DNA from: Candidatus Omnitrophota bacterium
Lineage (GTDB): Bacteria; Omnitrophota; Gorgyraeia; Duberdicusellales; 4484-171
Direction: 5' to 3'
DNA length: 64,000 nt
Assembly (NCBI GenBank): GCA_021735655.1
Contig: JAIPGM010000005.1
Span: 45,461-109,460 of the forward strand
In this document: positions 1 to 64,000 of the stretch, one piece after another
Numbering within the stretch: position 1 is the stretch's first letter
Layout of the letters: the number at the start of each line of letters is the position of its first letter
Notes under the pieces: model-generated
Databases searched by the model: none
What the model saw: only the letters and a program-made list of their open reading frames with translations
What the model was told of the DNA's origin: nothing
Position numbers and translations under genes: made by a program

Positions 1-260
1 TGAATATGCCGATAGTTTACACCGAGATCTAACCAACTAACCAAGCCAGAATAAGTTACTCCTAGATCTGAATGATTATAGTAAGGATTATTAGCATTAT
101 CGCCCCAGCGGAACTCTTCTTCAAACGATAGTTTCCAATCATCATTAATCTTTTTAGATACGTTCGAAGTATTCCAATATTGAAAGTCGCCATCATCAAA
201 AGAAAAGGAACAAAAAGGAAATAATGCAATCGCAATAGTTAAAACAATTAACTTTCTCAT
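1..260 (-). CDS. Partial CDS (N-terminal ~86 aa in window) of a secreted hypothetical protein
   Basis: Reverse-strand ATG at 260 begins MRKLIVLTIAIALFPFCSFS, a signal-peptide-like N-terminus. The ORF runs off the window start. Confidence 0.4.
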   Translation of the reverse strand, partial: MRKLIVLTIAIALFPFCSFSFDDGDFQYWNTSNVSKKINDDWKLSFEEEFRWGDNANNPYYNHSDLGVTYSGLVSWLDLGVNYRHI

Positions 261-320
261 AGAAAAATAATATACATCACGAAACAAAACTGTCAACAAT
301 AAAGTATATAAAGTTGTCTG

Positions 321-1847
321 TTAAACGGGTAGAGTAAATATAAAACGGGAGCCTTTTCCTTCACCCTTAGAACTAGCCTCTATTTTTCCCTTATGTTCCT
401 GAATGATATCTTTACAAATTGCAAGGCCCAGCCCAGTTCCTTCAACTTTTCCGCTTCTGGCTGGTTTAATTTGCTCAAAGGAATGAAAAAGTTTTGGAAT
501 ATCATTTTTCTTTATACCGATTCCGGTATCAAAAACTTCAACTTCGATACTATTGTCTATTTTTCTGGTAACTACAATAACTTCGCCTTTTTTGGTAAAT
601 TTAATCGCATTACTGACTAAGTTGCTGATAACTTGACTAATCCGATCCTTATCAAACCTTGGCTTAGGTAAATCCTGACCAAGCTTTAAGCTAAACTGCA
701 AACCTTTACGCTCAGCCAAAGGTTGCATTATTTCATAAACATCCCTGACAACCTCATTGACATCGTCCTCTTTAAGCCTAAGCTCCATCTTGCCGGCTTC
801 CAGCTTTTGAAATTCTAAAACATCATTAATCAAACGAGCTAGACGATTAACGTTCTTTTTGGCCATCGAGAGAAGGTTCTTTTGCTCAGTGTTTGTATCT
901 CCGGCCAACCCATCGAAAACTATACTAATGCTGGTTTTAATTGCCGCCAAAGGTGTCCGCAGCTCATGAGAAACCATTGAAGTTAGTTTTGACTTATATT
1001 CCACAGCCTCGCGTAACTTTTCTTCAACTCTTTTACGTTCGCTAATCTCTTTTTTAAGTTCAAGAGTACGCTCATCGACTAATTCTTCAAGATGATCCTG
1101 ATATTTCTTTAACTCATCGGTCATCGTATTAAACAAAGAAGCCAAATCGCCGATCTCGTCATTGCCCTTGACCTCGGTATGACGTCCAAATTCCTTATGA
1201 GAAATAATATATCTAATAGCTCCCAACAGCTTCGAAATCGGAACAATAACAATCCTAGAAAGGCTCTGATAAAATAAAAATATACAAAAACCTAAGGCTA
1301 ACAGTAAAACCAAAAGGTTTTGAGCCCGCATTTTTCTTATTTTACTATTTATAATTTCTTGTTTTATCCCAACATTGATCGTCCCGATAACCTCTTCGAA
1401 CCAAGGAATTGGAATAATTGACTCATAATACTTACCAATAACCAAAGTCCTCCGTTGGGAAGTTTTTAACGGATAGAGGTCACCGTATTTACCTTTGTCA
1501 TAAATACTACTAAAAAAAGGAGATTTAGCATGGTATAAAATCTTTCCATCCCGATCAGCAATAAAGCAATAATCAATGCCTTCATTTGCAAATAAAACAC
1601 TCTGCAAATATTCATCCATACCCGAAAATTCATCGAGCGAAAAATAACGTAAATTATTGTGTACAGTCCGACGCAAAGCCTTACCAACCGCATAAGATTT
1701 TTCCTCCAAGGCTTCTTTATAAGCTACTTTAAAAGAAAAAATGGTAATCAATGAATTAGCAGCTACCGCTACAACAATAACTAAAAGAATAACCGAAAAT
1801 AGCTTGGTTTTGACACTTATATATTTCTTCTCTGATTTTTTATTCAT
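321..1847 (-). CDS. Sensor histidine kinase (TM - HAMP-like - HisKA - HATPase_c)
   Basis: N-terminal TM helix. H-box MVSHELRTPLAAI. N, G1 and G2 boxes (NLVSNAIKFT, DTGIGI, GTGLGLAICKDII). 4-nt overlap with the upstream binding-protein gene. Confidence 0.9.
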   Translation of the reverse strand: MNKKSEKKYISVKTKLFSVILLVIVVAVAANSLITIFSFKVAYKEALEEKSYAVGKALRRTVHNNLRYFSLDEFSGMDEYLQSVLFANEGIDYCFIADRDGKILYHAKSPFFSSIYDKGKYGDLYPLKTSQRRTLVIGKYYESIIPIPWFEEVIGTINVGIKQEIINSKIRKMRAQNLLVLLLALGFCIFLFYQSLSRIVIVPISKLLGAIRYIISHKEFGRHTEVKGNDEIGDLASLFNTMTDELKKYQDHLEELVDERTLELKKEISERKRVEEKLREAVEYKSKLTSMVSHELRTPLAAIKTSISIVFDGLAGDTNTEQKNLLSMAKKNVNRLARLINDVLEFQKLEAGKMELRLKEDDVNEVVRDVYEIMQPLAERKGLQFSLKLGQDLPKPRFDKDRISQVISNLVSNAIKFTKKGEVIVVTRKIDNSIEVEVFDTGIGIKKNDIPKLFHSFEQIKPARSGKVEGTGLGLAICKDIIQEHKGKIEASSKGEGKGSRFIFTLPV

Positions 1848-3043
1848 TTAACTATATTTTCTCCGGACATTTCTATATATTCAACCGGAACTTTAATTCC
1901 GAACTCCTCAGCTTTACGCAAATCAAAAGCAAAACCATTATTCTTCGGCCATTCTGGATATATCTCTTTGATTGATCTACCTTCGAATAGCTCTTTAATC
2001 ATTCTGGCAGCTTGGTGGCCCATGCTTCGGTTAGAAGGATATACAACCATAGTCGCTCCCCAGCCTTGCATAACCGACTCCTTTCCTAGACCAATCAAAG
2101 GCTTAGTCGCGTTTTCATAAACCATACGACAAAAATACTCCTGCACCCCCATCTGATCATTAGGGGCCAAGAAAACATCAACTATCGGATCAAGTTCTAA
2201 AACAAACCTCTTAGCTGCTTCAGCCATATATTTGCTTCCTTTTTCGCCAACAACTAAAGGCACTGAACGAAAAATAATCTTAAAATTCTTAAACTCAAGA
2301 TTAGTTTTAAAAAGCTCCTCGGCCCACTTACGATAACTCCTTGACTGAGGCATATCAGCATAAATAAGACCAATAATTTTTGCCTTAGGCATTAACTCTT
2401 TGATAAATTCAAAACGGGTCGCAACTCTTAGAGGGTAATGGACTCCGGTAAAATTATACTTAGGCGGCGCATCAAAATCTTCAATTACTCCAATTCCAAC
2501 TGGATCGGTATTAGCAGCAAAAACAGCTACTTGATCCTTGCCTAAAAGTACATTTTTAGCAGCAACGGTCATCACTGTACCATTAATAAAAATAATATCA
2601 TAATTGTTCGGTAACTGTTCCTTGAGAATCGCCTCGCCTTTTTTTATATCATTTTCAATGACAAAGTAAGCCAGGCTTAAATTGCCCCCTTCTCGATAAC
2701 CCCAATAACTGAGACGTTCAAGCATAGCTTCCCTTACCTCTTTATAGGGCTCTCCGGTTTGAGAATCCAAAATAAGCAGTTTAAAATTTCGGGAAGAATT
2801 TTTAGCCACCGCTGGCTGATTCTCGGTAAATAGTGCGGTTTCCTCAACTCGATCAGAATTAGTACAGGAAATAATTAGGCCTAGGCAAACAAAAATAAAC
2901 GACCTTAATAATAAATTTAAAAAATTAACACCTTTCATCTTATGGTGATATTTTACCATAAACCATAAGACACAAAAACAAAAAATCCCCACCTTTTTTA
3001 AGGTGGGGATAGCTTGCTTAATTGTTCCTTCAGCCCAATTCAA
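1844..3043 (-). CDS. Periplasmic substrate-binding lipoprotein (ABC-type periplasmic component-like), co-transcribed with the sensor kinase; true start probably near 2938 (MKGVNF..LIISC lipobox)
   Basis: Internal Met is followed by a hydrophobic stretch and a Cys lipobox. The protein is a mixed alpha/beta periplasmic-binding type. Its stop overlaps the kinase start (ATGA). Confidence 0.5.
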   Translation of the reverse strand: MNWAEGTIKQAIPTLKKVGIFCFCVLWFMVKYHHKMKGVNFLNLLLRSFIFVCLGLIISCTNSDRVEETALFTENQPAVAKNSSRNFKLLILDSQTGEPYKEVREAMLERLSYWGYREGGNLSLAYFVIENDIKKGEAILKEQLPNNYDIIFINGTVMTVAAKNVLLGKDQVAVFAANTDPVGIGVIEDFDAPPKYNFTGVHYPLRVATRFEFIKELMPKAKIIGLIYADMPQSRSYRKWAEELFKTNLEFKNFKIIFRSVPLVVGEKGSKYMAEAAKRFVLELDPIVDVFLAPNDQMGVQEYFCRMVYENATKPLIGLGKESVMQGWGATMVVYPSNRSMGHQAARMIKELFEGRSIKEIYPEWPKNNGFAFDLRKAEEFGIKVPVEYIEMSGENIVK

Positions 3044-3052
3044 GGACTAAGG

Positions 3053-4228
3053 TTATTTCCCTAAGTTAATCGCTCTGACCTTTACAACACCTTCAATCTT
3101 AGAAAGAGCTTTTATAGTCTCCTCCTTAGGTTCATCTGAAGCATCGATAATCGTACAAGCATAGCCGGCTTTACTCTTATTTAACATCTCAACGATATTA
3201 ATATTGGCTTTAGCTAAAATCGTTGAAACCTGACCAACCATATTCGGAATATCTTTATTCATAACTATCAACCGGTGACTAGAATTTTGCTCTAATTTAC
3301 AGTCAGGAAAATTAACTGAATTCTTAATAACCCCCCGCTCAATGAAATTACGCAACTGCTTAACAACCATTACTGCGCAATTAGTTTCGGCCTCTTGGGT
3401 TGAAGCACCAAGATGAGGTATGGCTATTACCTTATCCATGTTAAGTAGTTCATCATCAGGAAAATCAGTTACATATCTCTCAACTATACCGTCTTTGATT
3501 GCTTTAGCTAAATCATCATTGTTTACTATTCCACCACGGGAAAGATTTAAAATCCTGACACCTTTTTTCATCCGAGAAAACTTCTCACTATCAACCATTC
3601 CTTTAGTTGCATCAGTCAAAGGCGTGTGCAGCGAAATATAATCTGCTTCAGCCATAAGTGCATCTAAACCATTAGCTCGTTTTACCTGTCTTGAAAGACC
3701 CCAAGCCGACTCAACCGAGATAAACGGATCATAGCCAACAACCTCCATACCCAAATCTAAAGCAGCATTGGCCACCATAACCCCGATTTTACCTAAGCCA
3801 ACAATACCGAGAGTTTTGCCCATAATCTCAAAACCGGCAAAATCTTTCTTATTCTTTTCTACCGAGGTCGGAACTTCAGTTCCCTTTCCCTTAAGTGATT
3901 CAGAAAAGGCAATACCCTTAGAGATATCCCTTGAAGCTAGCAGCAATCCGGCTATAGTCAACTCTTTTACGGCGTTAGCATTGGCTCCCGGAGTATTAAA
4001 AACAACCACCCCTCTTTCTGAGCACTTATCAATCGAAATATTGTTGGTTCCGGCTCCAGCCCGACCCACCGCAAGAAGAGATTTCGGTAACTCCATATCA
4101 TGCATCTTAAAGCTTCGGAGGATTATTGCTTCGGGATTAGTAACTTCAGTACCAATCTCATATTGATCAAGCGGAAAAAGGGCTAAGCCCTCTGTTGAAA
4201 TTTTATCTAGTTTCATTACCTTATACAT
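3053..4228 (-). CDS. serA: D-3-phosphoglycerate dehydrogenase (2-hydroxyacid dehydrogenase with C-terminal ACT domain)
   Basis: NAD-binding motif GLGKIGVMVANAALDLGMEVVGYDPF. Catalytic His/Glu region (IPHLGASTQEA). C-terminal ACT-like region. The longer ORF to 4318 would overlap serC. An AGGAGG sits just before the ATGATG at 4228. Confidence 0.85.
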   Translation of the reverse strand: MYKVMKLDKISTEGLALFPLDQYEIGTEVTNPEAIILRSFKMHDMELPKSLLAVGRAGAGTNNISIDKCSERGVVVFNTPGANANAVKELTIAGLLLASRDISKGIAFSESLKGKGTEVPTSVEKNKKDFAGFEIMGKTLGIVGLGKIGVMVANAALDLGMEVVGYDPFISVESAWGLSRQVKRANGLDALMAEADYISLHTPLTDATKGMVDSEKFSRMKKGVRILNLSRGGIVNNDDLAKAIKDGIVERYVTDFPDDELLNMDKVIAIPHLGASTQEAETNCAVMVVKQLRNFIERGVIKNSVNFPDCKLEQNSSHRLIVMNKDIPNMVGQVSTILAKANINIVEMLNKSKAGYACTIIDASDEPKEETIKALSKIEGVVKVRAINLGK

Positions 4229-4247
4229 CATATCCTCCTTTAGTTGC

Positions 4248-5330
4248 TTATCGGTTTGTTTTTTCGAATTCTTCCATAAGTTCAACAAGTTTTTTAACCC
4301 CTTCAACCGGCATGGCATTGTAAATACTAGCTCGCATGCCGCCGACAGTACGGTGTCCTTTCAAAGTCTTAAAACCTTTAGCTGAAGCCTCCTCGATGAA
4401 TTTCGCATCTAGCTCCTTATTCCCGGTAACAAAAGGGACATTCATCAAAGAACGGTTTTCTTTTTTAACCGGACTGCTGAAAAGTTTTGACTGATCTAAA
4501 TAGCTATAGAGAATTTCTGCTTTTTCACGATTGAGCTTTTCGATTGCCGCCAGTCCTCCTTTTCCCTTAATCCAGGCAAAAACTAACCCGGCTATATAGA
4601 TTGAATAGCAGGGCGGTGTATTGAACATCGAACCGGCGTCAAGATGAGTTTTGTAATTAAGCATCGCCGGAATACTGTCTGGAGCCTGGCCTACTAAATC
4701 TTCACGGATGATAACCAAGGTAACACCGGCTGGTCCGATATTTTTCTGAGCTCCGGCAAAGATAACTCCAAATTTTGAAACATCAATTGGCTCAGACAAA
4801 ATATTAGAAGACATATCGGCGATTAAAGGAACTGCCCCTGTATTAGGGATCTTTTCATAAACTGTTCCGTAAATCGTATTGTTAGTTGCGATATAGAAAT
4901 AGTCAGCGTCTTTAGAAAAATCATCAGAATTAAGTTCCGGGATATAAGTAAAATTCTTATCTTCGGAACTGGCAACAACCTTAACCGCCCCCTGTTTCTT
5001 AGCTTCGGCTATTGCTTTCTTGGTCCATTGGCCGGTATGCACATAGTCGGCTTTTTTATTTTTGACCATTAAGTTCAAGGGAATCATCGAGAACTGTAAA
5101 CTTGCCCCGCCTTGCAAAAACAAAACCTTATAGTTATCCGGAATAGCCATGATTTCTCGTAGGGTAGCTTCGGCCGTCTCGATAATACCTTTAAACTCCT
5201 TGCCGCGATGAGAAAGTTCCATTACACTCATACCACTTCCTTGATAATTAAACATCTCTGCGGCAGCTTTCTTCAAAACTTCCTCTGGCAAAACTGCTGG
5301 TCCAGCACTAAAATTGTATACCCTCTCCAT
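4248..5330 (-). CDS. serC: Phosphoserine aminotransferase
   Basis: N-terminus MERVYNFSAGPAVLPEEVL is typical of SerC. PLP-fold length of 360 aa. Immediately followed by serA. Confidence 0.9.
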   Translation of the reverse strand: MERVYNFSAGPAVLPEEVLKKAAAEMFNYQGSGMSVMELSHRGKEFKGIIETAEATLREIMAIPDNYKVLFLQGGASLQFSMIPLNLMVKNKKADYVHTGQWTKKAIAEAKKQGAVKVVASSEDKNFTYIPELNSDDFSKDADYFYIATNNTIYGTVYEKIPNTGAVPLIADMSSNILSEPIDVSKFGVIFAGAQKNIGPAGVTLVIIREDLVGQAPDSIPAMLNYKTHLDAGSMFNTPPCYSIYIAGLVFAWIKGKGGLAAIEKLNREKAEILYSYLDQSKLFSSPVKKENRSLMNVPFVTGNKELDAKFIEEASAKGFKTLKGHRTVGGMRASIYNAMPVEGVKKLVELMEEFEKTNR

Positions 5331-5332
5331 GG

Positions 5333-5950
5333 TTACCCCCCTTTAAGTGATGCGGCAACAAACCGCAAAGCATTAGTAAAATCCATATCTAAATACATAA
5401 TATTTTCTGGCACTATAATTTTAATCGCTGAAAAATTTAAAATACCACGCACCCCGGCTTTGATTAACTTATCGGCTACGGCCTGAGCTGAGCCTGCCGG
5501 AACAGCGATTATTGCCAACTCAATGTTTCGCTGTTTAATAATACTTTCTAATTGGTTATCGCCAAAAACATCGATAGCAGTGCGAATTCTTTCAATCTTA
5601 TTAATACTGCAATCAAACCCAGCCACAATTTCAAATCCATCCTCCTGAAACTTTTCATAATCTAGGAGAGCGCTCCCGAGACGTCCCAAGCCAACAATAC
5701 AGGCCTTGCGCTTCTGATTTAAATTAAGCTTACGCCCCAACTCTTGCTTTAAACCGCTAACTTCGTAGCCTTTTCGAGTGTAACCGGTAAGGCCTAAAGA
5801 GCTAATATCTTTACGCACCGTATATTCAGTAGCACCAATAGCTTTAGCCAGATTCAGAGAAGATACAAAATCAACTCCTTGCTTTTCTAAGGTGTTTAAA
5901 TATCCAAAAATCTTACAAATTCGCTCAAGACTATTATCTGATAAACTCAT
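5333..5950 (-). CDS. rex: Redox-sensing transcriptional repressor Rex
   Basis: N-terminal winged-helix region (YTVRKDISSLG) and a C-terminal Rossmann/CoA-binding motif CIVGLGRLGSAL. Length 205 aa. Lies 2 nt upstream of serC. Confidence 0.85.
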   Translation of the reverse strand: MSLSDNSLERICKIFGYLNTLEKQGVDFVSSLNLAKAIGATEYTVRKDISSLGLTGYTRKGYEVSGLKQELGRKLNLNQKRKACIVGLGRLGSALLDYEKFQEDGFEIVAGFDCSINKIERIRTAIDVFGDNQLESIIKQRNIELAIIAVPAGSAQAVADKLIKAGVRGILNFSAIKIIVPENIMYLDMDFTNALRFVAASLKGG

Positions 5951-5973
5951 ATATGTTCCTTAACCTTATTTAA

Positions 5974-5987
5974 GTGAAATAATTCAC
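5974..5987. promoter_or_regulatory. Candidate Rex operator (GTGAA-N4-TTCAC) upstream of rex-serC-serA
   Basis: AAGTGAAATAATTCACTA matches the Rex consensus TTGTGAA-N4-TTCACAA. It lies 24 nt upstream of the rex start. Confidence 0.55.
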
Positions 5988-6107
5988 TATTATAGCTAAT
6001 TTATACCCTATATTACCCTGAATGTCAAGATATTTTATGGTATTTTTTAGGCTAACTAATAAATGTATATTTTTCAATCGATTATCAGTATGATTCCTAT
6101 AATATTA

Positions 6108-6121
6108 GTGAAATTTTTCAC
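6108..6121. promoter_or_regulatory. Second candidate Rex operator (GTGAAATTTTTCAC)
   Basis: Second GTGAA-N4-TTCAC palindrome in the same intergenic region. Confidence 0.45.
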
Positions 6122-6144
6122 CCCATTATCAAAAAAAGGGGCGA

Positions 6145-7551
6145 TTATTGCCGGCCAGACAAAAATACAGTTTCGTCTTTTGCCGGAATACTGACTTTAA
6201 TATTGTGCTTTTTCAGGTTAGTTCTTAATACCTCAGACTGCTCTTCGTCACCATGAACAATAAAAACCTTCTTTAACTTACCTTGGCATTTTTTAACATA
6301 TTCGACCAGACCATTTTTATCCGAATGTGAACTAAAAGCATTTAAAGTAACTACTTCGGCATTTAATTTATAAGGATGACCAAAGATCTTAACTTCCGGG
6401 TTTCTTTCAACAATTCTTCGGCCTAAGGTATTTTTAGCCATATAGCCAATTGCAATTATGGTGTTGTGTGGATTTTCAATATTGTTTTTTAAATGGTGAA
6501 GTATTCGACCATTTTCGCACATTCCGGAAGCTGATATTATTATCATCGGGCTTTTCTTTTCATTAAGCTTCTTTGATTTGTTGACATCAGTTATATAGGT
6601 AATGCTGCCATAACCTAAAGGATCCTCTTCTCTTTGAAAAGCCTGCTGAGTGATATCATCGAAATACTGCCAATTTTCCCGAAATACTTTAGTCAAATTC
6701 ACCGCCAGGGGACTATCAACATAAATTGGAATCTTTTTTATCTTTTTACGCTTTATCAACTCACTGATAAAAAATACAATTAACTGTGTTCTTTCTAAAG
6801 CAAAAGAAGGGATGATAATTTTACCGCCCCGCTTAATCGTACGATTTACAGCAGCAGCCAGCTCTTCCTCAGCATCTTCGATACTTGAGTGACTTCTCCC
6901 ACCATAGGTACTTTCAATTATAAGGTAATCTATATCTTTGGGAACTTCCGGATTTCTAAGTAAGGGCATGCCATAGCGGCCTAGGTCTACGGCATAAGCT
7001 ATGCGCATATTGCCATGAGTAGTTTTAATATCAAGGGTTGGTACAGTTGAACCAAGAATATGCCCGGCTTCAAAAAAAGTTAAATCTATCTCTCTGGCCA
7101 AAGGAAATTTTTGATGATATTCCAAAGATCTAATATATTTAAGTGACTTCTCAGCATCTTTTTTAGTATAAAGTGGTTCCCTTGGCGGGAGATGTTTACG
7201 ACGGTTAATCTTATTTACATAACGAACATCTTCTTCCTGGACATAACCACTATCAGCAAGCATGTAATGCAATAATTTCTTAGTGACCGGAGTAGCAAAT
7301 ACATGTGAACGATAGCCGTTTTTTATTAAAGTCGGGATATTACCACAATGATCGATATGAGCGTGGGAGACCACGCAGGCCTTTAAGCTTTGTGGGTTAA
7401 AGGAAAACTTTGAATTAACTTGGTAGGTTTCATCCCGACGACCATGGAAAAGGCCGCAATCAAGCAATATACTGGAATGATCTGTAGATACAAGATGCTG
7501 CGAGCCGGTAACTGTACGAGCTCCGCCGCAGAATTTAATCGTTACTGTCAA
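6145..7551 (-). CDS. Metallo-beta-lactamase fold hydrolase, beta-CASP RNA-metabolising family
   Basis: HAHIDHCG (HxHxDH) motif, with further His/Asp motifs and a beta-CASP-like C-terminal half. 468 aa. Confidence 0.7.
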   Translation of the reverse strand: MTVTIKFCGGARTVTGSQHLVSTDHSSILLDCGLFHGRRDETYQVNSKFSFNPQSLKACVVSHAHIDHCGNIPTLIKNGYRSHVFATPVTKKLLHYMLADSGYVQEEDVRYVNKINRRKHLPPREPLYTKKDAEKSLKYIRSLEYHQKFPLAREIDLTFFEAGHILGSTVPTLDIKTTHGNMRIAYAVDLGRYGMPLLRNPEVPKDIDYLIIESTYGGRSHSSIEDAEEELAAAVNRTIKRGGKIIIPSFALERTQLIVFFISELIKRKKIKKIPIYVDSPLAVNLTKVFRENWQYFDDITQQAFQREEDPLGYGSITYITDVNKSKKLNEKKSPMIIISASGMCENGRILHHLKNNIENPHNTIIAIGYMAKNTLGRRIVERNPEVKIFGHPYKLNAEVVTLNAFSSHSDKNGLVEYVKKCQGKLKKVFIVHGDEEQSEVLRTNLKKHNIKVSIPAKDETVFLSGRQ

Positions 7552-7666
7552 CTAATACTCCTGGTGTTTTCATATCTACGTAGGAAACTTTTATTCCATG
7601 ATTAATTATACCCTAATAATGAGAAAACCTAAAGTAAAAATAATTAGCGATTTCTTTGAATTAAAC

Positions 7667-8233
7667 TTACTTTAGATAAGCCTTGATGATTTTTTGCTCT
7701 TTTAACGGCTTACTGGCTGAATTAACCGCTGTGCCTTCTATTTTTTGAACAACTTCATAACCGGAGATTACTTCGCCAAAAATTGTATGCTTCATGTTAA
7801 GCCAAGGAGTAGGAACCGTAGTAATAAAAAATTGACTTCCGTTACTATTGGGTCCGGAATTAGCCATCGCCAATAGACCCGGCTTATCAAATTTAAGAGT
7901 TGGAGTAAATTCATCCTCAAACGACGCACCCCAAATTGAGCGACCGCCCATGCCGGTACCAGTCGGGTCTCCGCCTTGAATCATGAAATCAGCCATCACC
8001 CTGTGAAATATTATTCCGTTATAATAACCCTGCTCAACCAGTCCGATGAAATTTTCACAAGCTTTCGGTGCCCGCTCCGGCATAAGTTTAAGCTCGATAT
8101 TACCCTGATTTGTTTCTAGAACTACTATATTTTTTTCCATAGCTTTAACCTCCCCAAAAATACTGCCGGTAAAAATACCAATTAATAAAAAAACAAATAA
8201 CCTTTTCATAAACCCCCTCTCCTCCTTCAGCAA
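7667..8233 (-). CDS. ppiB: Peptidyl-prolyl cis-trans isomerase, cyclophilin type, secreted
   Basis: Signal peptide. Cyclophilin signature FHRVMADFMIQGGDP and the FFITT motif. Confidence 0.9.
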   Translation of the reverse strand: MLKEERGFMKRLFVFLLIGIFTGSIFGEVKAMEKNIVVLETNQGNIELKLMPERAPKACENFIGLVEQGYYNGIIFHRVMADFMIQGGDPTGTGMGGRSIWGASFEDEFTPTLKFDKPGLLAMANSGPNSNGSQFFITTVPTPWLNMKHTIFGEVISGYEVVQKIEGTAVNSASKPLKEQKIIKAYLK

Positions 8234-8248
8234 TATTTCAACCGATCC

Positions 8249-9418
8249 CTAAACCATTCTTATCGCTAGGGCCAAAGCACTGCCACCGCCTAGACAAGTA
8301 GCGGTTAAACCAATTTTTTTATTCTGAACCTTAAGCACATTGATCAAAGTAACTAGCCCTCGGGCTCCGGAAACTCCCAAGGGATGACCCAAGGCAAGGG
8401 TTCCGCCAAAAACATTCAAACGTTGCTTATCCGCACCGCTTAAATTCATAGTCACTAAAGCTTGAACTGAAAAAGCCTCATTTATTTCAAATATATCCAC
8501 GTCAGACAATTCAAGCGAGCTCAACTTAAGGCACTTTTTAATCGCCAAGGCCGGAGCAGTAAAAACTAACTTTGCTTCAACAGCAACTGTAGCATATCCC
8601 AAAATATAAGCTAAAGGAGTAAGTTTATTTTCCTTAAGCCCCTTATCGGAAGAAAAAATCAAAGCCGCGGCTCCGTCTGCCGGGGCTGAAGAACTACCGG
8701 CAGTAACCGTACCGTTAGCTTCGAAAGCCGCAGGTAAATTGGATAATTTTTCTAAAGATAAGTTTTTTCTTGGCTTTTCATCGAGACTGAAAATCTTATC
8801 GTCATTTATAGAAATTGGTACAATTTCATTAGCAGATAGTCCTTGTTCTTGAGCATGGATCGCTTTGCGATGACTATCTAAAGTATAGATATCCTGATCC
8901 TCTCGGGATATATTAAACTCTTTAGCCGTATACTCAGCGATTACTCCCATATGAGTATTGTTTAACTTACACCAAAGGCCGTCGTCAATTAAACTGTCAC
9001 CTAAATCTTCCTTCTTGAATTCTCCTGACTTTTTATTTCGTGGCAAAATATATGGACATTGAGAAGCACTTTCCAAGCCTCCGGCAATAATTAAATCTGA
9101 ATCTCGACAAAGTATAGCCTGACTTGCCAAAACTGCTGATTTTAAACCCGAACCACAAACTTTGTTTATGGTAAAAGCCGGAGTTTCAACTGACAAACCG
9201 GCAGCAACTAAAGCCTGCCTAGCCGGATTCTGCCCTAAACCGGTGCTTATGACATTCCCCATTATTACTTCATCTAGTGACGATTTATTTATCGAATTTT
9301 TTTCAACAATTTTTCTGATTACCGAACCGCCAAGTGAAACCGCAGATAGCGTTTTCAAGCTCTGCCCCATGCCACCGATAGGAGTTCTTAAGCCATCTAC
9401 TATAAATACCTTTTCCAT
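8249..9418 (-). CDS. Acetyl-CoA C-acetyltransferase (thiolase II)
   Basis: Active-site region NKVCGSGLKS. C-terminal thiolase signature with catalytic Cys (TCLGGGSALALAI). 389 aa. Confidence 0.85.
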   Translation of the reverse strand: MEKVFIVDGLRTPIGGMGQSLKTLSAVSLGGSVIRKIVEKNSINKSSLDEVIMGNVISTGLGQNPARQALVAAGLSVETPAFTINKVCGSGLKSAVLASQAILCRDSDLIIAGGLESASQCPYILPRNKKSGEFKKEDLGDSLIDDGLWCKLNNTHMGVIAEYTAKEFNISREDQDIYTLDSHRKAIHAQEQGLSANEIVPISINDDKIFSLDEKPRKNLSLEKLSNLPAAFEANGTVTAGSSSAPADGAAALIFSSDKGLKENKLTPLAYILGYATVAVEAKLVFTAPALAIKKCLKLSSLELSDVDIFEINEAFSVQALVTMNLSGADKQRLNVFGGTLALGHPLGVSGARGLVTLINVLKVQNKKIGLTATCLGGGSALALAIRMV

Positions 9419-9435
9419 ATCCTGAAATATCTCCT

Positions 9436-10536
9436 CTAGCGAGACTTCGATTTAATTAATTCAAGTATCCGACCTACATCAACATACTTATCAATCAAAT
9501 CTTCAGTTTTTTTAATCTTAGGTTTATCTTCGGCCCGGATCTTAAAAATCATATTGTTAATCCTTCTAGCTGTAGAAAAAGAATCTTCCTCAACCAAGAT
9601 TAAAGGAATATTAGCCCGGTCAATCGCCTCAATTATCTTTTTGACTGGTTTTTTTCCATAAGTAGCTATGATCCCGGAGATGTGATATTTATCAGCCACA
9701 CCCAAAACCCAGCCACTTAAGGCTGAAAATATGATATCTTCACGATTTCCAGGAACAATCAAAAGAGTTCCGCCGGAAAAATAATCTAAAGCCTGATGAG
9801 CAACCACATCTCCAATGACAAAACGCTCAACCACTCTACCGAGACCATTATGACCACAGATAAGCTTACCCTTAAAATCCTCAAGCAACTCCGAAATTGT
9901 AGGATTAGAAAGCACCTCTTCAAAAGGAATCACTCCCAAAACCTCTACCCCTTTTCTGGTTAAGCCTTTGCGAATTAGACGGTTAATTTTTTTGTATTTA
10001 CTTTTTTTAACCTTATTAATGATTACCCCTAAAACTTCTACCCCTCGAAGATCGAATTCAGCCCGATTAAGCATAATTTCATCAATCGGCCGGCCAATAC
10101 CACCACAGCTCACAATAATAACTTTGAGTTTAAGTAACTTTGCCACATCAGCATTAGACATGTCAAACACCGAACCCACGCCAGCATGGCCAGTTCCTTC
10201 AACTAACAAAAAATTACACGACTTCTTTAAGCGCTCATGGGAACTTTTAACTTTATTAGCCAAAACAGAACGTTTACCGTGCAAGATATATTCCTCGGTA
10301 AAACCTGGAGGGATAGCTATCGGACTCATATCCTGCAAATTACCCTTAAAGCCAAATATCTGTTTCATAAGCACTGCGTCTTTATCTATCTTTTTACCGT
10401 CAACAATCCGATACTGCTGCCCAACCGGTTTCATATAGCCTAGGCGCTTAACCCGTTTTTTCAAAACTGAAAGAAGCCCCAATGAAACTATAGTCTTTCC
10501 GTCATTTTGCCTGGTAGCACCAATATAAATACTCAT
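9436..10536 (-). CDS. BioD-like ATPase fold plus DRTGG domain protein (Pta N-terminal-like)
   Basis: N-terminal P-loop-like region GATRQNDGKT. C-terminal DRTGG-type motif IVPGNREDI. Architecture matches the N-terminal part of phosphotransacetylases. Confidence 0.5.
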   Translation of the reverse strand: MSIYIGATRQNDGKTIVSLGLLSVLKKRVKRLGYMKPVGQQYRIVDGKKIDKDAVLMKQIFGFKGNLQDMSPIAIPPGFTEEYILHGKRSVLANKVKSSHERLKKSCNFLLVEGTGHAGVGSVFDMSNADVAKLLKLKVIIVSCGGIGRPIDEIMLNRAEFDLRGVEVLGVIINKVKKSKYKKINRLIRKGLTRKGVEVLGVIPFEEVLSNPTISELLEDFKGKLICGHNGLGRVVERFVIGDVVAHQALDYFSGGTLLIVPGNREDIIFSALSGWVLGVADKYHISGIIATYGKKPVKKIIEAIDRANIPLILVEEDSFSTARRINNMIFKIRAEDKPKIKKTEDLIDKYVDVGRILELIKSKSR

Positions 10537-10604
10537 AAATTATCACCTCTCTCTTCTAATCTGCTCCGGTAAAAAATATAAAAAATCGTCTTGCCAAAAT
10601 CATC

Positions 10605-11819
10605 CTAACTTTTTTTCTCTAAGCTCTGCCACTTAGTTTTTAAATCATCTCTATTTATCGCTTCTAAAAGATAATTAGTAAATTCACCGGCAGTTGCACC
10701 ATTATCACGACCGGTAATTTTAATTTTTTGTTCAAAGTTTCCGCAAATATCCAAAGCCATACTTACCTTCTCAGCCTGATCCTTAAAACCAATATGGTTT
10801 AAAAGCATTGAACTTGCCCGAATCATTGATGATGGATCAGCATACTTAGCCCGTCCCTCCTTAACCATTCGAGGAGCACTCCCATGGATAGCCTCAAACA
10901 TTGCCCAAAATTTACCGATATTAGCACTACCGGCAGTCCCTACTCCGCCTTGAAGTTGAGCAGCTTCATCAGTTAAAATATCACCGTAAAGATTAGGTAA
11001 TACCATAACTTGAAAGTCGCTGCGACGGGCCGGATCAAGTAGTTTAGCAGTCATAATATCAATATACCACTCATCAGAGCTTATGCCTTCGGCTTCATAC
11101 TCTTTAGCAATAGCTTTAGCTACTTTTGAAAATCTACCATCAGTAGTTTTAACTACATTTGATTTTGTAACTACAGTTACCCGTTTTAAATTATTTTTCC
11201 GGGCATATTCAAAAGCCATACGGATAATTCGCTCAGCCCCTTGTTCAGTAATAACCTTAAAATCAATACTTAGATCATCACCGACATTTACCCCGCTAGA
11301 ACCTAGAATATAGGCGCCTTCAGTATTCTCACGAAAAAAAATCCAATCAATACCTTGGGCCGGGACTTTAACCGGCCGAACATTAGCAAAAAGATCCAAC
11401 TCCCGACGCATAGCAACATTAGCACTTTCAATATTCGGCCAAGAATCTCCGGCTTGCGGCGTGGTAGTCGGACCTTTTAAAATAACATGGCATTTTTTTA
11501 TTTCCTTTAAAACGTCATCGGGAATTGCCTTCTTATGTTTTGCCCGGTTTTCAATAGTTAAACCTTCAATAGTTTTAAAAGCGACTTTTCCTTGCTCAAG
11601 CTCTTTAGCCAACATGGCCTCTAAAACCTTACGGGCATGTTTTGAAATTTCCAGGCCAATTCCATCTCCGGCACAAATACCGATAATTATCGGTTTCAAA
11701 GTTGCATAATCAATCCAATCTTTAGCCTGTTTCATTTCCTTAATCCGCAAAAGTTGTTCTCTAATCAATTGGTCAAATTTATTCTTTGCTTCCTCTATTA
11801 ATTTAGACTCTTTAAACAT
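10605..11819 (-). CDS. Isocitrate/isopropylmalate dehydrogenase family enzyme, most like NADP-isocitrate dehydrogenase
   Basis: Family signature NLYGDILTDEAAQLQGGVGTAGSANIG. N-terminal GDGIG motif. 404 aa. Confidence 0.75.
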   Translation of the reverse strand: MFKESKLIEEAKNKFDQLIREQLLRIKEMKQAKDWIDYATLKPIIIGICAGDGIGLEISKHARKVLEAMLAKELEQGKVAFKTIEGLTIENRAKHKKAIPDDVLKEIKKCHVILKGPTTTPQAGDSWPNIESANVAMRRELDLFANVRPVKVPAQGIDWIFFRENTEGAYILGSSGVNVGDDLSIDFKVITEQGAERIIRMAFEYARKNNLKRVTVVTKSNVVKTTDGRFSKVAKAIAKEYEAEGISSDEWYIDIMTAKLLDPARRSDFQVMVLPNLYGDILTDEAAQLQGGVGTAGSANIGKFWAMFEAIHGSAPRMVKEGRAKYADPSSMIRASSMLLNHIGFKDQAEKVSMALDICGNFEQKIKITGRDNGATAGEFTNYLLEAINRDDLKTKWQSLEKKS

Positions 11820-11877
11820 CGCTTGCTCCTCGTTTATTACACTTTATCAAAAAAATTGAAAACCGGCTGAAATTTAT

Positions 11878-13818
11878 TCATTCAAAAAATAAGTTGTGCC
11901 AAATAGCAAAATTAAGCAAAGCCCAAATTTTAAAAGTATTATTTCCGGCTCCGGAAAAATGTCGCTTTAGCAAACTTTGAACATATTCCACGTTAAAGTA
12001 ACCCATTTTTTTCAGATTCGCCTCAGAAAGATAATCAGTAACCATAGGCTTAGCTTCCTTTTTCATCCATGGACCCACTGGCACACTGAGCCCTTTTTTA
12101 GCATTAAATATAATTTTAGCAGGAAGTTTACCTTTCATAGCTTTTTTTAGGCAATATTTCGATTCCAACCTCCTGACTTTTAAATTAAACGGCATCGCCA
12201 TTATAAAATCTATCAAAGAATTATCTAGAAACGGTGATCTTATTTTTAATCCGGTAGCTCTACTTGCACAATCAAACATCGGCTGCAGAAAGTTTGGAGA
12301 AAGTATGTTAAAATCAGCAGCTATAATCTTATTGAAATCACTTATACCTTTTATACCGCTTAATTGTTTTTTATAGGCATCAAAAGAATCATGCGAAGCA
12401 ACCCCTCGTAAATCATTGCTATAAAGCTTCTGCTTTTCCTGCTCGCTGAAACTCAAACGCCAAAAATAATGGGCTCGGGCAACATCATTATAACGAGTTC
12501 CAGTCATAAGGTGCCGGATTTTAAAACTTAGGCTAACCGGCCAATTAGAAATCGAAAATTTATCGGCAATCGTTGCGATACCTCTTTTTAATCCTTTGGG
12601 AACTAACCGACTGTAATGAAAATTTGCTATATCTGCCAAGTAAGTATTAAACCCGCCTAGCGTTTCATCCGAGCCAGATCCGCTAAAAGCCACTTCTAAA
12701 TCGGTATTATTTTTGATATAGTCAGAAACCAAATAAGTTCCCAGTATGGCCGGATTAGCGGCTAGACTGTCCCGATGCCAAATAATCTTTGGCAGCAATT
12801 TACATGCTTCTGGTCCAACATCTACCCTAGTAGCATCAATGTTTAAACTATCCGAAGCATCTAAAACAGTCTTAGCAGTGTTATACTTTTTAACCCTGAA
12901 TGCTGCATAAAAAGCTCTTGGCTTAACTTTTCCAAAGCTATCAGTCAAATATGCTAAGCTGCTAGAATCTACCCCTCCACTGAAAAGAAGGCCGATGGAT
13001 TTTTCCTGATCCAACTGACGTACCGCTGATTCTTTCAACTTTTCATAGAACGAATCAAAATAATAAGAGTCAGATTTTGCCTCTTGTTTAACTTCTGAAG
13101 GCTTCCAATACTCTCTTAAGCTAACTTTTTTTCCCGAACACAACAATAAATGCCCCGGAGGAAGTGTATTTACGTCTTTGACTAATGTCTTAGGATCAGG
13201 AACATAGTTGTAAGAAAAAAAATCATGTAATCCGGAATAATCTAAATGCTTATTGAAATTAGGATCGGCTAATATGGCCTTAATCTCTGAGCCAAAACTA
13301 ATTCCTCCAGATTGAATAGTATAAAATAAAGGTTTATTGCCGAACCTGTCCCTGGCCAGCAATAATGCTTTTGCTCTTTTATCCCAGATTGCCAAAGCAA
13401 ATATTCCATTTAAATACTTTATGCAATCAGCTCCGTATTCTTCGTAAAGATGGATTATAACTTCTGCCCGGTGAGCTGTTTTTAAGATATGGCCTTTCTG
13501 TTCTAGATCCTGCCTTAATTCATTAAAGTTATAGAGCTCCCCTTCATAGACTAGTAGGAGATCTTTTTCTTTAGAAGTTAACCCTTTAGCTTTTTCTAAA
13601 TCAGCTGTATTTTGAATCCCAGTGCATACGCAACCAGAACATCTAGTTTCTTTTTTGCTGCCACAACAATTCGTTATGAGGCCTAATCCGATATTATCAT
13701 CAATAAATACATCTCGCTTGCTGGGACGATGTTTTAAAGTATCGGCCATCTTGATGATCACACTTTGACTCACCTGCCGATCAGAATTAAACTCAAATTT
13801 TCCGCATATTCCACACAT
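11878..13818 (-). CDS. asnB: Asparagine synthase (glutamine-hydrolysing), with an atypical Cys-rich segment in the glutaminase domain
   Basis: N-terminal MCGICG (Ntn Cys2). PP-loop SGGVDSS. 646 aa. Unusual segment NCCGSKKETRCSGCVC. Confidence 0.85.
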   Translation of the reverse strand: MCGICGKFEFNSDRQVSQSVIIKMADTLKHRPSKRDVFIDDNIGLGLITNCCGSKKETRCSGCVCTGIQNTADLEKAKGLTSKEKDLLLVYEGELYNFNELRQDLEQKGHILKTAHRAEVIIHLYEEYGADCIKYLNGIFALAIWDKRAKALLLARDRFGNKPLFYTIQSGGISFGSEIKAILADPNFNKHLDYSGLHDFFSYNYVPDPKTLVKDVNTLPPGHLLLCSGKKVSLREYWKPSEVKQEAKSDSYYFDSFYEKLKESAVRQLDQEKSIGLLFSGGVDSSSLAYLTDSFGKVKPRAFYAAFRVKKYNTAKTVLDASDSLNIDATRVDVGPEACKLLPKIIWHRDSLAANPAILGTYLVSDYIKNNTDLEVAFSGSGSDETLGGFNTYLADIANFHYSRLVPKGLKRGIATIADKFSISNWPVSLSFKIRHLMTGTRYNDVARAHYFWRLSFSEQEKQKLYSNDLRGVASHDSFDAYKKQLSGIKGISDFNKIIAADFNILSPNFLQPMFDCASRATGLKIRSPFLDNSLIDFIMAMPFNLKVRRLESKYCLKKAMKGKLPAKIIFNAKKGLSVPVGPWMKKEAKPMVTDYLSEANLKKMGYFNVEYVQSLLKRHFSGAGNNTFKIWALLNFAIWHNLFFE

Positions 13819-13878
13819 TATCTCTACCTGTTTATCTGCAAGTATCGATCACGACTGTTGTTTTGATTAAGCTACGGT

Positions 13879-15471
13879 TTACTTGAAACGTTTTTTCTTC
13901 TTTGTGTTTTTAGCTCTTTCGACTAGCGGTTTTTTACCTGATTTTGTTTTTTTAAAAGCATCGAGGATTTTTTCGGCTTCCTTAAAGGATACCGTAATAA
14001 ATGAAAACTTATCAAAAACACTGACATCATTTATTTTTCTCTGGTCGATTCGCGAAACCTGCTGAATCAGTTCAACTATTTTGCGGGCAGTCATTTTATC
14101 AATCTTACCCTTAGCTACAAAAAGTCGAGTTGTTCCCTTTTTGTCAACATAGGGTTCTCGAATCATCGAATATTTAGCTTCATCCAGCTCTTCGCCAAAG
14201 GAATACTCAATTAAAGCTGAGATTACACTTTCCGGATCATTTTCAGCTAAGATATCTTTAGCAAAAGATTTATGCTTTTGTGCATTCTCGGTATCAATTA
14301 AATCATCAAGACTTTTTTTAATCCGTACCTTCTTTGAGCTAATAACTTCTTCAACCCCAGGAATCTCTTTCCGACGAATATCAGTCTTAGTAAGTCTTTT
14401 GATAAATGTTAACTTTCGGTATTCATCAGAGGTAACAAATGTGATCGCCGTACCAGTTCTGCCAGCTCTACCGGTTCTACCGATTCGATGCACATAGCTA
14501 TGTGGGTCTTGAGGAAGTGCAAAATTTATAACGTGAGTTAAATCATTCACATCGATTCCTCTGGCGGCAACATCGGTAGCGACCAAAATAGTAGAACGCT
14601 TTTGCTTGAACTTATCAAGAATTCGTTCACGTTGGTTTTGAGAAATATCTCCATGAAGGCCATCTGAATCGTAACCACGGAAGCTAAGTTTTCGTGCTAA
14701 TTCATCAACATCAATTTTAGTTCTACAAAAGATTAAACCATAAAATTCATTTTCGCTATCAATAATTCTACATAATGCCTCAAATTTGTCGGCTCGATTC
14801 ACTTCGAAATATATCTGATCAGTTAAACTTACCGTTAATTGATCTTGAGAAGCTCTAACCAGTTTATAACTTTTCATGTATTTCTTAGCAAGTTCGAGTA
14901 TCGGCCTTGGCATGGTGGCCGAAAAAAGTAAAACCCGTTTTTCTTTACTCGCATAAGAAAGTATCTCCTCAACATCATCAATGAAACCCATATTAAGCAT
15001 TTCATCAGCTTCATCGAGAATAAAATAGTTCACCTCGGAGAGATCTAAGGTTTTTCTTAATAAATGGTCTTTTACCCTTCCCGGGGTGCCAACTACAATG
15101 TCTACACCTTTGCGCAATCTGCGTAATTGCTGGTCTATAGACTGACCGCCGTAAATTGCGGCAATATCTAGACTCTTATTGCCTCTTAAAGAATTTATTT
15201 CTTCAGCAACTTGCACTGCTAGCTCTCTAGTCGGGGTTAAGATGATAGCTTGGGGGGATCTTGTTCTATTGGTAATTTTTTCAATTAAAGGCAGGCCAAA
15301 AGCAGCAGTTTTACCGGTTCCGGTTTGGGCTTGGCCAACAATATCGCAGCTATCCTTTAAAAACAAAGGAATAATTTCCTTTTGTATTTGGGTTGGTTCT
15401 TCAAAGCCTTTTCTTTTTAAGGCTGCTAAAGTGCTATCGGCTAAACCTAATTCTTTAAATTTCTCTAACAT
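13879..15471 (-). CDS. DEAD-box ATP-dependent RNA helicase (DeaD/CsdA-like with C-terminal extension)
   Basis: Q-motif, Walker A AQTGTGKT, DEAD box (ILDEADEM), SAT, HRIGRTGRAG. Basic C-terminal tail. Confidence 0.9.
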   Translation of the reverse strand: MLEKFKELGLADSTLAALKRKGFEEPTQIQKEIIPLFLKDSCDIVGQAQTGTGKTAAFGLPLIEKITNRTRSPQAIILTPTRELAVQVAEEINSLRGNKSLDIAAIYGGQSIDQQLRRLRKGVDIVVGTPGRVKDHLLRKTLDLSEVNYFILDEADEMLNMGFIDDVEEILSYASKEKRVLLFSATMPRPILELAKKYMKSYKLVRASQDQLTVSLTDQIYFEVNRADKFEALCRIIDSENEFYGLIFCRTKIDVDELARKLSFRGYDSDGLHGDISQNQRERILDKFKQKRSTILVATDVAARGIDVNDLTHVINFALPQDPHSYVHRIGRTGRAGRTGTAITFVTSDEYRKLTFIKRLTKTDIRRKEIPGVEEVISSKKVRIKKSLDDLIDTENAQKHKSFAKDILAENDPESVISALIEYSFGEELDEAKYSMIREPYVDKKGTTRLFVAKGKIDKMTARKIVELIQQVSRIDQRKINDVSVFDKFSFITVSFKEAEKILDAFKKTKSGKKPLVERAKNTKKKKRFK

Positions 15472-15749
15472 GGCGGTTATTATAGCAGATTATCCAATAT
15501 TATAAAGGGTTTGTTTTAGGCGACGATATTGACTTGGGGAACGTAAATTGCTCCTACAAGCCCAATTCAAACTAGATTCCAATCAACCTTTTTATAAACA
15601 TACTCAAAAACTACCCTGCGACAGGCTAATAGGAAAAAACAGAATTAAAAAAATAGCTTTTATTTTACAATTCTTGTCAACTTTTTTAACCTACCCTACG
15701 TCTTATATATGTAAAGATTGAAATATCAAGCCTAAAAAAGGAGGTAGCC

Positions 15750-16139
15750 ATGAAAAACCTAGTTGTTCTGATTCTCATTACTATGATGTCCCTAACCGGT
15801 ACGGTTAAAGTTTTTGCTAGCGACTGGGATGTTGCTGGTAAAGTACTAACCGGTATTGCCGGATTAAGAGTTATTACCGGCGGCAAAGTAGATTTAATTG
15901 GTGGTATAACTGGTATAAACAAAAACCGCTATGTTTCCAGTAAAAAATATCGTAATCAAAGTAAAAACCATGAATACTGTCAACAAGAATGGGTTCCCTA
16001 CTACAGTTGGGAACGAGAATGGATTCCGACCCATAGTGAATACAGCAAGAAAAAAGGTGAGATTATTGTCGAAGGCCACTACATTAAATATAAAGTCACC
16101 AACAATGGTCATTGGCAAACAAATCACAGATGCAGATAG
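15750..16139 (+). CDS. Small secreted hypothetical protein
   Basis: AAAGGAGG RBS 6 nt upstream. Signal peptide MKNLVVLILITMMSLTGTVKVFA. Basic, Trp/Tyr-rich mature part. Confidence 0.5.
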   Translation: MKNLVVLILITMMSLTGTVKVFASDWDVAGKVLTGIAGLRVITGGKVDLIGGITGINKNRYVSSKKYRNQSKNHEYCQQEWVPYYSWEREWIPTHSEYSKKKGEIIVEGHYIKYKVTNNGHWQTNHRCR

Positions 16140-16188
16140 ATCCCTTTTCAACTAAACCAATAAGTCTGATTTAACATCTAGGTAAGAC

Positions 16189-17424
16189 TCATAAGCTATT
16201 ACCACAAACCCAGCCGGTAGAAAATGCTGCTTGCATATTATATCCACCGGTTCCAGCGTCAATATCAATCATCTCGCCGGCAAAATAAAGTCCGGAGATG
16301 AGTTTTGACTCCATTGTCTTAGGATTAATTTCTTTTGTGTTAACGCCGCCCCTGGTAACAACGCCATCTTTAAGTGGCATCACTCCGGTTACAGTTAACC
16401 GTAAATCAGATAACCCCTTGACCATCCTCTTTCTCTCCTCAGCTGTAATTTGACTTGCTGTTTTGCCTGCATCAAGGCAACAATATTGGAAAAATCCATC
16501 TATTACCTTATTTGGCAAAAGGTTTTTGAATATATTTTTTATAGTCTTTTTGGGGCTAGTGCTGAACTCACTCAAAAACATTGCATCTAACTTTTTATTA
16601 TCCAGGGTCGGTTTAAAATTAATTCCTAGAGTTACTTTATCTGCGGACCTTAAAGCATCATAGATATCGGCGCTAAGATCAAGAACAATTGGACCGGATA
16701 TCCCAAAATGAGTAAAAAGCATCTCACCAAAACGATGGCTCATCTCTTTTTTGCCCGAAAAAAGGGTCAAGCGTACATTTTTAAATGCTATCCCCTGCCA
16801 AGCTCTGATAAATTTTTCTTTAATCCTCACCGGGACTAAGGCCGGCTTTAAAACTATGATTTCATGACCAAGCTCCTCTGCCATTCTATATCCATCGCCA
16901 CTTGAGCCGGTCAAAGGATAGGAAAGACCCCCGGTTGCAATCACCACTTTCCTGGCACTAAAAGAGTTATTAGAATTAGTTAAAACTCCCCTAACTGATC
17001 CATCTCTAAGCAAAACTTTTTTTACCCGCTGATTAAAAATAATTTTAATATTTCTATTTTTTAACCTTGTTTTTAAAGCGCCTAGAACATCTCCGGCTTG
17101 ATCAGTTTTGGGAAATATTCTTCCGTCATTCTCCACCTTAAGTTTAAGATTGGAATTTTCAAAAAATGATACTAGTTCAGTGTTAAAGAATTTTGCAAAA
17201 GCATTTCTTAAAAAGTTACCGGAAGCAGAAAACTTATCTAAAAATTCTCTAATCTCACAGGAATTAGTCAGATTGCACCTACTATTTCCTGAAATAAGCA
17301 GTTTCTTGCCTGGAGAACTATTTCGTTCAATCAATAAAACTTTTCTTTTTCTTTGGGCCGCGCCGATTGCTGCCATCATCCCCGAAGGACCGGCCCCGAC
17401 TATAATTACATCAAATTCTTCCAT
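16189..17424 (-). CDS. HI0933/BaiN-family FAD-dependent oxidoreductase (aminoacetone oxidase-like flavoprotein)
   Basis: N-terminal dinucleotide fold DVIIVGAGPSGMMAAIGAA. 411 aa. C-terminal GEMIDIDAGTGGYN typical of the family. Confidence 0.8.
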   Translation of the reverse strand: MEEFDVIIVGAGPSGMMAAIGAAQRKRKVLLIERNSSPGKKLLISGNSRCNLTNSCEIREFLDKFSASGNFLRNAFAKFFNTELVSFFENSNLKLKVENDGRIFPKTDQAGDVLGALKTRLKNRNIKIIFNQRVKKVLLRDGSVRGVLTNSNNSFSARKVVIATGGLSYPLTGSSGDGYRMAEELGHEIIVLKPALVPVRIKEKFIRAWQGIAFKNVRLTLFSGKKEMSHRFGEMLFTHFGISGPIVLDLSADIYDALRSADKVTLGINFKPTLDNKKLDAMFLSEFSTSPKKTIKNIFKNLLPNKVIDGFFQYCCLDAGKTASQITAEERKRMVKGLSDLRLTVTGVMPLKDGVVTRGGVNTKEINPKTMESKLISGLYFAGEMIDIDAGTGGYNMQAAFSTGWVCGNSL

Positions 17425-17557
17425 AAAAAATACTCCGAGGCATTATACTTTCTTAAACACCTCTAGTCAAAAGCAAAACGGTCTGACCCATAAGCCCAGC
17501 GCTCGACTGAAGCACTTCATAAAACCACTTATTACTATTTTAAAAAAAATCGTAAAT

Positions 17558-19474
17558 TTAGGTAAGCATTGCCAGCAGTTGGGAGAGCTTTATCGTAGCT
17601 ACACCGATCACCGAATCAGCTCCTCCATAATAATTATAAATAGTGTTGCCACGACAAATATGGCCGCAAGGAAAAACAACATTGGGAATTTGACCTTCTT
17701 TTTCGTATTTTTTTTCCGGGTTAAATATTGCTTCGCTGGTACGCGAAAGAACAACCAGAGGGTTTTTAAGATCAAGTAAAGCCGCCCCTAAACTATAATG
17801 ACAATCTTCAGAAACTCCGTGATAAAATAAAATCCATCCAGCCTTGGTTTTTATCGGTGGCCCGGCTAAGCCAATTTTTTTACTGTCCCACATTCCATAA
17901 CGCGGACCCATGAGCCAAAGACCTTTAGCAACCTCCTGTGGTGCTTTTTCCAAAGAATTCACAAAATCCACACAGATCTGACTATTGATCCGATGAACTA
18001 TCAAGTATTGACCATTAATCTTTTCAGGAAAAATGCAGGCATCTTTATCATCAATCCCCAAAGGAGTAATCAAAACTGGTTTCGTCCAATTCCATTTATG
18101 GTTGAGAAAATCTTTCACGCTGATCGAAGAAAGCCCTACCCGCGGTGGCTCAACTCCGTTATAGGCGGTATAGCACATATATAAAGTATTACCTATTCTA
18201 ACAATTCGCGGATCTTCACAGCCAGAGTTACCATTAGGAACTTTCTTTATCTCACAATCTAAACGCGGCAGGTAAATCGGTTCAGACAACCTCTGAGTAA
18301 TTGTTAAACCATCCGAACTCATCGCATAACCCAAGGTTGAAGTATTATCTTCAGACATTGCCCGGTAAACAATATGAATTTTACCATCAAGCTCAATTGC
18401 TGCCGGGTTAAAAGTTGCCTTGCTTTCCCAAGGATGTCCGCTAATCGGAGCAATTATCGGATTCTTCTTATGCCGAACAACGTAGCCAGATTTTGACTTC
18501 GGATGAATACTATTAATTAAATCTTTCAGCCTGACCTTAGCCAAGCAAGAAGTAGTATCGGCGGCGCCGTAAAAAATCCAAAGATCTCCATCGCGAATTA
18601 AAGCTCCCGAAGGAAAAATAACATTGTTAATCTGCCCATACTTCTCGTAACTTTCTTCCGGAACCAACATCGGATGCCGAGTGCGCCCGATGATCTTTCT
18701 AGGATTTTTTGAATCAAGCAGCAAAGCTTCAATACCAAAGATCTTATTGGTATCACGATAGTTCTGAATATGCGAATAAATCAACAGCCAACCTTCCTTA
18801 ATCTTTAAAGGTGCAGCTCCAATTTCAATATGATCCGTAGCCACTCGACGCACATGAACAATATGTTTATTGAGATTTTTATACCAATCAGCCCAATACA
18901 ACGAATTCCAAATATCAGCCTCCCGGTCAAACTGGGCTAAAGCAATTCGAGCCGTACGGTTTAGGTTATCAGTATTTACCGTAAGCAGAACTGTCATCTT
19001 ACCATTAATTTTTGAAGAAAAAAGAGCCATAGCTTTGGCATTAAACGGTGTAACCAAGTGCTTTTCTTCAATCTTCTTAAAATCCCTGGTTATCGCGCAA
19101 GCTACTCTGATACCGTCAAAACGAAATGGGTAGACTGACAACGCAGTGTAAAAAATATAATATTTACCATTCAGTTGTGTAACTCTTGGGTCTTCACAGC
19201 CATACCTCTCCCAATCCAACTCAGGCCTTATCAGCTGGGACCGATCGCTATAGTGAATACCGTCTTTACTGACAGCGTGTCCAATCGAGGAAATACGTAA
19301 ACCATTATTCGGTATTAAGTCCGGCTCAGACATTGCCCGGTAAACACAATGAATTGTTTCTTTATCGGTTTTACTAACCACCGGAGACCAGTTGAAAGCA
19401 GCAAAAGTCTCCCAGAAATGCTGTTGGGTAGGAACTAAGACTGGGTTATGTGTTGAACGTCTAACAACGAACAT
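17558..19474 (-). CDS. Tandem double GH130-family glycoside phosphorylase-like protein (mannoside phosphorylase family)
   Basis: Two repeats of the GH130 hallmarks: VYRAMS.. GCEDPRV..YYIFYTA, then FNPAAIELDGKIHIVYRAMS.. GCEDPRI..YTAYNG, each ending in an ALLDLK-type motif. 638 aa against about 330 aa for a single domain. Confidence 0.7.
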   Translation of the reverse strand: MFVVRRSTHNPVLVPTQQHFWETFAAFNWSPVVSKTDKETIHCVYRAMSEPDLIPNNGLRISSIGHAVSKDGIHYSDRSQLIRPELDWERYGCEDPRVTQLNGKYYIFYTALSVYPFRFDGIRVACAITRDFKKIEEKHLVTPFNAKAMALFSSKINGKMTVLLTVNTDNLNRTARIALAQFDREADIWNSLYWADWYKNLNKHIVHVRRVATDHIEIGAAPLKIKEGWLLIYSHIQNYRDTNKIFGIEALLLDSKNPRKIIGRTRHPMLVPEESYEKYGQINNVIFPSGALIRDGDLWIFYGAADTTSCLAKVRLKDLINSIHPKSKSGYVVRHKKNPIIAPISGHPWESKATFNPAAIELDGKIHIVYRAMSEDNTSTLGYAMSSDGLTITQRLSEPIYLPRLDCEIKKVPNGNSGCEDPRIVRIGNTLYMCYTAYNGVEPPRVGLSSISVKDFLNHKWNWTKPVLITPLGIDDKDACIFPEKINGQYLIVHRINSQICVDFVNSLEKAPQEVAKGLWLMGPRYGMWDSKKIGLAGPPIKTKAGWILFYHGVSEDCHYSLGAALLDLKNPLVVLSRTSEAIFNPEKKYEKEGQIPNVVFPCGHICRGNTIYNYYGGADSVIGVATIKLSQLLAMLT

Positions 19475-19505
19475 ATTTAATTTTTATCCTCTTTTGACCT
19501 CACTG

Positions 19506-21359
19506 TCAAGAGTAAACTACTTTTCTTAGTTGATAACTGACGGCTTTATCTTTTTTAACGCTTTTAATAAGCTGATCAAGCTGAGCAGTAGCACAGCACA
19601 CCACCCGGTCTCCGCCGCCATAATAAACAAAAAGTTCATCGCCCAAAACTACGGCCCCGCAAGGATAAACTACTCCCGGTTTTCCTTCATTCTCGTAATG
19701 CTCATCGGGCTCAAGTATCGGGTTAGAAGTACGAAAAAGAACCTTTGAGGGATCTTTTAAATCCAAAATCATGGCTCCAATCTTATAGCGAGTATCGTCC
19801 CGATCATCAACAGCATGGTAGATAACTAACCAACCCTGGCTGGTCTTAATCGGGGTTGCTCCTACGCTAAGCTTTCGACTATCCCACATGCCCGGTCGAG
19901 TAGTGATTTTACCCTTAGTCTCAAGCCAACTACCATCGTCAAACTTAAGATCATCACGGTAGTCAATCAGAATATGTGGAAAGATTCTGTGAAAAATAAC
20001 ATACTTGCCTTTAACTTTTTCTGGCAGAATACAACCACTTTTATCAACAACTCCCGGAGGCGAAATTAATTTCGGTTTTTCCCAATTCCATTGCTGGTTA
20101 AGAAAATCTTCCCGCTCAATCGTACTTAAAGCAATCCGTGGATGAGAATAACCGTTGTAAGCAACGTAGGTAAGGTAAACCTTATTATCGATAGCGGTAA
20201 GCTTGGGGTCTTCGCAACCACCCCAACCGCAACCGGACTTATAAAGATCAATACGTTGAGCCGGTTTCGTATGAACTCCTTCGAAATCTTCACGCGGAAC
20301 ATAAGAGAGGTCTATTGAATCTGGTTCAATGCTAAAACCGTCTTTGCTTGCAGCATAACCAAAAGAAGATAAACCGCCCTTACTGACTGCCCGATAAAGA
20401 ATATGAACTTTTCCGTCATCATACAAAGCTGCTGGATTAAAAGTAGCCTCAGCTTCCCAATCATTTGCCGTGTTAGGAACAATGATCGGATTATTATGAA
20501 ACCGCTTTAGATTAGCAAAAACTTTTTTGGCCCGAACCGAAGGAAAAGGTTGATGAATCGTAAGTATGCTAATCTCACCGGTTTTTGAAACAAAATAAAC
20601 TAAAATTTCTTCTTTATGAAAAACTGCTCCCAAAGGATTTAATTCCTGACTTCCAATATCCCGTAAATCATCCCAAAGCGGAACTTCTGAGCGCCAAATT
20701 AAATTATTCGGATCAGAAAGAGAAAATAAAGCTCCTCCGATCTGCAAAGTTTGGCGACCGTTTTGTTTATAAGATGAATCATAAATTACCAACAGCCCAC
20801 TAGGAGTCAGAGCTGCTGCCAAAACACTTAACGGAGCTTGATCAAAACAGCTACTCCTTGGAGCAAGACAAGCGACATCAGAAATTTTCCATTTTTTTAA
20901 ATCCGAAGAAAACGCAGTCTTGATTGACCCTTGGCCAAAATAAATACCATACTTACCATTAAGCTTGTAATTAGAAACTAAAACGCCCCTCTCCTGAACT
21001 TTTGATATTTTACCGCTGATCTTAAAACGCTTTAAATCCTTGGAAGTTGCACCAATCAAGCAATCCGTGGTTTTACCTTTCTGAAGGAAAGTCATAAAAT
21101 AACCTTTGTCCGATAGCGAAACTGCCAAGTACTGGTAAGATTCTATTTTTGCCTTTTGACCAAAGGCGGCAGCTATCTCAACCTTAGTTTTCGCCTGTGT
21201 AAAACGCCGACCGGTTTTTCCCTTAGCAAGATAAAGTTCGGGTTTACCGAGATCAGTTGATTTAAACAAAAGCCCCACCGAATCTTTATCAAACATTACC
21301 CCAACTGGAAAAATTGATTTTTGACCCTGGTTTTTTTTGGTTATTTTCTTCTTAATCAT
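19506..21359 (-). CDS. Second tandem GH130-like protein (paralog; N-terminal copy degenerate)
   Basis: C-terminal half has FNPAALYDDGKVHILYRAVS, GCEDPKL, YVAYNG and AMILDLKDP. N-terminal half retains only GALFSLSDPNNLIW-like remnants. Confidence 0.65.
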   Translation of the reverse strand: MIKKKITKKNQGQKSIFPVGVMFDKDSVGLLFKSTDLGKPELYLAKGKTGRRFTQAKTKVEIAAAFGQKAKIESYQYLAVSLSDKGYFMTFLQKGKTTDCLIGATSKDLKRFKISGKISKVQERGVLVSNYKLNGKYGIYFGQGSIKTAFSSDLKKWKISDVACLAPRSSCFDQAPLSVLAAALTPSGLLVIYDSSYKQNGRQTLQIGGALFSLSDPNNLIWRSEVPLWDDLRDIGSQELNPLGAVFHKEEILVYFVSKTGEISILTIHQPFPSVRAKKVFANLKRFHNNPIIVPNTANDWEAEATFNPAALYDDGKVHILYRAVSKGGLSSFGYAASKDGFSIEPDSIDLSYVPREDFEGVHTKPAQRIDLYKSGCGWGGCEDPKLTAIDNKVYLTYVAYNGYSHPRIALSTIEREDFLNQQWNWEKPKLISPPGVVDKSGCILPEKVKGKYVIFHRIFPHILIDYRDDLKFDDGSWLETKGKITTRPGMWDSRKLSVGATPIKTSQGWLVIYHAVDDRDDTRYKIGAMILDLKDPSKVLFRTSNPILEPDEHYENEGKPGVVYPCGAVVLGDELFVYYGGGDRVVCCATAQLDQLIKSVKKDKAVSYQLRKVVYS

Positions 21360-21380
21360 TGGATACCTCTTTTTAATAAA

Positions 21381-21764
21381 CTAGCCAGTCCGGTTATACT
21401 TATCCTCCAACCTCACGATATCGTTTTCGTCAAAATCGCCAAAAGAAATCTCTAAAACTTTTATTGATAAATTATCTGCCTGAATTCGATGATTTTGACC
21501 CCGAGCGATGAAGAATTCATCGCCCTCCCGGGCATTAAAAACATTATCTCCAACAACAATCGTAGCCTCTCCGGAAATAACTTTCCAAAATTCCGAACGT
21601 TGACGATGATATTGAAGGCTTAAGGCTTGATGAGGATTAACCGTAAGAATTTTAACTGTGCTGGATTGATCATGGGTAAACTGTTCAAATTCCCCCCACG
21701 GTTTGGTTTCGGTATGCTTTTTTTCTATGCCCTTCGACATACATACACCCCTGCAAGCAGGCAC
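21381..21764 (-). CDS. Cupin-domain protein (mannose-6-phosphate isomerase type II-like cupin)
   Basis: Motifs WGEFEQF..SLQYHRQRSEFWKVISGEA are typical of the ManC/PMI C-terminal cupin. Adjacent to the GH130 genes. Confidence 0.65.
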   Translation of the reverse strand: MPACRGVCMSKGIEKKHTETKPWGEFEQFTHDQSSTVKILTVNPHQALSLQYHRQRSEFWKVISGEATIVVGDNVFNAREGDEFFIARGQNHRIQADNLSIKVLEISFGDFDENDIVRLEDKYNRTG

Positions 21765-22076
21765 AATAATCCTGCCGACACAACTTTAGTTGCATAACTG
21801 CTAACTAATTTTACTTTTTTAACTTGAGACGGGTTGGTAAACTTAACTGTTTTACTGAAGCAGTATTATACTCAAAACGCCACCCTTGTCAACTAAAATA
21901 ATTGTAAAAAATTCTCTAATTTGGTTCCTTTTTCCAAATCTAATCCGGATTATTTTTTCTACTTTCCAAACATTTCAACGGGGTAAATTGTCGGCATTTC
22001 GAAATAAAAAACTTCCTTTACAGTAAAATGTTTACCAAAAAAATATTTTGATCTGATGATTTATAAATCTTAATGA

Positions 22077-23414
22077 TTAGAGTTTTCTTAAAACAATTCT
22101 GGCGGTATTAATCGATAAAACTCCGGCCGCCAAGTTAGCTATACATAAACCGACGAATAATCCGGCTAATCCGGCCAAGTAACCGCCAACCAAAGCTAAA
22201 GGAATATACAAAACAAGCATTCGAATCAAATTAATTACGATAGCCACCAAAGGTTTATTAATGGCGTTAAAGGTCGAAGTTACCAAAAAAGAAGTCCCCC
22301 TTAAACCATAGCTTATCGGAATAATCCACAGGTACCATCTAATATATTTAGCAACCTCTAAATCTTTACCGAAAAGATTTCCTAAGGGTGCGGCCAAAGC
22401 CAATAAGAATAAAAAACAACCTAAGCCCCATAAAAGAGAAAAATTATTGGCCTTTTTTAAAGCTAGCTTTACTCGACTGAAATTATTTGCCCCCCAATTT
22501 TGGCCGATAAAAGGAATTAAAGCAGTTGCCAAGGCCATTACAACCATAAAAGCAAACATCTCGATCTTTAAGGTAACACCAAGAGCAGCAACTGCGCTTG
22601 GTCCAAAACCAGCGACTAAACGCATAATTACTGCCATAGACAAAGGCATAATCACACGGGATACTGCCGAAGGAACGCCGATATAAAAAAAATCTTTTGC
22701 CGAATTAACCAGCCCTTTAAGTGGTGGCAAAGTAAAATCAATTATTTTCTCTTTAAAACGCAAAATTAGTAACGAAAAAACCATCGCAAAGGCCCGGGCA
22801 ATAACTGTAGCAATAGCTGCTCCCTTCAACTCCCAACGAGGGAATCCTCCCAAGCCAAAAATCATTAAAGGATCCAAAATAATATTAATCACCGTTGAAA
22901 TGATCATGATTAAACTAGGGAAAAAGGTATCACCGCAGGCTCTGATAGCATTATTCCCCACCATCGGAATAACCACAAAAGCCGCACCCAAATACCAAAC
23001 ATACATATATTGTTTAACCAAAACTAAAATTCTCCCTTTGGCCCCTAATAAACCAAACAACCAATTCATCGAGAATAAACCTAAAACAGAAAAAATAACA
23101 ACAATGAAAAGTGAAATAAGCAGGCTATCGGTAGTGAGCCGCTTTACCCGATGTAAATCCCCTCTACCGATAGCCCGAGAAACTATCGAAGAAGTTGCCA
23201 CACCAAAACCTAAAGACAAACTTAAAATAAGCATAACTACCGGGAAGGTAAATCCCATTGCTGCCAGCTCTTCGGTACCCAACCGGGAAACAAAAAAGCT
23301 ATCAACCAGATTAAATAACACCATCGAAAGCATACCAAAAACCATTGGGATGGTAAGTGAGGTTAGCTTTTTAACTACTGAGCCTTGAGTAAGATGATTT
23401 TTTTGATTAGCCAT
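22077..23414 (-). CDS. MATE family efflux transporter
   Basis: 445 aa with about 12 TM helices. The MATE N-terminal pattern (LTQGSVVKKL..PMVFGML) is repeated in both halves. Confidence 0.85.
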   Translation of the reverse strand: MANQKNHLTQGSVVKKLTSLTIPMVFGMLSMVLFNLVDSFFVSRLGTEELAAMGFTFPVVMLILSLSLGFGVATSSIVSRAIGRGDLHRVKRLTTDSLLISLFIVVIFSVLGLFSMNWLFGLLGAKGRILVLVKQYMYVWYLGAAFVVIPMVGNNAIRACGDTFFPSLIMIISTVINIILDPLMIFGLGGFPRWELKGAAIATVIARAFAMVFSLLILRFKEKIIDFTLPPLKGLVNSAKDFFYIGVPSAVSRVIMPLSMAVIMRLVAGFGPSAVAALGVTLKIEMFAFMVVMALATALIPFIGQNWGANNFSRVKLALKKANNFSLLWGLGCFLFLLALAAPLGNLFGKDLEVAKYIRWYLWIIPISYGLRGTSFLVTSTFNAINKPLVAIVINLIRMLVLYIPLALVGGYLAGLAGLFVGLCIANLAAGVLSINTARIVLRKL

Positions 23415-23546
23415 AATAGGGCCTATTATATCACAGCCAGTCTCTTTTAAAAAAACCCTGACAAAAAGTCAGGGCCTAATTAATAAGAAAAATACTGACT
23501 CAAAATTTAGATGACCTTCAAAGAAGGTAAAAATACATATAGCTCC

Positions 23547-24395
23547 TTAATTAAAAATCAACCGACTGATCTTTTTCCAATGCCTCGAAACATAATTAGT
23601 TGTATAAGTACTGCCAGTATTGGTCCATAAGTATTTATTATTAAACATATACTGGGGGTGATAATCTGTAGCTAGGGCTGCTAAGGGATAAGCTTTTAAG
23701 TTTTTTATCTTGGCCTTTTCAGTGGCCTCAAGAAGAAATACTCCATCGCTATGAAAAATAACCACCCAGGCGTGCATCGCTGTCCCATACCTTCCTAAAA
23801 CCACTCTGGCATCCAGACCCATCTCAATAAGCCAATCAGCTAAGAACAAAGAGTGGTCTTCGCAATCACCAATCCCGGTTTCAAAAACTTCTTTTGAAGT
23901 CAGCCAAAGGTCGGATAATCCTGTAAATTGGGTCTGATCAGACTGATACTTTAATCTCATCGTAGTAATATAATGAGGAACCCAATAATCTTCAACCTCA
24001 AAAGGTTTCCAACCGATAATAAAGCTATTTACAAAGTGATGCCGATGGTCACTACCTAAGGCAGATAATGCAGCTATGTCTTTATTTTCTCCCAATAACC
24101 AGCTACGAGGTAATGAAACATCTGACAAAGACATACCCGAGAAGTATCTTTGGATACTTTCCTCATCAAGGCGAGTATTAGTATTATCAATTAATTCAAC
24201 GTAAGAAGTCTTTAGGAAAGGCTTACTAACATCAAAAAGGGAATTCTCCAATGCCTTATTTATTTTATTAGAGTAAAATTCAGATTCCTCCTTAACCTTA
24301 ACAACATAAGGCTCCGGACTAAAAAACCTCATTAGCAAAGAGCTAGTAACCAAAAATAGTATTGCAACGATAAATGGCTTCGCCGAAGATTTCAC
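23547..24395 (-). CDS. Membrane-anchored transglutaminase-like cysteine protease domain protein
   Basis: N-terminal TM anchor. C-terminal Cys-His-Asp core (GIGDCEDHSLFLADWL ... AMHAWVVIF ... DGVFLLEAT). Confidence 0.6.
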   Translation of the reverse strand: MKSSAKPFIVAILFLVTSSLLMRFFSPEPYVVKVKEESEFYSNKINKALENSLFDVSKPFLKTSYVELIDNTNTRLDEESIQRYFSGMSLSDVSLPRSWLLGENKDIAALSALGSDHRHHFVNSFIIGWKPFEVEDYWVPHYITTMRLKYQSDQTQFTGLSDLWLTSKEVFETGIGDCEDHSLFLADWLIEMGLDARVVLGRYGTAMHAWVVIFHSDGVFLLEATEKAKIKNLKAYPLAALATDYHPQYMFNNKYLWTNTGSTYTTNYVSRHWKKISRLIFN

Positions 24396-24396
24396 T

Positions 24397-24627
24397 TTAA
24401 ATCTTTAAGCCAAACGAAATAATTAACGCTACAAAAATAAGGGCTGTAGAAGCAAATATAGCTACTGAGATATTGTTTTTCTTAAGCTCTTCTTGAATCT
24501 CAAGCTTAGTTAAAAGATACTTATCTATTATCTTTAAAGCAACAATGCCGATAGTAAAGGCAACCAAGGTATTAAATATACTTACTCCTAAATTAAAAAA
24601 TACTGCCCTCAAAAAACTAAAATTCAT
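24397..24627 (-). CDS. Small two-TM membrane protein, hypothetical
   Basis: 76 aa with two hydrophobic helices. Start/stop abuts the downstream transglutaminase-like gene. Confidence 0.35.
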   Translation of the reverse strand: MNFSFLRAVFFNLGVSIFNTLVAFTIGIVALKIIDKYLLTKLEIQEELKKNNISVAIFASTALIFVALIISFGLKI

Positions 24628-24791
24628 ATCCTACCTCCCTTTTGTAACGACTTATCCCTGTTCAAAAATCGCAAAAACAAGTAAACATAAAAACTAGCTA
24701 TCCGATTTAGGTCTATTCAAACTACATTATACCAATAATTATCCTTCACTCAATGGTTAGAATTTCCAAAATTTATTACAAAGATATAAAA

Positions 24792-25805
24792 TTAGTTAAC
24801 CACGATTCCTTTCTCTCCTAATAATTCTTTAGCCGAGTCCCTATAACAAGTGTCATCATTAGCGCCCATTGCGACTGCTTTCTTGTAAGTTGCCTCAGCT
24901 AAATATAATTTGCCCATTCTTGTATAGGTCCAAGATAATTCATAAAGAGTTGTCGACCTCGGATAAAGTTTTAACGAATATAAATAATCTTTTTCTGCTT
25001 TTTCGTATTCTCCATCTCGATAGTGAAAACCGGCATTAATTTCCCATGCTCTCCAGGAATTAGGATACAAAAATAACGCTTTCTTTATGATTTTCTTCCC
25101 TTCCTCAGGATGAACCTGCAATTGTTCGCAAAAACGCGCAACGATAAGCATCGGTTCGAGTTCATTATCTGCCACCTCTACGGATCTTGCATAAGCTTGG
25201 AAAGCTTCTTCATTGTTATTGTTATAACGATGAATTAAAGCGATATTATGATAAGGCATCCAATTTGTGGGATTATGCAATATCTCTAACTCAAACTCCT
25301 TTTGTGCGACTTGGTAGTTTTTATCAATTTCCATATAGACGCTGCCGATACTATTATGAACATTCAATAAGCGGGTATTAATTTTTTCAGCTTGCAAATA
25401 ATAATCTAAGGCTTTTGACAAATCTTTTTCTGCTAAGAATGTATCACCTATCAAATTCAGTACCTCGGCGTCTCTCTTGTCAATTTCCAACATTTTTAAA
25501 GCACTACTCCTTGCCATACTATAATCATTTTCAGCCATAAAAAGATCATAGGCTTTAATTAGAAACTTTTTATCATAGCTTTTAGTTGCAGTTTTGGTTT
25601 CTAAGTCATAAATCAGTGGTTGCACCCAATCTTTATTGCTGGAAAAATCCGGTAAAGGCACATAATAAGGTTTAAGGAGTATCGGCTTAAGAATAATATC
25701 ATTACAAGACTTAAAGGAAAGGCCAATCGGACTGATGCCGATTTGAGCAAAAGAATTAATACTAATAAAAGTAAAAATGAGCAACAAATTAAAAAATTTC
25801 CGCAC
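24792..25805 (-). CDS. Secreted tetratricopeptide (TPR) repeat protein
   Basis: Signal peptide. Several approximately 34-aa repeats with the TPR pattern (..AL..Y..A..). 337 aa. Confidence 0.6.
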   Translation of the reverse strand: MRKFFNLLLIFTFISINSFAQIGISPIGLSFKSCNDIILKPILLKPYYVPLPDFSSNKDWVQPLIYDLETKTATKSYDKKFLIKAYDLFMAENDYSMARSSALKMLEIDKRDAEVLNLIGDTFLAEKDLSKALDYYLQAEKINTRLLNVHNSIGSVYMEIDKNYQVAQKEFELEILHNPTNWMPYHNIALIHRYNNNNEEAFQAYARSVEVADNELEPMLIVARFCEQLQVHPEEGKKIIKKALFLYPNSWRAWEINAGFHYRDGEYEKAEKDYLYSLKLYPRSTTLYELSWTYTRMGKLYLAEATYKKAVAMGANDDTCYRDSAKELLGEKGIVVN

Positions 25806-25999
25806 AGCTTCTTCTCCTTTTATAGTCTCACTTTATCAAAAAATCCATTAGTGTCAATATTTCGAAAAAATCTGATCAAAAATAGCAGACCAACAGGTTT
25901 GTAAATAAAGACGAGCTTCCCGGCGAGGACTGATTTTGCAACTTTTTGATATTTAATACTATCAAATACTGGATATAATTTTTGCACCAATCGGGTAAG

Positions 26000-26830
26000 T
26001 TATTCAAACTTAATCTCATCTAAATAGAATACAATTCCATCTGGGTTAGCATCTGGAGTTGCTATCCAGCAAAATCCACCAATTATATATGACATATCTT
26101 TATCTTTTAAATCAATTGTATATTGTGTCCATTCCTTATTCAAAACTAAGGGACCGGTACTAACTCTATCTGAATCGGAAAACTCATTCATGATGCCACC
26201 AACCTTAAATTCCTCAATATTCTCTCCTCCCTTTGCGCCTCTGGCCCAAAAGGTAAGTTTAGCGGCTTTTGACAGGTTATATCCAGCATCAACAGTGCCC
26301 CAGTTGTTCGCTGGAGCTTGCCAATATATACCTGCCCAACGTGCGTATTGAAAACCACAAGCGCAATAATTAATTTCAATACAAGTCTCCCCTGAATAAG
26401 GGTTTTCTTTACTGAGGTAAGAATATTTTATATCACCATAATCTCCCATCAATCCATAAGGAAAAAAATGGTTCTTGGCTGAGCCTCTGTCTGAATAAAC
26501 ATAAAAAGGCATGTCTTGGGCCTTGCCCACTGTTCCTGCCTCCATGGGACCGGTATAAGGAGGCGGCACAATAGGAGTTTTAGTATATAATCCCTCGGGA
26601 CACAAGAAGTGTGCTTCAGTGGTTTTAACCCCGTCAATAGTTTCAATTTCATCAAAATAGTAAGTTATCGGTACACCTTCTATATCTACGACGATACTTT
26701 TGTCGGTTTTTCTCAGGTATTTTCCTTCTACTGATTTTCCTGATTTAAGGACTAGAACTTCAGAAAAAGCTGGGATTGCTAACGATAAACAGATCAATAA
26801 AGCTAGAGTTACTATGTATTTTTTATCCAT
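26000..26830 (-). CDS. Secreted hypothetical protein
   Basis: Signal peptide MDKKYIVTLALLICLSLAIPAFS. Composition is aromatic/Gly-rich. No recognised motif. Confidence 0.45.
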   Translation of the reverse strand: MDKKYIVTLALLICLSLAIPAFSEVLVLKSGKSVEGKYLRKTDKSIVVDIEGVPITYYFDEIETIDGVKTTEAHFLCPEGLYTKTPIVPPPYTGPMEAGTVGKAQDMPFYVYSDRGSAKNHFFPYGLMGDYGDIKYSYLSKENPYSGETCIEINYCACGFQYARWAGIYWQAPANNWGTVDAGYNLSKAAKLTFWARGAKGGENIEEFKVGGIMNEFSDSDRVSTGPLVLNKEWTQYTIDLKDKDMSYIIGGFCWIATPDANPDGIVFYLDEIKFE

Positions 26831-27036
26831 AAATGTTTATTTTGACACGAATTATAAAGCCCTCTAAAAATATATTATCACAAAAGGCCAGAAAGACAAG
26901 GCTCACCCAATTGGACGAGTTTCACACTTTTTTAGCCTCGGAAAAAATATAAAAGGACCAAAAAGGATACTTTCTGATGTTTAGAGGTAATCAATAAAAA
27001 ATCAAGGAGCATTAGAAAGATGGTCTACCCTCTTTT

Positions 27037-28302
27037 TTACTGATCAGAAAAACTATGAACATTTTCATCGATAATAATATCACTTAAACTGAGCGGTTTA
27101 TCCAAGGTTATTCCTTCTAAGCTCCGACAACGGCTTAAGGCAACATAAAGTTGTCCCGGGCTAAATGCACCATGGCCTATATCGATAATTACTTTTTCAA
27201 AAGTTTGACCCTGACTTTTATGAATTGTAATCGCCCAGGCTAGTTTTAGGGGATATTGTCTAAATGATCCGTCTATTTCCTGTTTGATGCCTTGAGTAGA
27301 ATCATCGAATATGTACCGTATTTTTTCCCAGGTAAATTTTTCTAAAACATACACTCTACCTTCAATACTAACTCTAACCAAATCACCTGTAAGTTCTGCG
27401 ATTTCGGCAAGAGTACCATTAACCCATCTTTTTTCTTTATCATTATTTAGCAATATTACCCGAGCCCCTTTTTTAAGGAACAATACCTCTTCAGTAGGAT
27501 AGAGATTTGATTTATAATTTTCAGATACCTCGGCGGTGTATTGATATTGTTTTGAGTCAATTTCATCAAGAAAACTTTTGTTTATTTTTTCAGCATTTTT
27601 GTTAGTTGTAGTTAAAGTAATAGCTCCATTTTTAATATTGCCAGCATTTACTCTTTTATTTAAGCTATCAATATCCTTGAGGCTACACTTATTTAAACGT
27701 ATTCTACCAAGAAGATCGACAAACTTCTTATCAGTTTGTCGATATATCCGGTCAAGCTGAATGCGATGTAATTCTATCTGGTTAATCACATTTGCATTAA
27801 AAAAATAAGAGTGGCTATAATATTGCTTAATCAAGGGCTCCAGGTTCCTCTCAACTACCGGCGGAAGTTGGAAAACATCTCCAAACATAATTATTCTTAT
27901 TCCGCCAAAGGGAATATCTTTTTTTCGGTTTATTCTTAAAGAATGGTCTATTGCATCAAACATGTCAGCTCTGACCATTGAGGCCTCGTCGATTAGGAGA
28001 ATGTCGAGGTTTTCGATTATTTTCTTTTTAGCACGGTATAATCTCTTAACCTGTTCTTTTTGAATAAACCCCAATGGAAAACTAAAAAAAGAATGAATGG
28101 TTTGCCCTTCGACATTTATTGCTGCGATTCCGGTAGGCGCCAAGGTAATAACATTTTTTTTAGTAATCTCCTTAAAGTAACGTAACAAAGTGGATTTTCC
28201 AGAACCGGCTTTCCCGGTAATGAATAGATGTTTGTCGGAATCCTCCATCAATTCTAATGGCTCTTTAAACTCTCCACAAAAATCAAACTTATCACTATTC
28301 AT
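27037..28302 (-). CDS. PIF1/RecD-family SF1B DNA helicase (small, ~420 aa)
   Basis: Walker A ITGKAGSGKST. Walker B LLIDEASMV. SF1 motif V ITIHKSQGQTF. C-terminal LYVALSRCRS. Confidence 0.75.
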   Translation of the reverse strand: MNSDKFDFCGEFKEPLELMEDSDKHLFITGKAGSGKSTLLRYFKEITKKNVITLAPTGIAAINVEGQTIHSFFSFPLGFIQKEQVKRLYRAKKKIIENLDILLIDEASMVRADMFDAIDHSLRINRKKDIPFGGIRIIMFGDVFQLPPVVERNLEPLIKQYYSHSYFFNANVINQIELHRIQLDRIYRQTDKKFVDLLGRIRLNKCSLKDIDSLNKRVNAGNIKNGAITLTTTNKNAEKINKSFLDEIDSKQYQYTAEVSENYKSNLYPTEEVLFLKKGARVILLNNDKEKRWVNGTLAEIAELTGDLVRVSIEGRVYVLEKFTWEKIRYIFDDSTQGIKQEIDGSFRQYPLKLAWAITIHKSQGQTFEKVIIDIGHGAFSPGQLYVALSRCRSLEGITLDKPLSLSDIIIDENVHSFSDQ

Positions 28303-28336
28303 TTTATTCTACTAACAATGGCTAATTCCGGGTTAA

Positions 28337-28993
28337 TCAAACAAGATAAGCTTCTACCTTAGCAAGAAGCTTATTTATATCGTTGGCAATATCTTCCGGA
28401 AGAACAGAAAGAGTCTCAATTTCACGCCTAACCCTTTTTAAATCAGAAATAAATCTCATAATCGCTACCCTACCAGAGCGGGTTCTTTCTTTTTCAGGAT
28501 CTATATCCTCCCTTCTTTGTCTTATCATTTGGGTAAGATCTTTTTTAACCTCACCAAGATGTTTTCCTTTATCTAATAAATCAGATTTTACTTTTCGGTA
28601 ATCATCGTCGCTTAAAGTTTTACGTGCCCGCTGTAAAGCATTAACTACATCGAAACTAGGCGTTACCTTATTCGGTTCATCTTCAGCACGAGAATCTTTT
28701 AAATACAATGGCTCTTCTTTTTCAAGGAACGCATATGAACGAATGAGCTTCATTGCGGTGTGTTTACGAACATGCACTTCTTTTTCAGTAAATTGGTCGA
28801 ATTTCTCATATCCCCAATTACGGTATAACTTTTCTTCCCAAACAATATGTAAAACTTTTGCAAGACTTTTCCATGAATTTTTGAAATCCCGAGTTGCCCT
28901 TACTACTTGGGCTCTCACCTCATCAGCATCGATATCTTTACTTGGTAGATCAATTATCTGATTACTTTCTAGCTGATACACCTCTGGCTCCAT
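28337..28993 (-). CDS. Hypothetical protein upstream of the PIF1-like helicase
   Basis: 218-aa ORF with charged helical composition. No recognised motif. Confidence 0.4.
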   Translation of the reverse strand: MEPEVYQLESNQIIDLPSKDIDADEVRAQVVRATRDFKNSWKSLAKVLHIVWEEKLYRNWGYEKFDQFTEKEVHVRKHTAMKLIRSYAFLEKEEPLYLKDSRAEDEPNKVTPSFDVVNALQRARKTLSDDDYRKVKSDLLDKGKHLGEVKKDLTQMIRQRREDIDPEKERTRSGRVAIMRFISDLKRVRREIETLSVLPEDIANDINKLLAKVEAYLV

Positions 28994-29066
28994 AAGTTAT
29001 TTCCTCCAATTTCCTTCTACCCTGCGTTTTCTTCTTTAAAAAAATACCCCAAGAGATCAATCGCCT

Positions 29067-30308
29067 TTATTTATGTTTTTTCGCTCTTTTGCTTTTGGAT
29101 TTAAATCGCTCTGTTTCTTTTTCAATTATGCTCATCCAATCGCTGTTCTGATTAACCGGATTAACAACTGTCGAATAATCCCCTTTACTAACTTCAATAA
29201 CTCCTATCTCTTTATCTAAAAATGTCTGAATTTCATCAAGCAATTCTAATTCTTCTTTACTGCAAAAAGAAATAGCAACACCCTTATTGATCCCTCTGCC
29301 GGTACGCCCAACCCGATGGACATAATTTTCTGTTTTTATCGGTAGGTCATAATTAATAACATATTTAATATCGACAACATTAATTCCTCGAGCACTAATG
29401 TCGGTAGCGATCAAAATATTGCACTCGCCTGCTTTAAATTTTTTCATTACATCGGTGCGTTTATCCTGTTCTTTATCTCCATGAATAGATAAAGAACTTA
29501 TCCCCACTCTCTCCATTGCTTTGGCTACCCGCTGAGCACGGACTTTTGTCCGAACAAAAACAATAATTTTACTCGCTGGATTATCCTTAATAAAACTCTC
29601 CAAGAAAAACCGCTTATCCTCCATTTCGACAAACATCACATAATGAGTAACGTTCTTTGATACCGGATCTTTAGGTGAAATTTGGATACGTATTGCTGAT
29701 CCCTTAACTTGAGAATAAGCTAATTTCTTAATCTTATCGCTTATGGTTGCTGAAAAGAAAAGAGTTTGATGGCGGCGCTTTAGCATTTTCTTAATATATT
29801 TGATATCTTCAATAAACCCTAATTCAAGCATATGATCAGCCTCATCAAGAACTAAAATTTCAATATGATCCAAATTAATATACTTCTGATTAATCAAATC
29901 AAACATTCGCCCGGGAGTTGCAATTAAAATGTCTATACCCTCCTGGAGTTTTTTAATTTGTTGATCCTGCTCAACCCCACCGCATAAAGCAAAAGTTTTG
30001 ACTTTAGTGTGTTTGGACAACTGAATGAAAACTTCTCCGATCTGCAACGCTAGCTCACGAGTAGGCGCCATAATAATACATTTAATTCCTCTTGACCTCT
30101 TACTCCTTTTATCAGAATGAATCCTATTGATAATCGGAATAGCAAAGGCCGCTGTCTTACCAGTACCAGTTTGAGCAACAGCCAAAACGTCTTCTCCTTT
30201 AAGAATTGAAGGTATCGCCTTAAACTGAATATCTGTAGGCCGAACAAAGCCTAATCGAGCTAAGTTTCTTTTGATATCACTAGAAATATAATACTTTTCA
30301 AATTTCAT
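29067..30308 (-). CDS. DEAD-box ATP-dependent RNA helicase (second copy, compact)
   Basis: Q-motif, AQTGTGKT, DEAD (VLDEADHM), SAT, HRVGRTGRG. 413 aa. Confidence 0.9.
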   Translation of the reverse strand: MKFEKYYISSDIKRNLARLGFVRPTDIQFKAIPSILKGEDVLAVAQTGTGKTAAFAIPIINRIHSDKRSKRSRGIKCIIMAPTRELALQIGEVFIQLSKHTKVKTFALCGGVEQDQQIKKLQEGIDILIATPGRMFDLINQKYINLDHIEILVLDEADHMLELGFIEDIKYIKKMLKRRHQTLFFSATISDKIKKLAYSQVKGSAIRIQISPKDPVSKNVTHYVMFVEMEDKRFFLESFIKDNPASKIIVFVRTKVRAQRVAKAMERVGISSLSIHGDKEQDKRTDVMKKFKAGECNILIATDISARGINVVDIKYVINYDLPIKTENYVHRVGRTGRGINKGVAISFCSKEELELLDEIQTFLDKEIGVIEVSKGDYSTVVNPVNQNSDWMSIIEKETERFKSKSKRAKKHK

Positions 30309-30461
30309 AATGCCTATCTTACCATAAAAACAAAAATCTGCTATTGTTTAAGAAACGGTAATTTTTAGTAAATTTGACGAAGAAAACATTATTCTTTAAA
30401 AAACCCACCTAAAGAAATCTTTTAGATAGAAATTTCCCAACTCCTACTATATAATATAGTT

Positions 30462-33400
30462 ATGCGGATTTTAGAAAAAACAATTGCTTACTTTGCCAAC
30501 CGACATCTTTTAACTAACCTAATGTTTGTGGTCGTCTTTATCGGCGGCGTTATCGCCTGGAACAATACCGGCAAAGAAGAACTGCCGGATATTGAATTTG
30601 ACCACGCCCATGTATCGGCTCGCTATCCGGGAGCCACCGCCGAAGAAGTTGAACATTTTCTGACCAAACCCCTGGAAGAACAAATTAAAGGCCTCGACGG
30701 TGTCTACCGAGTAAACAGCACCTCCAGCGACGGTGGGACTAGTATCAGTGTTGACTTCGAACAAAACTACCCCGACCTTGACGAAGCAGTGATGGAATTA
30801 AGAAATGCCGTGCTTGACACTGACCTACCTGATGATGTTACTGATGAACCAGAAGTAAACATCTGGAAAACTACTAAAATGGCAATCATTGATCTTGCCT
30901 TAATCGATACCCGAAAACACCTCCTTGATAAACCATCTCGGCAACGGCTGCAACAATATGCTTACACTCTTGAGCAACAACTGCTGAATATGCCTCAGGT
31001 AAACAGCGTGGAAAAATCCGGCTACCATCAGGAAGAAATAAAAATAATGATCAAGCCGGATAAATTAAAACAGTTCGATATTCCTTTTAACACTGTATTA
31101 CGGGAAGTTAAAAATAACCACATCCGCCAGCCAGCCGGAAACCTGGAAGCAAAAAATGAACCAAAGATTACCCTCCTCTCAGAACTGGATACCGCTGAAA
31201 AATTAAATCAGCTGATAATCCAAGGCGGCTTTGAAGGCCAAGTAGTAAGACTCAAAGAAGTAGCAGATATCGAATATGGATTCGAAAAAAATAATTCCAT
31301 ATCCAAAGTCAACGGCCACGAAGCAATAACACTCAGGGTAGTCAAAAACAGTTCTTACGGTATCCTAGAAGCTATTGAAGCTGTAAAAAAACAGGTTAAA
31401 AATTTTCAAAATACCAGCTTGCAGAATACCGATATCCAGCTAGTCAGTCTTGATGATGAATCAGTAGATTTAAAAAACCGTTTATCGATCGTAGTAACTA
31501 ACGGTGCTATCGGTTTTATTCTAATTTTAATCAGTCTGTTTTTCTTTTTGAATTTTCGCTCAGGTCTCTGGGTAGCTATGGGCATACCCTTTACCCTCTG
31601 TTTTTCAATGATTTGCGTAGCCATGGCCGGCTATACTATCAACAACATAACTTTAGCGGCGGTAATAATTGTTTTAGGCATGATCGTTGACGATGCTATT
31701 GTGGTATCAGAAAATATCAGCCGCCTGCGTCTACAAGGTATACCCGACGAAGAAGCGGTAGTCAATGGCACGGCTTTTGTTTTTCTGCCGGTAGTAGCCA
31801 GTATCTTAACCACCTGTATTGCTTTTGTGCCGCTGTTTTTTTTTCAAGCCCGCTTCGGCAAAATGTTGGTATTCATCCCGCCGATAATCTTTTTTATGCT
31901 CGGAGCCAGCCTCTTTGAATCTTTATTCATCCTCCCTGGACATATGCATCTTAAAGTTCCGATTTTTAACCAGCTGGTAAATCGGTTTAAGAAAAATAAA
32001 TCTAAGCCCTTAAAAACTAACTGGTTTAACAAAGTAGAAGATATGTACGGCGGGATCCTTAAGCGGCTGCTACCTTTTAAATGGCTCATCTTTATCGGCT
32101 TTATCGGCCTTTTGATATTTTCCGGATTCATCATCAAGACTAAGATGAAATATGTAATGTTTCCCGACGAAGAGACGCGTGAAATCAGGATCTCTGGCGA
32201 AGCACGCCTTGATGCTGACCGCTATGAAACTGCTGAGCTAACCCAAAAAGTAGAAGAAATGATTCTGTCCTACTTAGGAAAAGAAGTGATCGGTTTTCGC
32301 ACTCAAATAGCTAGAAACCGCTGGGGAAGAGCGATCCAGGAAAATAAATTTCAGATGCGTATTGAGATCCTGCCCAAAGAAAAACGTAAGAAATCTGCCG
32401 ACCAACTGATTAAAGAATGGGAAAATAAATTCTCAGGAATAAGCGGCCTGGTCAATCTAAAAGCCTCTAAGAGCCGCTGGGGACATTCTAGCGGTAGTCC
32501 GATAGAGATAATCGTCCAGGAAAACAATGATCAGACCAGAAAAAAAATAGTTGAAAAACTGGTTGAAGCGATGAAAAACCACCCGGGGCTAGAAAATGTA
32601 GAAATAGATGAACCTTTGGAAAATCCCGAATATAAAATAAGTCTTAACCGGGAAAAAATTAAACGCCTCTCGATAACTCCAGCTGATGTCTCATCAACCT
32701 TAAGAGCTGCCCTAGAAGGAACGATCGCTTATGAATTATTAAAAGGTGATGAAGAAGTGAATGTCCGTTTTACTGTTATCGAAGCCGCTAAAACTGATAT
32801 TGAAAAAATCCTTGATATCCCGATAGAGAATGCCGGAAATTATCTGGTACCTTTGCGAAATATCGTAGAAGTCAATCAAACCCTAACCCCTAACTCCATC
32901 GAAAGAAAAGATTCGAAACGCCTCACCACTATTTTTGCTGATATAAATAGCAGCTCAAAACTCACCCCGTTAGAAATAGCCAAGCAACTTGAAGCTAAAC
33001 AATTACCCGAGATTTTATCCCAATACCCCACGGCTTTAATTAACTTTGAAGGAGAAATAAAAGATACCCGTGAAAGCAAAGGTGACTTTACCGGATCAAT
33101 AGTGATGGCTGTTTTGCTTATTTATATTGTCTTAGTCTTATTATTTAATTCCCTGATCAAACCGCTGATTATTATGCTGGCTATTCCTTTTGGCATCGTC
33201 GGTATAGTTTTGGCTTTCTGGCTGCATGGCAAAGTTTTATTCGGATTTTTCGCCGCAATCGGCGCGATCGGCTTAGCCGGTGTTGTGGTCAATGACTCAA
33301 TAATCATGCTGGTAAAACTGGAGAAAAGCTACGATAAATCGCTAAACAAAGATCATTACAACCAGCAGATAGCTGATATTGCTAAAACCCGTTTAAGAGC

Positions 33401-33599
33401 CGTGGTCTTAACCACCCTTACTACGGTAGCCGGGCTTTTGCCTACTGCCTACGGCTTTACCGGCTATGATGCAATGTTAGCTGAGATGATGCTGGCTCTT
33501 TGCTGGGGCTTGATCTTCGGAACCCTGATCACCTTAATTTTAGTTCCCTGTATGTATAGCCTAATTAAACAAATGCACTTTAGACTACAAAAAACATGA
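30462..33599 (+). CDS. RND superfamily efflux transporter (AcrB/HAE1-like)
   Basis: 1045 aa in two halves, each with a large periplasmic loop and six TMs. Conserved GMIVDDAIVV and VVNDSIIM motifs. Stop overlaps the downstream OMP start (ATGA). Confidence 0.9.
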   Translation: MRILEKTIAYFANRHLLTNLMFVVVFIGGVIAWNNTGKEELPDIEFDHAHVSARYPGATAEEVEHFLTKPLEEQIKGLDGVYRVNSTSSDGGTSISVDFEQNYPDLDEAVMELRNAVLDTDLPDDVTDEPEVNIWKTTKMAIIDLALIDTRKHLLDKPSRQRLQQYAYTLEQQLLNMPQVNSVEKSGYHQEEIKIMIKPDKLKQFDIPFNTVLREVKNNHIRQPAGNLEAKNEPKITLLSELDTAEKLNQLIIQGGFEGQVVRLKEVADIEYGFEKNNSISKVNGHEAITLRVVKNSSYGILEAIEAVKKQVKNFQNTSLQNTDIQLVSLDDESVDLKNRLSIVVTNGAIGFILILISLFFFLNFRSGLWVAMGIPFTLCFSMICVAMAGYTINNITLAAVIIVLGMIVDDAIVVSENISRLRLQGIPDEEAVVNGTAFVFLPVVASILTTCIAFVPLFFFQARFGKMLVFIPPIIFFMLGASLFESLFILPGHMHLKVPIFNQLVNRFKKNKSKPLKTNWFNKVEDMYGGILKRLLPFKWLIFIGFIGLLIFSGFIIKTKMKYVMFPDEETREIRISGEARLDADRYETAELTQKVEEMILSYLGKEVIGFRTQIARNRWGRAIQENKFQMRIEILPKEKRKKSADQLIKEWENKFSGISGLVNLKASKSRWGHSSGSPIEIIVQENNDQTRKKIVEKLVEAMKNHPGLENVEIDEPLENPEYKISLNREKIKRLSITPADVSSTLRAALEGTIAYELLKGDEEVNVRFTVIEAAKTDIEKILDIPIENAGNYLVPLRNIVEVNQTLTPNSIERKDSKRLTTIFADINSSSKLTPLEIAKQLEAKQLPEILSQYPTALINFEGEIKDTRESKGDFTGSIVMAVLLIYIVLVLLFNSLIKPLIIMLAIPFGIVGIVLAFWLHGKVLFGFFAAIGAIGLAGVVVNDSIIMLVKLEKSYDKSLNKDHYNQQIADIAKTRLRAVVLTTLTTVAGLLPTAYGFTGYDAMLAEMMLALCWGLIFGTLITLILVPCMYSLIKQMHFRLQKT

Positions 33600-34993
33600 A
33601 GAAAATAACTATAGTCTATTTATTTTCTTTTTTGATTTTGTTGACGGTCTACGCTCAAGAAGAACCACAAGAAATCTCCCTGGAAGAATTCATCCAGAAA
33701 GCCTGCCGTAAAGATACGGTGTTTCAGTCGATCCTTATTGATGAACTAGCCCTCAAATACCGAAAAGCGCTGACCCTTCCGGCTGGAGATTTAGTAGTCT
33801 CAATAACCAATCAATATCATACTTTTTTTAATCCCAAAGAAAACGAAATAGACAATTCCTTTTCCTTAAGTAAATTATTTCCCAACACCGGAACCACAGT
33901 CAGCGCTGACTATACTTCTTCGGTTTCAAACAGTAGCCGGGCAGTTAATTCAGAATTAGATCTTTATATTTCCCAGCCGATCGCCGAGAATGCTTTTGGT
34001 AAAGATACCCGCCTATTAGATAAACTTACCGGTATTGAAATCGATGTGGCCCAGCATCAAGTCATTGAAGCCTACGAAGACTACCTAGCCTCTTTGGTTC
34101 AGACCTATCTTGACTGGTATTCAGCCTACAAAAGCGTAGAAACAGCTGAAAATTCCTACAAAGTGAATCTGAAACTCTTAAAAAACGTTAAAGAACGCCA
34201 GCGTAACAGCATTGCCTTACCAATTGATGTTAATAAAATTAATGTCCAAGTCCTAGCTAAAGAGGAAAACCTAGTTTCCCTTAAAAATCAATATACCGAA
34301 TACTTTAATCTGATCAAGCAAGCTCTACGTAGTGATGAAAATATAGAACTTAAGCCTTTAGATCCTGATTCTTACGATCAAATTGCAATTGACTTTGACA
34401 ACGGCTATCAGCAATTCCGTAGCCAAAGCCGAACCTATCAGATGCTTTTGCTGTTAGAAGAAAAAAGTTCAGTTCAAGTAGCCAGAGATGCTGATAAACT
34501 CCTACCATCTATCGACTTAAAACTTGGTTACTTAATAGAGGGCGATAACCACGGGTTAAGCAATAACCAGAATACGTTCTACGGTAAAATCGAACTAGAC
34601 TGGCCTTTTTTCGGCCAAAAAGAACAAGCACAGCATGAAACCTCAAAAATCGCTCAGCGCAAACAAAAGCTTAATAATCAAAGTACTTATGCTGACCTTT
34701 ACACTAATCTAAAAAATATTTATGAGGCTGTCGAACGAGAAAAGAAACTAATCTCCCTGTCCGATGAAAAAATTGGCCTGGCTGAAGCTATCGTCAAAGA
34801 TGAAACTAAAAACTACTCTTACGGCAAAGTGACCTTAAAAGATTATATCGATGAAATCAACAAGTTGGAAGATAATAAGTTCACTAAAATTACCCATACC
34901 ATTCAACTGCGCAAGCTAATCGTCGAATGGCTGCGCTTAAACGATCTTTTGATCACTCAAGACGAAACCCTAACCTTAACTGCCCCCGAATAA
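33596..34993 (+). CDS. Outer-membrane efflux protein (TolC/OEP family)
   Basis: Signal peptide. Two internally repeated helical/beta segments typical of OEP. Translationally coupled to the RND gene. Confidence 0.7.
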   Translation: MKKITIVYLFSFLILLTVYAQEEPQEISLEEFIQKACRKDTVFQSILIDELALKYRKALTLPAGDLVVSITNQYHTFFNPKENEIDNSFSLSKLFPNTGTTVSADYTSSVSNSSRAVNSELDLYISQPIAENAFGKDTRLLDKLTGIEIDVAQHQVIEAYEDYLASLVQTYLDWYSAYKSVETAENSYKVNLKLLKNVKERQRNSIALPIDVNKINVQVLAKEENLVSLKNQYTEYFNLIKQALRSDENIELKPLDPDSYDQIAIDFDNGYQQFRSQSRTYQMLLLLEEKSSVQVARDADKLLPSIDLKLGYLIEGDNHGLSNNQNTFYGKIELDWPFFGQKEQAQHETSKIAQRKQKLNNQSTYADLYTNLKNIYEAVEREKKLISLSDEKIGLAEAIVKDETKNYSYGKVTLKDYIDEINKLEDNKFTKITHTIQLRKLIVEWLRLNDLLITQDETLTLTAPE

Positions 34994-34997
34994 AAAA

Positions 34998-35018
34998 GCC
35001 TGCCAAGAAATGGCAGGC
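34998..35018. terminator. Stem-loop GCCTGCCA-AGAA-ATGGCAGGC between convergent operons, flanked by A-run/T-run (bidirectional terminator candidate)
   Basis: Perfect 8-bp stem 4 nt after the OMP stop. A T-tract follows on the minus strand, 120 nt downstream of ccdA. Confidence 0.6.
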
Positions 35019-35141
35019 TAAAAAGTTTGTAATTCGAAGACTGGCTCCCCCCAATTGGACGAATTTCGAAACTTTCTAAAAAAATTTAGATATTATTATG
35101 CAGCCGCTAACAAGAAAAAATTGGACACCATATTAATATTA

Positions 35142-35837
35142 TCACCATAATGTATTAACAACAGTATAATTCCAAATAAAATAAATCCCAACAAGTATGA
35201 ATATAATGCCCGTAATCTTCCTCGTGTATAATTCTAGCACCGCTACTTTATGGAACCATTTCGAAAAAGAAGTAACACCCGCAGCAATTCCCAAGGCAAA
35301 TACAACTACAGGAATACCTGTACCTATACCATAGAAAAAAGGTAAAATAATCCCATGAGGACTCTTTAAAGCAAGAGGGATTAAGCTGCCGAAAAATAGG
35401 GCTGCCGCTATTGGACAAAAAGATAAAGCAAACACTGCCCCAAGAACAAAAGCCCCCCTGGCTCCTGATTCTGACAATGCTGTCTGCTTGTCTTTAGAAA
35501 TTGAGAATCTCAAAGCATTTATTTTTAGTATATCTAGCAAAGACAATCCAACCATTAGCAAAATAGGACCCAAAATCTTATTCATGTATTTCTGCAAAAA
35601 ATTAGCTACTATCGGAATACTAACCAAAGAAGTTATGATAATAGATCCTAACACCGCATAGGTAAGCATACGCCCAACAGTATAAGCAAGGCTTGATTGC
35701 AATACTTGTTTTGGATGATTTATTCTTTTTGATAGAAATGATATAGCCGCTATATTTGTAGCAAAAGGACAGGGACTTATTGAGGTGAGAATTCCAAACC
35801 ACAATGCAGAAACCAATGGTAGCACAATTTCAATCAT
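35142..35837 (-). CDS. ccdA: CcdA/DsbD-family transmembrane thiol-disulfide electron transporter
   Basis: Six TMs with membrane-embedded Cys in TM1 (SPCPF) and TM4 (SFCPIAA), typical of DsbD_2/CcdA. Confidence 0.7.
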   Translation of the reverse strand: MIEIVLPLVSALWFGILTSISPCPFATNIAAISFLSKRINHPKQVLQSSLAYTVGRMLTYAVLGSIIITSLVSIPIVANFLQKYMNKILGPILLMVGLSLLDILKINALRFSISKDKQTALSESGARGAFVLGAVFALSFCPIAAALFFGSLIPLALKSPHGIILPFFYGIGTGIPVVVFALGIAAGVTSFSKWFHKVAVLELYTRKITGIIFILVGIYFIWNYTVVNTLW

Positions 35838-35839
35838 CT

Positions 35840-36256
35840 CTAAATATCCTTTAAGTAAGTGCTAATTTCAGTTGTGACATAGTTAAAAAATTTCTTTTTA
35901 TCTCTTACATATTCCCATATTTTGGTAAGTTTCTTATGCTTTATTTCTTTGCCATCTTCAATGTATGAAATTACAAGAGTTTTTGTGTAGAGTTGGTATT
36001 CATCCACGAAATGCTTATTCTCTTTTTCTTCAATATTCACTTCCTTAAAGACCAACAAGCCCTTAACCAGCTCGTCTTTAAAATTTTCTTCAATTGCTTC
36101 CTTTGCATACTGCTCCATCTTATAACAAGTCACGCAACGTGCATTGCCGTGAAAATAATACGCAATTATTTTAGTATCTTCACCAAACGCCATTGTTATA
36201 TTTATTGATAACAATGCCATTAAAATAATTAGTAGAAAAATTTTCTTTATAGCCAT
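35840..36256 (-). CDS. Secreted thioredoxin-fold protein with CxxC (CVTC)
   Basis: Signal peptide. The CVTCYKM redox motif sits at the start of a helix in a Trx-like fold of ~138 aa. Confidence 0.65.
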   Translation of the reverse strand: MAIKKIFLLIILMALLSINITMAFGEDTKIIAYYFHGNARCVTCYKMEQYAKEAIEENFKDELVKGLLVFKEVNIEEKENKHFVDEYQLYTKTLVISYIEDGKEIKHKKLTKIWEYVRDKKKFFNYVTTEISTYLKDI

Positions 36257-36259
36257 GTC

Positions 36260-37216
36260 TTACATTACCAATTGAAGCATATTGAATAAATATCCTGTAA
36301 TAATTATCGCCACCGTTGTTATTCCAAAAAAGATTGTTATTAACTGCAATTTCATTGCTCTCCTTAAGATTATCGCTTCCGGAAAACTCAAGGCAGCTGT
36401 TGCCATCATAAAAGCAAGCGCTGTCCCCAGAGGAACACCTTTTTTAAATAAAACCACCGCTATCGGCACAATTGCCGCACAACTCCCATACATTGGCACA
36501 CCTAAAATAGCTGCGATAGGCACTGAAAATAGGCCTGTTTTACTTATTATTGTATGTATTGTTTCTTGGGGGATATAGTTATGGATAAAAGCACCTATAC
36601 CTACGCCTAATAATACCCACATCCATAATTTTTTTGTAATAGATTTGGCCTCATCTATTCCAAAAGCAAGCCTATCTCTTATCCCTTTGTAATCTACCTC
36701 TTTAATCACTTGTTTATCTTCTGAGACTAAGCCTTTAACAAGATATCTCTCTAAGTTCATCTTCCCCAGAATTACCCCTGAGAAAACACCTATTATAATT
36801 CCGCTTAATACATAAAAAAGAGTAATTTTCCATCCGAAAAAACCAAGCATTACTATTACCAAATACTCATTAATCAAGGGTGAAGTTATCAAAAAAGAAA
36901 ACGTAGCCCCTAAGGGGATACCGGCTTCTAAAAAACTCAAAAAAATAGGTATAGATGAACATGAACAAAATGGAGTTATTGAACCAAAAAGCGAAGCAAA
37001 AAGATTACCGAGAACTTTCTTCTTACCAATCCAATTCTTAATCTTATTCTGAGATATGTAAGTTCTAACAAAACCGATGGCTGCTATCATGAAAAACAAC
37101 AGTAATAGTATTTTAATAGCGTCATACAAAAAGAAATTAGTTACTCCTGCCAATCTTGACTCCGGGGCCAAGCCAAAAACAGAATAAACTAACCAATCTA
37201 TTATCGGCTGCAGCAT
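36260..37216 (-). CDS. Permease of the DUF318/ArsP family (TPFCSCS motif)
   Basis: About 8-10 TMs. The signature [13 protein letters not shown] is diagnostic of the predicted-permease family that includes ArsP. Confidence 0.7.
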
Positions 37217-37337
37217 GATTTGCCCTTATCTTTATCCTTACTCTCACAACAAGATTTTGTTTTTGCCTTTTTTTCCATCTTTTTATCTAACTTTTCCACT
37301 AACTTACAAAAAAAACCTTTCTTCTTTTTTGAATCAC

Positions 37338-37640
37338 TCATTTCTTCCTCCTTGTAATTTTGCAACATCCACCCTCAATCTTTATTGCTTTTATATTTAC
37401 CAATGCATCACCTATTTTACTATAGGCAGAAGCAATTATTCTTGAAAAGGTAGGCCGAGATATTTTTAGTTTCTTTGCTGCTGCTTCTTGCGTCAATCCT
37501 TCATAATCAGCCAATCTTACTGCCTCAAACTCATCTAAAGTCATGTGTACCCCGTCTAATTGATTAGATGACTTACACTGTGGCCTGAAACATCTTTCTC
37601 CTGGCTCACATTTAACCCATCTGGTCTTTTTCGGTCTCAT
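37338..37640 (-). CDS. DUF134/UPF0251-type small DNA-binding protein (sigma-70 region-4-like HTH, C-terminal Cys pair)
   Basis: N-terminal MRPKKTRWVKCEPG..RCFRPQ pattern is typical of the family. HTH (LTQEAAAKKLKISRPTFSRI). C-terminal GGCCK. Confidence 0.6.
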   Translation of the reverse strand: MRPKKTRWVKCEPGERCFRPQCKSSNQLDGVHMTLDEFEAVRLADYEGLTQEAAAKKLKISRPTFSRIIASAYSKIGDALVNIKAIKIEGGCCKITRRKK

Positions 37641-37650
37641 AGCTACCTCT

Positions 37651-37680
37651 TTATGTTATGAACATATGTTCATAACATAA
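37651..37680. promoter_or_regulatory. Perfect 30-bp palindrome TTATGTTATGAACAT|ATGTTCATAACATAA, 11 bp upstream of the DUF134 operon start codon (candidate operator)
   Basis: Exact 15+15 inverted repeat, verified base by base. Position is consistent with a promoter or operator. Confidence 0.6.
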
Positions 37681-37710
37681 TATCAGCCAAAACCGCTCAT
37701 GTCAAAAAAA

Positions 37711-37739
37711 ATATCCCGAAGGAAAAATCTTCGGGATAT
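37711..37739 (-). terminator. Rho-independent terminator of the MBL-rhodanese gene
   Basis: Stem ATATCCCGAAG / CTTCGGGATAT with an 8-nt T-run on the minus strand, ~110 nt after the stop at 37850. Confidence 0.7.
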
Positions 37740-37849
37740 TAAAAAATAAATATAAGCTCTAATCCAAAACTATTAAAATTATTTACCGATTATTACCTCC
37801 CACAACCTGTAACCATGTTAGCTTAATTCTTCTAAATCTTTCACCTGAA

Positions 37850-39091
37850 TCATTGACTGATTGAACAAGTTCCACCGCCGATTTTCGACTTGTATATCTT
37901 TTTGTTATAAGGAAGCTTCATCAGCAACATTCCCATAAGGCAACTATTAGTTACCCCGGCAAAAATTAAAGCACAAGCAACCCATATTGAAATCCAAATA
38001 AAACCACTATGTAAAAAGTAAGCTAAAACTATCCCTAACAACATCAAAATTCCAGCAACAACTCTCACTTGTCGCTCCAAAGACACCGAAGACTCCCCTT
38101 TGAGGACCGGAAATTTCTGCTTTTGCCAGGCAATTAAGCCTCCCTTCATTACTTTAACCGAAACAATGCCAGACTGCAATAACATATCAGCAGCCATCGG
38201 AGAACGGTTTCCGGTACGACAAAACACTATATACGATCGATCAGTCTGACTTAAATCTTTTATTTTAGAATTCAACATATCTATTGGAATATTGATTGAA
38301 TCCTTAATATGGGACTCATTAAACTCTAATGCTGAACGCACATCTAAAAACTTCAAATTAGAGTCTTTAGAAGCATACTCTTTAGCTTCACCAGCTGAAA
38401 CCATCTCTAAGGTCGTAGCTTCCCCTTTCTGATTAACCCTAATGATATTATCAATATTAAATGGTTTAGGAAGCTGCTTTGAACGAGCGTCGCTGACAAA
38501 CTTATCTTTACTGATTTGGCGCATAAAAGGATTATTATTTTTTTCCTTGGCAATAGTAGATGAAACCTTCCCGTTGTAGTCGTGCGAAGGAAAAATAATA
38601 GTGTCTCCCGGAAAATTCTTAAACCTCTGTAAAGTTTCAAACATTGCTTCCGGAGACCCATTTTGAAAATCGGTTCTCCCGACACTTCCGATCAGAAGAA
38701 CGTCACCGGTAAATAATCGACCCTCTCCGTAAATAGCTATGGTATCATCGGTGTGACCAGGAGCATATACAACCTTAAACTGCTTTGTTGCTAAAGCTAT
38801 AGTATCCCCATCTTTAAGCTTTTGATCAACTACTTCGGAAATTACTTTTTCGTGCATCAAAACAGGTACTTTAAGCAATTTCTTCAAATTTGCCGCTAAA
38901 GAAAAATGATCAGCATGAGTATGGGTATCGATTATATACTTTAAGTTTAGTTTCTTTTTTTTAAGATAATTGAGATAGTCTTCCTGAAGGCTTATATGTG
39001 GATCGATAACTAAGGCTTGATTTTGCGAGCCTAAAATATAAGAATAGCAACTTCCAGCAGTAAATTGTTTCATTGAAAAATCTTTATTCAT
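37850..39091 (-). CDS. Fusion protein: MBL-fold (persulfide dioxygenase/glyoxalase II-like) + rhodanese + C-terminal two-TM DUF2892-like domain (CstB-like)
   Basis: HTHADHFS metal motif. Rhodanese active-site loop FCRTGNRS. Hydrophobic C-terminal ~70 aa. Confidence 0.7.
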   Translation of the reverse strand: MNKDFSMKQFTAGSCYSYILGSQNQALVIDPHISLQEDYLNYLKKKKLNLKYIIDTHTHADHFSLAANLKKLLKVPVLMHEKVISEVVDQKLKDGDTIALATKQFKVVYAPGHTDDTIAIYGEGRLFTGDVLLIGSVGRTDFQNGSPEAMFETLQRFKNFPGDTIIFPSHDYNGKVSSTIAKEKNNNPFMRQISKDKFVSDARSKQLPKPFNIDNIIRVNQKGEATTLEMVSAGEAKEYASKDSNLKFLDVRSALEFNESHIKDSINIPIDMLNSKIKDLSQTDRSYIVFCRTGNRSPMAADMLLQSGIVSVKVMKGGLIAWQKQKFPVLKGESSVSLERQVRVVAGILMLLGIVLAYFLHSGFIWISIWVACALIFAGVTNSCLMGMLLMKLPYNKKIYKSKIGGGTCSISQ

Positions 39092-39187
39092 ACCCCCCCT
39101 TTTTTTTACTTAATTTAATGATAAAACTTAGTTTCAAAATGTCAAGAAACAAAAAAGCCTGCCAAGAAATGGCAGGCCAAAAAGCAA

Positions 39188-39221
39188 AACCCCTTGCAGT
39201 CTCAATGATTGCAAGGGGTTT
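39188..39221 (-). terminator. Terminator hairpin after the small secreted peptide gene
   Basis: Stem AAACCCCTTGCA / TGCAAGGGGTTT with an 11-nt loop. U-rich on the minus strand. Confidence 0.55.
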
Positions 39222-39244
39222 AAAATTCAACTCACTAAAGAGAA

Positions 39245-39394
39245 TTACCAACCAGGTCCATCAGGGATACCATCTCCTGAATTAGGAGCTGGACCAGGCC
39301 CATTTCCCTTTTTGCTCTTTTCTTCAGCGAAAGAACTTCCAACAGTAGCAAGGAATAAGAGTAAGATTAGGATTAAACCAGTAACTTTTTTCAT
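39245..39394 (-). CDS. Small secreted Gly/Pro-rich peptide (49 aa; below the ORF-track cutoff)
   Basis: GGAGGTGAG RBS 6 nt upstream of the ATG. The peptide MKKVTGLILILLLFLATVGSSFA-EEKSKKGNGPGPAPNSGDGIPDGPGW has a clear signal peptide. Own terminator downstream. Confidence 0.55.
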   Translation of the reverse strand: MKKVTGLILILLLFLATVGSSFAEEKSKKGNGPGPAPNSGDGIPDGPGW

Positions 39395-39708
39395 ACTCAC
39401 CTCCTTCTAGATTATTAAACTTCTATTTATTTTATCGCATGGATTTTTCCTGTCAAATAATTAAAAAGAATGTTAAAGTCAAGCCTTTATATCTTACATT
39501 ACGGCAACTTTTTAACTACTATGTCAAATGTAAAAGTGCTGACCCCTTCAGGACGACAGGCAAAAAAATACCCCCCATCAAACAACAGAAAAGCAACAAC
39601 TACAAGCTCCTTGTCTAAGTCTATACCCATTATTCTTCCTAAAATACAAATTTATCAATTTATCTATAGATGTTGACCAACCCCTCCGCCTTGGTATAAT
39701 AATATCGA

Positions 39709-41112
39709 ATGAAAAACAAGATAGCTATTATTGGTGCCGGGGTTGGCGGCTTAGCTACAGCTGCCCGCTTAAGCTTTAAAGGCCACCCGGTAGAAGTCTA
39801 TGAAAAACTTACCTGTTGTGGCGGCAGAGCCAATATCATAGAAGACAAAGGGTTTAAGTTTGATACCGGGCCTTCTTTTGTGATGATGCCTGACTTCTTT
39901 AAAGAAGTCTTTGACTACTGCCAAGAAGATATCAAAGCTTATCTGGACTTAAAAGTCCTGGATAAAAATTATAAAATATTTTATCCTGACGGCGATTCGC
40001 TTACTATCCATAAAGACAATCAAAAAACCGAAGCTGAACTGGAAAGGATAGAACCGGGAAGCTCTAAAGGCTATAAAAACTTTATTGTTGAAACCGGTAA
40101 AATCTATAAAGCCGTAGTTCCTCTGCTCTATCGCTGTTTCCGGCCCCAGGATGCCTTTAATCCGGCTTACTGGAAACTGATCAACAAACTGCATCTGGGA
40201 AAATCTTACTGGCAACTGGCAAAAAAGTTCTTTAAATCCGATAAACTCTGCTACGCTTTTACCTTTGAAGCTATGTTTATCGGCGTCTCCCCTTTTAAGA
40301 CTCCGGCCTTTTACAGTGTGATCGGTTACACTGACCAAGTCGATAAAATCGCTCACCCCATAGGCGGAATGTACCAAATACCTAAAGCTTTAGAAAAAAT
40401 GGCTTTGAAATTCGGAACAAAGTTTAACTACCAACGTGAAATAACCTCGCTAGAAGAAATCAAGGCTGATAAATTTGTGATCAATGCCGACTATTCTTTT
40501 GCTCAAAGTAAACTACTGGGAAAAAAGATCCCTGATTACGACTATTCCTGCTCAGTGCTCCTGTTCTACTGGGGAATGAAAAAGAAAATACCCAACCTCG
40601 AGCATCACAATCTTTTCTTTGCTCAAGACCTAAGAAATAACCTGAAAAATATTTTCCAAAACGGTATTGTGGGCGATGATTTTTCTTTTTATATTCACGT
40701 TCCCACAGTCACTGACCCCTCACTGGCCCCTGAAGGAAAGGATATCCTCTATATTTTAGCTCCGGTGCCGAATCTTAAAACATTTAAAGGGGATTTCAAA
40801 ATCTACGAAGATAGAATAAGAAAAAAAGTTATTGCTAAAATTGAATCACTGTGCGGATTTAAAATTGAAGATTCAATTGAAACCGAACACAAGTTTTACC
40901 CCGAAGATTTTATAAAAAAATACAGTATACTCTACGGGGCTACTTTTGGCCTAGCTCACAGCTTAAAACAAAGTGCTTTTTTCAGACCGCCTAACTACAC
41001 CTCTAAACAAAAAAACATTTATTTTGTAGGGGCCAGCACCCAGCCTGGGGGCGGACTACCTCCAGTTATTGCCTCATCACGAATAGTGGCTGATTTGATT
41101 ACTAAGAGCTAA
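39709..41112 (+). CDS. crtI: Phytoene desaturase family oxidoreductase (CrtI/CrtN-like)
   Basis: N-terminal FAD fold IAIIGAGVGGLATAARL. 467 aa. Amine-oxidase-like C-terminal region (YFVGASTQPGGGLP). Confidence 0.75.
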   Translation: MKNKIAIIGAGVGGLATAARLSFKGHPVEVYEKLTCCGGRANIIEDKGFKFDTGPSFVMMPDFFKEVFDYCQEDIKAYLDLKVLDKNYKIFYPDGDSLTIHKDNQKTEAELERIEPGSSKGYKNFIVETGKIYKAVVPLLYRCFRPQDAFNPAYWKLINKLHLGKSYWQLAKKFFKSDKLCYAFTFEAMFIGVSPFKTPAFYSVIGYTDQVDKIAHPIGGMYQIPKALEKMALKFGTKFNYQREITSLEEIKADKFVINADYSFAQSKLLGKKIPDYDYSCSVLLFYWGMKKKIPNLEHHNLFFAQDLRNNLKNIFQNGIVGDDFSFYIHVPTVTDPSLAPEGKDILYILAPVPNLKTFKGDFKIYEDRIRKKVIAKIESLCGFKIEDSIETEHKFYPEDFIKKYSILYGATFGLAHSLKQSAFFRPPNYTSKQKNIYFVGASTQPGGGLPPVIASSRIVADLITKS

Positions 41113-41953
41113 CCCCGATCAAGGCCCTTATTTTCTCAATTATTTTTTTGGTGACTTTATCAGGAGTAGAAGCTCCGGCGGTTATTCCGATTCTTTTAGC
41201 ACCTTTAAACCATTCTTTTCTTAAGTCATTATCTGACTGAACCCAATGGCTTTTCTTATTAACTGACCGTGATATTTCATATAGGCGCCGAGTATTAGCG
41301 CTGGTCTTTGAACCGATAATAACAACTACATCATTCTTAAGCGGCAAAATTCGAATCTCAGCCTGTTTTCTTCGGGTAGGAACACAGATGGTGTTAAAAA
41401 ATTTTAAATCCTTAATCTGAACCCTTAAACTTTTAACTATTTTTTTTACCTTCTCGCTATTTTGAGTTGACTGCACTACCATCCCGGCTTTTTTTATTTT
41501 TTTGAGTCGGGCTAAAGATAACTTATTGCTAATAATCAAAGGTTTACGCTTAAGGTTTCCCACAATGCCTTTAACTTCATGGTGATTCTCATCTCCGATA
41601 ATAATTACCACTCTGCCTTCTTTTTCCAGGCCTTGAGCTATTTTATGGATTTCTTTAACCATCGGACAAGTAGCATCAATCAGCTTATAACCTAAGCCTC
41701 TAGCCTGCTTCATGGTCTTGAGGCTGCTCCCGTGAGCCCTTATTAGCAAAACTTTACCTTTACCATTTTTTAATACTTTTACCTTTTTTATTCCTGAGGC
41801 GGCAATATCCCGGCAAACATCTTCGTTGTGAACAATATCACCGAGCATCTCTACCAAAGGATAATCTCCGGCAGACTTTAAAGCAATGTCTATTGCTCTT
41901 TTTACACCAAAACAAAATCCGGCTGATTTAGCTAGATTGATTTTAGGTTTCAT
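41102..41953 (-). CDS. ispH: 4-hydroxy-3-methylbut-2-enyl diphosphate reductase
   Basis: N-terminal AGFCFGVKRAI. Three conserved Cys regions and an HNE motif. 283 aa. Stop overlaps the crtB-like start. Confidence 0.85.
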   Translation of the reverse strand: MKPKINLAKSAGFCFGVKRAIDIALKSAGDYPLVEMLGDIVHNEDVCRDIAASGIKKVKVLKNGKGKVLLIRAHGSSLKTMKQARGLGYKLIDATCPMVKEIHKIAQGLEKEGRVVIIIGDENHHEVKGIVGNLKRKPLIISNKLSLARLKKIKKAGMVVQSTQNSEKVKKIVKSLRVQIKDLKFFNTICVPTRRKQAEIRILPLKNDVVVIIGSKTSANTRRLYEISRSVNKKSHWVQSDNDLRKEWFKGAKRIGITAGASTPDKVTKKIIEKIRALIGVSS

Positions 41954-42813
41954 CGGTATTTTCCTTCAATAATTACCTTGGCTAAGAGCCCCAATTTACC
42001 TAAGCGGCTCACCGAAGCCCGCTGGAAAAACAAATCGTAATTATTCTTTTCAATCTGATCAAGGATCGCCCCATATACCTTGCTCATCGCACAAACTACA
42101 AATCTGGAGCGCTTATCGGTTATCATCTTAATCCCTTCATCAGCCAATTGATAGTAATTTCTGGCCCGCCGAATCTGATATTTAATAAAAGTGATAAACT
42201 TATCGCTAATTTTTTCTGAACTCAAATCCTCCTGGCTCAAGCCAAAACTTTTTAGTTCATCCTGAGGTAGGTATATTCTGCCTAAGCCTAAATCCTCTTT
42301 GACATCGCGCAGGATATTGGTAAGCTGCATGGCAATACCCAGATCAACTGCCGGCTGTTTTGCCTTATTGTCCCGATAACCAAAAACCTCAAGCATGATC
42401 AAACCCACCACTCCGGCAACTTTATAGCAATAATCGTATAGCTGCTTGAAATCAGCATAACTTTTCTTTTCCAAATCTAAATGCATACCTTTTATCAATT
42501 GATCAAAATAGTTCTTGGGTATATTATATTTATCTACTGTCTGCTTAAAAGCTAAAAGCAAAGCTTCCCGGGAGCAATCCAAGCCATACGCAGAATTTAT
42601 CTTTTCTTCAATCCGGCTTAATTTTTTTAAGCCGCCGTTTGCGTTATCTACGCTGTCGTCGCTTATCCGACAAATGGCATATATACTGTAAGCGGCACGC
42701 CTTTTCTCTAAACCTAGAAATTTCGAGGCAAAATAGAAGGTTTTGGCGTGTTTTTTAGTCAGCTTTTCAGCCTCTTTAAATCCTTGATCAATGACTTTAC
42801 CCATTGAAACCAT
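41950..42813 (-). CDS. crtB: Phytoene/squalene synthase family protein (CrtB-like)
   Basis: Asp-rich motifs ICRISDDSVD and later D-rich region. YCYKVAGVVG. Confidence 0.75.
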   Translation of the reverse strand: MVSMGKVIDQGFKEAEKLTKKHAKTFYFASKFLGLEKRRAAYSIYAICRISDDSVDNANGGLKKLSRIEEKINSAYGLDCSREALLLAFKQTVDKYNIPKNYFDQLIKGMHLDLEKKSYADFKQLYDYCYKVAGVVGLIMLEVFGYRDNKAKQPAVDLGIAMQLTNILRDVKEDLGLGRIYLPQDELKSFGLSQEDLSSEKISDKFITFIKYQIRRARNYYQLADEGIKMITDKRSRFVVCAMSKVYGAILDQIEKNNYDLFFQRASVSRLGKLGLLAKVIIEGKYR

Positions 42814-42852
42814 TTTATATTACCGACCCCAAAAAGCCAACAAGAATTTACC

Positions 42853-43197
42853 TTGCTAAATCCTAGATTGCTAACTAAAATATATCTGATGTCAGATTAT
42901 TTAAAGGTTTTAATCCTTTCAGTTCTGGTTCCTTTTGCCTGCAGCTTCTACCGGCCACTGAGGTTTTATGAAAATCTAAAAGCCTTGCTTGTTAGTGTAG
43001 GCTTAGTGGTCCTGATTTTTGGAGCCTGGGACATCTTAGCTACAGCCCGCGGCCACTGGCATTTCAATCCTCAAGGAGTAGGATCGCTAAAAATAATTAA
43101 CTTACCCCTAGAAGAAGTATTATTCTTTATAGTTATTCCTTTTTGCTGTATTTTTACCTGGGAAGCAATAAACTATATTAAAAATAAAATCCAATGA
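42853..43197 (+). CDS. Lycopene cyclase domain protein (heterodimeric cyclase subunit, CrtYc-like)
   Basis: ~110-aa, 3-TM protein with the PLEEVLFFI motif of the lycopene cyclase domain. Overlaps its partner. Confidence 0.65.
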   Translation: MLNPRLLTKIYLMSDYLKVLILSVLVPFACSFYRPLRFYENLKALLVSVGLVVLIFGAWDILATARGHWHFNPQGVGSLKIINLPLEEVLFFIVIPFCCIFTWEAINYIKNKIQ

Positions 43198-43481
43198 AAG
43201 AATATACTCTCTTAGCTATAAGTTCGGTGGTTTTAACTATTATCTGGAATAATTTAAGCGGAGTAAAGCTGTTTAAAAAGAAAATTTTTTATTTATTTCT
43301 TTTTATAATCTTTCTGTTTAAACTCCTAGTCAATGGAGCCCTAACTAAAACTATTGTTTTATATAATCCCGATTTCTTTTTGGGCTTAAGACTGGGCACC
43401 ATCCCCCTGGAAGACTTTCTTTTTGGCTTTAGCATGGTCACTCTCTCTATAATATTCTGGGAACAGTTTAAAAAGCAATGA
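43194..43481 (+). CDS. Lycopene cyclase domain protein (partner subunit, CrtYd-like)
   Basis: 95-aa membrane protein with the IPLEDFLFGF motif. Translationally coupled to both the previous and next genes. Confidence 0.65.
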   Translation: MKEYTLLAISSVVLTIIWNNLSGVKLFKKKIFYLFLFIIFLFKLLVNGALTKTIVLYNPDFFLGLRLGTIPLEDFLFGFSMVTLSIIFWEQFKKQ

Positions 43482-44338
43482 AAAAAATATTTTTTATTCT
43501 TATTCTTTTAATATTCTTCTCCCTGCCATTGTTTGCTTTGGACTGGATAAATCTCCACCAACAGGCCTCGACTCAAACTCTGAGTAAAAATCCTCAATCT
43601 GAAAACGAACTATACATCCAGGGATTGGTTTATCTAAACGAACATAAAGACAATGAAGCTAAAGAGGTCTTCGACAAGCTTATTTCCCAAAACAACAACC
43701 TCTTTGAAGCCCGCTGGGGCCTAGCTGAAGTCTTGCGGCGTAAAAAAGCCTTAAAACAAAGCCAGGAAATACTTGATCAAATAATCCAAACTAATCCCGG
43801 TTTCTCACCGGCCTACATAACTCTTGCCTATATAAAGTATACCCAAACTAAATTCAATGAAGCCGCAAAACTGGCTTTAAAAGTCATAAAACAAGGCCCT
43901 GAGGCATCCGATATTGATAACTTTAGCCGGGCTTACCTTATTTTTGCCGGCTCCAAAGGCTTAATCGCTTCAAAGGGCGGACCGCTCTCAAAACTGATAA
44001 ATGGAACTCAGGTATTACCGAACTTAAAACGGGCTGAAAAGCTACGGCCGGACGCTCCGGAAGTCTTATTTGGCCTAGGCAACTTTTATTTCTTGGCCCC
44101 TGGTATTGCCGGCGGTAATCTGGACAAAGCCCAAGACTATTTGAAACGCTGTCTTAAAAAAGATCCCTCGTTTGCCGATGCCTATGTAAGGCTGGCTCAA
44201 GTATATAAAGCCAAAAACAATGCCGAACAGTATGAGCTCTATCTTAAAAAAGCAAAAGCCATTGATCCGCTTAACGAACTGCTCAACGATGAGCTCTCGG
44301 GAGAATGTAAGTTTAATTGCCAGACAGTAGAAGAATAA
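43478..44338 (+). CDS. Secreted TPR-repeat protein
   Basis: Signal peptide. TPR-like repeats. Confidence 0.55.
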   Translation: MKKIFFILILLIFFSLPLFALDWINLHQQASTQTLSKNPQSENELYIQGLVYLNEHKDNEAKEVFDKLISQNNNLFEARWGLAEVLRRKKALKQSQEILDQIIQTNPGFSPAYITLAYIKYTQTKFNEAAKLALKVIKQGPEASDIDNFSRAYLIFAGSKGLIASKGGPLSKLINGTQVLPNLKRAEKLRPDAPEVLFGLGNFYFLAPGIAGGNLDKAQDYLKRCLKKDPSFADAYVRLAQVYKAKNNAEQYELYLKKAKAIDPLNELLNDELSGECKFNCQTVEE

Positions 44339-44348
44339 ACCCGGTGGT

Positions 44349-45389
44349 TTAAGACTTTAGCAGTTTTTCCGGATATTTAATTAAAAAATCCTTATAGTTG
44401 CCGCTGATCGAAGACGAGTTTATCAAAGCTTGTGATCTTTTAACCAAAGAATTAATTTCTCTCTCAGCATAATCCAAGGCTCCGGATTCAGTAATAATCC
44501 GACGCACCTTTACCAAATCGTTTTGGCTTACCTTACTTTTAGCCAATAATCTTTTTATCGACATCCTAACAGCTTTGCTGCTATTCTGATAAGCTTGCCA
44601 GATAAGCAGGGTCTTTTTTGACTCCTGTAGATCAGAAAGGGTTGATTTACCGATTTTCTGCTCATCGCCAAACATACCTAAAATGTCATCTCGTATCTGA
44701 AAAGCCCTTCCCAAAAATATTCCAAACTTAAATAGTTTATCGATTTCTTTTTTAGGGGCTCCGGCTAATATCGCACCGCTAGCTAAAGGCGTAGAAAAAG
44801 TATAACAAGCAGTCTTATAATCATATATCCGATAAATATTGTCTTTAGTTATCTTTTCAATCGAATCTATTCCACCCAAAAGCTCAATAAACTCTCCTGA
44901 ACCAGTGTAGATAGCCGCCTCGATAAATTTTTTTAAAGCCTTTTCCTTGCGTTCCGGGTCCTCTCTTATCGCCAGAAAAGCTTTTATAGCAATAGCATAC
45001 ATTACATCACCGATAACTATACTTAAATCTTGACCGCTAAATTTAACCTTCTTATAGTTTTTTAAATATTTATCCAATAATTTATGCATTGAAGGCTTAC
45101 CACGACGAGTATCAGACTTATCAATTATATCGTCATGGACAAGCATGAAATCATGCATCAGCTCTATAGCCAAAGCACTGCGGTATAATCCGGCAGGTAA
45201 TTTCTTACTAAATCCCGAATAGCCGACCACAAAAAGTATCGGCCTGATCCGTTTTCCTTTACGCAGGATAAAATCTTTGATTGATTTAAACAGCAGCGGT
45301 GAGATTTTGCTCAAAGAATAGGTTTTATCTATATCGGTAGCGAACTTTTTAAGCTCAAGCTCAACTTTCTTTTTTATTTTATCAGGCAT
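44349..45389 (-). CDS. Polyprenyl diphosphate synthase (GGPP or longer-chain)
   Basis: First Asp-rich motif LVHDDIIDKSDTRRG. Second motif FQIRDDILG. 346 aa. Confidence 0.8.
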   Translation of the reverse strand: MPDKIKKKVELELKKFATDIDKTYSLSKISPLLFKSIKDFILRKGKRIRPILFVVGYSGFSKKLPAGLYRSALAIELMHDFMLVHDDIIDKSDTRRGKPSMHKLLDKYLKNYKKVKFSGQDLSIVIGDVMYAIAIKAFLAIREDPERKEKALKKFIEAAIYTGSGEFIELLGGIDSIEKITKDNIYRIYDYKTACYTFSTPLASGAILAGAPKKEIDKLFKFGIFLGRAFQIRDDILGMFGDEQKIGKSTLSDLQESKKTLLIWQAYQNSSKAVRMSIKRLLAKSKVSQNDLVKVRRIITESGALDYAEREINSLVKRSQALINSSSISGNYKDFLIKYPEKLLKS

Positions 45390-45411
45390 TTATTTATGCT
45401 ACCATATAAAC

Positions 45412-46308
45412 ATGGGCAGTTCAAATATTAAAAACTATACAAGAGCCTTAAGGCTTCCCTTTGTCACTGCTAGCCTATTTCCTTTTATTTTCGGATCATT
45501 ATTGAGCTTCTCCTCCTGGCTAAACTTTATTCTCGGCTTAACTTGCGCTATCGCCACTCACCTAGGAGCCAATCTAATCAATGACTATGCCGACTCAAAA
45601 TCCGGAGCTGACTGGCAAGATACAAAGTTTTACCGCTTTTTCGGCGGCTCTAAATTAATTCAGGAAGGAGTCTTTTCGGAAAAGTTTTACCTAAAAAATG
45701 CGATTTTTGCTTTTTTACTGGCCTTAGCCTGTGTTCTGATTCTAGCAGCACGATTTAAAAATTTATCAGTGTTAGGTTATTATTTATTTATCTTGTTTTT
45801 GGGCTTTTCCTATTCCCATAAACCGCTTAAATTTTCTTACCACCGCCTCGGTGAATTGATTATTTTTCTTCTTTTCGGACCGGCTCTGGTCATGGGTGCT
45901 TTATTTATCCAAACCCAACATTTTCCTACCTTGCAAGGTTTTCTGCTTTCAATACCCTTAGGAATATTTACCACGGCGATTCTTTTTGCCAATGAAATAC
46001 CTGATTATCTAGATGACCGAAAAGCTAATAAATTTACTTTAGTCAGCTTGTTCGGACCGAAAAAATCATATATATTTTATTATCTTCTCTTGCTCGTGGG
46101 CTTTTCCTCAATAATTATTAATGTTATCCTAGGCTATCTGGACTGGCCGGCGCTTTTGGCTCTTGCCTTAGCCTTACTTGGTTATAAAGCCGGCAAAATA
46201 TTAAAAGAAAACTACGCCGACAAAACAAAACTAATAAATTCGGCTAAAATGACCATAGCTTTACATAGCCTGGTAAGTATAATTTTAATTTTAAGTCTGA
46301 TCTTATGA
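45412..46308 (+). CDS. UbiA-family prenyltransferase (MenA-like or lycopene-elongase-like)
   Basis: About 8 TMs. NDYADSKSGAD Asp-rich motif. 298 aa. Confidence 0.7.
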   Translation: MGSSNIKNYTRALRLPFVTASLFPFIFGSLLSFSSWLNFILGLTCAIATHLGANLINDYADSKSGADWQDTKFYRFFGGSKLIQEGVFSEKFYLKNAIFAFLLALACVLILAARFKNLSVLGYYLFILFLGFSYSHKPLKFSYHRLGELIIFLLFGPALVMGALFIQTQHFPTLQGFLLSIPLGIFTTAILFANEIPDYLDDRKANKFTLVSLFGPKKSYIFYYLLLLVGFSSIIINVILGYLDWPALLALALALLGYKAGKILKENYADKTKLINSAKMTIALHSLVSIILILSLIL

Positions 46309-47372
46309 AAAAAATTGTTATTGTCGGTGGTGGCTTTGCCGGAATTTCAGCCGTAAAAACCCTGGCTAAATCTAAACTGGAATTAGTTCTTATCGATAAA
46401 AAGCAAAGTTGGGATTTTCTACCCTGCCTTCCCGATATCCTCAGCCAAAAAATAAATCCTGTATTTCTTACCGTAAATTTAGCTGATTTTATTAAAAAAC
46501 TTGGCGGTAAATTTATCAATCAAGAAGTAAAATCGGTAGATTTGGCTCAAAAGAATCTTAAGCTAGATTCTCAAGACCTAAGCTATGACTATCTGCTTCT
46601 TTGTAGCGGAACTAAAACTAATTTTTTCGGTAACTCGGAGATGAAAAGACAGGCACTAAAACTAGACTCAATAGCAGACGCCGAGCTTATCCTTAGCCGC
46701 CTAGAAAAAGATGACTTTGATAAAATAGTCGTTATCGGTGGTGGTTATACCGGAATTGAAATTGCCACTAACCTGCGACAGCGTCAGGCTAAACCGATCA
46801 GCATTATCGAAAAATCACCCAACCTGCTCGGTACTCTGCCTCAATGGATGAAAGATTACGTTAAAGCTAATCTTGATAGATTAAATATTGAAGTCCTGGC
46901 TTCTTCTGAAATCAGCCAGATTCCCAAAAGAACTTTGCTGATCTGGTCAGCCGGAGTAAAATCAGACGACTACATCTTTAACTTAAAACAAAACAAAACT
47001 CCCCAGGGAAGATTAAAGGTGGATAAATACTTAAAAATAACCGACAACTGCTTTGTGGCCGGCGACATAGCTAACTTTGATTATCGCAGCCGGCCCTTAA
47101 GAATGTCTATACAATTTGCTATTACTCAAGGCAGACTAGCTGCAAGAAATATCATAAACAGCATCAAAGGCAAACCTCTAACCGAATACAAACCTAAGGA
47201 TTTAGGCTATGTTATACCCATGCCCAACAACAAATCCTGCGGTTTAGTCTTGGGCTTGAGAGTAAAAAGCCGCTTAGCCACTTTTCTCCACTATTTTATG
47301 TGTATTTTTCGCTCGGAAAGTTTTAAAAATAAGCTGGGAATAATTAAAAATCTTATAAAAGGAGGTGCCTGA
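46305..47372 (+). CDS. NDH-2-like pyridine nucleotide-disulfide family FAD oxidoreductase
   Basis: Two dinucleotide folds: VIVGGGFAGISA and VVIGGGYTGIEIA. 4-nt overlaps with the UbiA and DoxX genes. Confidence 0.7.
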   Translation: MKKIVIVGGGFAGISAVKTLAKSKLELVLIDKKQSWDFLPCLPDILSQKINPVFLTVNLADFIKKLGGKFINQEVKSVDLAQKNLKLDSQDLSYDYLLLCSGTKTNFFGNSEMKRQALKLDSIADAELILSRLEKDDFDKIVVIGGGYTGIEIATNLRQRQAKPISIIEKSPNLLGTLPQWMKDYVKANLDRLNIEVLASSEISQIPKRTLLIWSAGVKSDDYIFNLKQNKTPQGRLKVDKYLKITDNCFVAGDIANFDYRSRPLRMSIQFAITQGRLAARNIINSIKGKPLTEYKPKDLGYVIPMPNNKSCGLVLGLRVKSRLATFLHYFMCIFRSESFKNKLGIIKNLIKGGA

Positions 47373-47785
47373 TGAAAAGCTATGCGACTCTGCCTCTGCG
47401 CCTGGCTCTTGGAGCAGTGTTTATTTTTCACGGCCTACAAAAAGCCTTTGGGCTATTTGGCGGACCAGGAATAAAAGGTTTCTCAGGAATGCTTGCTGGA
47501 CTAGGCTTTCCTTTTTCGGAAATCATGGCAATTCTAGTTGCCTACGTTGAGCTAATCGCCGGAATCCTTTTAGTTTTGGGGGTTCTAACAAGAATCTCTT
47601 CTCTATCACTTTTAATAATTATGATAGTTGCCCTGCTTAAAGTCCATCTAGCTAAAGGTTTTTCGATTATGAACGGTGGTTATGAATATGATCTGGTTCT
47701 AATTTTGATTTGTCTTTCGCTAATCATCTCCGGAGGCGGAAAATTAAGTTTAGGCCAAAAACTAAATAAATTAAAAAATCTTTAA
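47372..47785 (+). CDS. DoxX family membrane protein
   Basis: Four TMs. N-terminus LRLALGAVFIFHGLQK is typical of DoxX. Confidence 0.7.
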   Translation: MKSYATLPLRLALGAVFIFHGLQKAFGLFGGPGIKGFSGMLAGLGFPFSEIMAILVAYVELIAGILLVLGVLTRISSLSLLIIMIVALLKVHLAKGFSIMNGGYEYDLVLILICLSLIISGGGKLSLGQKLNKLKNL

Positions 47786-47802
47786 AATAAAGTTACAATA
47801 AG

Positions 47803-48132
47803 TTAAATCTTACAGCCACAATTTTTTCTTTTTAATATCTTTACCTGCTCTTTATAGGAATCTATAAATATACACTGCTTTTTTGAGCCGGTAGCTAATT
47901 TTCTATCAAGGTCGCTCTTATGCCTATATCCTCTATTGGCCATCTCCGCAACAAGTTTATTGTGCCGCAAATATAACGAAGCCAATTTACACTTCCATCT
48001 AAGCGTCTCCGGATGCCGAGAGTATCCTTTTTTATTCTTAGTTAGAATAGACCAAATAGCATGTAATTCCCTATGCTCACCTAGAAGATGATTGCGACAA
48101 AGTTTTTTTGGAGGTATATCCCAAATTCTCAT
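47803..48132 (-). CDS. Pyrimidine-dimer DNA glycosylase (T4 EndoV-like, Pyr_excise) family small protein
   Basis: N-terminus MRIWDIPPKKLCRNHLLGEHRELHAIW follows the MR.W..P..L....L..EHRE pattern of the family. Confidence 0.45.
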   Translation of the reverse strand: MRIWDIPPKKLCRNHLLGEHRELHAIWSILTKNKKGYSRHPETLRWKCKLASLYLRHNKLVAEMANRGYRHKSDLDRKLATGSKKQCIFIDSYKEQVKILKRKNCGCKI

Positions 48133-48261
48133 AATTAAAAGCTTGATTCTTCACAGCCTTTTCTGCTATTTCTACCGCCATTACCCGCCAACAACAAAAA
48201 CAAAAAAGCAACCCTAGGTAGAGAGCAGTAAAAAAGTTTAAGATATTTTGTTGCGAAATAA

Positions 48262-50010
48262 TTAAAAACTAACTTTGTAAGTAACCGATCCGCCAAGTTC
48301 GTAAAAGTCTTCTTTAAGCTGAGTTTCTAAATCAACCAAAAGAGTGGTATTTTTCTTGTTGAAGAATTCAAAACGGGAACCGACATTAAAGCTTGAGGGT
48401 GCCGGTCGGTAGCCTGAAGTTTCAAAAGAAGCCCCACCGCCCTCAAAACTGGCTAAAGACTGCTGTTTTTCATTCACCACACTGTAGAAATAACGAAAAC
48501 GAAGCTCGGGAGTGAACAGCATCTTCTCGCTCTCAAAAACCTTACTCAACCTAAGACCTCCGCCCAGCTGTAAAGTTTGGTAATTCTGAGACTCAACGCT
48601 GAGATTCAGCGCTCCGGCTCCAGTCTCAGTATAATCATCGAGCTCGAGATTAGTGTAGCTTAAAGCTAAAAGCGGAATGATCTCGAAATTCTTCTTTTTC
48701 AACTTATAGCCGCCTTCCAGGTAAGCTGAGAGCTGCTGGCCATCGTAATCAGCATTAGCCGTCCTTTCGATAGAACCGACAGTTACCTTTCTCGAATTAT
48801 TATATTCACTGTAGCCGTAAGTCAGCACTGCATCAAACAGATAAGGCTTATCCGGATGGCTATATTCTCCGTAAAGGCCGGTCTGATAACTTGTTATCCG
48901 AGTGCGCTCTTCGTTATCTTTTGACCTGATCTTACCTTCGCTAAACCCTTGGTCTATACCCAAGCGTAAAGAATTATTCAAAAACCCGTGGTCAAAGCCG
49001 ATAACATTACCCCAAAGCTTAGCCCGGTAACCCTTACTTGCACCACGCTCACCCTGCCGGGCATAGCCACCATAAGACTGAAACCAGATATCGTTATTAA
49101 AAGAATCCTCTAATGAGTCTTCCTCAAGGCTATCTTCCTCGATCTTTGAATCTTGTAAACGCAATACCGTGGTCCTGACAAATTTATCCAGGGAACCGTT
49201 TGAGGTATTGATTACTCCCCTGTTAGCAGAAAGGCCCATGTCGTTCTCGGCCGAAGCTACGCCACCACCAGATAAAGCTTCGAGAGTATTAAGAATCGTG
49301 GTCATGTCCGAAGAAGGATTGCTTATATTATCGAGAACCCGACCGACAGCAGCTGAATTAGAGCTGGAAGCCTGGCTTTCAAACCCAGAGGTTGACCGGT
49401 CAGCAGTTAAAACCAAGTTGCCTCCGGAATTTGACGCGCTAAATGACACCCGAGAGTTACTTGAGGTAACTGTAGTCGGAGCATTCCCTATTCCTGAACC
49501 ATTAGTATCGATAATAGTAAAGGTTGCATTTGACGGTATATAGATATCATTGCTAACTGTAACCGCCACTGTACTTGCTGTATTTACCACTGCTGCGGCA
49601 CCAGAAGTTATCCTGCCTGAGGTTGAAGGCGTATCAACGGTCAGGTTAAGGGTAGTCCCTGATCCTTGAGTATAAATGCCGGTACCGCCAAGAGTAAGAG
49701 TATTGGCTCCCAAGCCCAAACTGCCGGCATTATCTAAAGTAAGGTTTCCGGTAATTGTGCGGCTGCCAGTAAGATTTAAAGTTCCGCCGTCTCCTGCCGA
49801 ATCTACAGTAGTAGTTACGGCCGCCAGGTTATGCCCTAGAAAAAGTGTACCCTCCCCGGGCAGACGTCTGACTGCGGCTCGATTCGCTATGAATTCCGCA
49901 TAGAAGTCACCAGACCCAGCAAAAATCACGCCAGAATACGCCTGATTCCGACGGATTCCGAGGATCCGAAACAAAGCCCTGCCTTTGCCCTTGAAGCTCA
50001 AGGGTGCCAA
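48262..50010 (-). pseudogene. Autotransporter-like outer-membrane protein (Gly/Thr/Ser-rich passenger + C-terminal beta-barrel ending in F); N-terminus lacks a signal peptide, possibly 5'-truncated next to the IS
   Basis: C-terminal ~280 aa has alternating amphipathic beta strands and a terminal aromatic. Passenger has TLNLTG repeats. First 60 aa are non-hydrophobic and lie in the higher-GC DNA adjoining the transposase. Confidence 0.5.
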
Positions 50011-50139
50011 AATAGCCTTAAATACGCCTTAAAATAATGAGAATTTTTGAGGGGTTTTATGCCCAGAAAGGGCTATATGCTGTTTAGCGGGGTGCAGTTA
50101 ATATGCGACCGGTTTTTAAGGTAGGAAAAGTCGCCTAAC

Positions 50140-51295
50140 TTGTTGTAGAATGGACACTTACTCAAAACAACACTTTTTGCCATGAAAGGAGCTTTTGTAT
50201 CATGAACCACACCCAATCTTATACCATAAACGGCTGTATATTCCAAGAGTTTTTACTGCTTCTGGGCAGGGTTGTCCACAGTGACCTGATCCGGCAGATG
50301 GAGTACCTGAAAGTGGAGAATGAGGTTCTGCGGACCAAATGCCCGAAACGGATAACCACAAGCCCGGCCGAGAAACGTAAGCTCATCAAATACGGCCTTG
50401 CCTGCAGGGGCAGAATAAAAGGCATTATATCCATCGTAAGCTATTCTACCTTCAGGCGCTGGGTAAATGGCGATATCCGCAATAAATATAAGCCTTCCAA
50501 GCAAGGCACGCCCAGAAAGACCACACAGGAAATAATAGACCTTATAGTACGCCTTGCCCGGGAAAACTGCGACTGGGGCTATGGCCGGATAATGGGCGAG
50601 TTAAAGAAACTAAACATCATCAGACTGTCCCGGAATACCATAAAGGCCATAATGCGCCAGAACGGCCTTGATCCGGCACCAATAAGGGCCCATGACTCAT
50701 GGGATGCCTATATAAAGCGCCATTTCGAAACCTTATGGGCTTGTGACTTCTTTACCAAGACCATCTGGACAGCCATGGGGCCCAAGCTATTCCATGTATT
50801 ATTCTTCTTGAATATCAGAACCCGGAAGGTCCATATAGCCGGTATAACAGAAAAACCTAAAAAGGAATGGGTGATGGAAGCGTCAAAGACGGTATCGTTT
50901 CTATTCAAAGATAAGACCAAGAAGCTCCTTATTCGAGACGGTGATGCTAAATTCCCGAAAGAGTTCAATAGCCTTTTCAAAGACTGTAATACAAAAGTCA
51001 AAAAGATACCGCACCGGTCACCGAATCTTAACCCTTATGCCGAAGGCTTCGTGGGAACCATAAAAAGGGAATGCACGGATCACTTCTTCGTGTTCGGCGA
51101 ACGTCACTTCGAATACCTTGTCCGGGAATACGTCAAATACTATAATACCAAACGTCCGCATTCCGGCCGGGATAACCGGCCCCTTGAATATCATTCGGAG
51201 AAATCAACCGGCAAGCTCAAATGCGACTCACGCCTGGGTGGGATGATTAAGCATTATTATTGGGGGTAACGGAAGGTCACAGTAACTCATCCTCA
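50140..51295 (+). mobile_element. IS element (IS481/IS3-like, single DDE transposase ORF); ends approximate
   Basis: Transposase ORF with a local rise in GC relative to flanks. Terminal inverted repeats could not be defined by eye. Confidence 0.4.
50202..51269 (+). CDS. DDE transposase with N-terminal HTH/leucine-zipper and rve integrase core domain
   Basis: AAAGGAG RBS. rve-type motifs (..WACDFF.., RDGDAKF, NTKRPHSG). 355 aa. Codon usage and GC differ from neighbours. Confidence 0.8.
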   Translation: MNHTQSYTINGCIFQEFLLLLGRVVHSDLIRQMEYLKVENEVLRTKCPKRITTSPAEKRKLIKYGLACRGRIKGIISIVSYSTFRRWVNGDIRNKYKPSKQGTPRKTTQEIIDLIVRLARENCDWGYGRIMGELKKLNIIRLSRNTIKAIMRQNGLDPAPIRAHDSWDAYIKRHFETLWACDFFTKTIWTAMGPKLFHVLFFLNIRTRKVHIAGITEKPKKEWVMEASKTVSFLFKDKTKKLLIRDGDAKFPKEFNSLFKDCNTKVKKIPHRSPNLNPYAEGFVGTIKRECTDHFFVFGERHFEYLVREYVKYYNTKRPHSGRDNRPLEYHSEKSTGKLKCDSRLGGMIKHYYWG

Positions 51296-52101
51296 TTAAT
51301 GTAACGAAATATAGCAGTGTCATTCGAAGCTTTCATTGCGTATTCGTTTTCTAATCGATATCGTGCCACACACTGGAGAAAAGAACCAATGTCATGAAGA
51401 TGGCGAACTTGATCCCATGAATCCAACTTTAAATCAATGCCATAACCAGGCTTTCTAACAATATGAGCAATGCTGTGTCTAATCGAATCCTTCACGTATT
51501 CTCCGGCACTCACATTATTAGTATTTTGATCATGAAGAAAAATTCTATTGGCTGTAAAACGAGTTATAGTTTCACGCATATACTCTAACTCTCGAGGCCA
51601 ATTACCAACAAGATTATTAATATAAGCAACGGCCACACTTTCATCTGCGCTGGGATATACCAAACAATGCCAGAAAAAAAGAATTTGCAAATAAATATTA
51701 TTTGAGCTATTTGCTTCCCGATATAAACGGGCTAACTGGATTTGCTCCGGTGTACTCAAAAGAGATATTGTATAGAATTCGTCCATGGATTCACTGGCAT
51801 TTATCGACCTTTTGACGGAAAAACGAATGTTAACCTTGTTTAGTTTAGCGTCTACCTGCGAACTTATCCCGGAGTGCGTTATAACCCGAGCATTATTAGC
51901 AAAGGTAAAAGCGGAAAGAAATTCAGTCATCAGCTCAAACATCTTCGGTTGGCTACTGCCCTTGGGAATCTTGCATACCAGATCGTCAGTTTCATTGCTC
52001 TTATAATGAGGCACATATTTAAAATCAACATCCTTATAACGAAAATAATATACATCCTTGCGGAAAGCTATCGATATGTCTACTCCGATTGCATAAATCA
52101 T
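51277..52101 (-). CDS. Hypothetical protein, fourth gene of the SIR2 operon
   Basis: 274-aa ORF, 34 nt after the preceding gene, same strand. No recognised motif. Confidence 0.45.
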   Translation of the reverse strand: MIYAIGVDISIAFRKDVYYFRYKDVDFKYVPHYKSNETDDLVCKIPKGSSQPKMFELMTEFLSAFTFANNARVITHSGISSQVDAKLNKVNIRFSVKRSINASESMDEFYTISLLSTPEQIQLARLYREANSSNNIYLQILFFWHCLVYPSADESVAVAYINNLVGNWPRELEYMRETITRFTANRIFLHDQNTNNVSAGEYVKDSIRHSIAHIVRKPGYGIDLKLDSWDQVRHLHDIGSFLQCVARYRLENEYAMKASNDTAIFRYINEDELL

Positions 52102-52135
52102 ATTAATTCCATGATATAAAGGTTGTTTTCAAAGT

Positions 52136-53029
52136 TTATTGTTCGATAGAAGGCTTTTTGGCTTTAAAATAGTTCAGTAATAAGTAATAACGCAGTGCCA
52201 ATTTTTTATCTCCGGCTTCTTTTCTTTTTTTGTATTCTGATTCCACAAATTTAGATGCTTGGCCAAGTCCTTCTTCAAATTTCTTTGCCTGTTCTGAGTT
52301 TTCATTTATACTTTGTAAGAATTCCTTACCGAGATAATCTAATATTGACACACCATCTAAATCCCGGACTATCATTTTTAGACAACTCGTTGCCATAACC
52401 TTGCACAGCTCGACATCCTCATTGGTTTGTGCGGGTAATTGCGGATGCTTATTTGCTAACGTCGCCAAATAATTTAACAGTTCCCGCCCGATAACTATTC
52501 GTGGATATTCCGCAATTTTGCTTTCCAATGCATATGCCTTATATAAGGCAAGTCCATAAATTTCGCCATTAACCAATTCAGTTCCCAAGCCCACTTCTAT
52601 ACCGGCTCGAAATGCCTTTTTCATTGCCAAAGATAAAACCATCATGCCTCCACACGCTAACAGTGTGCCAAAGACACCATTAATTGCATGTGAGTGATAT
52701 TTATCCGTATGCAGACAAACGTAAGCTTGAATACAATCTGAAAAACGTTGATGCTTCAAATTGCTTTTTAGCATTTCTTTGAATTGCTCCATTTTTTCCG
52801 GAGGCACTTTAACCGAAGGCTCCCTTTCTTCTGTATAAGCATCAAAGAAATCCTGGAATCCATTGCGCAAAGTTTCGACGAACATCGCTGTTTGTTTATG
52901 GGCTTCTACTAAGCGTGGATGATTATCTTCAAGGGATTGGCCTTCAAGCCCTTGAAAAGCTTCTTTCTGGCCTAAAATATCGATAAAAGCTACAAGATAA
53001 TAATAGTAATTTATGTTATCTTTTGCCAT
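52136..53029 (-). CDS. Nucleotide-cyclase/GGDEF-like palm-domain protein (third gene of the SIR2 operon)
   Basis: YLVAFIDILGQKEAF resembles the metal-binding strand FaDIvGFT of class III cyclases. FRAGIEVGLGTELVNGEIYG..AYALES resembles RiGIhtGpvvaGviG..VNtAsRlES. The central segment ACGGMMVLSL occupies the position of a GGDEF-like turn. Confidence 0.45.
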   Translation of the reverse strand: MAKDNINYYYYLVAFIDILGQKEAFQGLEGQSLEDNHPRLVEAHKQTAMFVETLRNGFQDFFDAYTEEREPSVKVPPEKMEQFKEMLKSNLKHQRFSDCIQAYVCLHTDKYHSHAINGVFGTLLACGGMMVLSLAMKKAFRAGIEVGLGTELVNGEIYGLALYKAYALESKIAEYPRIVIGRELLNYLATLANKHPQLPAQTNEDVELCKVMATSCLKMIVRDLDGVSILDYLGKEFLQSINENSEQAKKFEEGLGQASKFVESEYKKRKEAGDKKLALRYYLLLNYFKAKKPSIEQ

Positions 53030-53045
53030 AATACGTCTCAGCCCA

Positions 53046-55826
53046 CTACTTGTTATATTTCTTATAAATTTCTGTTAAAAACTCAAACCCTGCTCTAGCA
53101 TATTTATCACAAATAGAATTTGCAATTTCATTTTTAAAACCAGCTAAATAAATTTTTTCAACAATAGATTGAATATTTTCTTGCTTATACCACGGAATAC
53201 TTTTTTCTATCATTATTAAAAATACATTCCCTACGTCTTTTGGGTTAACGTCTGCTAATTTATCGAAATACTCAAGTAAGAATGAACTATGGTAACGCTC
53301 TTCTACATATTTAATTGACTGCTTCAACCAATCCACCTGCTCTGTTTGTAATTGATCAAGAAATACCGCGAGTAGATTCAAATCGGAAAGGATGTCTTTG
53401 TTTTTGTCTTCTTTTCCTTTTGTTCTGTTAAAACAATACCGCCAAAATTCAAATATTCTTTCCTTTTGGTCGCAATCTAATTGCGCATCCCTATGAGCCC
53501 AAAAAAGACTGATCACCTCTTCAATATCATTTGGGTCCCATTTTTCTAAAATATATTTAAACAAACTGTCTTGGCCATCTATAGTCTCTTGCCCCCTTAA
53601 GTAGGATATTGTTACATTTTCTACAATTCGTCTTTTCGCTTGATCGTTCGAAAATTTTGTATCAAGCGCACGCCTTAGATGACCGTTATCTTTTAATAGA
53701 TTGTAGATAACAGCATAAACGGTATTGACATAAGAATATCCTTGCATAGCGCATCGCCAATGCTTTTCTTCAGCAGGAAAGATATTATTAATATTCGAAG
53801 TAACCCAATTTTTCTGCAAATAATACAAATTAGGCAAATAAGCACCAGATAGGCTTGAGAATTCGAAGTTTCCTTCCTTTGTTCTTTCAATCTCCCGACT
53901 AAATAGTGGCGCTACTGTCTTCCAGAAATCCTCTTTTTCTTTTATACCTTTATCAGGCAATTTTTCGAAATCACGGTACCGCCTAAGGACATAACTTTTA
54001 AAACTCTCTAGCACATGACCCTTTGTGGTATTAATCGCTTCGGTAAGCGCGTCTTCATCTTTACCACTTGCTGTTGATTCTTGTTTATCAAGCAGGGTCC
54101 GAATAATATTGTCTATTCTCTTATAATTATTCTCAGTAAGATTCAAATCGTCATTCTGAATCCCATTCTTGATCAAATCCGAGATAGCCGCAGGAATCCA
54201 ACTTTTCTTAGGTTCAAGGGGAAACTGACTCTCCTTCTCTTTCCCGTCCCACAATACATCATCGCAGACGATAGCTTGACAAAAGTCTAAAATCTTGTCC
54301 CAATTAATCTCTTTTTTATCCCGCGCAAGTTCTTCAAACGCCTCTATTACATAATACCAATATTCGTAACTAGACTTCTTGAACTCAATGAGACAATTTT
54401 CAAAAAATCCCTGTTTTAGCTTAATCGCTTCTTTTAAAGACTGGCCTGCTTCTCGTATCGCAGTTTCTCCAAAGCGGTTTTTACCTTTGAAGTTACCAAG
54501 GAAAGTAATAATTTCGTTAATGCTTCCCTGTGCCAACAATTCACTAGCTGAAAATAGAGACTCATCCCCCCATGATACAGGTCCAATATAACTTAAGAAT
54601 TCTGGATGTTCCGGCTTATAATCAATCCCTTTAAAATATTTCTCCTCTACATCATTCGGTATTGAATATCCCGAAACTTTAATAGCATATAGCCATCGCC
54701 TGCGAAGTATCGCATCCAATTTTTCCTTATCAACATCTTTTCTCCAGTCCCCGGACAACTGAACAACATCATTCATCAATGAATTCTGAAGATCTTGAGA
54801 AAATTGTTTAAAGTGGCGTGTTATCAGCTTATACAGTTCGTGGTGATAATTACTTTCGAGGAAAATAGTTTTACCGGTATCGCGAATGATTTTTTCACTA
54901 GTGGTTTTGTATTTATCAAACAACTGTCCTGTAATATACAATGAAAAACGTCTAATAATATGCTTGTCTGACCTAAAGCATGATTCAATAATAGTAGACG
55001 CTTCCTGTGAGGACGCATAGGCAAGAAACACATCTCTTAATCCAGAAACTAAAATATGTCGATATTCATCTCTGCTTATATTCTGTTCGCTATCTTCGAT
55101 TGCTGGACGCCACATATAAGAATATGCGTCATCCTTTTCCGTCACAATATGCTCAATTTTCTTCTTAAGAATTTCGACAATTTCGGCACCATATTTTTCG
55201 CCCAAATGCGTAGCATTGATCTTAAATAATTCCTGCAAACTATGGGCACCAAGGCTATGCCGATTTTCAATCCTGATGAAGTCAAGAATGATTTCTATAA
55301 GTCGGCTAACTTTTTGTAACTCCTCTGGTTCTTTCAATAAGTTTGGCAAAAGGGTTTTGCCAATCTCCAGCATTACCATTGAGGCATCAAACTTACTGTC
55401 AAGCCAATCAGCAATAAGCTCAATATCTTTTATTTCCACGACATCTGACGGCAAGAGTGCCATGATTTTAACAAAAGACTGCCACGTACGCCAATTATCT
55501 GCTTTTTTGGTCTTATCATCGGGACGAGTCACCTCACGAATAATTGACATTAACTTTCGGACATGCTCTTTATTTCCAGATTTCGAGCATTCTTTGGATA
55601 CCTTTTCTAAATATGTCAAAGCAGGCCAATATGGAATTGAGAAGAAACCTTTGTTTTTTTCCGACTCTACTGGAGAAGGATTATTTGTTGAACCAAAATA
55701 ACCATGATCTTTAAGCAAAGTAAGATATTCAACCTTCGACAATTCATTAAAGACCTGTGCTCGGTATTCAGCCCCTTTTGCCATGTAATCTAAAAGACTT
55801 TTTTGCTCTGGAGTTATATTCGTCAT
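53046..55826 (-). CDS. Large (926 aa) all-alpha-helical repeat protein, second gene of the SIR2 operon; no NTPase motifs
   Basis: No Walker A/B. Helix-rich composition throughout. Start overlaps the SIR2 stop (ATGA). Confidence 0.5.
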   Translation of the reverse strand: MTNITPEQKSLLDYMAKGAEYRAQVFNELSKVEYLTLLKDHGYFGSTNNPSPVESEKNKGFFSIPYWPALTYLEKVSKECSKSGNKEHVRKLMSIIREVTRPDDKTKKADNWRTWQSFVKIMALLPSDVVEIKDIELIADWLDSKFDASMVMLEIGKTLLPNLLKEPEELQKVSRLIEIILDFIRIENRHSLGAHSLQELFKINATHLGEKYGAEIVEILKKKIEHIVTEKDDAYSYMWRPAIEDSEQNISRDEYRHILVSGLRDVFLAYASSQEASTIIESCFRSDKHIIRRFSLYITGQLFDKYKTTSEKIIRDTGKTIFLESNYHHELYKLITRHFKQFSQDLQNSLMNDVVQLSGDWRKDVDKEKLDAILRRRWLYAIKVSGYSIPNDVEEKYFKGIDYKPEHPEFLSYIGPVSWGDESLFSASELLAQGSINEIITFLGNFKGKNRFGETAIREAGQSLKEAIKLKQGFFENCLIEFKKSSYEYWYYVIEAFEELARDKKEINWDKILDFCQAIVCDDVLWDGKEKESQFPLEPKKSWIPAAISDLIKNGIQNDDLNLTENNYKRIDNIIRTLLDKQESTASGKDEDALTEAINTTKGHVLESFKSYVLRRYRDFEKLPDKGIKEKEDFWKTVAPLFSREIERTKEGNFEFSSLSGAYLPNLYYLQKNWVTSNINNIFPAEEKHWRCAMQGYSYVNTVYAVIYNLLKDNGHLRRALDTKFSNDQAKRRIVENVTISYLRGQETIDGQDSLFKYILEKWDPNDIEEVISLFWAHRDAQLDCDQKERIFEFWRYCFNRTKGKEDKNKDILSDLNLLAVFLDQLQTEQVDWLKQSIKYVEERYHSSFLLEYFDKLADVNPKDVGNVFLIMIEKSIPWYKQENIQSIVEKIYLAGFKNEIANSICDKYARAGFEFLTEIYKKYNK

Positions 55827-56812
55827 TTGTTTAATAACCGCCTTATGACATCTTTTTCTTCTTCAAAATTAGGCTTATTGACTTTAGCTTTTAGAACAGC
55901 TGCCCATTTAATAATGATCTCTTCCAAATGAACGTGTCCTTTTTTGTCGATGTTATAGTCAATCAATTTTATGCCACAATGTCTTTCAAAATATCCCTTA
56001 AGATGCTTATAGGCAGCGTTATCCCTGCTCATACGTGGATATAGCCAAAAATGCCTTGGTTCTTCAACCCTCGGGGAATTGCTTTTTCTAACAATGAACT
56101 CCAATATTTCTTCTTCTTCCAGTCCATATCCAATAAACAAGACAATCTTCCGCGAAAACAAATCATTTAAAAAATCTATAACAAATCTATTCATATAATG
56201 ATCCATATAATCTCTGGTGGTCATAATCATGGTTTCTTTGCTTTTTACGCTTCCATGAAGATGAATAACCGAGCCTGGCTGATCTAGTCGCGCAGATGTT
56301 AAATCCTCTTTCCTGAAAAATACAGAAGTAGGAGAGGTAATTCCAGAGTTTCCCAGAGAACTGTCATCACCTTTTGAACTTAATATTTTATTATCAGCGA
56401 GCTTATCAAGGCAATCATCATAATTAGTCGTTACAAAAACAGTCCCTATCGAATACAAAGCATCGTATATCGCCGTTTTTACCGCTATTTCTTTATCCTG
56501 AAAAATTAACCTTCCATAATCATAATCGATGCCTTTTGCTTTGTAGTTATCAAAAAAAATAGAGAGTTGAATCTTGGGGTTTAAGGCTAAGAGAGAAGAT
56601 TTTTCTGAATATTCGATGTGCCCTTCTTTATAGAGAATGTCAATCGCCCGTCTTCCAAGCTCAACCCATGAAGGGTACCCCAATAATCTAGATACTCCAT
56701 TGCCGACAAACAAAATTAATTTGCCGTTTTGAGCTGCGTCGATAATAGACGAATGATCTTCTATGTTGGGAATAATTCTTGACGCAGGATTTTTATCTTC
56801 TATCGTCATCAA
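55823..56812 (-). CDS. Stand-alone SIR2_2-family (defence-type sirtuin-like NADase) domain protein
   Basis: Motifs in the canonical order: KLILFVGNGVSR (GAGxS equivalent), VFVTTNYDDCLD, VIHLHGSV (catalytic His), IVLFIGYGLEE. 329 aa. Confidence 0.75.
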   Translation of the reverse strand: MMTIEDKNPASRIIPNIEDHSSIIDAAQNGKLILFVGNGVSRLLGYPSWVELGRRAIDILYKEGHIEYSEKSSLLALNPKIQLSIFFDNYKAKGIDYDYGRLIFQDKEIAVKTAIYDALYSIGTVFVTTNYDDCLDKLADNKILSSKGDDSSLGNSGITSPTSVFFRKEDLTSARLDQPGSVIHLHGSVKSKETMIMTTRDYMDHYMNRFVIDFLNDLFSRKIVLFIGYGLEEEEILEFIVRKSNSPRVEEPRHFWLYPRMSRDNAAYKHLKGYFERHCGIKLIDYNIDKKGHVHLEEIIIKWAAVLKAKVNKPNFEEEKDVIRRLLNK

Positions 56813-57157
56813 TAATACCCCCTAATATACGTTTCTAAATCTACCTCTCCGTCCAATACCTCTGCTTGATCCAAAACCTTTTTGACGGGTACAGTATATT
56901 CACCGGTCGGTTAGTTCCCCACTACCTGCTAACCCTTCTACCAACCTAATTTACCAACCCATGATTCTTACTGGTTAGTTATCTGGGCAGTTTTCAGGGT
57001 AGTCTTTTTAGGATATTCAAAATATTTGTTACTCATACATGACCTTTATAATATTACTTTCATAAAAAATGCCATAACCTGAATTCTATCGGGCTACGGC
57101 AAATCGCAATGGCAGGTCTTTTAGTCTAAAACTCTCGAGCAACCTTCGCCCATCAAA

Positions 57158-57931
57158 TTAGCACTTTAAACATTTTTCTTTTTTAGTCGACTGCTGTTTT
57201 GAATGTATTCGTTCCCGCGCCATCCGACAATACTCTGGAGAAATATCAATGCCGATATAATTTCGTTTAAGGTCCCTTGAAACAACGGCTGTCGTTCCCG
57301 AGCCCATAAAAGGATCAAGTACAATTTTAGCATTGGTTGATGATACAATTCTTTGAATCAAAGATACAGGAAATGGAGCAGGGTGCCCATTTTTCATTTC
57401 CTGCGTAAATTCCCAAACATCACCGTAGGCATTCGCTTTTTTTGCCAATTTGAAATCCGGTTTAGCTATCAAGTATATAACCTCATAAGTAGGCAAGAAA
57501 TACCCTGCGTTAAAATTAATTCCACCTTTTCTTTTCCAAACAATAATCTGGCGCACAGGAAATTTACTGACAATGTCATGCCGGTCTTGAAGCAAGCCAT
57601 TTTGTACCCGCCATTTATGATTATAAAAAATTGCTCCGTCATTTTTTATTAATCTATACATTTCATCGAGACATTTAATTTGCCATGACACATATTCTTC
57701 ATGAGGCATACAGTCATCATGATGACTGTATCCGTTAATCAAAGCGGCTCTCGACCATTTACCACCGCGACCATCTTTCATACCGTTTCCTGTAGAATTC
57801 TTAAGATTGTAAGGCGGAGATGTCACAGCCAAATCAATCGATTCGTCCGGCATTGCTTTCATTACTTCTAAACAATCACCGCAAATGATCTTATTCAGAT
57901 AATCCTTAGGAAATTTTAGTTTAGCACTCAT
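57158..57931 (-). CDS. DNA amino-methyltransferase, beta-class (motif IV SPPY N-terminal, motif I FMGSGTT C-terminal); N4-cytosine or N6-adenine
   Basis: LAVTSPPYNL near the N-terminus. DPFMGSGTTAVVS near the C-terminus. Confidence 0.8.
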   Translation of the reverse strand: MSAKLKFPKDYLNKIICGDCLEVMKAMPDESIDLAVTSPPYNLKNSTGNGMKDGRGGKWSRAALINGYSHHDDCMPHEEYVSWQIKCLDEMYRLIKNDGAIFYNHKWRVQNGLLQDRHDIVSKFPVRQIIVWKRKGGINFNAGYFLPTYEVIYLIAKPDFKLAKKANAYGDVWEFTQEMKNGHPAPFPVSLIQRIVSSTNAKIVLDPFMGSGTTAVVSRDLKRNYIGIDISPEYCRMARERIHSKQQSTKKEKCLKC

Positions 57932-57955
57932 TTCATTCTTTCGATAACAGGTTAA

Positions 57956-58762
57956 TCAAAACACCTCTTTAACATCATCATATAGATCCGACCACACGCC
58001 TTGCTTGAGCCGAAATTTTGTTCCGTGGTTATGTCCCGTTCGGGCGTCAAAATCAATCAACAAACTTCCTGCCTCTACACAGCACAAGAATTTCTCAAAT
58101 GAAAAACCAGATAGAACAGAAAGGTGTTGATAGCAAAAATACTCATGCCCGTCGTCAATTTTGGCCTCAGCGATAACGTAAAAACAATTCTTTATTTTTT
58201 CGCCAATCGCATACTTCAAATCTTCAAAGCCCCAATAAGGCTCCGGTGAAATCGCTCCCAAGCCAGCTCTTTTTTTAACAGAAGATAGCCATGCCTTGAT
58301 CTCAGGGTCTGCCATATCAGCCTTCTTTGAGTCAAATACGAACTTCAACTTTTTAGCAGTACGATCAACGACTACTGTAAATCCGCGATTTGTAAAACTA
58401 CTAGAGCTGGTGGTAGACCGAAAACTCATTTCAGTTTTGGGGTATTTAAACCCAGCCTGTTTATGTGGCCAACCATATTTTGGTAAAAGAATATTGCTTA
58501 CAATCCGAGCCGCTGTTGGCGATGGTTCAATGTGCTTTAATGTTATAAGCGAAGAAGAATGCGCTCGCTGTCCTTTAAGCTCCCATTCTCGAGCATTAGG
58601 AATCGGCAGATTGTTTTCTGTAATGCCAAGAAGAACTTCAAGCGTGTTGCCAACAGCGCCATCATTTCGAGTGTCTCGTGTTTGTTTTACGCTCTTATGC
58701 CACCCTTTCGATGCGATAGCTTTAATTTCCTTGATTAACTCATCCTTTGAAAATAATTTCAT
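57956..58762 (-). CDS. Type II restriction endonuclease, MvaI/BcnI-like
   Basis: Sandwiched between two MTase genes with 24- and 13-nt spacers. N-terminal pattern MKLFSKDEL..DGAVGNTLEVLLGI.ENN..EWELKG matches my recollection of this family. A candidate ExK (VIAEAK) follows acidic residues. Confidence 0.5.
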   Translation of the reverse strand: MKLFSKDELIKEIKAIASKGWHKSVKQTRDTRNDGAVGNTLEVLLGITENNLPIPNAREWELKGQRAHSSSLITLKHIEPSPTAARIVSNILLPKYGWPHKQAGFKYPKTEMSFRSTTSSSSFTNRGFTVVVDRTAKKLKFVFDSKKADMADPEIKAWLSSVKKRAGLGAISPEPYWGFEDLKYAIGEKIKNCFYVIAEAKIDDGHEYFCYQHLSVLSGFSFEKFLCCVEAGSLLIDFDARTGHNHGTKFRLKQGVWSDLYDDVKEVF

Positions 58763-58775
58763 AATCTCCCTTTCA

Positions 58776-59768
58776 CTAATACCTTTTTTGGGGCGGCTTC
58801 CAGAAATCTAAAAGATATTCAAAAGTTACACCCATTGTTATATAATTGCTTGGCCAGCCAAAAATACCAATGCCATTGACCACATTGGTACGATCCCATA
58901 TTATGACATTTCGTAATTCATAGCCTCTCTTACGGAGTTCCTCAATCAACGAAACGTGAATTGTAATGCGCCGGTTTTCCCACCACATATCCGGAACATT
59001 AATAACGCAATGTGCTTTCTCTCTAAGCAGAGGAAGTAACCCTTCAAAAATATCTCCCATTGCCGTCGTATAGGAATCAATAGCCATTGTGCCTAGATCA
59101 CGCACATCTTGAGAATATTGCTCAACTTTACCCAATTGCTTGTTGTTCCTGTCGCGTCGAGATTTGTTTTGACGGGATCTATTTAAAAGATTTGCGTAGG
59201 GCGGAGATGTCCAGATCAAACTTACAGTATTGGGGGAGAGATATTCTGAAATATTTCTGGCGTCATCCTGAATGGCCATCTGAGCACATGCATTAAACAG
59301 GTTAGGATTCTTTTGGAGCCGCTTAACACATAACTCAATGTATTTTTTTTGGAGATCGAACCCAACGGCATTTCGGTTCAAATCAGTTGCGGCAATAAGT
59401 GATGTTCCACTTCCAACAAACGGGTCAATAACCAATTGTCCCTGATGTGTGAATAATTCGATGACTTTTTTTGCGAGGGATATTGGAAAAGTTGCAGGAT
59501 GAACAGATTTATCTCTTATATCGCGAGTTTCATAAAAAAACTGCCAAACTCCTATTTGGGATTTAAGCCAGTCCTTGGGGCCCATGCAATTAATATGTGT
59601 ATGGCCACAATTACATAAACGCTCGTGCGCCATACCTAGCTTTGTGCCATATAAAGAATCGCCTTCAAAAACGGCCAAGGCTTTTTGCTCTGTTTTACTC
59701 TTATCATTGTGACCCTGATCAATAGATCTTTTGTCAACCGCGCTATGACCAAAACTTTGATTTCCCAT
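58776..59768 (-). CDS. Second DNA amino-methyltransferase (motif I DPFVGSGTS precedes motif IV SPPY)
   Basis: DPFVGSGTSLIAATDL at ~aa 113. IWTSPPYANL at ~aa 187. 330 aa. Confidence 0.8.
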   Translation of the reverse strand: MGNQSFGHSAVDKRSIDQGHNDKSKTEQKALAVFEGDSLYGTKLGMAHERLCNCGHTHINCMGPKDWLKSQIGVWQFFYETRDIRDKSVHPATFPISLAKKVIELFTHQGQLVIDPFVGSGTSLIAATDLNRNAVGFDLQKKYIELCVKRLQKNPNLFNACAQMAIQDDARNISEYLSPNTVSLIWTSPPYANLLNRSRQNKSRRDRNNKQLGKVEQYSQDVRDLGTMAIDSYTTAMGDIFEGLLPLLREKAHCVINVPDMWWENRRITIHVSLIEELRKRGYELRNVIIWDRTNVVNGIGIFGWPSNYITMGVTFEYLLDFWKPPQKRY

Positions 59769-59825
59769 TTCTATCTCTTTTCCCCTTCCCTCAATCGATT
59801 ACTTCGTTTAGGTAAAATAAAAAAA

Positions 59826-60446
59826 TTAGATATTTCGAATCGTAGTAACTACAATACCCTGCACCTGAAAATCTCTAGTAACCACTATTGGCTTATGTTG
59901 TTTATTGCTCGAACACGGTTTCAAAACGACCGTATCTCCTGATGAATTATATTGTTTAACTGTAACCTCGTTGTCAACTAAAGCAATGATGACATCTCCT
60001 GTGTTTGCGGTTTCCTGTTTGCGCACGAGTAGGAAGTCACCATCTTCAATACCTTTCTGATTCATTGAGTCGCCTTTGGCTCTGACAAGAAAATATTTAT
60101 GCGGAAGTTGGGCTAATTTTGTTGAAACCGGAAACCACGATTCGATATTTTCTTCAGCTAAAATAGGAATACCACAGGCAACAGTACCGACAAGAGGCAC
60201 GCTGATTGTCTGAACATTATCACTGTTATTAATATCCATAACCAATCGCAAGGCCCCTGAAGGATTTCTACGCAACACTCCTTTAGAAATTAATTTGTTA
60301 ATCAATAGGGCAACAGAGCGAGGTGAACGATATCCTAAAGTCCCCATTAAGTCTCTTAATGAAGGGCATTTGCCAAAATTGACAAGAGCATTTCGGATGG
60401 CTTTAATGACAATCGCTTCTTTATCGGAAATCATTATATTGCTCAT
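59826..60446 (-). CDS. LexA/CI-like repressor with S24 peptidase domain (ORF-track extent 59826..60527; start more likely at 60446 or 60434)
   Basis: N-terminal HTH (LVNFGKCPSLRDLMGTLGYRSPRSVALLINKLISKG). VACG cleavage-site analogue. S24 Ser/Lys region (AKGDSMNQ..). A perfect palindrome lies at the start. Confidence 0.7.
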   Translation of the reverse strand: MSNIMISDKEAIVIKAIRNALVNFGKCPSLRDLMGTLGYRSPRSVALLINKLISKGVLRRNPSGALRLVMDINNSDNVQTISVPLVGTVACGIPILAEENIESWFPVSTKLAQLPHKYFLVRAKGDSMNQKGIEDGDFLLVRKQETANTGDVIIALVDNEVTVKQYNSSGDTVVLKPCSSNKQHKPIVVTRDFQVQGIVVTTIRNI

Positions 60447-60463
60447 GTATACAATTGTATACA
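60446..60463. promoter_or_regulatory. Perfect 18-bp palindrome TGTATACAATTGTATACA at the repressor start (SOS-box-like operator candidate)
   Basis: Exact palindrome with the half-site pattern TGTATAC..GTATACA, reminiscent of CTGT-N8-ACAG LexA boxes. It overlaps or abuts the repressor start codon. Confidence 0.5.
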
Positions 60464-61085
60464 ACATGGATAACTTTGTCAATGATTTATTTTCTTGATG
60501 ATGAAAAGGCAACGCTGATAATAACATATGTGTTTTTCAGAACATCAAAACTTGTTCAGGTTTTACTGACTTTCAAAGCCACGGCTTAACAGGACAAAAC
60601 TACATTTATACTGACATTCGCATGTCAATGATGACAATTTTGCCCTGTTTTGACCCTGTTTTGAGCCATTTTGGGCCCTTTTTACTGACATATTGGCATT
60701 GGAATGTCAGGGTGTACCGGCCGTTTTGCCCTCAAATCGTGAAATAATTCCAATCATAACATCAATAACTACAATATATTACGCATAAATAGTCTTTTCC
60801 AAGATCATGATGCGAATGACAAAATTGTCCCTGACATCGTTTTTTGAAGTCAAAATCACTGACAAACTGCGCCTCGGCTGACCCTCGGCCCAGGCCCGCC
60901 CGGGAAGGACCCACAATAATAATGCGTGCGGAGGAGGGTGGCAAGGAGGCCAATCTCCACCCTCTGCCAAGGCGCATTTACTCCATTAGAAAGCCGTCAT
61001 TTCTAACAGAGTTTACCTGACAAAACCTTTGCGATGGAACAGCGTCCGAGATCATCGCTTGGGCTTCTCCGCATTATTTGACTTG

Positions 61086-61769
61086 TTACTCCGTTACCGC
61101 TTCCGAAACATCCACAGCAAGGGAAGACTGCACACTGAAACGTTTCGTAAGTTTGTCTATTTCTTCCTCGATATCGAAGCTCCGCACCCAGCTCTCCTTT
61201 CGCTCGATATCCTTTTCGATATCCGCAACCGTCGGCTTACTTCTATCGGCCAAGGCTCTGTCTTTGGCCTCATGAAATATGTCATACGGTTCACTTCCAA
61301 GCGCCGGACTGAACGATGGATATTCCTCAAGACGTCTTCGTGCGGTTTCCGGATGACCATATATTGCGATAGCCATAGCGTAAAGCCTGCCTTTTTCACG
61401 CCAGAGCTCAAGCTCCACCTTCAAACGCTTGCTGTTAAGCACTCTGCGCTCTGTCACGATATTGCGTGATTCTTCCTCATGCAGGGCTGTCAGTGTTTCA
61501 GAAAGCTTTGCCTTTAGCTTTTCGATAGTTTCGTCAACGATCTCGAGATTTATCTTGGCCTCATCGAAACGCTTGTCCGCTTGCTTTACCGCATCCGGAC
61601 TTATTTTCTCGTCGCATATTGCCCGGCTTCTGATTTCTTTTACCTTTTCCTTCGCCTCGTCGTGTTCCTTCTGATATTGCCTTTGCTTTTTCTCAAGCGC
61701 TACTATCTGTTCGACAATCTCATCCGGCGTGCTTTTCTTATTCAGAATATTCAGAAAATTAAGTTTCAT
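61086..61769 (-). CDS. Coiled-coil hypothetical protein
   Basis: 227-aa ORF, highly charged with heptad-like patterns. Preferred over the shorter overlapping plus-strand ORF. Confidence 0.45.
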   Translation of the reverse strand: MKLNFLNILNKKSTPDEIVEQIVALEKKQRQYQKEHDEAKEKVKEIRSRAICDEKISPDAVKQADKRFDEAKINLEIVDETIEKLKAKLSETLTALHEEESRNIVTERRVLNSKRLKVELELWREKGRLYAMAIAIYGHPETARRRLEEYPSFSPALGSEPYDIFHEAKDRALADRSKPTVADIEKDIERKESWVRSFDIEEEIDKLTKRFSVQSSLAVDVSEAVTE

Positions 61770-61775
61770 GATTTT

Positions 61776-62195
61776 TTATCTCCTTTCGATTTTGTTAGGT
61801 GCTGTAATAGATAAGGCTTCTTCCAGGCTACAACCATTCGATTCCTGATAACTTCTGGCACGTTCGATATGCTCCAACTGCTCGGCAATTAAAGCGCTGT
61901 CGGAATCAACCTTTTTATCCGGCGCTGTCCGGCTTAAAGCCTCGGTTAACGTACACTCGAATTTATCCCTGTACTCATAGGCCCGCTTGAGATGTTCAAG
62001 CCGGATATCGCCGGTAGAGACCATTCCCGGATGTTTCTTTGCTGTCACCCGTAAAGCCTCGGCAAGAGTGCATTTATTGCGCTTCATGTAGATATTGGCG
62101 TCGATTAAATGCACAAGTTGTTTTTCTTCCTCCGAGCCCGGGACATAACGCTTGATCATCTGACTGATCGTATTCAATACATGTAATTGGTTCAT
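61776..62195 (-). CDS. Small protein with three ~40-aa internal repeats (C(T/S)L(A/T/E)EAL..TA)
   Basis: Repeats RNKCTLAEALRVTAKKHP / KFECTLTEALSRTAPDKK / ESNGCSLEEALSITAPNK. Confidence 0.45.
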   Translation of the reverse strand: MNQLHVLNTISQMIKRYVPGSEEEKQLVHLIDANIYMKRNKCTLAEALRVTAKKHPGMVSTGDIRLEHLKRAYEYRDKFECTLTEALSRTAPDKKVDSDSALIAEQLEHIERARSYQESNGCSLEEALSITAPNKIERR

Positions 62196-62282
62196 TTTTA
62201 GTCTCCTCCTGTTTTGGTTTTCGTTACTATGAAATTACCCATGGCTTTTTATCTACACCCTCATAGAATCACCTCCCCCTGT

Positions 62283-62549
62283 GATGACCGTGAACGTTGT
62301 GAACGTAAATTCCTGTCTTTTCTAATTACCTCTTTTTGCGTAGTTTCTTGACCTTTTACCCTTATTTTTCTAAACCTTAAAAAGCAGGAAATTACGTTCA
62401 AGATCTTCACAATCTTCATAACTTGTTATGGCTTCATGCGTTACCCCATGAATATGGCTGTGACCGTGGAAGGCTGATATTCACAACGTTCACTCGAATC
62501 AGCCCGGCGTATCTTCGCAACGTTCACAGACGTTCACACCTTCGTTCAC
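62283..62549. repeat. Iteron-like array: two GTGAACG repeats (62290-62305) and four inverse-oriented CGTTCAC copies (62485-62549) bracketing an AT-rich spacer; candidate origin
   Basis: Direct reading gives GTGAACGTTGTGAACG, and then CACAACGTTCAC, GCAACGTTCAC, GACGTTCAC, TTCGTTCAC. TGACCGTG is also duplicated at both ends. Confidence 0.55.
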
Positions 62550-63992
62550 ACTGTTTTCAAAAAACGTATCGCCTTTATTCTTGCGTAAAATAAATAGCTT
62601 CCGGCCCGTTCCGGATTCCCGCTTTTTGCTACGTACAATATCAATTCCTATACCACGCATAACCGGCGCTATCCTCATAAGCTCCGATGATAGAGCCTTG
62701 GGATTATCGGGAATGCGTTTATCGAACCCGGACTCCGGCTTAATATACTCAAGCAAGGTAGTGGCTGAACCGCACCACTGTCCGCCGTTGGATTCCACAA
62801 GATAGGCTAACTTCTGCGTAATAGGGTTCTCTTCGGCAGTATCTTCCCATTTATACTCAACCGACTCCTGATACTTTTTGAAAAACTCATCCTGTGAATA
62901 TCCCAGTGTCTCGGAAAGGGCCGCGCCCCACCTGGCAAAGTCTGACATTCTAAACTTTTCATGGCCGGTTACTTTATTAACGATGGCCATAGCATTGGAT
63001 ATCGCCGAGAAGAAACCGCCCAATATGCCCGGAAGCGATGCCTGCCATTCATCGGCAATCTGCTTTTCGGGCCTTGTTTCTTTTAAAGGCGGGATATCGA
63101 AGATGATGGATCTATCCAGTAAATCCGGCCTGCATACGGAATTGCCTATACCGTTTAATACAAAGCACCGGCGGTATGTCCGTATGAATACCTCGTCATT
63201 CGTGTAAAGCGAGCGTTTCATGTCACCTTCACCGGTTACGGCCCGGCAGAGGAAATCACTGAACCATTCGGAAATCTTCGAAAGGTTATCGAAAGTATTT
63301 ATCCAGTGTTTATCTGCTATCATTTGAGCCTGATCCAAATCCTTTGGGCTTGAGATGAGCATAACCTTGGAAGGGTCGCATAGGCTTTTAATCAACCGGG
63401 AATTATTGGATTTTCCCGTGCCTTGCTCGCCGACTTGAACAGGTATAACGTGGGGAATATCTGGAATAAAAAACGACGCTAACATCGTCATGAAAAGACA
63501 GTAATCATCCTTGTTGATATTACAGAATTCCAGAAACCTCTTCGGATCATGTCCTTTAACAGGTATAACCTGCGTATCCTGATGATTGTATCTTTTGAAT
63601 ACCGGCGGAAGGTAGACAACCTGCCAGCCTTTCTTATCTATAAAGACTCCCTTCCAATCGGGTGTAGTAAGATCATAATAAATGCTGTCTTTATACCAGC
63701 CGACACGGTTATAAAGTTCGAATTTGGGCGAATCTTCGCATTTTGCCTCTGCCTGAATCCGTGCCTGTTTTAATGCTTCGTTACATGGCGGGCTTTTGTA
63801 TTTATAGCGGTAGCGCTTGGCAAGCCAGTTCCTGAAGCGGGAGCTGTTGGTCTGGCATACCTCCAGATGATTATCGATAGGGAGCACTATAAAGGAGTTG
63901 CCTTGCTGATCACGATAATAGTCTGTTATTTCTTTTTCGCAGTATCGTGTAAGTATTTCACCCTGGGTGGGATGCGCCTTGCGATAATTCAC
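62499..63992 (-). CDS. VirE/P4-primase C-terminal-like P-loop ATPase (replication protein of a mobile element)
   Basis: Walker A VGEQGTGKSNNSRLI. A hydrophobic stretch followed by D (Walker B-like). 497 aa. Next to the iterons. Confidence 0.55.
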   Translation of the reverse strand: MNYRKAHPTQGEILTRYCEKEITDYYRDQQGNSFIVLPIDNHLEVCQTNSSRFRNWLAKRYRYKYKSPPCNEALKQARIQAEAKCEDSPKFELYNRVGWYKDSIYYDLTTPDWKGVFIDKKGWQVVYLPPVFKRYNHQDTQVIPVKGHDPKRFLEFCNINKDDYCLFMTMLASFFIPDIPHVIPVQVGEQGTGKSNNSRLIKSLCDPSKVMLISSPKDLDQAQMIADKHWINTFDNLSKISEWFSDFLCRAVTGEGDMKRSLYTNDEVFIRTYRRCFVLNGIGNSVCRPDLLDRSIIFDIPPLKETRPEKQIADEWQASLPGILGGFFSAISNAMAIVNKVTGHEKFRMSDFARWGAALSETLGYSQDEFFKKYQESVEYKWEDTAEENPITQKLAYLVESNGGQWCGSATTLLEYIKPESGFDKRIPDNPKALSSELMRIAPVMRGIGIDIVRSKKRESGTGRKLFILRKNKGDTFFENSVNEGVNVCERCEDTPG

Positions 63993-64000
63993 CTGGCAAT

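Follow-up and report, generated by a model that had tools for sequence, protein, structure and literature searches.

We find that positions 5951-6144 of the 64-kb stretch of Omnitrophota DNA analysed here (64,000 nucleotides; hereafter the window) very probably constitute the control region of a Rex-repressed, NADH-responsive and autoregulated rex-serC-serA operon, with likely cooperativity or looping between two operators and a likely logic of compensation. A sequence-only reading of the same region had proposed NADH/NAD+ control of serine synthesis together with rex autoregulation; all of its predictions at the level of sequence hold, and the proposal is supported to that extent. The sites and their statistics, the identities of the genes, the anatomy of the operon, its conservation and the pattern of spacing between the two sites are established directly and are set out below.

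The 194-nt region upstream of rex, which lies on the minus strand, holds two palindromes: a proximal one at 5974-5987 (GTGAAATAATTCAC, which reads GTGAATTATTTCAC on the coding strand) and a distal one at 6108-6121 (GTGAAATTTTTCAC). Both are inverted repeats with the core of the Rex operator, GTGAA-N4-TTCAC. Exact matches to this core (GTGAANNNNTTCAC) occur twice in the 64-kb window, both times upstream of rex, against a mean of 0.06 matches in dinucleotide-preserving shuffles of the window, none of which (0/100) contained two. Allowing one mismatch yielded two additional sites elsewhere in the window, a number that is not above chance. A search with a position weight matrix (PWM), which the sequence-only reading had put forward as a check, was run on the 64-kb window with a matrix trained only on sites from related genomes, the window's own sites being excluded, and the same two sites stood out: the 5974-5987 box scored 26.1 bits and the 6108-6121 box 21.4 bits, compared with 8.7 bits for the next best site in the window and a maximum of 18.2 bits over 50 random windows. 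The PWM scan of the window found no further Rex target above noise, and none of the classic Rex targets, such as adhE, ldh, hydrogenase, nuo or PFOR, was present in a Pfam survey of 30 of the ~40 large open reading frames outside the rex neighbourhood. This window-wide survey of targets has no bearing on the size of the regulon.

The two boxes match the Rex operator in their core. The generalised operator, in the form in which Ravcheev et al. 2012 is quoted in PMC6391272 and PMC5317091, is TTGTGAANNNNTTCACAA, with N4 spacing. The earlier claim that both palindromes fit TTGTGAA-N4-TTCACAA stands as regards their positions, core and N4 spacing, but not as regards the outer T/A positions of this 18-bp sequence, since the flanks of the window's boxes read aaGTGAA..TTCACta and taGTGAA..TTCACcc. 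The base that precedes GTGAA is A in 61% and T in 17% of Omnitrophota-like sites, versus T in 75% of sites from distant relatives; an A at this position is typical of Omnitrophota-like loci and represents a lineage-wide deviation from the Rex consensus. The consensus of a clade-specific operator PWM is ATTAGTGAAATATTTCACTAAT.

The first gene downstream of these boxes, rex (5333..5950, minus strand), encodes a redox-sensing transcriptional repressor of 205 amino acids with an N-terminal winged-helix DNA-binding domain (PF06971, residues 4-50, 36.6 bits against a cut-off of 27) and a C-terminal Rossmann NAD(H)-binding domain (PF02629, residues 78-175, 57.2 bits against 22.3), the domain order of Rex. 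The protein scores over the thresholds of three Rex models in NCBIfam (NF003995, 179.9 bits, cut-off 126; NF003994, 171.7, cut-off 130; NF003996, 163.4, cut-off 138), and its nearest solved structures are those of T-Rex from Thermus (3IKT and 1XCB), which align over nearly the full length with E values of ~1e-31. In an alignment of 32 relatives the invariant residues are R10, R46-K47-D48, G87-L-G-R-L-G92, A94, Y98 and D190-F191, and when aligned with T-Rex the protein has the equivalents of GxGxxG, Ala94, Tyr98 and Asp188-Phe189 of T. aquaticus Rex. The equivalents of A94, Y98 and F189 are the residues that discriminate between NAD+ and NADH in T-Rex (PMC8063818). Judged from its sequence, the window's regulator is a bona fide Rex in which both the sensor residues and the DNA-recognition residues (R46 and K47) are kept.

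The two genes that follow on the same strand are assigned to the first two enzymes of serine synthesis. The serC gene (4248..5330, minus strand) starts 2 nt past the rex stop codon and encodes a 3-phosphoserine aminotransferase of 360 amino acids that passes the SerC equivalog models NF003764 (565.9 bits, cut-off 253) and TIGR01364 (526.4 bits, cut-off 443.6). The serA gene (3053..4231, minus strand) starts at 4231 or 4228 after an AGGAGG ribosome-binding site, 16 nt past the serC stop codon, and its product of ~391 amino acids, with the Pfam domains 2-Hacid_dh and 2-Hacid_dh_C, resembles the E. coli-type NAD-dependent D-3-phosphoglycerate dehydrogenase (PGDH), including an ACT domain at the C terminus. 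Its scores fall under the cut-offs of the PGDH equivalogs (TIGR01327, 281.2 bits against 454; NF008759, 212.8 against 404), which are still its best NCBIfam matches, while its top 25 matches in the PDB are all PGDH and include full-length alignments, ACT domain included, with 1PSD and 1YBA. On the basis of these solved structures and of conserved synteny with serC, the serA product is probably PGDH. The alternative identification of the two enzymes as a pair for non-phosphorylated serine utilisation, a serine-pyruvate aminotransferase and a hydroxypyruvate reductase that would consume NADH, was rejected in view of the match to the SerC equivalogs and of the resemblance to ACT-domain PGDH. The gene order given by the sequence-only reading, rex followed 2 nt later by serC and then by serA, is confirmed on the minus strand, with a serC-serA gap of 16 nt.

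The three genes are bracketed by one predicted promoter and one terminator. A sigma-70-type promoter is predicted at 6000..6028 on the minus strand, with a -35 element TTGACA (6028-6023), a 17-nt spacer and a -10 element TATAAA (6005-6000); it matches 11 of 12 consensus positions, has an A/T-rich tract directly upstream of its -35 and retains TTGACA in the alignment of relatives. Our automated promoter scan demanded T as the last base of the -10 and missed this TATAAA promoter, which was found by direct reading. The predicted proximal Rex operator (5974..5987) lies 12 nt past the -10, would cover ~+6 to +20 of the transcript and is separated by 23 nt from the rex ATG; the rex ribosome-binding site, read from the sequence as AAGGA (5957..5961, minus strand), lies 6 nt before that ATG (5950). 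The predicted distal auxiliary operator (6108..6121), an exact match to the core, lies ~80 nt upstream of the -35 and 23 nt past the stop codon (6145) of the upstream beta-CASP RNase gene, and the two boxes are 134 bp apart from centre to centre. At the other end of the unit, a terminator scan and the sequence itself place a strong intrinsic terminator at 2975..3010 on the minus strand, 43 nt past the serA stop codon, with an 11-bp stem containing 6 G-C pairs (ATCCCCACCTT-AAAA-AAGGTGGGGAT) followed by TTTTTTGTTTT. The terminator scan found no terminator with a T-run between the promoter and 3010, and no boxes were found in the rex-serC or serC-serA spacers. With one strand, gaps of 2 and 16 nt, a single promoter and a single terminator, rex, serC and serA are predicted to be co-transcribed. 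Between the beta-CASP stop codon (6145) and the distal box (6121) the scan found no terminator, so read-through transcription from the beta-CASP gene could contribute to expression. In an Rfam search at E<=1, neither the operon nor its leader showed a credible riboswitch, T-box or further RNA element; the single match, to LhrC, was rejected as chance, at 25 bits against a gathering score of 110.

We next asked how far this arrangement extends among relatives. The window's Rex is 100% identical to a protein from a Candidatus Omnitrophica metagenome-assembled genome (MAG), and its closest homologues, at 65-84% identity, are from Omnitrophota. Loci were picked by Rex sequence alone, 9 from reference genomes and 80 from metagenomes, giving 86 unique Rex loci that represent this Rex subfamily rather than all Rex proteins, since the peptide patterns used for retrieval select for it. 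Among the loci with enough sequence, serC lies at most 600 nt downstream of rex in 56 of 60, and both serC and serA lie downstream in 38 of 41 informative loci. The four exceptions to rex-serC are a locus with a ~900-nt gap followed by a 360-aa open reading frame (L015), one with the order rex-serA-serC (L031), one with serA and no match to serC (L034) and one whose contig starts inside rex (L032). Distant loci, in which Rex is 33-46% identical, come from MAGs of candidate division KSB1, Spirochaetota and Chitinispirillia, and a 4.8-Mb metagenomic contig also carries the rex-serC-serA module. No cultured carrier of the module was found, the named relatives all being MAGs.

The boxes travel with the genes. 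The 300 nt upstream of rex contain at least one box (one mismatch or fewer) in 62 of 64 loci; 45 of the 64 upstream regions have two boxes, 16 have one, a single region has three and the remaining 2 have none, against a background rate of 3.5e-5 per nt, or 0.011 per 300 nt. By contrast, none of the 73 rex-serC spacers of relatives contains a box, and no exact box occurs elsewhere in the ~396 kb of these loci, where all 15 other matches carry a mismatch. In close relatives both boxes occupy the window's positions despite a different upstream gene, and the spacer around them diverges; among Omnitrophota-like relatives, all have a proximal-type box 18-26 nt before the rex ATG. The operators are conserved at orthologous positions, as in a phylogenetic footprint. 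Together, these data show that the boxes and the rex-serC-serA order are conserved jointly across dozens of genomes from at least four phyla.

The position of the proximal box relative to the promoter is also maintained. In 57 of 64 loci a strong sigma-70-type promoter (at least 9/12) adjoins it. The majority have a -10 that abuts or overlaps the box, usually ending 0-5 nt ahead of it; in nine loci the box sits inside the promoter spacer and provides part of the -10, and for the window, as for its nearest relative, the box is found 12 nt past the -10. The proximal box overlaps or adjoins the core promoter, as Rex operators do, and all of the observed positions allow a repressor to block RNA polymerase. 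The distal box lies ~126-149 bp upstream of the proximal box regardless of the upstream gene, which runs in the same direction in 19 loci and divergently in 15; the box-bearing intergenic region is shared with a divergent DUF1015 gene in ~18 distant loci. The best promoter scores near distal boxes average 8.03, compared with 7.98 in shuffled sequence, and a score of at least 10 is reached in 1 of 46 distal-box windows versus 34 of 46 proximal-box windows. A second promoter at the distal box was rejected on these scores, which equal those of shuffled sequence, and a role as a roadblock or terminator element of the upstream gene was set aside as unlikely; no terminator was detected there, and the box is retained next to divergent neighbours.

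From centre to centre, the two boxes are 43 to 156 bp apart across loci, a spacing that probably follows the helical repeat of DNA. A periodogram of the spacings over periods of 8-14 bp peaks at 10.5 bp, with a phase of +0.04 turn (R=0.65, n=46). The p-value of this periodogram is inflated because the loci are related, and more conservative tests were added. When the dominant 132-140 bp class (~137 bp) is left out, the peak remains at 10.45-10.5 bp (R=0.66, n=29); with unique spacings R is 0.52, a value that 9 of 5000 random sets match with a phase equally near zero. Of 14 spacing classes, 11 are no more than 0.2 turn away from a whole number of turns (binomial p=0.004), and the most conservative test, a permutation over the 14 spacing classes with periods scanned, gives p ~0.06. 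The window's own 134-bp spacing corresponds to 12.76 turns, about a quarter turn off phase. Helical phasing of the two boxes, and hence cooperative binding to one face of the DNA, is likely.

From these observations we infer Rex binding, its response to NADH, co-transcription, looping and the logic of compensation. [quoted passage not shown] Since the proximal operator adjoins the -10, lies past it and covers the transcript start, Rex bound there would block RNA polymerase, whereas the distal operator, ~13 helical turns upstream and without a promoter of its own, would most likely strengthen repression cooperatively from the same DNA face, via looping or a higher local concentration of repressor. 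A rise in NADH would take Rex off the DNA and allow rex, serC and serA to be expressed together, with transcription stopping at the terminator (3010-2975), and the Rex produced from its own transcript would provide negative autoregulation. Rex is a dimer, and we know of no evidence for the dimer-dimer contacts that looping would require. Classical Rex targets are NADH-consuming enzymes that re-oxidise NADH and are derepressed by it. PGDH yields NADH where the textbook targets consume it, so the logic here would be the reverse of that in the textbook. The PGDH reaction has a poor equilibrium and needs NAD+; because it would be hindered at a high NADH/NAD+ ratio, the cell would compensate by making more enzyme exactly then. 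This physiological logic is the least certain step of the proposal, and we offer it as the most economical explanation. In mammalian cells, the NAD+/NADH ratio constrains serine synthesis (PMC12247995).

Several other explanations of the boxes have to be weighed against this reading. That they are chance matches in A+T-rich intergenic DNA deserves next to no credence: the window has a G+C content of 38.6%, and the central N4 and flanks of the boxes are A/T-rich, but two matches were seen where 0.06 were expected, a number that no shuffle reached, and conservation of the same two positions in dozens of orthologous loci, while the spacer around them diverged, effectively refutes this reading. 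It is also very improbable that another regulator, such as one of the CRP/FNR family (TGTGA-N6-TCACA), binds the palindromes and that they stand upstream of rex by coincidence. The GTGA-N6-TCAC core is common to both consensus sequences and fits the window's boxes; missing from these boxes are the outer TT/AA of the Rex consensus and also the leading T and trailing A of a CRP/FNR-type site. The fifth position of the half-site, which the Rex consensus specifies and the CRP consensus does not, is 76-89% conserved (GTGAA / TTCAC). Against such a regulator stand as well the presence of the motif in 62 of 64 rex upstream regions from at least four phyla, its lack of an exact copy elsewhere in ~396 kb, its co-occurrence in all loci examined with rex and not with any CRP gene, and the invariance of the Rex recognition residues R46-K47-D48 within the family. 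In several organisms, moreover, Rex has been documented to control its own gene through a box upstream of it (PMC6391272, PMC5317091).

Two further readings accept the boxes as Rex operators and differ in what they control. The boxes might govern rex only, with serC and serA expressed mainly from an internal, Rex-independent promoter and held next to rex by some other selection, which we judge improbable. The rex-serC spacers of relatives, all boxless, measure 41-100 nt in 17 and more than 100 nt in 20 of 73 loci, and the latter leave room for internal promoters in those genomes; weak promoter-like matches occur on the minus strand inside the window's rex, and deletion of rex in Caldicellulosiruptor bescii led to modest derepression of an aminotransferase/PGDH operon (three table values of ~0.6, taken here as log2 ratios; PMC6391272). 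Half of the spacers, however, are 40 nt or shorter, and in the window 2 and 16 nt separate the genes, the first terminator found being the one at 3010. The 6 promoter-like matches inside rex are within what shuffled sequence yields (3.9 +/- 2.1), and the rex-serC(-serA) linkage across phyla (56/60) is hard to explain without functional coupling. Somewhat more credible, if still unlikely, is that the distal box acts independently and not as a looping partner, whether by forming a roadblock to read-through or by serving a second promoter or a divergent gene as operator. The stretch between the beta-CASP stop and 6121, where no terminator was found, and the ~18 distant loci with a divergent DUF1015 gene would suit such a role, but promoter scores at the distal box are those of shuffled sequence (8.03 vs 7.98), the box is kept beside co-directional (19) and divergent (15) genes alike, and helical phasing to the proximal box would be needless for an independent site. 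We favor the autoregulated rex-serC-serA operon with an auxiliary operator.

Viewed as a whole, this would be an ordinary Rex circuit: Rex operators, autoregulation and rex-led operons are already established. What it adds, a three-gene module conserved over several phyla and a phased auxiliary operator, is moderately interesting. For phyla that are largely uncultured, the circuit would bring serine biosynthesis under Rex control, as a bacterial parallel to the way in which redox state constrains the pathway in mammalian cells. The link is structural, in that rex is built into the serCA operon, and its retention there over at least four phyla points to strong selection to keep PGDH and SerC levels in step with NADH/NAD+. 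The phased dual operators offer a concrete and testable hypothesis of cooperative or looped Rex repression. Practical value is modest and would lie in better annotation of MAG regulons and in a compact NADH-responsive promoter-operator cassette. A bolder interpretation, which we raise tentatively and regard as possible though doubtful, is that rex-serC-serA is an ancient, self-contained redox-compensation module of Omnitrophota, KSB1, Spirochaetota and Fibrobacterota, served by a dedicated and mainly pathway-specific Rex subfamily that would raise the NAD+-dependent serine pathway at NADH/NAD+ ratios unfavourable to PGDH and would repress via a loop between two helically phased operators; if true, neither the logic nor the architecture has yet been described for Rex. 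In some lineages a divergent DUF1015 gene joins the module.

Our literature search found no description of rex joined to serC-serA, of the cross-phylum conservation of this arrangement or of phased dual Rex operators; queries on Omnitrophota and Rex, and on Rex with phosphoserine aminotransferase and PGDH, returned nothing, and those on two-site cooperative Rex binding nothing relevant. The closest precedent is C. bescii, in which Rex binds upstream of the Athe_2126 operon in electrophoretic mobility shift assays and is released by NADH (Sander et al. 2018, PMC6391272). [quoted passage not shown] 2021, PMC8579813). The sequence-only reading had not taken Rex control of serine genes to be standard wiring; given these precedents (PMC6391272, PMC8579813) it is less unusual than was thought. 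As here, C. bescii has a Rex operator upstream of an operon for a serine-synthesis aminotransferase and dehydrogenase, and its rex is autoregulated. Unlike here, where rex is the first gene, the C. bescii target operon is listed as three genes without rex; it has one predicted site at a distance of 88, which we take as nt upstream, whereas the window has two operators and the spacing is phased; and its aminotransferase is annotated as alanine-glyoxylate type, in contrast to the SerC equivalog of the window. The arrangement described here is, unlike that of C. bescii, conserved over Omnitrophota, KSB1, Spirochaetota and Chitinispirillia.

A rex-led operon is reportedly also found in Streptomyces coelicolor, where rex-hemACD, which Brekasis and Paget are said to have described in 2003, is autoregulated through an operator termed ROP from which NADH releases Rex. 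We know of no report of a phased second operator in that system. Like the operon of the window, rex-hemACD places rex first, ahead of biosynthetic genes, with a TGTGAA-N4-TTCACA palindrome at the promoter; unlike it, the genes are those of haem and not serine, and the organism is an aerobic actinomycete. The ROP operator concept is covered in PMC5355995. Compared with the generalised Rex operator (TTGTGAANNNNTTCACAA) and the T-Rex-DNA complex (3IKT), the window's boxes share the GTGAA-N4-TTCAC core and dyad symmetry, whereas the Omnitrophota sites mostly have A (61%) in place of T ahead of GTGAA and do not keep the outer TT/AA.

For the pair of operators, the nearest parallels are the repression loops of lac, gal and ara, in which a primary operator at the promoter is combined with an auxiliary one. 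We know of no demonstration of DNA looping by Rex, and for this dimeric repressor, unlike in lac, gal and ara, looping is a proposal. As in those systems, the auxiliary operator lies tens to ~150 bp away from the primary one, and here its spacing across homologues tends to fall on integral turns of the helix.

Among the related loci collected by Rex sequence alone (L-numbers), about 18 distant ones, Spirochaetota-like and others, carry a DUF1015 (PF06245) gene of approximately 408 aa that is divergent from rex-serC-serA (L038, L046, L049, L051, L056, L068, L073, L077-L080, L082, L084-L086, L088 and L091). In these loci, the intergenic region bearing the predicted Rex operators is common to the DUF1015 gene and the operon, as exemplified by L091, where DUF1015 occupies 3614-4840 on the minus strand. 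The KSB1 locus L043 instead places this gene downstream of serA (5274-6332), and it is absent from the window. DUF1015 may belong to the module as a fourth gene under shared control. In L091, the stretch 4937-4991 contains two perfect and identical boxes, TTGTGAAATATTTCACA, located 41 bp apart (3.9 turns) and flanking a TTGACA -35 element on both sides, an arrangement that is the two-operator design in its most compact form. The module also has variants: L031 (3489-6544) harbors the order rex-serA-serC, and in L015 (4128-5019) a gap of approximately 900 nt, in which we found no ORF of at least 100 aa, separates rex from a 360-aa ORF of serC size.

Some distant Rex homologs encoded by the same rex-serC-serA module possess a degenerate NAD(H) site. 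The Rex proteins of L079, L080 and L082 are encoded at 3501-4133, and in that of L079, GLDKTG replaces the GxGxxG motif and the Tyr98 equivalent is missing. The Tyr98 position is Ser or Asn in L084 and L090, and no Rossmann-domain Pfam match was found for the Rex homolog P0221. Lineages with a degenerate Rex NAD(H) site may sense a signal other than NADH.

Elsewhere in the window, two large proteins of 638 and 617 aa are encoded in tandem (17558-21359, minus strand). The C-terminal half of each contains a GH130 mannoside-phosphorylase domain; the N-terminal halves (~300 aa) match no Pfam family. A gene cluster of isoprenoid, carotenoid or squalene type spans 39709-47372 and encodes a flavin amine-oxidase-like desaturase, LytB/IspH, a squalene/phytoene synthase, a polyprenyl synthetase, a UbiA prenyltransferase and a Pyr_redox_2 oxidoreductase. 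The region at 50202-59768 is likely a mobile or defence island; it encodes an rve_3 integrase (50202-51269, plus strand), a MauJ-like protein (52101..51277), 297-aa and 926-aa proteins without Pfam matches (53029..52136 and 55826..53046), a SIR2_2-domain protein (56812..55823) and two N6/N4 DNA methylases (57931..57158 and 59768..58776).

Directly past the operon terminator lie genes for an ABC-type substrate-binding protein (PF04392) and an sCache/HisKA sensor kinase (321-2959, minus strand). The substrate-binding gene likewise follows serA in L002 (CAZFML010000016.1), the nearest relative, and we found no evidence that either gene is part of the Rex unit. The record of L002 is titled 'uncultured Planctomycetia bacterium', a label that looks doubtful: the genes for beta-CASP, Rex, SerC, SerA and the ABC substrate-binding protein in L002 share 73-86% identity and synteny with those of the Omnitrophota window. 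Upstream of rex in the window is a beta-CASP/MBL ribonuclease gene (6145-7551, minus strand), with no terminator between it and the rex control region. Among NCBIfam models, type VII CRISPR Cas14 matches it best, but at 380 bits the score falls far short of the cut-off of 800; archaeal aCPSF1 comes second. The gene most probably encodes a conventional beta-CASP RNase.

Follow-up and report, generated by a model that had tools for sequence, protein, structure and literature searches.

A promoter-overlapping palindrome as the probable operator of a DUF134 protein in Omnitrophota

What does a perfect 30-bp palindrome do immediately upstream of a gene for a DUF134 protein, and which protein would bind it? 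The locus lies in a 64-kb stretch of DNA from a Candidatus Omnitrophota bacterium (64,000 nt; the whole stretch analyzed, referred to here as the window). An original prediction, made from the letters of the window, had proposed an operator for a dimeric regulator, with the DUF134 protein itself as the likely binder. Comparison of the locus with its relatives indicates that the adjacent DUF134 (UPF0251/COG1342) protein quite likely uses the palindrome as its operator and would thereby repress its own operon. The elements around the palindrome are as follows (window coordinates).

37338 to 37640, minus strand: DUF134/UPF0251 protein, 100 aa (PF02001; putative repressor)
37645 to 37650, minus strand: Shine-Dalgarno sequence AGAGGT, between the palindrome and the start codon (direct sequence reading)
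37651 to 37680, no strand assigned: 15+15 palindrome, TTATGTTATGAACAT and ATGTTCATAACATAA, with the dyad between 37665 and 37666
37677 to 37685, minus strand: predicted extended -10 element TGaTATTAT (hexamer 37682-37677; consensus prediction)
37700 to 37705, minus strand: predicted -35 hexamer TTGACA (from the sequence; an equivalent is kept across relatives)
37702 to 37740, minus strand: intrinsic terminator of the upstream MBL-rhodanese gene (G+C-containing stem 37710-37740 and T-run)

The repeat search returned a perfect inverted repeat of 37651-37665 and 37666-37680 (15-nt arms, 100% complementary, spacer 0), and direct reading of the sequence agreed, which confirms the exact 15+15 repeat first described. 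It was the longest of the zero-spacer perfect palindromes in the 64-kb window, the runner-up having arms of 12 nt. In 60 dinucleotide-preserving shuffles of the window the maximal arm was 7-13 nt, vs. 15 nt observed, and analytically ~1e-4 such repeats with arms of 15 nt or more would be expected in a 64-kb sequence. Downstream of the palindrome on the coding (minus) strand come AGAGGTAGCT (37650-37641) and the DUF134 ATG at 37640-37638. The gap to the start codon was counted as 10 nt, within one base of the 11 bp originally given.

No T-run follows the palindrome, and its stem is A+T-rich rather than G+C-rich. The terminator of the upstream gene is a separate hairpin (37710-37740, with a T-run) located 29 nt from the palindrome, close to the 30 bp that had been estimated, and the original view that the palindrome is not a terminator therefore stands. 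The terminator at 37702-37740 marks the upstream limit of the DUF134 transcription unit. The gene beyond it (37850-39091, minus strand) encodes an MBL-fold/rhodanese/YgaP protein; it was considered as an operon member and rejected, as the terminator lies between and the gene adjoins DUF134 in only 3/161 loci.

Between the terminator and the palindrome sits a predicted, near-consensus sigma-70-type promoter (11/12 positions; spacer of 17 nt, ending TG), and its predicted -10 hexamer shares 4 nt with the upstream end of the palindrome. From the promoter geometry, transcription should start near 37670, ~7 nt past the -10 and within the upstream arm. With the start predicted inside the palindrome, most of one arm would be untranscribed, and thus the full hairpin could not form in the mRNA. 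This bears on whether the palindrome acts as a nucleic-acid structure, i.e., a 5'-leader hairpin, a terminator/attenuator, or a DNA cruciform. A perfect 30-bp palindrome can fold to a long hairpin, this one adjoins the Shine-Dalgarno sequence, and perfect palindromes of 28-34 bp, with outer arms of different sequence, occur in several lineages. Against such a role, the predicted -10 overlaps or abuts the upstream arm in 120/135 loci, so that the transcript would lack most of one arm, and folding of the predicted 5' UTR was weak (-5.3 kcal/mol, z = -1.4, not significant). Neither a T-run nor a G+C-rich stem is present, and an Rfam scan of 37200-37900 gave sub-threshold noise only, over the upstream terminator.

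Conservation was assessed across 160 orthologous loci, mostly from Omnitrophota (80 genome contigs and 80 metagenome contigs; DUF134 proteins 61-91% identical). A shorter unit was found to be conserved inside the palindrome.

37656 to 37675, no strand assigned: 20-bp core ('DUF134 box'), TTATGAACAT and ATGTTCATAA, putative operator

The consensus of the core is TTATG[A/C]ACAT·ATGT[T/G]CATAA. With up to 4 mismatches, the core TTATGNACATATGTNCATAA was present in 153/160 orthologous loci, and it was exact in 67. Its distance to the start codon was 11-20 nt in all but two loci with the core; in four of the remaining loci the promoter and box lie 94-192 nt upstream of DUF134 and are followed by a longer leader. 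The 16-mer ATGNACATATGTNCAT (up to 2 mismatches) occurred 154 times in 947 kb (loci and window), and 153 of these occurrences were upstream of DUF134: 149 within 60 nt and 4 at 94-192 nt. The single other match (L116:1523) has 2 mismatches and lies within a 419-aa ORF; it was judged to be a chance match and not a further box. No second DUF134-type box was found in the 64-kb window. A search for recurrence of the half-site, as originally proposed, gave 6 matches (up to 3 mismatches) vs. 3.9 expected in the window, and hence no copy beyond chance, the four other matches being 3-mismatch noise.

Information content was high solely within 10 bp of the dyad on each side. Within each arm of the core, 9/10 positions were nearly invariant, and the sole variable position, 5 bp each side of the dyad, varied symmetrically (97% complementary vs. 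51% expected). The outer 5+5 bp of the 30-bp palindrome are lineage-specific and are not kept in relatives generally, only a few of which share the 30-bp perfection. Covariation of the outer arms (11-15 bp from the dyad) was considered as a sign of hairpin selection and rejected (0.50 vs. a null of 0.43, and similar values). As the information is confined to ±10 bp of the dyad, the functional unit would be the core of 20 bp, shorter than the whole palindrome. The operator for a dimeric regulator was thus supported in its conserved dyad and its fixed distance to promoter and start codon, and revised in its length. The same pattern argues against a structural role, since the sequence itself is conserved beyond pairing and complementarity is near the null beyond 10 bp from the dyad; together with the promoter geometry and the weak folding given above, it makes a hairpin or cruciform function very improbable.

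The arrangement of promoter and core was shared by the relatives. A predicted sigma-70-type promoter with at least 9/12 consensus positions was found in 120/135 loci, and a -35 element matching TTGACA at 5/6 positions or more, in equivalent placement, likewise in 120/135. The core occurs in two versions, TGAACATATGTTCA (GAAC) and TGCACATATGTGCA (GCAC), which differ 5 bp each side of the dyad. GAAC loci have 11-12 nt from the -10 hexamer to the dyad; GCAC loci have 6 nt, with TATAAT itself included in the box.

The version of the operator was mirrored in the adjacent DUF134 protein. Among 79 distinct proteins of the GAAC class, S61 and F65 were present in 79/79 and P63 in 78/79; in the 51 proteins of the GCAC class, H61, S63 and I/V65 were present in 51/51. 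Mutual information between residues 61/63/65 and the operator class was 0.91-0.97 (130 distinct proteins). Columns 50 and 54, in the helix before the recognition helix, were also class-specific. When residues 47-70 were left out, p-distances were 0.25 and 0.24 within the classes and 0.27 between them. The classes barely separate outside these residues, and the differences are therefore concentrated where base contacts would be expected. Operator class had to change 11 times in a tree from which the helix-turn-helix residues were left out (76 columns only). The covariation could stem from one or a few ancient splits, rather than from repeated co-evolution.

The protein matched Pfam PF02001 at 81.4 bits (gathering score 27) over residues 2-94. 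A Candidatus Omnitrophica metagenome-assembled genome encodes a DUF134 protein with 100% identity to it, and there are thousands of relatives; a profile search with the orthologues retrieved 4,365 cluster representatives (50% identity) at E <= 1e-3. No relatives were found when viral contigs were scanned with the DUF134 alignment. In the AlphaFold2 model, residues 31 to ~85 were modeled with block-mean pLDDT 85-95, the recognition helix spans 62-82, and residues 61-65 form its N-cap and first turn. Foldseek showed that the helix-turn-helix resembles sigma-70 region 4 and DeoR. The best Pfam matches were DUF134, HTH_23 and Sigma70_r4, with no match to HTH_5 or HTH_20, and a PDB sequence search returned no solved DUF134 structure and only a weak match to the DeoR helix-turn-helix.

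These analogues were compared with the DUF134 protein individually. Bacillus subtilis DeoR (SorC family; PDB 7bhy and 8r7y, operator-bound N-terminal domain) was the best PDB sequence match, at 40% identity over 40 residues, with all E-values >= 0.02; the similarity is weak and at the level of fold and motif only. In both proteins ISRPT[FV]SR opens the recognition helix, and DeoR is a repressor that binds an operator. DeoR differs in its large C-terminal effector domain, whereas the DUF134 protein, of 100 aa, has a CC tail and, at the N terminus, a basic arm that bears Cys. The top structural analogues, over residues ~35-85, were sigma-70 region 4 domains on the -35 element (PDB 2h27, 3hug and 3vep), and DUF134 also has weak Pfam matches to Sigma70_r4. 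The box of Clostridia DUF134 genes, TTGACATATGTCAA, consists of the -35 consensus TTGACA in inverted repeat. Unlike sigma-70, DUF134 is without sigma regions 2 and 3, and its site is a dyad (which implies a dimer), located in this window at -10/+1 and not at -35.

A distant set of 14 loci was also analyzed, in which the DUF134 proteins were 35-44% identical and were encoded on plasmids or chromids of Bacteroidota, Bacillota, Spirochaetota and Gammaproteobacteria. These DUF134 genes have other partners, mostly NifB/NifX-like proteins. Related CAWWTG-centered dyads were found upstream of the DUF134 genes from these four other phyla.

Phocaeicola: GTTATGAACATTTGTTCATTAT
Parabacteroides: TGAGCATTTGCTCA
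Clostridia: TTATTGACATATG[CT]CAATAA
Treponema: TGACAAATGTCAG, two copies
Enterobacterales and Aeromonas: GCATATGC, mostly two copies
Salinivibrio: GCATAAGC, two copies

The opening motif of the recognition helix went with the half-site: SRPT[FL]SR with GA[AG]C, [SA]R[AT]T.Q with TTGACA, and SRQT.AN with GCAT. Under the strict pattern, 9/14 distant loci had a site no more than 150 nt upstream (background 0.12 per kb; P ~3e-13), with some dependence among the 14; the family-wide pattern, CAWWTG and complementary flanks, was loosened once these loci were known. The proposal that the DUF134 protein itself is the likely binder is supported, at the level of comparison, by three results: the box is exclusive to DUF134, it covaries with the helix, and related palindromes occur at distant DUF134 genes.

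The sequence of the core raised the possibility of a LexA (SOS) box, which would place the DUF134 operon under SOS regulation. In Fibrobacter the LexA box is TGCNCN4GTGCA, which the GCAC variant resembles. The window encodes a LexA homologue (59826-60446; TIGR00498, 157 bits). Within the core TGAACATATGTTCA stands GAAC-N4-GTTC, the center of the LexA box of Bacillus subtilis, for which PMC3091678 cites the consensus CGAACN4GTTCG. The core shares the central ATAT with this Gram-positive (Cheo) box; it differs in its flanks, which are T/A vs. C/G, and in a context that is exclusively DUF134. The lexA gene of the window is itself preceded by a different element, TTGACA...TGTATACAATTGTATACA, at 60446-60463. 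In six distinct Omnitrophota lexA loci TGTATACAATTGTATAC lies directly before the start codon, as the variant CTGTATAATACTGTATAC in the two most distant, and none of the six contained a DUF134-type box. In Enterobacterales, related boxes precede DUF134 genes, yet the LexA box there is CTG(TA)5CAG. recA was not found in the window or the loci. The LexA reading was rejected on account of the other lexA box in the lineage, the DUF134-only context (153/154 matches in 947 kb) and the covariation with the DUF134 recognition helix, and we regard it as extremely improbable.

A further alternative accepts a genuine operator, bound by an unlinked transcription factor, or takes DUF134 to be an activator or dual regulator. 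AT-rich dyads with TTAT/ATAA flanks loosely recall Fur/PerR-type boxes. The operator assignment is comparative, which leaves room for an unlinked factor or an activator, and an activator is also suggested by the likeness of the helix-turn-helix to sigma-70 region 4, a part of sigma that serves to recruit polymerase. Sites elsewhere would be expected of a global regulator, however, and just 1/154 matches in 947 kb lay away from DUF134, within an ORF; the box covaries with residues 61/63/65 and was kept across five phyla, always beside DUF134. As to the direction of control, a site spanning -10 to ~+15 is placed as in classical repression by promoter occlusion, not as in activation. An unlinked factor or an activating role is accordingly unlikely, if less remote than a LexA box or a structural element, and autorepression by the DUF134 protein is the preferred reading.

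The genes that the DUF134 protein would control lie downstream on the minus strand.

37201 to 37341, minus strand: Lys-rich micropeptide of 46 aa with a CC...CC end; its ATG overlaps the DUF134 stop codon (ATGA)
36260 to 37216, minus strand: ArsP_1 family permease with the motif PFCSCS (PF03773, 233 bits)
35840 to 36256, minus strand: ArsF family CxxC protein, 138 aa, with an N-terminal hydrophobic segment (NF040494, 110 bits; cut-off 60)
35142 to 35837, minus strand: DsbD_2/CcdA-like membrane protein, ArsG family (PF13386; NF040495, 273 bits; cut-off 200)

The operon had been described as DUF134-permease-thioredoxin-CcdA. The DUF134 gene, the ArsP_1 permease and the DsbD_2/CcdA-like protein were retained; the 'thioredoxin' is an ArsF-family CxxC protein of 138 aa with no Pfam match. 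An ArsP homologue was found downstream of DUF134 in 115/116 loci with sufficient downstream DNA, an ArsF-like gene in 66 loci and an ArsG-like gene in 58. The micropeptide had no family match in Pfam or NCBIfam, and about half of the 84 loci evaluated have a comparable short, Cys-rich ORF, in most cases with the -4 overlap seen here. Members of the ArsP, ArsF and ArsG families are described, in a passage of PMC9144182, as acting on organoarsenicals; the names are used here as family-level annotations and are not evidence of an arsenical substrate.

The type of signal was considered from the cysteines of the regulator. C11, C17, C22, C92 and C93 were nearly invariant in 130 orthologues. Among 136 representatives of the wider family, C11 was present in 25, C17 in 9, C22 in 2 and C93 in 8, and at position 92 cysteine was outside the six commonest residues. 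DUF134 proteins of Bacteroidota have nearly the same box and few or no cysteines at the five positions (Phocaeicola has none in the DUF134 part), so that DNA binding probably does not require the cysteines. Their restriction to the subfamily would suggest that the five are candidate sensor residues for thiol-based sensing, a role that is speculative, since AlphaFold2 modeled the Cys-bearing N- and C-terminal segments with pLDDT < 50.

In the proposed mechanism, a DUF134 dimer would bind the 20-bp dyad TTATGAACAT·ATGTTCATAA by its sigma-70-region-4-like helix-turn-helix. The operator would cover ~-10 to +15 of a strong TTGACA-17-TGnTATTAT promoter, and the bound protein would block RNA polymerase. 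The operon repressed in this way would consist of DUF134, the Cys-rich micropeptide, the ArsP permease, the ArsF-like CxxC protein and the ArsG/CcdA-like membrane protein. Release would probably occur through C11, C17, C22, C92 and C93, which may bind a thiophilic compound or react with it; trivalent (organo)arsenicals, soft metals, persulfides and oxidants are examples. The ArsP/ArsF/ArsG family names of the regulated genes make a thiophilic metalloid a fair guess, with soft metals, sulfane sulfur, oxidants or an Fe-S cluster no less likely as the signal. We infer the steps of physical binding, the dimeric state, repression over activation, the start site and the type of signal.

The arrangement is like that of autoregulated helix-turn-helix repressors such as ArsR/SmtB of ars operons, where the regulator is the first gene and the dyad overlaps the core promoter. 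The structural genes are likewise of ars-type families (ArsP_1, ArsF and ArsG; family names only), and the conserved cysteines of DUF134 would be candidate ligand-binding residues, as in ArsR/SmtB. It differs in that DUF134 has a sigma-70-region-4-like helix-turn-helix, not an ArsR-type winged helix. The element is of a textbook kind (a promoter-overlapping autoregulatory operator), and its assignment to DUF134 is new: a literature search found no functional study of DUF134, UPF0251 or COG1342, and the box sequences were in no paper found.

As a tentative extension, which we hold to be possible and would not yet call probable, the DUF134/UPF0251 family as a whole may consist of autoregulated repressors, with the box TTAT-NN-ACAT·ATGT-NN-ATAA and specificity residues 61, 63 and 65-67. 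The five-Cys subfamily of Omnitrophota might then use its thiols to sense trivalent (organo)arsenicals, or thiophilic toxicants like them, and replace ArsR at arsP-arsF-arsG-type operons, possibly together with the co-translated CC...CC micropeptide.

The operator described here is the first proposed for DUF134, an uncharacterized and widespread family (~4,400 clusters at 50% identity), and it makes the family directly testable. The family gains a concrete candidate binding site with predicted promoter occlusion and autoregulation, residues 61, 63 and 65 are candidates for specificity, and a natural A-to-C swap in the operator is available for testing. A box that resembles the Gram-positive LexA box need not be a LexA box. 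The ArsP/ArsF/ArsG-like operon would be the first target operon for DUF134, and it is found in Omnitrophota, a phylum represented nearly entirely by uncultured genomes, in which, to our knowledge, essentially no regulators have been studied experimentally.

In the Clostridia (distant DUF134 loci L163, L164, L167, L169 and L173), the DUF134 box, which in the window is the inferred operator overlapping the predicted DUF134 promoter, reads TTATTGACATATG[CT]CAATAA and forms an inverted repeat of the TTGACA -35 consensus. This box appears to double as the DUF134 promoter's -35 element; in Roseburia, for instance, TATAAT follows approximately 16 nt after the box. A dual role would be noteworthy because the DUF134 helix-turn-helix is itself sigma-70-region-4-like. 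For a few relatives (DUF134 loci L075, L132, L151 and L053), a leader of 90-190 nt separated the promoter and box from the DUF134 start codon; it was without an ORF, carried internal inverted repeats (GTAACAGGTAACAGGTCAC ... CCTGTTACCTGCGACGTGATAC), and may represent either an extra RNA-level control element or an insertion.

Two features flank DUF134 in the window.
37201-37341, minus strand: 46-aa micropeptide, with an ATGA overlap with DUF134.
37850-39091, minus strand: fusion of an MBL-fold domain, a rhodanese and a YgaP-like transmembrane domain, upstream of the terminator.

The ATGA overlap couples translation of the micropeptide to that of DUF134. No match was identified for the micropeptide in Pfam or NCBIfam, and roughly half of the 84 loci assessed encoded a comparable peptide (Lys-rich helix, C-terminal CC-x(7-10)-CC). 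The MBL-fold domain of the fusion protein was persulfide-dioxygenase or glyoxalase-II-like. With the fusion protein, sulfur-transfer chemistry adjoins the thiol-redox operon in the window; the gene was found beside DUF134 in 3 of 161 loci, and the adjacency is not conserved.

Elsewhere in the window, a LexA homologue and the genes 3' of it were delineated.
59826-60446, minus strand: LexA homologue.
57158-60463, minus strand: whole region, in which lexA has its box on the 5' side and, on the 3' side, a module comprising an N6_N4 methyltransferase, an MvaI/BcnI endonuclease and a second N6_N4 methyltransferase.

A conserved TTGACA and TGTATACAATTGTATACA box lies 5' of the LexA homologue (window up to 60463, minus strand). 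The homologue is apparently leaderless. A restriction-modification module directly followed lexA in every Omnitrophota locus examined (the window and lexA loci L175-L182), and its type differed: some of L175-L182 carried a D12 methyltransferase with DpnII or DpnI, and some an N6_N4 or C5 methylase for which the fetched locus showed no endonuclease. This arrangement may represent a restriction-modification hotspot under LexA control or linked to LexA. The second methyltransferase ORF (57158-57931) also contains a perfect 12+12 palindrome, ATACAGTCATCATGATGACTGTAT (57708-57731), which only one other perfect palindrome of the window exceeds in length.

Among the distant DUF134 loci, Phocaeicola massiliensis (L165, 1492-2304) encodes a 270-aa fusion of a DUF134 domain with a C-terminal NifB/NifX-like domain, and at other such loci a NifB/NifX-like protein is encoded by the next gene. 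The NifB/NifX-like domain may normally serve the DUF134 family as its sensor partner, its place being taken in the Omnitrophota by the cysteine-bearing N- and C-terminal tails of DUF134 (C11, C17, C22, C92 and C93).

Follow-up and report, generated by a model that had tools for sequence, protein, structure and literature searches.

The isoprenoid gene cluster of this Candidatus Omnitrophota MAG (GC about 38%) consists of two nested modules: a phylum-wide core, formed by a polyprenyl synthase gene and the divergent ubiA-flavoprotein-doxX genes, and an optional, ordinary-looking carotenoid set comprising crtI, crtB and a split lycopene cyclase. The most likely task of the core is to make and reduce a prenylquinone with a short tail, rather than C50 carotenoids. 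For the cluster as a whole, we give about even chances to a cyclic C40 carotenoid pathway combined with a salvage-type prenylquinone system, as two end pathways off one GGPP-type synthase.

All the genes listed in the original prediction (those of CrtI, IspH, a CrtB-like protein, two lycopene-cyclase-domain proteins of about 100 residues, a polyprenyl synthase and a UbiA-family protein) were found by profile matches in the window, i.e. the whole 64-kb stretch of DNA that was analysed. The outer boundaries of the cluster are exactly 39709-47785 and its genes, ispH among them, are split over five transcription units. The crtI gene (39709..41112, + strand) encodes a phytoene desaturase family flavoprotein recognized by TIGR02734 (398.7 bits for a cut-off of 238) and by PF01593; it is a solitary + strand gene, preceded by a strong sigma-70-like site at 39673-39700 (11 of 12 positions matched). 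Its 3' neighbour, ispH (41102..41953, - strand), is convergent with it and the two overlap by 11 bp. IspH is the HMBPP reductase, the last step of the MEP pathway, and was identified by TIGR00216 (251.6 bits, cut-off 187.85). The ispH gene follows crtB within one operon, and the two share 4 bp. The product of this crtB-like gene (41950..42813, - strand) is a phytoene synthase-like protein of the SQS_PSY family (PF00494, 260 bits), which scored below the cut-offs of the specific CrtB, HpnD and HpnC equivalog models.

The split lycopene cyclase is encoded by two genes that overlap each other by 4 bp. The first half (42889..43197, + strand), a CrtYc/Yd-type subunit, scored above the PF18916 and TIGR03462 cut-offs. 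Its 102-aa ORF is also annotated by NCBI and would give 114 aa if read from an upstream TTG; the protein has three hydrophobic segments and a sequence L-P-[LI]-E-E-x-L-F-F conserved in 14 orthologues. The second half (43194..43481, + strand; 95 aa) exceeded the cut-offs of the same two models with 55.8 and 40.6 bits, respectively, and carries I-P-x-E-D-F-x-F-G-F-S-M, conserved in 17 orthologues, the P-x-E-[ED] motif being conserved in both halves. In addition to the genes listed earlier, a gene for a secreted TPR-repeat protein of 286 aa was observed at 43478-44338 (+ strand); it has 4 bp in common with the second cyclase gene. The product matches several TPR Pfam families and has a signal peptide, with one N-terminal hydrophobic segment (residues 4-22), and the gene is kept in many loci that have no crt gene at all.

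The polyprenyl diphosphate synthase gene (44349..45389, - strand) encodes a short-chain enzyme (PF00348, 180.8 bits), which among solved structures most resembles FPP and GGPP synthases, long-chain synthases scoring lower. In 70 of 70 orthologues, a Phe occupies position -5 of the DDxxD motif with no insertion, which is the pattern of type-I GGPP synthases. A GGPP synthase is thus the most likely identity of the enzyme, and both modules are probably fed by it; UBIAD1 likewise uses a geranylgeranyl chain (PMC11276079).

This assignment also bears on the possibility that a diapo (C30) carotenoid, or a product left uncyclised, is made from FPP in place of a C40 carotene. Such a product would agree with CrtI resembling staphylococcal and Niallia CrtI-family genes (33-34% identity) a little more than it does Pantoea CrtI (28%), and with HpnD being the top NCBIfam match, below cut-off, of the CrtB-like protein. 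The best solved relatives of the latter are phytoene synthase/CrtM chains, and a CrtM-type kinship points in the same direction; however, this comparison is biased by a solved-structure library that holds few true C40 CrtB structures. Moreover, the neighbouring synthase shows the GGPP-type pattern. The cyclase genes occur only alongside crtB, and with crtI too wherever the contig extends far enough, a strict co-occurrence which fits C40 lycopene. We consider a C30 or uncyclised product unlikely, and the C40 pathway is retained in what follows.

The ubiA gene (45412..46308, + strand) is divergent from the synthase gene, with a 22-bp spacer. The predicted translational coupling of ubiA, the flavoprotein gene and doxX was confirmed by the overlaps ATGA and TGATG, the second of them just preceded by AAGGAGG. 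The flavoprotein (46305..47372, + strand; 355 aa) is an NDH-2/FSP1-like NAD(P)H-dependent enzyme matched by PF07992 (Pyr_redox_2, 121.7 bits), with two GxGxxG motifs and an IQFAITQG motif; it also weakly matches CoA-disulfide reductase models. Its best solved relatives are the NDH-2 of Caldalkalibacillus (9.8e-24) and AIFM2/FSP1 (6.5e-23). No hydrophobic segment was detected in its 355 residues, and the C-terminal membrane anchor of typical NDH-2 is absent. FSP1 reduces vitamin K quinone to the quinol (PMC11276079). The last gene (47372..47785, + strand) encodes a small membrane protein of the DoxX family (PF07681, 74.8 bits) with three to four hydrophobic segments.

Judged on sequence, the UbiA protein is a divergent MenA/UBIAD1-like aromatic prenyltransferase of a distinct subfamily, neither a standard MenA nor a lycopene elongase. 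All its significant NCBIfam matches were MenA-type, and every one of the ten MenA models stayed below cut-off; with TIGR00751, it and two other Omnitrophota members obtained 75-83 bits for a cut-off of 102. UBIAD1 was its only solved relative (E = 1e-20), and its plasmid tblastn matches fell, in nine cases out of nine, on MenA genes or unannotated DNA. With the clade HMM, five MenA references scored 67-110 bits and UBIAD1 75.5, whereas LyeJ (an orthologue taken from a haloarchaeal crtB-crtI-prenyltransferase-cruF operon) scored 12.5 and E. coli UbiA 4.1. In a neighbour-joining tree containing one LyeJ sequence and no actinobacterial CrtEb, the clade was grouped with MenA and UBIAD1, to the exclusion of LyeJ and UbiA, in 197 of 200 bootstraps and with LyeJ in one of 200; it was placed outside MenA plus UBIAD1, as their sister, in 176 of 200. 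Furthermore, the NDYxD motif noticed earlier is present as NDYAD at residues 57-61. The second motif is N-E-I-P-D-x3-D, as against N-N-T-R-D in UBIAD1, and in the subfamily N-[EQ]-x-P-D stands in place of the N-N-x-R-D common to MenA and UBIAD1 (150 representatives). The clade also has its own 5-residue loop insertion with an invariant Trp.

These data go against the C50 carotenoid cluster raised in the original prediction, in which the UbiA protein would be a CrtEb/LyeJ-type elongase adding C5 (DMAPP from IspH) to lycopene and the cyclase would be of the CrtYe/Yf type. The actinobacterial frame of that proposal does not apply to an Omnitrophota host. The cyclase pair does lie less than 2 kb from the UbiA-family gene in the same isoprenoid cluster, DMAPP is made by IspH and the UbiA protein departs from a standard MenA. 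However, apart from the HMM scores and bootstraps just given, ubiA always forms an operon with the flavoprotein and DoxX genes, on a transcription unit separate from that of the cyclases, and it was found in 80 of 80 related loci, compared with about 20% for crtI and the cyclases and about 20-30% for the carotenoid genes in general. Neither the window nor related loci amounting to about 1.2 Mb contained another UbiA-family gene. The sequence evidence (clade HMM, bootstraps, co-occurrence and operon context) largely refutes the C50 reading, which we hold to be highly improbable.

The MenA-like quinone enzyme proposed as its alternative fared better in direction than in detail: the protein falls on the MenA side, together with UBIAD1, but as a sister group rather than firmly within MenA, and the missed cut-offs, the altered motif, the C20-type synthase and published KO tables all speak against a standard MenA. 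For an ordinary respiratory menaquinone system, a normal MenA and a respiratory NDH-2 would use DHNA from men or futalosine genes located elsewhere in the genome. This would agree with the MenA/UBIAD1 grouping, with the label of DHNA octaprenyltransferase given to the homologues by JGI, and with related PNPOx-fused members which just exceed the TIGR00751 cut-off. In addition, complete menaquinone modules are reported for some Velamenicoccia and Zapsychrales by Seymour et al. 2023 (PMC10066038); in Velamenicoccia with a complete pathway, the UbiA protein could be an ordinary MenA. However, neither men nor mqn genes were found in the 64-kb window or among the conserved neighbours in the 80 loci, and the active-site motif and the C15-C20 signature of the partner synthase (C35-C45 being expected) do not fit. 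In the portion of its source data that was covered, the KO lists of genomes 58 and 231, two other Omnitrophota, contain K02548 (menA), K03885 (ndh), K02291 (crtB) and K03526/K03527 (ispG, ispH), but not K01661, K02549, K02551, K02552, K11784, K11785, K03183, K00330 and K00425 (menB, menC, menD, menF, mqnC, mqnD, menG, nuoA and cydA). Head-group genes could lie elsewhere in the window's own genome, beyond the 64 kb. On balance, ordinary menaquinone synthesis appears doubtful.

The missed cut-offs and the N-E-x-P-D motif imply that the acceptor could be other than a naphthoquinol. A flavin-related compound, a phenolic or a lipid head group might then be prenylated, and the product processed by the flavoprotein and DoxX. 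The clade's motif and loop insertion would be in line with this, as would the failure to find head-group genes in the window or the 80 loci, and so would a repeated tie of the subfamily to FMN-binding or FMN-transferring domains: among its distant members there are fusions with PNPOx-like or ApbE domains and a coupling to a nitroreductase. This repeated link to flavoproteins counts equally for a prenylquinone system with its own reductase, as does a PNPOx gene found between the flavoprotein gene and doxX in the complete genome CP070807.1. Against a non-quinone acceptor, each of the nearest characterised relatives uses a naphthoquinol as its prenyl acceptor, quinones are associated with NDH-2/FSP1-type enzymes as well as with the DoxX family, and no alternative acceptor pathway is conserved nearby in the 80 loci. 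A non-quinone acceptor thus seems rather improbable, and a prenylquinone is the preferred product of the core.

The nesting of the two modules was observed by comparison of related loci. Relatives were detected by genome scan in 163 species, nearly all Omnitrophota, 80 loci of which formed the comparison set; 46 of these had enough flanking DNA to be informative. The polyprenyl synthase and the flavoprotein were each present in 42 of the 46 (about 91%). DoxX followed with 31, the TPR protein with 25, IspH with 22 (48%), CrtB with 15, CrtI with 10 and the cyclase pair with nine. Positions and strands of the neighbours are fixed across these loci, crtI constantly standing about -5.8 kb from ubiA in the ten that carry it. 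The complete set of crtI, crtB and split cyclase occurs in about 20% of loci, always in the gene order of the window, and all ten genes are found with identical order and orientation in at least 14 further Omnitrophota species, including the full gene set of CP070807.1. This arrangement is far beyond chance. At the other extreme, two loci (L002 and L003) show ispH and the synthase gene on one side and ubiA-flavoprotein-doxX on the other, with no crt genes. Across the UbiA tree, the full clusters have a patchy distribution that looks like a deletion series. The placement of ispH between crtI and crtB, called unusual in the original prediction, is conserved across the phylum (22 of 46 loci); ispH stays in the cluster even in loci devoid of any crt gene, and the nesting accounts for its position, as it belongs to the conserved isoprenoid core. 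On the other hand, crtB is kept without crtI in five of the 46 loci, an observation that a simple carotenoid reading leaves unaccounted for.

In the preferred scheme, IspH would supply IPP and DMAPP. On the carotenoid side, the CrtB-like synthase would convert GGPP to phytoene, CrtI phytoene to lycopene, and the heterodimeric CrtYc/Yd-type cyclase lycopene to a mono- or bicyclic carotene. On the core side, the membrane prenyltransferase would furnish a naphthoquinol-type head group with a chain of C20 (or C15). This head group is not a product of the cluster and probably comes from outside the cell, as DHNA, menadione or a related quinone, for instance. The flavoprotein would reduce the quinone with NAD(P)H, either before prenylation (providing the quinol nucleophile), after it (keeping the lipid quinol reduced), or both, and DoxX may act as their partner in the membrane, binding the quinol or handing it on. 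The system might serve as a membrane antioxidant or as a fermentative electron sink, as FLEET does in lactic acid bacteria.

Among known systems, the C50 clusters (Corynebacterium CrtEb with CrtYe/Yf, haloarchaeal LyeJ-CruF) likewise unite a split cyclase and a UbiA-family gene; by comparison, the Omnitrophota cluster has no CruF-like gene, and its UbiA protein is outside the elongase clade and conserved independently of the carotenoid genes. The cyclase genes resemble the CrtYc/CrtYd pairs with CrtE/B/I of the C40 type (Brevibacterium, Myxococcus), with which they share adjacent overlapping genes for about 100 aa, the P-x-E-[ED] motif and the vicinity of crtB, crtI and a GGPP-type synthase. 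However, they form their own clade, 252 of 252 homologues found belonging to one family (59-73% identity among the 120 listed), they are coupled to a TPR gene, and ispH lies within the five transcription units. With MenA, the prenyltransferase shares the fold family, the first motif N-D-Y-x-D-x3-G-x-D and a homologous G-x-x-x-I/M-Q loop; it differs in its scores, second motif, inserted loop, C20-type partner and lack of a men/mqn context in the window and 80 loci.

The animal counterparts are UBIAD1, the one solved relative of the prenyltransferase, which puts a geranylgeranyl chain on salvaged menadione, and FSP1 (AIFM2), which is similar in length to the flavoprotein and among its best solved relatives. 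By analogy with this pair, an antioxidant role may be suspected in Omnitrophota, although the animal genes form no operon, the N-E-I-P-D motif differs and the tree puts the bacterial sequences outside MenA plus UBIAD1. The FLEET loci of Listeria and Lactiplantibacillus encode DmkA (a MenA-like prenyltransferase), DmkB (a polyprenyl synthase) and Ndh2, in fermentative hosts that are unable to make the DHNA head group and use exogenous quinones (PMC9888254, PMC10746273). In the 80 Omnitrophota loci, homologues of PplA, EetA/B and FmnA/B are absent and DoxX is found instead; the synthase is of the short-chain type and the flavoprotein has no transmembrane extension. Nevertheless, the two systems are alike in gene content: each gathers in a single locus a MenA-like prenyltransferase, a polyprenyl synthase of its own and a dedicated flavoprotein of the NDH-2 type, and the ApbE fusion of a distant member of the Omnitrophota prenyltransferase subfamily is a further point in common.

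The gene layout was established with an ORF map and with Pfam and NCBIfam scans. From left to right, crtI (39709-41112, +) is followed by ispH (41102-41953, -), a crtB-like SQS_PSY gene (41950-42813, -), two lycopene-cyclase-domain genes called here cycA (first half, 42889-43197, +) and cycB (second half, 43194-43481, +), a gene for a 286-residue TPR protein with a signal peptide (43478-44338), the polyprenyl diphosphate synthase gene (44349-45389, -), the ubiA-family gene (45412-46308, +), a Pyr_redox_2 flavoprotein gene (46305-47372, +) and doxX (47372-47785, +). The original prediction had named all these genes, with the same outer boundaries, except for the TPR gene, which it left out. The translational coupling that it announced for the last three genes was also found: ubiA and the flavoprotein gene have an ATGA in common, and at the next junction, with doxX, the overlap is a TGATG preceded by AAGGAGG. 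Overlaps of 4 bp were observed between crtB and ispH, between the two cyclase halves, and between the second cyclase gene and the TPR gene, and a 22-bp spacer separates the divergent synthase and ubiA genes. On the basis of these overlaps and couplings, the cluster forms five transcription units (crtI; crtB-ispH; cycA-cycB-TPR; synthase; ubiA-flavoprotein-doxX). A promoter scan yielded 30 promoter-like sites, a modest excess over the 22.6 ± 4.7 expected from shuffling, and the single strong site was located upstream of crtI; the terminator scan gave a count at the shuffled expectation.

The function of the UbiA-family protein had been left between two readings, a lycopene elongase of the C50 carotenoid pathway, as in actinobacteria, and a MenA-like menaquinone enzyme. 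An identical protein, annotated as a prenyltransferase, is encoded in a Candidatus Omnitrophica MAG. Hundreds of homologues (55-77% identity) were found, nearly all of them in Omnitrophota, and the GC content of the window is about 38%. Since the cluster belongs to Omnitrophota, the actinobacterial frame of the C50 idea does not apply.

The protein was compared with E. coli MenA and UbiA, with four plasmid-borne MenA proteins (one encoded inside a menB-menA-menC operon), with UBIAD1 taken from the solved structure 8djk, and with a LyeJ orthologue (locus L085, 6446-7273) found via a crtI search in a haloarchaeal crtB-crtI-prenyltransferase-cruF operon. This orthologue alone represented the elongases, actinobacterial CrtEb being outside the set (the plasmid collection provided none). 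When scored with an HMM built from 16 sequences of the Omnitrophota clade, the five MenA references reached 67-110 bits and UBIAD1 75.5 bits, against 12.5 bits for LyeJ and 4.1 bits for E. coli UbiA. Upon neighbour-joining bootstrap analysis, the Omnitrophota clade was monophyletic in 200/200 replicates and grouped with LyeJ in 1/200. In this tree, with its one LyeJ and no CrtEb, the clade was placed on the MenA and UBIAD1 side, apart from LyeJ and UbiA, in 197/200 replicates, but it stood outside the sampled MenA and UBIAD1 group in 176/200. Furthermore, the significant NCBIfam matches of the protein were exclusively MenA models, UBIAD1 alone was retrieved among solved relatives, and neither the window nor some 1.2 Mb of related loci revealed a second UbiA-family gene. 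Taken together, these comparisons, all made at the sequence level, did not support the lycopene-elongase reading.

The conservation of the cluster was followed by scanning one genome per species (GTDB r232), which gave relatives of the UbiA-family protein in 163 species, nearly all Omnitrophota; the best 80 loci were kept. Two approaches, the mapping of ten window proteins and an assumption-free clustering of all ORFs, agreed on the resulting picture. For 46 informative loci, having at least 6.5 kb upstream and at least 2.6 kb downstream of ubiA, the UbiA gene was present in 46/46, the synthase and the flavoprotein each in 42/46, DoxX in 31/46, TPR in 25/46, IspH in 22/46, CrtB in 15/46, CrtI in 10/46 and the cyclase pair in 9/46. 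Such a distribution, with a prenyltransferase present everywhere and carotenoid genes in a minority of loci, also speaks against the C50 reading. Gene positions and strands always matched those of the window, and the full gene set was also found in the complete genome CP070807.1. At the other extreme, some genomes carry ispH-synthase / ubiA-flavoprotein-doxX and no crt gene at all.

The region therefore consists of two nested modules, a core comprising the synthase and ubiA-flavoprotein-doxX, often with the TPR gene and ispH, and an add-on carotenoid set. This nesting explains the embedding of ispH between crtI and crtB, which had been noted as unusual: the embedding is real, but its place is conserved and the gene belongs to the isoprenoid core. 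The TPR gene is retained in many loci devoid of crt genes. In the UbiA tree, full and reduced clusters are interleaved in a deletion-like series, which fits an ancestral full cluster from which the carotenoid genes were lost repeatedly. In 5 of the 46 informative loci crtB occurs without crtI. In loci L014, L020, L048, L065 and L067, ispH and crtB adjoin the synthase, and crtI and the cyclase are absent within 8 kb. These loci reflect either pathway decay or a crtB-like enzyme that is useful without desaturation.

Beyond the cluster itself, nikR-cbiMNQO, a proton-pumping pyrophosphatase and HtpX are the recurrent conserved neighbours in the 80 loci. Downstream of doxX, the commonest neighbour is the nikR-cbiM-cbiN-cbiQ-cbiO operon for a nickel/cobalt ECF transporter, located +2.5 to +4.5 kb from ubiA in two loci (L019 and L056) and in about 10-16 others from Omnitrophota. 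In the window, doxX is directly followed by a pyrimidine-dimer DNA glycosylase gene (47803-48132, -; PF03013, 95.9 bits), found at the same place in loci L002/L003/L017, L013 and L010. Its position beside carotenoid genes may hint at exposure to light or UV; as a UV-protection theme this is weak, the glycosylase being adjacent in only 4/80 related species' loci.

Several other features of the window were recorded. Upstream of crtI, the segment 35142-39091 (-) encodes a metallo-beta-lactamase-rhodanese fusion, a DUF134 protein, an ArsP-type permease and a DsbD-like membrane protein, which suggest sulfur or thiol redox functions; their adjacency to the cluster is not conserved in other loci. Further upstream (17558-21764, -), two tandem GH130 (mannoside phosphorylase) genes adjoin that of a cupin-type mannose-6-phosphate isomerase, in what looks like a small mannan-utilisation unit. 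On the other side, the segment 48262-51269, coding for an autotransporter beta-domain protein and an rve_3 integrase, has a GC content of 0.43-0.45 versus about 0.38 elsewhere; it is probably a mobile insertion marking the downstream limit of the cluster. A Dsr1 defence sirtuin follows in two ORFs overlapping by 4 bp (53046-55826, -, and 55823-56812, -): the SIR2 part matches positions 9-283 of the PADLOC Dsr1 model (185 bits) and the 926-residue part positions 310-1225 (549 bits), so that the split is either natural or due to a frameshift. Next to it, a restriction-modification set (57158-60527, -) has an MvaI/BcnI-family endonuclease gene between two N6/N4 DNA methylase genes, after which comes an S24 (LexA or phage-repressor-like) peptidase gene. 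Five ORFs of this defence and mobile-element region (274, 297, 227, 139 and 497 residues, within 51277-53029, -, and 61086-63992, -) gave no Pfam or PADLOC match.

The two halves of the split cyclase scored 41.5 and 55.8 bits with PF18916 (cut-off 27) and 67.5 and 40.6 bits with TIGR03462 (cut-off 39.4). Both contain the acidic P-x-E-[ED] motif, as LPLEE (14 orthologues) and IPLED (17 orthologues), invariant or nearly so, and a crude hydropathy scan gave three membrane segments for each half. The cyclase genes are confined to crtB-bearing loci, where crtI is also found wherever the contig extends far enough. From domains, motif, segments and co-occurrence, the pair is predicted to be a heterodimeric cyclase of the CrtYc/CrtYd type. 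The formation of an omega-cyclic menaquinone, in which the cyclase would act on the quinone side chain, was rejected as the main reading, the cyclase genes occurring only alongside crtB and crtI. Similarly, a squalene/hopanoid route (HpnC/D/E) was discarded: a single SQS_PSY gene is present, and the CrtI-family model is passed by the amine oxidase, which reaches only 35 bits with that of HpnE.

Homologues of the first cyclase half numbered 252 and came from the Omnitrophota clade only, with no outgroup for C40 versus C50 cyclases; a tblastn search of the plasmid collection with the second half gave zero matches. In the literature, nothing relevant was found that joins the lycopene cyclase domain with UbiA; carotenoid and UbiA contexts are described in the Lipocone paper, where they concern unrelated families. 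The chemistry encoded by the carotenoid genes is ordinary, and the phylum in which they occur is the exception. Published metabolic reconstructions of Omnitrophota report scattered quinone genes only and do not mention carotenoids. The range of carotenogenesis is extended to this phylum.

The MenA-like quinone reading was supported in direction, but in a modified form, as the protein departs from standard MenA in its scores and in its second motif. It missed all the curated MenA cut-offs, reaching 118.9 bits with the best model, NF004751 (cut-off 264), and 83.1 bits with TIGR00751 (cut-off 102.15); two other Omnitrophota members failed too. The NDYxD motif, cited for the quinone reading together with the quinone-linked partners, is present as NDYADSKSGAD (residues 57-67), aligned with NDYGDAVKGSD of E. 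coli MenA, and the protein thus has the first Asp-rich motif of MenA, N-D-x-x-D-x3-G-x-D. The loop after this motif is longer by an insertion of 5 residues, which includes an invariant Trp. The second motif is N-E-I-P-D-x3-D, versus N-N-x-R-D-x3-D in the five MenA references and UBIAD1.

When 1.84 billion representatives were searched with the clade profile, about 500 (50% identity) were retrieved at E <= 1e-30, among which ordinary MenA proteins may be included. In nearly all of the top 150, the second motif was N-[EQ]-x-P-D, and this group is a broad subfamily rather than a local oddity, reaching Marinimicrobia and Asgard archaea. In some members, encoded by Marinimicrobia and by archaea of the Heimdall- and Hodarchaeales type, a PNPOx-like FMN-binding domain is located at the N-terminus. 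One member is fused to a C-terminal ApbE flavin transferase, with a nitroreductase gene coupled upstream, and in CP070807.1 the flavoprotein gene is separated from doxX by a PNPOx gene. Association with flavin-dependent redox partners, which differ in fold, is therefore a recurrent feature of the subfamily. Its members are now annotated as generic prenyltransferases or MenA, and the recurrent fusion or coupling to flavoproteins flags them for reannotation.

The PNPOx-like fusions to MenA-like prenyltransferases are the subfamily proteins P0228, P0246 and P0252 (Marinimicrobia contig L095, 8001-9389), and they bear the NCBI name DHNA octaprenyltransferase because the fused members just pass TIGR00751 (103-118 bits versus 102). 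Two further proteins, P0250 and P0297 (contig L096, 8001-9335), have a 145-residue N-terminal extension with zero Pfam matches. The UbiA-ApbE fusion, of 614 residues and with the motif N-E-V-P-D, was found on two metagenome contigs (L093, 7456-9845; L094, 3015-5404), where the nitroreductase gene overlaps it by 4 bp. The Marinimicrobia contig also contains (2254-5109) a second UbiA-family gene followed by genes for a small ferredoxin and a geranylgeranyl-reductase-like flavoprotein, which may constitute a saturated prenyl-lipid pathway.

The partners of the prenyltransferase were then compared with proteins of solved structure. For the synthase, FPP and GGPP synthases were the top relatives, long-chain synthases ranking lower. 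The hallmarks of type-I (archaeal-type) GGPP synthases are an aromatic residue five places ahead of the first DDxxD (position -5) and the lack of a two-residue insertion in this motif. The pattern F-[MLIV]-L-[VI]-H-DDxxD, insertion-free and with Phe at -5, was present in 70/70 orthologues; judged by this signature, the enzyme is a predicted type-I GGPP synthase, which is compatible with phytoene synthesis as well as with a C20 quinone tail. The flavoprotein is closest to Caldalkalibacillus NDH-2 (4nwz, 9.8e-24) and AIFM2/FSP1 (7xpi, 6.5e-23), and contains two GxGxxG motifs (GGGFAG and GGGYTG) and an NDH-2-like Q-x-A-x-x-Q-G motif. It has 355 residues versus about 400 in solved NDH-2 chains; the C-terminal NDH-2 membrane anchor is absent, with zero hydrophobic segments in the hydropathy scan. 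DoxX is small, with three to four hydrophobic segments, and nothing relevant joining DoxX, prenyltransferase and menaquinone was found in the literature.

Omnitrophota form a widespread uncultivated phylum of ultra-small cells, often non-respiring and perhaps host-dependent. In the 64-kb window, nothing similar to men or futalosine (mqn) genes or to quinol oxidases was detected, and none of these was among the conserved neighbours in the 80 loci. Menaquinone pathways are reported by Seymour et al. 2023 (PMC10066038) for some Velamenicoccia only. For two other Omnitrophota, genomes 58 and 231 in the source data of that study, K02548 (menA), K03885 (ndh), K02291 (crtB), K03526 and K03527 (ispG, ispH) are listed; the entries listed include no K01661, K02549, K02551 or K02552 (men), no K11784 or K11785 (mqn), and no K03183 (menG), K00330 (nuoA) or K00425 (cydA).

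The two modules most likely work as follows. The synthase would supply GGPP to both branches. In the first, CrtB, CrtI and the heterodimeric cyclase would lead to a cyclic C40 carotene. In the second, the prenyltransferase would join the chain to a naphthoquinol-type head group sourced outside the cluster, although its acceptor might also be a non-quinone compound; the NAD(P)H-dependent flavoprotein would make or maintain the quinol, and DoxX would act as the membrane partner. Returning to a quinone acceptor, it is conceivable, if on balance rather unlikely, that the core is an undescribed salvage-type prenylquinone system made of a GGPP synthase, an N-E-x-P-D MenA-like prenyltransferase, an FSP1/NDH-2-like reductase and DoxX, in which a naphthoquinone head group taken up from a host or a neighbouring cell is reduced and given a C20 tail, the quinol serving either as an antioxidant in the membrane or as an electron sink, fermentative or extracellular. 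A phylum-wide operon of this kind would indicate a concrete and testable dependency on the quinone head groups of neighbours, and its occurrence in genomes apparently devoid of head-group synthesis and respiratory complexes would indicate a non-respiratory redox lipid. If so, the N-[EQ]-x-P-D subfamily would form a class of its own, that of quinone prenyltransferases coupled to reductases.

Two known systems can be compared with the Omnitrophota module. The FLEET locus combines the MenA-like DmkA, the synthase DmkB and a dedicated Ndh2, and operates with exogenous DHNA in fermentative Lactiplantibacillus (PMC9888254, PMC10746273). The module has analogues of Ndh2, DmkA and DmkB, but lacks PplA, EetAB and FmnAB, has DoxX instead, and shows a motif of its own; no conserved ApbE, PplA or EetAB-like family was found among the 80 loci, ApbE occurring only as the fusion in a distant relative. 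In animals, UBIAD1 attaches a geranylgeranyl chain to menadione obtained by salvage, and the reduction of vitamin K to its quinol is carried out by FSP1 (PMC11276079). This pair works comparably, but the module, with its own motif and DoxX, does not belong to it. The Omnitrophota module belongs to neither of the two, and its conserved core is probably a new variation on the prenylquinone systems already known; if the salvage reading is true, it would be a bacterial counterpart of both the animal UBIAD1-FSP1 vitamin K cycle and FLEET.
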